Shown here piece after piece: positions 1 to 16,375 of a stretch of 16,375 nt of DNA (positions within the stretch are counted from its first letter, which is position 1; the number at the start of each line of letters is the position of its first letter). The stretch lies in the NCBI GenBank assembly GCA_029856145.1, contig JAHQWK010000027.1, positions 1-16,375 of the forward strand. The letters run 5' to 3'. The translations under genes and the position numbers were made by a program. The notes below the pieces were generated by a model. The model had not been told where the DNA came from and searched no databases. It worked only from the letters and a program-made list of their open reading frames with translations. This DNA comes from Promethearchaeia archaeon (GTDB lineage Archaea; Asgardarchaeota; Lokiarchaeia; Sigyniarchaeales; SOKP01).

Positions 1-362
1 AAGAAACAATAGAAAGGATTAAAACTAAGAAAATAGAAAAAGGAGATGCTCTTACTATAGCAAGAGTCTCTGCTATTAATGCTGTTAAAAAAGTACCAGA
101 TTTGATTCCCTTTTGTCATCCAATTCCTATAAATAATATTAGGGTAGATTTTGAAATCGAAGAAGAAGTTGTAAAAGCTACTTGTAGAGTTAAGAGTATT
201 GCGAAAACAGGAGTTGAGATGGAGGCTCTAACTGGAGTTAATATTGCTCTTCTGAATTTATGGGATGTAGTGAAAATGTATGAAAAGGATGAAAAAGGGC
301 AATATCCATCTACACAAATCTATGAAGTAAAGGTTGAGAAGAAAATCAAAGAAGATAGGTAA
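1..362 (+). CDS. moaC: Cyclic pyranopterin monophosphate synthase MoaC (5' truncated by window edge)
   Basis: The frame is open from base 3 (ETIERIKTKKIEKGDALTIARVSAINAVKKVPDLIPFCHP...), so the ORF-track TTG at 102 is internal. MoaC motifs KGD, LIPxCHP, TGVEMEAL and WDVVK are present. It heads the moa cluster. Confidence 0.95.
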   Translation, partial: ETIERIKTKKIEKGDALTIARVSAINAVKKVPDLIPFCHPIPINNIRVDFEIEEEVVKATCRVKSIAKTGVEMEALTGVNIALLNLWDVVKMYEKDEKGQYPSTQIYEVKVEKKIKEDR

Positions 363-368
363 TAGAAC

Positions 369-1289
369 ATGAAAGATAAATGTAATCGAGAAATTAAGCA
401 CATTAGATTTTCCATTACTTCCAAGTGTAATTATAATTGTATTTATTGCGACCAAGAAGGCTTTATACCAAAAACTTCAGATTTAACTGTGGATGAGATA
501 ACAAAATTATGTAAAATTTTGGCTGAAATACTGAATGTAACTAGGATTAAATTTACTGGTGGAGAGCCTTTATGCCGGGAAGAAATCGGACAAATAATAA
601 AAAATGTTTCTGATCTGCATCTTTATAAAGATATCTCCATGACTACCAATGGGCTCCTCTTATACGAAAAAGCACAAGAATTATATAATGCAGGTTTAAA
701 TCGTATAAACGTATCACTTGGTTCACTGAAGCCAGAAGTATATAAAGAAATATATGGCTCGGATTCTCTAGAAAAAGTATTAAAAGGTTTAAAGAAAGCA
801 AAAGAAGTAGGATTCAACCCAATAAAATTGAATTTTGTTTTAATGAAAGAGCTCAATGATGATGAATTAGATAATATGATTGATTTTTGTGGAAAAAATG
901 GATATGTTTTGCAATTAATAGAATTACATGAAGTTTCAGATGCAATAGGAAGGAATGGTGATTTTTATAAAAAACACTACTTTGATGTTAAACCTGTCAT
1001 AGAACAACTTGAATCAAAAGCTATAAATACAATAATAAGAGGTTCTATGCAAAATCGAAAAGTATTCATATTACCTAATTCCGCAGTTATCGAAACTATT
1101 ACTCCCAGTCATGAATTTTGTATGGGGTGTACTAAATTACGTGTTGGATGTGACGGAAACCTTTTTGGATGTTTATATCGATCCGATCTTGGAAAAAATA
1201 TTAAGGAAGCTATCCGAAATCATCATTCATTAGGTAAATATGAACAAATTGTTAAACAAGTTGTTGATTCCCGAGAGCCTTATTATTAA
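369..1289 (+). CDS. moaA: GTP 3',8-cyclase MoaA (radical SAM, archaeal type)
   Basis: CNYNCIYC radical-SAM motif, FTGGEP, MTTNG, and a second cluster motif FCMGC..LR...G....CL. It ends in REPYY without the bacterial GG tail, as archaeal MoaA does. Confidence 0.95.
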   Translation: MKDKCNREIKHIRFSITSKCNYNCIYCDQEGFIPKTSDLTVDEITKLCKILAEILNVTRIKFTGGEPLCREEIGQIIKNVSDLHLYKDISMTTNGLLLYEKAQELYNAGLNRINVSLGSLKPEVYKEIYGSDSLEKVLKGLKKAKEVGFNPIKLNFVLMKELNDDELDNMIDFCGKNGYVLQLIELHEVSDAIGRNGDFYKKHYFDVKPVIEQLESKAINTIIRGSMQNRKVFILPNSAVIETITPSHEFCMGCTKLRVGCDGNLFGCLYRSDLGKNIKEAIRNHHSLGKYEQIVKQVVDSREPYY

Positions 1290-1314
1290 TAATTATCAAA
1301 ATTAATTTAAAAAA

Positions 1315-1593
1315 ATGATTGTAGAAGTCCTTTATTTTGCCGAACTTAAGGATATCGCGGGTAAAGAGAAAGAGAAATTTGAATTACCTGTTAATAATTT
1401 ATTGGGATTACTAAATATCTTATTTGAAAAATATAAGTTAAAAAATCTAATTTGGGATGATAAAAATCAAAAAATACATAATTTAATTTCAATAATAATA
1501 AATAATCAAGCAATCCATGAGAAAGATCCATCATCAATTAATTTAAAAGATGGAGATACAATTGCTTTCTTATTACCCGTATCAGGAGGTTAA
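1315..1593 (+). CDS. moaD: MoaD/SAMP-type ubiquitin-like sulfur carrier
   Basis: 92 aa; N-terminal VEVLYFAELKD and C-terminal LKDGDTIAFLLPVSGG diglycine; lies between moaA and moaE. Confidence 0.93.
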   Translation: MIVEVLYFAELKDIAGKEKEKFELPVNNLLGLLNILFEKYKLKNLIWDDKNQKIHNLISIIINNQAIHEKDPSSINLKDGDTIAFLLPVSGG

Positions 1594-1599
1594 TACAAT

Positions 1600-2049
1600 A
1601 TGGAATCTAATGAAGAATTTCAACTTAAATCCGGTATTTATTATAAAGGAGAAGTTAAATTAGAGAGTATCATTGAATCAATAAAAAGAAACCCTGATAT
1701 AAAAAAGGCAGGATCTGTTCACACATTTACCGGAATTGTAAGAGATTCCTCTGTAAATGGTAAACCAGTAATTAGTATGAAAATTGATGCTTATGATGAA
1801 TTAGCAAATAAAAGCATTACTATAATATGCGAAAGTTTAAAACAAGAAGAAGGAATAATTGATGTTAAAATCATTCATTTGAAAGGAGATTTTGATCTTT
1901 CTGAAGATCTCGTTTATGTTGTGGTAGCATCGGCACACAGAAGAGAAGGTTTTGAAGTGATTAGTAAAGCTGTTGAGATGTATAAAAAAGAAATAGCAGT
2001 ATGGAAAAGAGAAGATTTTAGTGATGGATCATCCGAATGGATTCACTAA
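1600..2049 (+). CDS. moaE: Molybdopterin synthase catalytic subunit MoaE
   Basis: GSVHTFTGIVR, IIH, VVVASAHRREGF and K...VWKRE motifs; directly follows moaD. Confidence 0.93.
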   Translation: MESNEEFQLKSGIYYKGEVKLESIIESIKRNPDIKKAGSVHTFTGIVRDSSVNGKPVISMKIDAYDELANKSITIICESLKQEEGIIDVKIIHLKGDFDLSEDLVYVVVASAHRREGFEVISKAVEMYKKEIAVWKREDFSDGSSEWIH

Positions 2050-2119
2050 AAATGGTCTATTGAAGATTAAATAATAAATTTTGAGTAATTTAAGCATATG
2101 AAAAATATTTGATTCTTAT

Positions 2120-3346
2120 ATGAAGTTTTTAAAAACTATTAGTGTAGAAGAATTCAGAAATATTCTTAATTCAATCCAAAAGATAGTAACGGATGAAGAA
2201 ATAGTCTCTCTAGGAGATTGTTTCAATAGAATTATTTCTAGGGATATTAATGCTAATATAAATGTCCCTCATTTTAGAAAATCACGAATGGATGGATATG
2301 CTGCAATTGCTGAGGATACTTTTGGGGCAGAAGAAGATAACTTAATCGAACTTGAGTTAATTGATACAATCCAAGCAGGAGATATATCTCAAACGAAGTT
2401 AAACAGGGGTCAATGTTTTTATGTAGCAACTGGAGCCCCGATCCCTGAAAATTCTAATGGAGTAGTTATGGTCGAATTTACAGATAGACAAAGCAATAAG
2501 ATTGTAATTTCTAAAGCTGTAACTCCTGGCACCTACATTATCGAAATAGGACACGATGTAAAAGAAGGAGATCTTATCATTAAAAAAGATACGTTAAGTG
2601 ATTTAGCTACTATAGGTATTCTAGCTTCATGTGGTATTAAAGAAGTACATGTATATAAGAAACCAGTTGTAAGTCTTATAAGCACAGGGAATGAATTAGT
2701 AAGCCAAGACATAAAAGAATTAAAGATTGGTAAGATTTACGATATAAATTCAGTTGTATTGAAAAAAGCTATTGAAAATACAGGTGTTCTAGTAAATTTC
2801 TTAGGTGTTGTAAAAGATCATTATGAGGATTTGAAGTACATTATTAATAAGGCATTAGATAATAGTGATATTGTTATTCTATCCGGGGGTACATCTAAAG
2901 GTGAAGGAGATTTAGGTCCAAGAGTTTTAGAAGATTTTACTGATATAGAAATCTATGTTCATGGAGTAAAAATTAAACCAGGCAAACCGATTATATTTGT
3001 AAAAATGAAGAAGAAAATATTATTTATTTTACCAGGTTATCCTACTTCTGCTTTAAGTTGTTTTTATGTTTTTATTGATAATTTTCTAAGAAAAATGTCT
3101 GGTTTCCCTTTAAGAGAGAAATTTTCAAAAGAAATGGAAGTTGGAGAGAGAATATATAGTACAGTCGGTCGACATGAGTTTAAAGCGATAAAAATTCAAG
3201 AAAATGAAGGTGAAAAGAAAATTTTTTCTATTAAAACGGGTTCAGAAGCAATAAGCACGATGTTCTATGCTGATGGATATATAGAAATTGATGAATTAGA
3301 ATCAATTATTGAAAGAGGAGATAAAAGAAGAGTTTATTTCTTCTAA
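2120..3346 (+). CDS. moeA: Molybdopterin molybdo/tungstotransferase MoeA, paralog 1
   Basis: SRMDGYA, ATGAPIP, STGNEL, SGGTSKGEGD, IKPGKP, LPGYP, ADG motifs; 408 aa. Confidence 0.93.
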   Translation: MKFLKTISVEEFRNILNSIQKIVTDEEIVSLGDCFNRIISRDINANINVPHFRKSRMDGYAAIAEDTFGAEEDNLIELELIDTIQAGDISQTKLNRGQCFYVATGAPIPENSNGVVMVEFTDRQSNKIVISKAVTPGTYIIEIGHDVKEGDLIIKKDTLSDLATIGILASCGIKEVHVYKKPVVSLISTGNELVSQDIKELKIGKIYDINSVVLKKAIENTGVLVNFLGVVKDHYEDLKYIINKALDNSDIVILSGGTSKGEGDLGPRVLEDFTDIEIYVHGVKIKPGKPIIFVKMKKKILFILPGYPTSALSCFYVFIDNFLRKMSGFPLREKFSKEMEVGERIYSTVGRHEFKAIKIQENEGEKKIFSIKTGSEAISTMFYADGYIEIDELESIIERGDKRRVYFF

Positions 3347-3368
3347 AAAATATCGAATTAGAAATAAA

Positions 3369-3938
3369 ATGGTTAAAATGATAAAAAAAACAAAAGTTCC
3401 CCAAGAACACAAAAAGAAGGCTCCTGAAAAAATAAATTTGGCTTTAATCATTGTAAGTACAAGTCGATTTAATGAGATGGAATCTGGAAATAAAAGCTCA
3501 GATAAAACAATCCCAAAGGTTAAACGATTATTGAAAGATGATCAAACAATTTCATTAACTTTTACTAGTATTATACCGGATTCCGAAGATCACATAAAGA
3601 GAGTCACATTAAAACTATTGAAAGATCCTACGATTGATTCAATCATATTTAGTGGAGGAACAGGTCTCTCAGAAAAAGATATCACATTTGAAACCTTGGA
3701 ACCTCGTTTAGAAAAAAAATTTAATGGTTTTGGCGAACTCTTTAGATCACTATCTTACAATGAAATAGGTACTTCAGCTATGTTATCAAGAGCAACTGCG
3801 GGTATTTTGAGAGGGAAAAAAAAGAATGTAGCCATTTTTCTACTCCCAGGCTCTCCTAATGCTGTAAGGCTGGCTTTTCAATATATTTTAATCCCCGAAT
3901 TAGGACATATTTTATACCTAATTAATAAAGAAGAGTAA
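3369..3938 (+). CDS. moaB: Molybdopterin adenylyltransferase, MoaB/MogA family
   Basis: IIVSTSR, IIPD, SGGTG...DIT.E, GFGELFR, SRATAG, LPGSPNAV. The start is more likely ATG 3369 or 3378 than the TTG at 3309, which overlaps moeA. Confidence 0.9.
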   Translation: MVKMIKKTKVPQEHKKKAPEKINLALIIVSTSRFNEMESGNKSSDKTIPKVKRLLKDDQTISLTFTSIIPDSEDHIKRVTLKLLKDPTIDSIIFSGGTGLSEKDITFETLEPRLEKKFNGFGELFRSLSYNEIGTSAMLSRATAGILRGKKKNVAIFLLPGSPNAVRLAFQYILIPELGHILYLINKEE

Positions 3939-3940
3939 TA

Positions 3941-5191
3941 ATGACGGAAAAACTTCGGACAATAGGATTTTCGAAATTAACACCTTTAAAGGATGCTTTA
4001 GAAAAACTTAATTCAAAAATCCAAATAAATCCAACTGAGGAAATTGAAATTAAAGATGCTTTAAATCGTATTTTAGCAGATAATATAATTAGCAAAATAA
4101 GTATCCCACCTTTTGATCGATCAGCTATGGATGGCTATGCTATTAAAGCAGAAGATTCATTTGGTGCATCTCCTAAAAATCCAAAGGAGATCAAACTTGT
4201 TGGGATAATTGAAATAGGAGAATTTTCAAAATTTAAAATTGATAGGGGGGAAGGAATCAGGATTTCCACTGGAGCACCAATACCAGAAGGTTCAGATGCA
4301 GTAATTAAAATTGAAGATACTGAAATTGAAAAAGATTTGATTAGTCTTTATACTTCCCTGGTCCCAGGAAAAAATATTTCAAAGAAAGGGGAAGATATCA
4401 AGAAAGGAACTCATGTTTTAAGCAAAGGTACAGAATTAAAAGCTGAACATATTGCACTTTTAACTTCATTAGGTTTTAATAAAATAAAAGTAAGGATTAG
4501 ACCAAAAATTAGTATTTTCTCGTCTGGAGATGAGTTACTTGAACCGGGTGTTCCTCTAGAACCAGGAAAAATTTACAATTCCAACACACCAATGATATCA
4601 GCATTAATAGAATTGTATGGTGGCAATGCTATACGAGGTGAAACAATTCAAGATGATAAAGAAGCTATTAAGAAGAAATTATTGGAAGCAGTAGAAGATT
4701 CTCAGATTATCATATTTACTGGGGGTACTTCAATCGGCACAAAAGATTATCTACCAGAGATTATTGAAGAATCGGGTATGATTCTAACACATGGGATTGC
4801 TCAGAGACCGGGAGCTCCAGTTTTGATAGGTTTTTTGAGTGAAACTTTAATATTTTGCCTGCCTGGAACTCCTGTTGCGGCTTATGTTTCTTTTTTAAGA
4901 ATTGCTGGACCTGCAATTAGAAAAATGTTAGGATGCTTAGTTTTTGATCCAAGAATAGAAATTATTGCTACAATTAGTAAAGACGTTCCAGTTTCAGCTC
5001 TAGGATTTCTTCATCATTTAAGGGTAAACCTTGAGAAATCTGAAGAGGAATTTATTGCAAACCCTGTTAAATTAAGAGGGTCTGGTGTGATAAGCTCACT
5101 AACTTTCTCAGATGGAATAGTTGAGATTTCACCAGATCAGGAAGGGTTAAAAAAGGGAGATAAAGTCAAAGTAAAACTCTTTCCTAAATGA
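3941..5191 (+). CDS. moeA: Molybdopterin molybdo/tungstotransferase MoeA, paralog 2
   Basis: PPFDRSAMDGYA, STGAPIPEG, SGDEL, NSN, GGTS.G.KD, LPGTP, GSGVISSL; starts 2 nt after the moaB stop. Confidence 0.93.
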   Translation: MTEKLRTIGFSKLTPLKDALEKLNSKIQINPTEEIEIKDALNRILADNIISKISIPPFDRSAMDGYAIKAEDSFGASPKNPKEIKLVGIIEIGEFSKFKIDRGEGIRISTGAPIPEGSDAVIKIEDTEIEKDLISLYTSLVPGKNISKKGEDIKKGTHVLSKGTELKAEHIALLTSLGFNKIKVRIRPKISIFSSGDELLEPGVPLEPGKIYNSNTPMISALIELYGGNAIRGETIQDDKEAIKKKLLEAVEDSQIIIFTGGTSIGTKDYLPEIIEESGMILTHGIAQRPGAPVLIGFLSETLIFCLPGTPVAAYVSFLRIAGPAIRKMLGCLVFDPRIEIIATISKDVPVSALGFLHHLRVNLEKSEEEFIANPVKLRGSGVISSLTFSDGIVEISPDQEGLKKGDKVKVKLFPK

Positions 5192-5233
5192 TAATTCAAA
5201 TAATTATAATTAAACTTATATCAATACTTTATC

Positions 5234-5332
5234 ATGACTAAAAAAGAAAAAATAGTGTTAATAGGAGCTGGATCCATGATATTTGGGTCAGGTGCAGTCG
5301 CCAATATAATGGATCCAATTAAACTAAGTTAA
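5234..5332 (+). pseudogene. N-terminal remnant of a family-4 (NAD-dependent) glycoside hydrolase-like Rossmann protein
   Basis: Translates to MTKKEKIVLIGAGSMIFGSGAVANIMDPIKLS*. KIVLIGAGSxxF matches the GH4 N-terminal NAD-binding strand, but the frame stops after 32 codons. Confidence 0.6.
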
Positions 5333-5352
5333 TTTTGTTTTTTCCTTTTTTT
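5333..5352 (+). terminator. Oligo-T tract, putative archaeal terminator
   Basis: TTTTGTTTTTTCCTTTTTTT directly after the GH4 remnant, separating the moa operon from the MoxR gene. Confidence 0.4.
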
Positions 5353-5430
5353 CATCAGAATAATTTTATCATTTGATTGATGACAATTTATAATGAAAAA
5401 TTATTTTAGATATGCTTAACTCTCAAACTT

Positions 5431-6312
5431 ATGGTTGATACAACCAGAGTAGTTAAAGAAATACAAGTTAAATATAAAATAATTGGTAGAACCGAAGAGT
5501 TAAGACAAATTGTTTTAGCTCATGCAGTAGGTAAAAATATATTACTAGAAGGAAACGTGGGTGTCGGTAAAACCAGATTAGCTAAAGCTGTTGCTAAATA
5601 CCATGGTTCTAATGATTCTAATTTCTTTAGGGTAGACTGTAGCGAAGAATTGCTTCCTCATAATCTTGTTGGATATTTTGAACCCCCTCTTGTAATTGTG
5701 AAAGGTTATATTGAAGATTCATATAAATATGGGCCATTAGCCTTAGCCATGATGAATGGTGGATGTTTATTTATAAACGAAATAAATAGAATGCCAGAAA
5801 GTACACAAAATTCATTGTTAACATCTTTAGATGAAGGAATCCTTGAAATATCTAAATTAAAAACAATTAAAGCTCATAAAGACTTCTTTGTTATGGCAAC
5901 GCAAAACCCTGCCGCACATGTAGGAGTCACAGTATTAGGGGAAGCTTTAAAAGATAGATTTATATGGATTAACTTGAATTATCAAAATCCTGAAGAGGAA
6001 ACTCTAATTATCAAACAAGAAGCTAATTTGAATAGTGGTAATGCCAACAAAATAGCAATTATTTCTCAAAATATCATTCAAGTAACCAGAGAAAGTACAT
6101 CAATACGTAGAGGAAGTTCGATTAGAGGAGCAATAGATTTAGCCACTTTAATCAATCAATATGATAACAACAATAGTACTAAAAATTGGGTTGAAGCTGC
6201 TGTAATGGCATTATATAATAAAATTGAGCTCGAAGATGGCTTGACTCAATCCAAAAATGAAATTATTACTAATATTGTTTTAACTGTATTAAATAAATCG
6301 GATTTTCAATAA
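5431..6312 (+). CDS. MoxR-family AAA+ ATPase
   Basis: Walker A GNVGVGKT, Walker B-like LFINEINR, ATQNP sensor-1, ALKDRF arginine finger, SIRGAID sensor-2 region; VWA gene directly downstream. Confidence 0.9.
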   Translation: MVDTTRVVKEIQVKYKIIGRTEELRQIVLAHAVGKNILLEGNVGVGKTRLAKAVAKYHGSNDSNFFRVDCSEELLPHNLVGYFEPPLVIVKGYIEDSYKYGPLALAMMNGGCLFINEINRMPESTQNSLLTSLDEGILEISKLKTIKAHKDFFVMATQNPAAHVGVTVLGEALKDRFIWINLNYQNPEEETLIIKQEANLNSGNANKIAIISQNIIQVTRESTSIRRGSSIRGAIDLATLINQYDNNNSTKNWVEAAVMALYNKIELEDGLTQSKNEIITNIVLTVLNKSDFQ

Positions 6313-6356
6313 TCGATGATTTCTCTGAGGAAGAGTCTGAAGAGATTGAGAAAAGG

Positions 6357-7421
6357 TTGCATGTAAGGCTTACTGAAAGTCGACCAGATAAGAAAATATT
6401 AGAATATGAAATAATTCGAAAAAAGAAGAAAAAACCTGATTATTATAGACATTTAGCTAATACATTAGATTACAAACAAATTAAAGATTTGACATATCTA
6501 GCAATTCAATATAAAAATCTTGAAGCTCTTATGGGACTACTCAAATCAAACGTGTATGCCGCTAGTGATGCTTTAGATACGGAAGACGGAATAAAATTTT
6601 TCTCAGAAAAAGCAGCAGAATCAGGAGATTTCATGCCAGAAATCTACTTCTTTATAAGACGTCCTATTTCTAAAAAATATAAATCAATCTTTAGACGATT
6701 AGCACGCCAAAGTATTTTAAAACTGTCTTTAAAAATAACAAGTAGAGGAATTAGAGGCCAATTCAAAAAAACAGTCCCTTATTATCAAATGGGTATGCCA
6801 GAATTTAGTATAGATGAAACAATTCAGCATAATCCATTAAAAATTTATGAAAAGAACTTGAATTATAAAGATATCTATGGAATTGAAAGAAAACGACAAA
6901 AAAGAAAAGTAGTCTTAATTTTAGATACGAGTGGAAGTATGTATGGGCGTTTACTATTAAACGCTGCTCTTACAACATCGGTTTTAGCTTACAATATGGA
7001 AAAAGAAGATTATGCTATTGTATTATTTAATTCCACAGTAATGGTTATGAAAAAAATTAATCAGAAAAAACCAATTGTTTCAATTATTGATGATATTTTG
7101 GATTCTGAAGCTGCTGGATTTACAAATATATCTATTGGCTTAGAAAAGGGATTAAAAGAACTAAATAAAATAAAAGAAAATAGAAAAAGCCGTTTTGGTA
7201 TTTTAATTACCGATGGAAATTATAACCGTGGAGATAATCCTCTTATTTTAGCAAAAGCCTTTCCTAGGCTTCATGTCATCGGAATGCCTGCAGAAAATGA
7301 CGCTGATCAAGGTATTGAGACATGTCGAGAAATTGCTAAAGCTGGAAGAGGAAAATTTTATGCTGTAAATGATTATAAAGAAATTCCACGAGCTTTAATT
7401 GAATTACTATCTCAAACTTAA
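6357..7421 (+). CDS. VWA-domain (MIDAS) partner of the MoxR ATPase; start uncertain, possibly translated as a -1 frameshift fusion
   Basis: Intact MIDAS: LILDTSGSM (DxSxS), GFTN (T), LITDG (D). The frame is open from 6297 and the first in-frame ATG is at 6531. Confidence 0.88.
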   Translation: MHVRLTESRPDKKILEYEIIRKKKKKPDYYRHLANTLDYKQIKDLTYLAIQYKNLEALMGLLKSNVYAASDALDTEDGIKFFSEKAAESGDFMPEIYFFIRRPISKKYKSIFRRLARQSILKLSLKITSRGIRGQFKKTVPYYQMGMPEFSIDETIQHNPLKIYEKNLNYKDIYGIERKRQKRKVVLILDTSGSMYGRLLLNAALTTSVLAYNMEKEDYAIVLFNSTVMVMKKINQKKPIVSIIDDILDSEAAGFTNISIGLEKGLKELNKIKENRKSRFGILITDGNYNRGDNPLILAKAFPRLHVIGMPAENDADQGIETCREIAKAGRGKFYAVNDYKEIPRALIELLSQT

Positions 7422-7621
7422 TTTTATTCTTTCTGAAAAAGTATAATTCAATGCTTTAATCATACATATCAAATTTTAAGATACAATAAAATATTTAGTC
7501 ATTTTTATACTATTTATAAATATTAGATTTGTTTATAATGAATTAGGTTCATTAAAATAATCCATTTAAAATGATATAAATTCAACTATATTAGTATTAT
7601 AAATAATAAAGTGAGATTGAT

Positions 7622-8203
7622 TTGGCTTTCGAAGAAGAAAAACCTGCCTATGTCTTTAAAATTTGTTTGATTGGTAGTGGAGCTGTAGGAAAAACATGTA
7701 TAGCTCGAAGATTATGTTTTGATACTTTTGATGCAAACACTCAATTGACAATCGGAATAGACTTTTACACCTACGACATCCCAATCATAGTAAAAGGTGA
7801 GGAAACATTTGTAAGACATACAATTTGGGACTTTGGGGGGCAAGAACAATTTAAACGATTATTTAATTATTACATTGATGGTGCAAATGGTATATTTTTA
7901 GTTTTTGAGTTAGTAAAATTAGAAAGTTTAACACGTTTAGATTGGTGGTATGACAGGTTGGTAGAACACAATCTTCATGAACGTCCTAAAATACTAATTG
8001 GTACTAAACTTGATTTAGTTCAAAGTGAAAGTAAAAAACATAAGGTTGATGAATTAATAATTGAGCAATTTCTTACAAAACATAACGAACAAGATTATGT
8101 AAAGACTTCTTCAAAGGAGAATATAAATGTTTTCCATAGTTTTAAAGAAATGACTAAAAAGATTCTAGAATCTCATAATTTAGATTATGATGGATTTATT
8201 TAA
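7622..8203 (+). CDS. Rab-like small GTPase (eukaryotic signature protein)
   Basis: G1 GSGAVGKT, G2 TIGIDF, G3 WDFGGQ, G4 TKLD, G5 TSSK. TTG start preceded by GTGAG. No C-terminal cysteine. Confidence 0.92.
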   Translation: MAFEEEKPAYVFKICLIGSGAVGKTCIARRLCFDTFDANTQLTIGIDFYTYDIPIIVKGEETFVRHTIWDFGGQEQFKRLFNYYIDGANGIFLVFELVKLESLTRLDWWYDRLVEHNLHERPKILIGTKLDLVQSESKKHKVDELIIEQFLTKHNEQDYVKTSSKENINVFHSFKEMTKKILESHNLDYDGFI

Positions 8204-8748
8204 TCATTAATCAAGTATTCCTCAGGAATTTTTAACCCATACCCTGCCTTTTTAAATTTTTGCCCATTTTCGACGTAAAGATTAGAGCTAAATTCATTTA
8301 AATTCTTATTAGGATATCCTTTTTTCTTAGTCGCAGGTATCCCAGCATATAGACTAAAATCTTCTGTTTTGGCTTTTAAAACTGAACCCCCCGCTAAAAC
8401 AGAACCCGTTCCGAGTTTAGCTCCATCTAAGACAGTTGCTTGAATCCCAACCAAAGAATAATCTCCAATAATACAAGGTCCATGACACATACATGAATGT
8501 CCTAACCTTACATTATTACCGATTTTACAAACTTCGTTTGGCCTGGAATGTAGTACCGCATTGTCTTGAATACTTGTATTTTGGCCTACAATAATCTTTC
8601 CCCAATCTCCACGAAGTTTCGCCCCAAACCATATATTTGTATAAGCCCCTATCTCTACATCTCCAATTATTACAACATCTAGAGCAACAAAAGAAGTAGA
8701 ATGAATTTTAGGAATGGTCCCATTGAATGGACTTTTAATTATCATCAT
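8200..8748 (-). CDS. Gamma-carbonic anhydrase family (YrdA/PaaY-like) left-handed beta-helix protein
   Basis: Hexapeptide repeats (IIGDVEIG), IWFGAKLRGD, IQDNAVLH, GHSCMCHG (three candidate metal-binding His), AGIPA. AGGGGG motif just upstream of the ATG. Confidence 0.9.
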   Translation of the reverse strand: MMIIKSPFNGTIPKIHSTSFVALDVVIIGDVEIGAYTNIWFGAKLRGDWGKIIVGQNTSIQDNAVLHSRPNEVCKIGNNVRLGHSCMCHGPCIIGDYSLVGIQATVLDGAKLGTGSVLAGGSVLKAKTEDFSLYAGIPATKKKGYPNKNLNEFSSNLYVENGQKFKKAGYGLKIPEEYLIND

Positions 8749-9162
8749 AGTCCCCCTAAAGATTGAATAACTAAAACATATTTGATGGTAGTAATTTTTT
8801 TTTATTATATATATATCAATATTATATTAGTTTTATAATTACACTACACAAATAATATTCCAGTTATCAATATATTCATCGGCTCTAAGAATTAACGGAG
8901 ATATTCATTTACTACTGAAATACTACAAAAACTTTCTATCGCGGCTTACAAATGAAAGGAAGATTATGTATAGATTTGACTTAAATTCTTTTTTGTCAAA
9001 TGAAATATATGATTAAACTTTTGTGTCTATGATTATAACACGAAATAACTGCGGAAAGACTTATACTTATATTCTTAATTTACTTCATAGATTCATAGCT
9101 ACTTCCTTTTTTAGGGATAACTTTTTTACAATAAAATTTTTCACATAATAGGTGTATTTCAA

Positions 9163-9774
9163 CTGGCTAAAATATCTAATTTCTTATCTGAATTAAAAAT
9201 TGCCCACCGATTAATACGTATGACTGTTGTGGGAGATGGGGCTGTAGGAAAAACTACATTAGTTCAAGCTTTACTCAAAAAAACAAAAGAAAGTCACCAT
9301 AATAACTCAAATGGTATATTTTTAGAAGAAAAAAAAATTACCCGTACTCCTTTTATGGAAATCGAATCTTGGAGTTATAAAGATTTAGTTTTTCAATGTT
9401 ATGATTTAGCTGGACAAAGAATCCCAGGTGTACATCCATTAGATCTTTTACAACATCAGGTACTTAAATGTATTGATATTTATATTTTTGTCTTTTCATT
9501 AGATAGGTATGAATCATTTGAGAACCTTAATAATTGGCTCCGGTTAATGAATCTAGAATACAATATAAAAAATAACAATGCTGGTTTTATTTTAGTGGGT
9601 AATAAAGTTGATTTAGAAAGAAATGTTTCAAGAGAGTTAGTTCAAACCTTAGTGGGTGAGGATAGGTTTTTCCGCACTTATGTAGAAACCAGTTCTATCT
9701 ATGGAATAGGTATAGAAGAAATTTTAGAAAAAATTGTTAATATGGGTCTAAAACTCCTAAATTTGAGCGATTAG
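9163..9774 (+). CDS. Atypical Ras-superfamily small GTPase (ORF-track start 9220; proposed CTG start 9163)
   Basis: G1 GDGAVGKT, G2 TRTP, G3 YDLAGQ, G4 NKVD, G5 ETSS. The frame is open from 9121; AGGTG at 9150-9154 lies 8 nt before an in-frame CTG. Confidence 0.85.
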   Translation: MAKISNFLSELKIAHRLIRMTVVGDGAVGKTTLVQALLKKTKESHHNNSNGIFLEEKKITRTPFMEIESWSYKDLVFQCYDLAGQRIPGVHPLDLLQHQVLKCIDIYIFVFSLDRYESFENLNNWLRLMNLEYNIKNNNAGFILVGNKVDLERNVSRELVQTLVGEDRFFRTYVETSSIYGIGIEEILEKIVNMGLKLLNLSD

Positions 9775-9827
9775 GGAGATAATATATATATTAATATGCT
9801 CTCATCTTCTAATAAAAAATATAAGGT

Positions 9828-9833
9828 GAGGTG
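9828..9833 (+). promoter_or_regulatory. Shine-Dalgarno-like site
   Basis: AAGGTGAGGTGGAG ahead of ATG 9839; GAGGTG ends 5 nt upstream of the start. Confidence 0.6.
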
Positions 9834-9838
9834 GAGAA

Positions 9839-12064
9839 ATGACCGAGATTAATTGTAAAATTTGTAATGAAATAATACGGTTTGATCCCAATAATTCTGA
9901 TACTTACTTACATAAAACCGAATCAGGAAATCTAATGATTGGAAAATTATTCACAATCAGATTAGCCCATTTTACTGATTCTGGTTCATCTCATATAAAT
10001 GTTGTTGTAATTGATGAGAATGGGGAATATCGTGCTCATAAAGACTATTATGAAGAGAAACTTAGTGTAAAAGGAGCCCCTGATCTCTGGAATAAACTTC
10101 ATCGTTATATTCCATTAGAACTCAGGATGTATTTAACTTTAGGAAGTGATGAAGATAAAATAATTCTTTCTTCAATATCAGAACCATTGGGTAAAACTCC
10201 AGAAGAGTGGTATGATTGCTTAATAGACTTATGGCAAAAAAACCCTAATAGTCAATTAATCACATTCCTTGCCGTAAAATGGGGTTTTATAATTGGAAAA
10301 GGTAAAGATCTTATTAAATATATTTATAAACCTACTTCTTGGAGTTATCCAATATATTTGCGGTTACAGGCGAGGTTTTCACCATCATCAGAATTAATTC
10401 AAATAGCTAAAAGAATTGATTTCACATCTGCTCCATTGATTATTCAATTAGAGGAAGCGGTTGCAAAATCTGAAGTTTTTCTTCGATTAAGTTCTTACGA
10501 ACTTTTAGAAGAATTATATGATGATTGTCAAAAAAAATGGGGAGATCAAACTTCTATAGAAGTGAAAACAGGATTAATGTTTTTACAAGGCTATTATGGA
10601 TTTAGATTATATTTCCTGGGAAGAATAAATGAAGCCCTAGAGGTTATAGAACCAGTGTTTAATTTTGGGCAAATTTTAGGAAACCGAGAACTAATAATGG
10701 TTGTGGGAAATTTTTACGCCGCTGTTAATCAATCTAGTGGAGATTTAGAAAAAGCGCTAAATATCTTTGAAATCGTATTAAAAGTCAGTGAAGAGATGGG
10801 TGATGAAAGAACTCATGCTGTAATTTCATCGAATATGTCTGTTCTTGAATCCAAACAAGGTTTATACGATCAAGCTCTAAAACGTCAACGAGCTTTATTA
10901 GAATTACCAATAGTCCAAGAAGAGTTTTTTATAAGAAGTTCTTTAATGAGTATTATTGCTGAAACGCTCTTTATTTCGGAAAGGTATGATGAATCAGAAG
11001 AATTATGTAAAAAAGTTCTTTCAGAAGAAAATATACCTACTTATTATAAACTTGATCTTCTTTCTACTCTAAAAAGAATTGCTGGTAAAACAGATTCTCT
11101 TGAACTTATAGCTTTTGTAAGAAATAATTTGCCTGATGATCCAGACTTTTTAGAATCACCTGTAGGTGATATTTTTATGCATGATCTACAAGCTATAGAA
11201 GCAGAATTACGTAGTAATTGGTCAGATTTGATTGATCATTTGAAGGAAGAAAGAGAAATTATGTTTAAGAACCAATCTGTTGAAGAAGCTAGTGATATTG
11301 AAATTAGGCTTGCTGAAGGATACTTTAAATATTTTCAAGAGACTGAGAATCTTGAACACTTAAATCATGCATATAACCATTTGGATCTTGCCAAAACTAT
11401 TGCTATTGAAAATCAAAGTTATTTAGATCTCTGCAGACTCGTTATACTTAAAGGGTTGTTAGCAGCAGAAAGTAGGTTACCTCAACAAGCTAAACTTTAT
11501 TTCGATGAAGCATTAAAAACCGCTCGTGATTTTAATTTATCAAGTCTAGAAAAAGAAATAAATGAAAATCTAGAACAAGTAAATAGTGGTGTGATAGAAA
11601 AATCAGCAGATTCAGTTTTACGAAGGATGTTTCAAAGATTAACATTCCGAAAGTCTGAAGAAAAAAAAGCAACAAAGAAAAGTACAATCTATACATTATT
11701 CATAGGAACACAAGATTCTGCCTGGGAATTAATCCTGCAAAATGAAAAAAGTGGTTCTTTTAAAGATACTAATTATCTTCTAGGATTTCATGATCTGTGG
11801 AATAGTATAAAGAAAAAAATGTTACAGCAACAAGTAAATTACTTTACTGTAAGTCGTGGTGCTGTTCTAATAGAAAATTCTACTAATTTTCAATTGTTTG
11901 CCCTATGTGATCAATTAGATTATTTAACTAGATTAACAATTCAAAATCTCTTACCCGAATTGGAAGAATTCTCATTCAGACATATTCCAGAAGAATTAGC
12001 AGATAAAGTTTTAAAAACACTTAGTAAGGATATAGGAAAGTTTACTATAGTAGATTTAGCTTAA
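9839..12064 (+). CDS. 741-aa multidomain protein: N-terminal CxxC...H...H putative Zn domain, central TPR-like repeats, C-terminal longin-like domain
   Basis: C6xxC9, H44, H52; ~40-aa helical repeats (GRINEAL, GDLEKAL, GLYDQAL, AKLYFDEAL); C-terminal ~125 aa with a longin-like strand/helix pattern judged by eye. Confidence 0.7.
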   Translation: MTEINCKICNEIIRFDPNNSDTYLHKTESGNLMIGKLFTIRLAHFTDSGSSHINVVVIDENGEYRAHKDYYEEKLSVKGAPDLWNKLHRYIPLELRMYLTLGSDEDKIILSSISEPLGKTPEEWYDCLIDLWQKNPNSQLITFLAVKWGFIIGKGKDLIKYIYKPTSWSYPIYLRLQARFSPSSELIQIAKRIDFTSAPLIIQLEEAVAKSEVFLRLSSYELLEELYDDCQKKWGDQTSIEVKTGLMFLQGYYGFRLYFLGRINEALEVIEPVFNFGQILGNRELIMVVGNFYAAVNQSSGDLEKALNIFEIVLKVSEEMGDERTHAVISSNMSVLESKQGLYDQALKRQRALLELPIVQEEFFIRSSLMSIIAETLFISERYDESEELCKKVLSEENIPTYYKLDLLSTLKRIAGKTDSLELIAFVRNNLPDDPDFLESPVGDIFMHDLQAIEAELRSNWSDLIDHLKEEREIMFKNQSVEEASDIEIRLAEGYFKYFQETENLEHLNHAYNHLDLAKTIAIENQSYLDLCRLVILKGLLAAESRLPQQAKLYFDEALKTARDFNLSSLEKEINENLEQVNSGVIEKSADSVLRRMFQRLTFRKSEEKKATKKSTIYTLFIGTQDSAWELILQNEKSGSFKDTNYLLGFHDLWNSIKKKMLQQQVNYFTVSRGAVLIENSTNFQLFALCDQLDYLTRLTIQNLLPELEEFSFRHIPEELADKVLKTLSKDIGKFTIVDLA

Positions 12065-12079
12065 TATTTTTTATTATAA

Positions 12080-12104
12080 TTCTTTCCTTTTTTTTCTATT
12101 TTTT
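12080..12104 (+). terminator. Oligo-T tract, putative terminator of the GTPase-TPR unit
   Basis: TTCTTTCCTTTTTTTTCTATTTTTT starting ~16 nt after the stop at 12064. Confidence 0.45.
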
Positions 12105-12150
12105 ATATGTATTCGCTCTTTTTGATATAATTTAAATTATAAAAAAAAAT

Positions 12151-12276
12151 TGCGGATTATGTGAAAAAATTTGTCCTACTCATCAAGCAGAACAAAATAG
12201 CAAAAAAGAAGAATGTTATTATTGTAGTAGATGTGTTGATGTTTGTCCTCAGAATGCTATCAAATATGGGAAATAA
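12151..12276 (+). pseudogene. 3' remnant of a 2x[4Fe-4S] ferredoxin-type domain gene (not in the ORF track)
   Basis: Translates to [41 protein letters not shown]: one complete CxxCxxCxxxCP and one lacking its first Cys. There is an in-frame TAA at 12133 and no ATG/GTG/TTG start. Confidence 0.8.
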
Positions 12277-12307
12277 TTTAAGCTCAAATTATTTACATCA
12301 TTTTTTT

Positions 12308-13501
12308 TTAATTTGCGGTTCTTGCTATTTCTTTACCGAATTCTACACATTTTTCTAAACTTTCATCATCAGGGTTCCATAAAGCGCGTATACCGTCATT
12401 AATTACAGAAAAACCGCTCTTTTCCAAATGTTCCTTTATAACCTTTATTGATTCTCCACTCCATCCATAACAGCCGAATGACGCCGCTTTCTTGTTTTTA
12501 AAACGCATTCCTTTAATCATCTCCAAAATTTCGGCAACAACAGATAGAATTCCTCCACCAATAGTAGGTGATCCTACAAGAATAATCCTAGATTTAAAGA
12601 TCTCTGTAATTAAGTCGTTTTTATCGGTTTTTGCTATATTATACAATTTAATATTAACTTTCTTATCAACTTCACGAATTCCTTTTGTAATTGCTTCGGC
12701 CATTCTTTTTGTTCCATCCCACATTGTATCGTATAATATTGTAATTTGGTTTTCTTGGTAATCGTTAGCCCAAGTTAAATATTTTTCTACGATTTGAGTT
12801 GGATTATCTCTCCAAATAACTCCATGACTAGTAGCAATAATATCTATTGGAATGTTCAAAGCTAAAACTTCCTTGATTTTTTTATCCACGAAAAGACTGA
12901 AAGGCGTGAGAATGTTTGCGTAATATTTTATGCATTCCGCATAAAGTTCTTCTTGATCAACGAGATCGTTATACATGTATTCCGTGGCGTAATGTTGCCC
13001 AAACGCATCATTACTGAACAGGATATTGTCTCCCGTTAGATAACATGCCATGCTATCAGGCCAATGAAGCATCCTCATTTCTACAAAGATTAATTTTTTA
13101 CCATTTCCTATATCTAACGTATCCCCCGTTTTTACTACTTGAAAATTCCAATCTTTATGATAATGTCCCTTTATTGACTTTACACCATTTGCAGTACAAT
13201 ATATTGGCGTCTCTGGTATTTTTTCCATTAGTTCCGGAAGTCCTCCGCTATGATCAATCTCCGCGTGATTTGCAATAACGTAATCAATTTTATTTAAGTC
13301 AACTTCTTTAGATAGATTCTCAACAAATTCTTTCGAAAAGGGCTTCCAAACAGTATCAATTAGTACAATTTTTTCTTCTTTAATTAAGTAGGAATTGTAA
13401 GTAGAACCACGATTCGTGGAATATTCGTTTCCATGGAATTTTCTGAGTTCCCAATCTATTTTACCGACCCAATAAACATTATTTTTTATTTTAAAGCTCA
13501 T
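12308..13501 (-). CDS. fprA: Flavodiiron protein (FprA/NorV core, class A, no rubredoxin domain); O2/NO reductase
   Basis: Diiron ligands HAEIDH, MLHWPD, SNDAFG, ATSHG; flavodoxin domain YDTMWDGT, GSPT, FGCYGWSGE. Likely start is ATG 13501 (GAGTGA upstream); 13507 and 13510 are alternatives. Confidence 0.93.
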   Translation of the reverse strand: MSFKIKNNVYWVGKIDWELRKFHGNEYSTNRGSTYNSYLIKEEKIVLIDTVWKPFSKEFVENLSKEVDLNKIDYVIANHAEIDHSGGLPELMEKIPETPIYCTANGVKSIKGHYHKDWNFQVVKTGDTLDIGNGKKLIFVEMRMLHWPDSMACYLTGDNILFSNDAFGQHYATEYMYNDLVDQEELYAECIKYYANILTPFSLFVDKKIKEVLALNIPIDIIATSHGVIWRDNPTQIVEKYLTWANDYQENQITILYDTMWDGTKRMAEAITKGIREVDKKVNIKLYNIAKTDKNDLITEIFKSRIILVGSPTIGGGILSVVAEILEMIKGMRFKNKKAASFGCYGWSGESIKVIKEHLEKSGFSVINDGIRALWNPDDESLEKCVEFGKEIARTAN

Positions 13502-13570
13502 AAACATCACTCAAATGATTTATTATTATTAACAATTTAATTAACAATATTTTTCTTCCTTTAAAAATAG

Positions 13571-13607
13571 CGTTTCTCTAAAATATTAGCGATTTTAGTT
13601 AGAAACG
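13571..13607. promoter_or_regulatory. Inverted repeat / hairpin between the cupin gene and fprA
   Basis: CGTTTCT-CTAAAAT [ATTAGCG] ATTTTAG-(TT)-AGAAACG: 14-bp stem, 2-nt bulge, 7-nt loop. Confidence 0.55.
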
Positions 13608-13683
13608 ATCTTTTCTTATTTTTTGTTTTAATTAAGATGTTGATTCTTTGATATAAAACATTGATTTTATTTGGAGAGTAATT

Positions 13684-13998
13684 TTAGTGTCCATCTTGAA
13701 CACCTAAAATAATCAAATTTTCAAGACTTTTTATACCTCTTATTTCATTAGCTTCGAAAAATAAAGAATCAGTTTTTTTTAATTCAAATTCTCCGTCTTT
13801 ACTGGTAAAAATTCCAGAACCCTCTAATATAAAAAAAAATACAGCATAAGGTTCAGGGTGTGGTAGTATTTCTAGTCCTTTTTCTAAGCACACACGAACT
13901 ATGTTAAACATTTTTGATTTAATGATTTTTTTTAGAACTGGCTTTTTTGCTGAAAATGTTATATTAGATAATAGATTATCAGAAATCATTTTTTTCAC
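13684..13998 (-). CDS. Small cupin-domain protein
   Basis: 104 aa; LEKGLEILPHPEPYAVFFFILEGSG is cupin motif 1. Motif 2 reads FEANEIRGI, with Arg where His is usual. GTG start with GAGGT upstream. Confidence 0.8.
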   Translation of the reverse strand: MKKMISDNLLSNITFSAKKPVLKKIIKSKMFNIVRVCLEKGLEILPHPEPYAVFFFILEGSGIFTSKDGEFELKKTDSLFFEANEIRGIKSLENLIILGVQDGH

Positions 13999-14004
13999 TA
14001 TTAC

Positions 14005-14808
14005 TTACCTCATATTTTTTTTCATCATCATTATTTTTTTCTTACTACCTGTTTCGGATAATCTCTTAGGCATGGTTTTCTTATGTAAGATGTAATTTAC
14101 AATAGATAATGATATTATCCAAATAATTAACATTAAGATGTCAAATTGAACCATGAAAAAATTATTCCCCTCCACGCAAAATCTTAACAAATCGGTTAGA
14201 AATGTTATGGGTGATAGAAAGGATATGAATACTAAATTGAATGGCATCGTTTGGAGAGGAACAAAAACTCCGCTTATAAATAGTAAGGGGAACTTAATGA
14301 GATTCATGATAATCATCACGTCTGAGGTCATATCTGTTGGGTGCGCAGCCACTAATAAACCTAATAGGGAACCTAAGATTGACATGAGTCCAATCCCAAA
14401 AAACATTACAAATATTGTTATTAGTGAATTGAATCCAACTGAAAATATTAGTATAAAGATAATAGTAATAATAGAAGTAATAAATAATGAATAAAGAGTG
14501 GAAGCCAAGATTATCCCTATTAAAATTTCATTTAATGATATCGGAGAAGATAAAATCCTTTCTAAAGATTTTTCACGGGTTTCAATTGGTAAGACAACAG
14601 GACTAATTGCCGTAGCTGTGAAAAAAGACGTCATTGCGATAATCCCAATAAATACAAGATTTAAAGAGATTTCCCTCCCAATAACCCACGAGAGAGTCAT
14701 AAAGAAAGGAAACATTAAACCAAAAATCAGTACTGGCCCCTTTTTAATATACAAGATTATATTTTTCTTACTTAAAAGCCAAATTCTAGTTAAACTATCC
14801 TGAATCAT
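14005..14808 (-). CDS. ABC-2 type exporter permease
   Basis: About six hydrophobic segments, ETREKSLERILSSPIS, FISGVFVP, SP.T...DLLR; ATGA overlap with the ATPase stop. Confidence 0.9.
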   Translation of the reverse strand: MIQDSLTRIWLLSKKNIILYIKKGPVLIFGLMFPFFMTLSWVIGREISLNLVFIGIIAMTSFFTATAISPVVLPIETREKSLERILSSPISLNEILIGIILASTLYSLFITSIITIIFILIFSVGFNSLITIFVMFFGIGLMSILGSLLGLLVAAHPTDMTSDVMIIMNLIKFPLLFISGVFVPLQTMPFNLVFISFLSPITFLTDLLRFCVEGNNFFMVQFDILMLIIWIISLSIVNYILHKKTMPKRLSETGSKKKIMMMKKNMR

Positions 14809-15800
14809 TTATTAGCCACCCCCTCCTCAAAAGCTAAGTCATCTTTTATTAGATGAATAAATACCTCTTCTAACGATGTTTCTTTTATTTTTAAATCAGA
14901 AATCTTTATGTTGTTTTCCTTTGATGTTTGATATAAGTTAGATATATCCTTTAAAGCGTTGGTGCTAGAGAATACATGATAACCGTTTTTATCTTTAACA
15001 AGTTTAACTATTTTGGATAAGATTCTTTCTTGTTCAGTGGATATCACGCCGTCAATTTTAAATAGAATTGTTGAAGTAGATTTAAACTGTTCCCGTAAGG
15101 TATCTGGACTCTCATCAGCAATGATTTTTCCCTTATTCATGATTAAAATTCTATCGCACATATTCTGAGCTTCTCGCATATCATGAGTAGTAATAAGTAT
15201 TGTTTTACCTTCCTCTTTCAATTTAAGAATTTGGTTTCTCATTAGATTAACAGAAATTGGATCTAAACCGCTGGTAGGTTCATCAAGAATTAGAATAGGT
15301 GGATCATGAAGTAAGGCAAGACAGAGATTTAAGCGCTGTTTAAGTCCCTTTGAAAGTGTTTTCGTTTTAGAATACACCTTATCTATCAAATTAAATTGAG
15401 TTAAAAGTTTTTTTGAGCGTTTTTCAATCTCATCTTTTGAAATTCCATATATCCCACCTGAAAACATGAGGTTTTGCCATACACTGTAATCTGAAAAAGC
15501 ATTGCTAATTTCAGGGACGATTCCAAAATTCTTTTTATATTTAGTTGGATTATGTGTTATATCATCTCCAAAAATTTCAATTTTTGCGTTGTTTTCTAAT
15601 TGAAAAACACTCGTCAATAATCGAATTGTTGTGGTTTTACCGGCACCATTAGGACCAAGAATTCCAACGATTTCACCTTGATTAATTTCAAAAGAAACAT
15701 CGTTTACAGCAACGAGGGATCCAAATCTTTTAATTAAGTTTAAAACCTTAATAGCAACTAATTCTGTCATCAAATTTTGATTTTGAGAAATTTCAATCAC
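14805..15800 (-). CDS. ABC exporter ATP-binding subunit (DrrA-like)
   Basis: Walker A GPNGAGKT, signature LSKGLKQ, Walker B ILILDEPT, H-loop TTHD, C-terminal SLEEVFI. The start may be ATG 15770 rather than GTG 15800. Confidence 0.92.
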   Translation of the reverse strand: MIEISQNQNLMTELVAIKVLNLIKRFGSLVAVNDVSFEINQGEIVGILGPNGAGKTTTIRLLTSVFQLENNAKIEIFGDDITHNPTKYKKNFGIVPEISNAFSDYSVWQNLMFSGGIYGISKDEIEKRSKKLLTQFNLIDKVYSKTKTLSKGLKQRLNLCLALLHDPPILILDEPTSGLDPISVNLMRNQILKLKEEGKTILITTHDMREAQNMCDRILIMNKGKIIADESPDTLREQFKSTSTILFKIDGVISTEQERILSKIVKLVKDKNGYHVFSSTNALKDISNLYQTSKENNIKISDLKIKETSLEEVFIHLIKDDLAFEEGVANK

Positions 15801-16029
15801 TTAATCTTTTTTGTTACTATAATATTTTAATTAATATGAGTAAATAGGAAAAAATAAAATATTTTATCCTTTACATGTAAACCTTATTTAAAAGGAATTA
15901 TATAAATTTCATTATTCATGAAGCACTTAGCTCTTTTAATATAAATATTAAAAATTTAAACTCTTTTACCTTTTTTATATTAGAAGAAACTCATTTTTTT
16001 AAAGGAAATTAATTTAGAGAGAGAAAAGA

Positions 16030-16375
16030 TTGGTAAGACCCCCGACAGAGAAAAATATTTGTCTTCGATGTAAGGGAGCACGCTTATTATGTGGTAAAAA
16101 AACATGCCCAATTCTATTAAAAAAGTCTGTAATGAAATCATTAGTCCCCTTTGAATTAGATAAAACGAGAAGAGATGTAGAAATATTTGGAGCTAGTCCA
16201 CCTGGATTTTTCGTTGGTCATTTTAACTATCCAAATCTATATCTAGGACCATTAATACCATTTCAAGAATTTGAAACTGGACTTGATATATCTGATTACC
16301 ATATTTTGGATGCTCCCGAACTATGGTTTGGAAAAAAAATGGTTGATGTTATTCGTTATAGAAGCAGTTTAGTGA
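16030..16375 (+). CDS. nreA: Archaeal Nre-family DNA repair protein (3' truncated by window edge; not in the ORF track)
   Basis: From TTG 16030: MVRPPTEKNICLRCKGARLLCGKKTCPIL...GASPPGFFVGHFNYPNLYLGPL...DAPELWFG...RYRSSLV. It has the CxxCKG..LCG...CP cysteine motif and the SPPxxFVG..YP.GP motif of Nre proteins. Confidence 0.88.
   Translation, partial: MVRPPTEKNICLRCKGARLLCGKKTCPILLKKSVMKSLVPFELDKTRRDVEIFGASPPGFFVGHFNYPNLYLGPLIPFQEFETGLDISDYHILDAPELWFGKKMVDVIRYRSSLV

Follow-up and report, generated by a model that had tools for sequence, protein, structure and literature searches.

The window analyzed here, a stretch of 16,375 nucleotides, comprises positions 1-16,375 of the forward strand of contig JAHQWK010000027.1 from a Promethearchaeia archaeon (GCA_029856145.1), and all of the features described below lie on its plus strand. 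An open reading frame at 5431-6312 encodes a 293-residue AAA+ ATPase of the MoxR class (AAA_5/AAA_3), with a Walker A motif (P-loop), placed by motif position and Pfam, at 5551-5574. A preliminary description of this DNA had read the end of this gene as TCG GAT TTT CAA TAA, with the stop codon at 6310-6312, and had assigned a VWA-domain protein to the -1 frame; on re-reading the sequence, both assignments hold. The -1 frame is closed by a TAA at 6294-6296, the 5' limit of the shift window, and is open over 6297-7421. The heptamer G_GAU_UUU at 6300-6306 is in the correct phase, as previously described, and would place the Asp codon GAU in the P site and the Phe codon UUU in the A site. The -1-frame continuation at 6306-7421 comprises 371 codons and a stop, covering an acidic linker, about 190 residues without a known family, and a VWA domain whose MIDAS motif (DxSxS, identified by its conserved residues) lies at 6924-6938. 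Shifting at the heptamer would join 292 ATPase residues to these 371, in agreement with the fusion length of 663 amino acids proposed earlier.

Several further details of the junction were confirmed. The apparent gap at 6313-6356 contains 18 G+C among 44 nucleotides (flanking spacers, 0.21-0.26), and the linker peptide is acidic, with 8 D/E among 17 residues. A TTG at 6357-6359 is the sole canonical in-frame start before 6531 in this genome; the VWA frame has its first in-frame ATG 58 codons further on, at 6531-6533, within conserved coding sequence.

Pfam matches of the ATPase are to AAA_3 (9e-19) and AAA_5 (2e-18), and its best relatives of solved structure are the midasin AAA modules, MoxR 2r44, NorQ and CbbQ; the midasin AAA_5 match reaches 6e-32 over two stretches. 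The VWA domain is matched at 3.9e-10, along with a weak match of the protein to VWA_CoxE, and its MIDAS is complete, with D210, S212, S214, T276 and D306 of the VWA protein (P0002) all invariant. PDB searches with this protein returned generic VWA domains only, leaving its N-terminal 190 residues without a known relative. As synteny with the neighboring MoeA and Ras-like genes is not conserved outside the window's family, it provides no functional clue.

Homologues in which the two parts form a single protein were sought as well. A word-indexed search for longer homologues returned none, which reflects the limit of its sensitivity, and a later exhaustive search gave many: all 10 of the long, more distant homologues tested (614-711 amino acids) are single AAA_5-linker-VWA proteins, P0111 aligns collinearly with the two window proteins, and one 714-residue fusion (L067) is found inside the phylum. 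An 829-residue paralogue in the same genome was considered as a fusion and rejected, having a VWA domain and no AAA domain.

Frame relation and slippery heptamer in Asgard relatives

The comparison drew on 132 distinct orthologous junctions of the Promethearchaeota (Asgard), in which over 20 GTDB families are represented. The VWA frame stands in the -1 relation to the AAA+ frame in 127 of these, in the +1 relation in 4 and as an in-frame fusion in 1; although the relatives are not independent samples, the recurrence of the same layout in 127/132 junctions indicates that the window arrangement is more than chance. In the test proposed by the preliminary description, the -1 overlap proved to be conserved phylum-wide along with an in-phase slippery heptamer just before the AAA stop. 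An N_NNY_YYN heptamer, mostly xxU_UUU, occurs in phase in 126 of the 127 -1 loci, 0-2 codons before that stop, and the base preceding the P-site codon equals the first base of that codon in 110 of the 126 (background, ~0.27). In several relatives the -1-frame stop abuts the heptamer, giving an overlap of 10-13 nt. In one relative (G186) the -1-frame codon beneath the P site is UGA, so that entry to the VWA frame is possible only on U_UUU.

The heptamers found among relatives include G_GAU_UUU, A_AAU_UUU, G_GGU_UUU, C_CCU_UUU, U_UUU_UUC/A, A_AAU_UUC and A_AAC_CCU. That of the window, G_GAU_UUU, is not a canonical X_XXY_YYZ site; A-site re-pairing would be perfect and P-site re-pairing partial. 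Other families carry fully canonical heptamers (A_AAU_UUU, G_GGU_UUU, C_CCU_UUU and U_UUU_UUC). G_GAU_UUU itself serves as a slippery site in plant umbraviruses and a mycovirus (PMC13098196), and the earlier statement that GGAUUUU is slippery in some plant RNA viruses is thus matched by its umbravirus use. Within the window's family, positions 6301-6306 have zero entropy across 84 sequences. In GC-rich relatives, codon choice at the site runs contrary to the bias of the genome: one such relative, whose GC content is 61%, has GAT TTT TTC at the shift site, while elsewhere in both genes TTT is used 0 times and TTC 20 times, and GAT 6 times and GAC 23 times.

The same comparison bears on whether the frame change could instead arise at the RNA level, if the T run caused transcriptional slippage, or reflect an assembly error or a pseudogene. 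A few relatives do have runs of T6-T8, but the window has T4 only, a run too short for transcriptional slippage. Contigs from four runs of three independent studies (runs labelled metatranscriptomic were marked as probably DNA) cover 6100-6600 and contain no indel, which, at the level of assembled contigs, argues against the assembly error that the earlier account had named as a possible refutation. Conservation of the layout in 127 junctions under purifying selection also argues against this group of explanations. Frameshifted chlD, in which long A runs make transcriptional realignment possible (PMC3711429), offers some precedent, yet we regard explanations of this kind as barely credible for the present locus.

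Translation of the linker and the start of the VWA frame

Codon substitution patterns indicate that the linker is translated. From 6313 on, synonymous and non-synonymous changes number 1017:426 in the VWA frame, compared to 186:1228 and 86:1282 in the other two frames, and over 6313-6530 the entropies at the three codon positions of the VWA frame are 0.36/0.16/0.91. These data support the conclusion that 6313-6530, read in the VWA frame, has evolved in the manner of a coding sequence. The VWA reading frame is thus open across the shift site and bears a signature of translation there, with no conserved start of its own.

The simplest alternative would have the VWA protein made from the annotated TTG at 6357 as a 354-residue product, with the in-frame stretch upstream conserved for RNA-level reasons only. 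That TTG is present in the window and in 7 of 46 congeners, but the codon at 6357 is CTG in 38 and CCG in 1, and in 17 of the 46 there is no in-frame ATG, GTG or TTG before 6531; the conserved independent start that would have favored separate synthesis was therefore not found. Nor does the TTG have a well-spaced Shine-Dalgarno sequence, unlike the window's internal genes, which carry ones of the GGAGGT/GGTGAGG type. In addition, variation within 6324-6356 falls mostly at VWA-frame third positions (0.17/0.22/0.73), and protein similarity to other families extends 5' of codon 6357. Initiation at this codon is consequently very unlikely in our estimation.

A second way to make two separate proteins would be for the VWA protein to start at a non-canonical or near-cognate codon near the AAA stop (AUA at 6309 or AUC at 6312), perhaps by termination-reinitiation, with the conserved RNA motif described below acting as a regulator. 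Both codons are invariant within the family, and in some other lineages a TTG or ATG overlaps a TGA stop; in families f13-f15, GAGGT precedes an ATG that lies within the conserved RGRM motif. In those lineages, independent initiation may coexist with frameshifting or replace it. Across families, however, no near-cognate codon is conserved at this position. A separate start also gives no reason for the heptamer to be in phase, for the base ahead of the P-site codon to match that codon, or for U-rich codons to be used against the bias of GC-rich genomes; it does not account for the G186 locus, whose frame opens only at the UUU codon, and single-polypeptide fusions are common among homologues. 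On the RNA side, a kink-turn-like motif is kept in one gene pair that lacks the U run (locus L171, GCA_054681365.1), indicating that the motif may have another role, and L7Ae-bound kink-turns are known translational regulators, both of which count in favor of this alternative. Weighing these points, we consider a separate start near the stop unlikely, if somewhat less so than initiation at 6357.

Taken together, the comparative data support the frameshift-fusion interpretation of the preliminary description, and the reading frames at 5431-6312 and 6297-7421 are, in all probability, one recoded gene. In that case, gene callers currently cut the VWA protein short at arbitrary internal starts.

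Nucleotide constraint and putative RNA structure downstream of the heptamer

The shift site lies in a stretch, 6301-6325, that is nearly invariant across the family at all codon positions. In the family alignment, entropy over 6301-6323 is 0.00-0.53, and only 0.00-0.22 at VWA-frame third positions, compared to 1.2-1.9 bits at third positions of the upstream AAA gene. Synonymous variation is thus suppressed at the shift site, and this near-invariance, wobble positions included, indicates constraint at the nucleotide level beyond coding.

We modeled the RNA that follows as a kink-turn-like hairpin at 6313-6351, beginning 6 nt 3' of the heptamer. From its base, the model has a 2-bp C helix (6313-6314 with 6350-6351), a GAU bulge (6315-6317), tandem G.A pairs (6318-6319 with 6348-6349), U.U pairs (6320-6321 with 6346-6347), a helix with a GA/GA internal loop inside it (6322-6331 with 6336-6345) and a terminal loop (6332-6335). 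The invariant columns of the family alignment (A1) coincide with the proposed kink-turn core, and the helix is supported by pairing and double changes: 78% of cells are paired at 6322-6331/6336-6345, compared to 27-59% when the helix is slid, and double changes occur at 5 pairs. The helix proper begins 15 nt 3' of the heptamer unless the 2-bp C helix is counted. The minimum free energy of 6307-6356 is no better than that of shuffles (z-score, 0.11), so that thermodynamics alone gives no support for a structure in the window. RNAalifold, run on A1, chose helices at 6301-6304/6311-6314 and 6321-6325/6348-6352 that are invariant and without covariation, and these were not adopted as the main model; the second is the same helix as the weak pairing of TTTCTC (6320-6325) with GAGAAA (6348-6353) noted earlier, which is indeed possible. 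An Rfam scan of 6150-6550 found no known RNA family, with only sub-threshold matches to C/D-box snoRNAs (E at least 0.46).

Evidence for structure is also seen beyond the window's family. The region 3' of the site is more structured than same-locus background; in 12 of 20 families its median percentile is less than 0.1. In 13 families outside that of the window, a kink-turn-like stem-loop follows the site, and both of its helices covary. A kink-turn descriptor matched 12 of 39 junctions, compared to 1.5% of background windows, and at the sequence level the kink-turn fits 22 of the 39 loci of these 13 other families, with sequence varying in both helices. The outer helix, which had been left out of selection, is paired at 86/73/73%, compared to 14-64% when slid. 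The motif is absent from both of the fused genes examined. From these patterns, the hairpin of the window appears to be a rearranged version of the same kink-turn-like element, with its core bases invariant. The genome encodes two L7Ae-family proteins.

Proposed mechanism and relation to known systems

In the recoding model favored here, most ribosomes would read GAU UUU CAA and stop at UAA, yielding the 293-residue MoxR-class ATPase. A fraction would slip back by one base at 6300-6306 while GAU and UUU occupy the P and A sites, respectively; tRNA-Phe would re-pair with UUU at 6303-6305, whereas the new pairing of tRNA-Asp, with GGA, would involve its first position and a G.U pair. The slipped ribosomes would then decode UCA at 6306, followed by the acidic linker and the VWA/MIDAS part, giving a 663-residue AAA-linker-VWA fusion that retains ATPase residues 1-292 (junction ...SDF-SIIDDF...; predicted trans-frame peptide in this genome, SDFSIIDDFSEEESEEIEK). 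Stimulation would probably come from the structured RNA beginning 6 nt 3' of the heptamer, which would be a kink-turn stem-loop in most other families and the rearranged kink-turn-like hairpin in that of the window, and to which L7Ae, a protein that binds kink-turns, may be bound. The fusion would probably be the minor product and, by putting one VWA adaptor into a ring of ATPase subunits, may set the stoichiometry of that ring. From the conserved features described above we infer that the slip occurs, how efficient it is, what the RNA structure and L7Ae contribute, and that its purpose is stoichiometric.

The closest precedent is frameshifted chlD, a "magnesium chelatase" gene described by Antonov et al. 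2013 (PMC3711429) and Kuznetsov et al. 2022 (PMC9227772), in which an AAA+ ORF is followed by a linker-VWA ORF in the -1 frame and slippage occurs on A7-A11 runs (PMC3711429). In agreement with the preliminary description, these papers show that some chlD genes yield both an AAA-only and an AAA-linker-VWA product by -1 frameshifting; archaeal members are known from Methanococcus and Methanocaldococcus (PMC3711429; PMC9227772). The predicted design here is alike, with one gene giving a short AAA-only and a long AAA-linker-VWA product and with in-frame fused homologues in other organisms. The present gene, however, is not chlD. Its ATPase is of the AAA_5/AAA_3 MoxR class; it scores 19.2 bits with the BchD-ChlD model TIGR02031, far below the cut-off of 499.55, and its Pfam Mg_chelatase match is limited to residues 16-55. 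In place of the A7-A11 run of chlD there is a U-rich heptamer, the proposed downstream signal is kink-turn-like, and the host clade is Asgard. No Pfam match to CobN/ChlH was found among the eight window ORFs scanned. A chlD/bchD identity was accordingly rejected on the TIGR02031 score and the lack of a poly-A slippery run.

MoxR AAA+/VWA systems are expected to form a ring that carries few copies of the adaptor. The locus resembles CbbQ/CbbO, NorQ/NorD, RavA/ViaA and CoxD/CoxE in that an AAA_5/AAA_3 ATPase adjoins a protein with a C-terminal VWA domain and an intact MIDAS. The partners in those systems are separate polypeptides with their own starts, whereas here the partner, for which no start is conserved, would be linked covalently to a single ATPase subunit. 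Midasin (Rea1/Mdn1) likewise has AAA_5 modules and the order AAA, acidic linker, MIDAS domain, but fuses six AAA modules in ~4,900 amino acids; the VWA part has no sequence match to midasin, and we do not claim orthology.

Canonical -1 frameshift cassettes consist of a heptamer, a 5-9 nt spacer and a stem-loop or pseudoknot, as in dnaX, IS elements, the umbravirus G_GAU_UUU site (PMC13098196) and Sulfolobus solfataricus fucA (PMC8211752). The present locus shares the in-phase heptamer, the short spacer and a putative downstream structure, and differs in that the proposed stimulator is a kink-turn and that the stop of the zero frame falls inside the spacer or the base of that structure. In many of the other families, a candidate stimulatory structure does follow at the 5-9 nt distance typical of such cassettes. 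A literature search for kink-turns or L7Ae linked with frameshift stimulation found no paper. Likewise, a search for a description of frameshifting at an Asgard MoxR-VWA gene found none, in line with the earlier account, whose author knew of no such report. Among archaeal cellular frameshifts, a 2021 review lists only S. solfataricus fucA as shown, with chlD suggested (PMC8211752).

In its fullest form, the model is of a phylum-wide cellular -1 frameshift in Asgard archaea, stimulated by an L7Ae-held kink-turn and dosing a single MIDAS adaptor, tethered covalently, into a ring built of midasin-like AAA_5 subunits. We put this complete version forward tentatively, as less likely than not. Few -1 slips have been documented in cellular genes of archaea, and the locus, if recoded as proposed, would add a strong case to them, with conservation across over 20 families of the archaea most closely related to eukaryotes. 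It would also mean that the chlD design, in which one gene supplies a ring subunit both alone and joined to its adaptor, has been used independently a second time, and this would suggest a general way to fix subunit ratios. If the kink-turn is the stimulator, it would define a new class of frameshift signal with a possible link of L7Ae levels to recoding, and if it is held by L7Ae, a previously undescribed kind of protein-dependent frameshift signal.

Junction layout and its conservation

On the forward strand of the window, the 293-aa AAA+ ATPase ORF (5431-6312) ends TCG GAT TTT CAA TAA, and the VWA ORF, in the -1 frame, is open over 6297-7421, with a TAA at 6294-6296 closing its 5' side. The heptamer G_GAT_TTT lies in phase at 6300-6306. 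The apparent gap between the genes (6313-6356) has 18/44 G+C, with nearby true spacers at 0.21-0.26, and TTG 6357 is the sole canonical VWA-frame start 5' of ATG 6531. Re-reading of the window sequence thus bore out the preliminary description on the ORFs, their -1 relation, the heptamer phase, the gap composition and the starts. By Pfam, the ATPase is AAA_3/AAA_5, of the MoxR class, and the second protein carries a VWA domain at residues 205-364. The neighbours, two MoeA genes and a MoCF_biosynth (MogA/MoaB-like) gene on the 5' side (within 2120-5191) and two Ras-family small GTPase genes and a TPR protein on the 3' side (within 7622-9774), are common only to close relatives.

The set of loci covers the window's genus, further genera of its family, three more families of its order and, across the phylum (Promethearchaeota), one or two loci per family; a VWA orthologue was identified in 256 of 400 genomes from this phylum. 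Relative to the AAA frame, the VWA ORF was -1 in 127 of 132 distinct junctions, +1 in four and in frame in one, and 126 of these 127 -1 loci have an in-phase N_NNY_YYN within the overlap, zero to two codons 5' of the AAA stop; the proposed overlap and slippery heptamer are therefore conserved in orthologues. G_GAU_UUU was the most frequent form (80), followed by A_GAU_UUU (15), A_AAU_UUU (11) and U_UUU_UUA/C/U (10), while C_CAU_UUU, G_GGU_UUU, C_CCU_UUU, C_CUU_UUU, U_CAU_UUU, A_AAU_UUC and A_AAC_CCU were each seen once or twice. The base preceding the P-site codon (GAU in the window) equals that codon's first base in 110/126 heptamers, as tandem slippage requires, against a background of ~27% of neighbouring codons elsewhere in the same genes. 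In GC-rich relatives the U run opposes codon bias: one locus of 61% GC (L034) keeps GAT TTT TTC, although the rest of its two genes uses TTT 0 times versus TTC 20 and GAT 6 times versus GAC 23.

In genome G186 (locus L086), the -1-frame codon beneath the P site is UGA, so that entry into the VWA frame is possible only on U_UUU itself. In several other loci a -1-frame stop abuts the heptamer on its 5' side (overlap 10-13 nt). Both L086 and genome G188 have T_GAT_TTT, which puts the UGA where the slipped P-site tRNA would sit; the search flagged '1 TGA inside'. Two loci from other genera of the window's family (L072 and L076) carry an extra in-phase heptamer, T_TTA_AAC, five codons 5' of the stop and upstream of G_GAT_TTT, in a longer overlap (58 nt). 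At this position the window has A_TTA_AAT plus a -1-frame stop, and the extra heptamer is absent.

Translation of the linker and single-chain homologues

The VWA ORF lacks a conserved start of its own, in agreement with the earlier reading. Among 46 distinct gap-free sequences with the window's layout, the codon at 6357 was CTG in 38, TTG in only 7 and CCG in 1, and 17 of the 46 had no in-frame ATG, GTG or TTG 5' of 6531. Across the phylum, the first such codon lay more than 60 nt beyond the AAA stop in 79/127 -1 loci. The 6313-6530 stretch nevertheless reads as coding in the VWA frame, on the evidence of codon-position entropy (means of 0.36, 0.16 and 0.91 at positions 1, 2 and 3) and of how codons at 6324-6530 differ from the window sequence (synonymous:non-synonymous 1017:426 in the VWA frame, 186:1228 and 86:1282 in the others). 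Given this signature, and with the ATPase as the sole upstream ORF, translation must enter the VWA frame between 6297 and ~6320.

In-frame fused homologues, which the preliminary description had suggested looking for, were also found. Many relatives of 560-711 aa came up in an exhaustive protein search; they match the VWA protein in their C-terminal part, and all ten of the long relatives scanned combine AAA_5 and VWA in a single chain. In the 636-aa protein P0111, residues 13-292 align to the window ATPase and 384-633 to the VWA protein, and one locus within the phylum (L067) encodes both parts in a single frame, as a 714-aa protein that reads through the homologous FFR motif. The predicted 663-aa product thus has natural single-chain counterparts. 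One genome (G307; loci L041 and L173) holds both a -1-frame pair and, separately, P0111 as an in-frame fused paralogue.

A sequencing indel could be set aside, as none of the contigs compared shows an inserted or missing base across the junction. In several sediment metagenomes (Logan), unitigs end or start at 6298-6331 with a spike in depth, summed depth rising about tenfold there (164 versus 17 in X1, one of the data sets compared with 6100-6600). These breaks and the spike are consistent with sequence common to co-occurring relatives, several of which seem to share this invariant stretch. In 84 distinct sequences of the window's family, third codon positions of the upstream ATPase gene have 1.2-1.9 bits of entropy; 6301-6323 is near-invariant, with zero entropy at 18/23 positions and ≤0.22 at its VWA-frame wobble positions. 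GAG ATT GAG (6342-6350) is likewise almost fixed (alignment A1, of the window's family across the junction).

A candidate kink-turn downstream

Most families other than the window's have a stem-loop 3' of the AAA stop, laid out as outer helix, GA, inner stem-loop, RAU, GA, outer helix. Judged by sequence, this layout is the signature of a kink-turn, which would comprise a loop-closed C helix, a 3-nt bulge, tandem G.A pairs and an NC helix formed by the flanks. A strict kink-turn descriptor matched 12/39 junctions versus 36/2,361 background windows. A core-anchored fit, with the outer helix left out of locus selection, took in 22/39 loci from 13 families; the outer helix was paired in 86, 73 and 73% at positions 4-6, versus 14-64% with the partner slid. 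Helix sequences vary between families with pairing kept, and windows 3' of the heptamer show more structure than others of the same locus (family median percentile <0.1 in 12/20 families). The motif is absent from both in-frame fused genes examined. Its GAU GA doubles as an Asp-Asp/Glu codon pair of the linker, and this GAU is retained even in GC-rich genomes.

In the window's family the signal appears rearranged relative to the other families, with GAU GA (6315-6319) lying 5' of a hairpin helix (6322-6331 with 6336-6345) and the second GA at 6348-6349, all on the forward strand. Read as a kink-turn, it would have a C helix of just 2 bp (6313-6314/6350-6351), a bulge (6315-6317), G.A pairs, two U.U pairs and then the helix, and would begin 6 nt 3' of the heptamer. 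The proposed core bases are exactly the invariant ones in the 85 sequences of A1. The 6322-6331/6336-6345 helix is paired in 78% of cells versus 27-59% when slid, with five pairs changed on both sides and a covariation score reached by 0/500 shuffles. The window fold does not stand out in stability from dinucleotide shuffles (z = 0.11), and RNAalifold favours a different, invariant helix in this family. We regard a kink-turn as about as likely as not in the window and as more likely in the other families. Two proteins of the L7Ae family, whose namesake binds kink-turns, are encoded in the genome.

Exceptions and related systems

In four lineages (L043, L065, L066 and L068) the VWA gene is in the +1 frame, and all four have TTT TTT CGN near the 3' end of the ATPase gene; any of them might shift by +1 on UUU ahead of a rare Arg codon. 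L043 and L065 look like ordinary separate genes, because an in-frame ATG follows directly after the stop and the kink-turn motif is missing. In six lineages a TGA stop overlaps with a TTG or ATG, and in families f13-f15 an ATG lies within a conserved RGRM motif, with GAGGT before it; in these, independent initiation may supplement frameshifting or take its place. A GC-rich genome (GCA_054681365.1; L171 599-4113) contains two tandem AAA-VWA pairs, both -1; in the second, a TTG overlaps the TGA stop and there is no U run, while the kink-turn-like motif, with GA, a 4-bp stem-loop and GAUGA, is still kept.

Taken together, five independent lines of comparative evidence support the interpretation of this locus as a -1 frameshifted gene, predicted to yield both the ATPase and an AAA-VWA fusion. 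The nearest precedent is frameshifted chlD, which yields ChlI-like and ChlD-like subunits through a -1 shift on an A7-A11 run and has fused homologues elsewhere (PMC3711429; PMC9227772). The window locus would likewise make two products from one gene, but it differs in AAA+ family and slippery site, and its stimulator is probably of a new type. The locus is not chlD itself: its score with the BchD-ChlD model is 19 bits where the cut-off is ~500, and the ATPase is AAA_5/AAA_3. G_GAU_UUU serves as a slippery site in umbraviruses and a mycovirus. Full-text literature searches for frameshifting in Asgard cellular genes, for any link between MoxR-VWA pairs and a frameshift, and for kink-turns or L7Ae acting as stimulators of frameshifting gave no paper on any of these subjects.

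Among solved structures, AAA modules of eukaryotic midasin match the ATPase best, at 6e-32 across two stretches, and bacterial proteins (a MoxR protein, NorQ and CbbQ) come next. In the predicted fusion, AAA_5, an acidic linker and a MIDAS domain follow one another in midasin-like order. Given the Asgard host, this match and order may bear on the origin of midasin.
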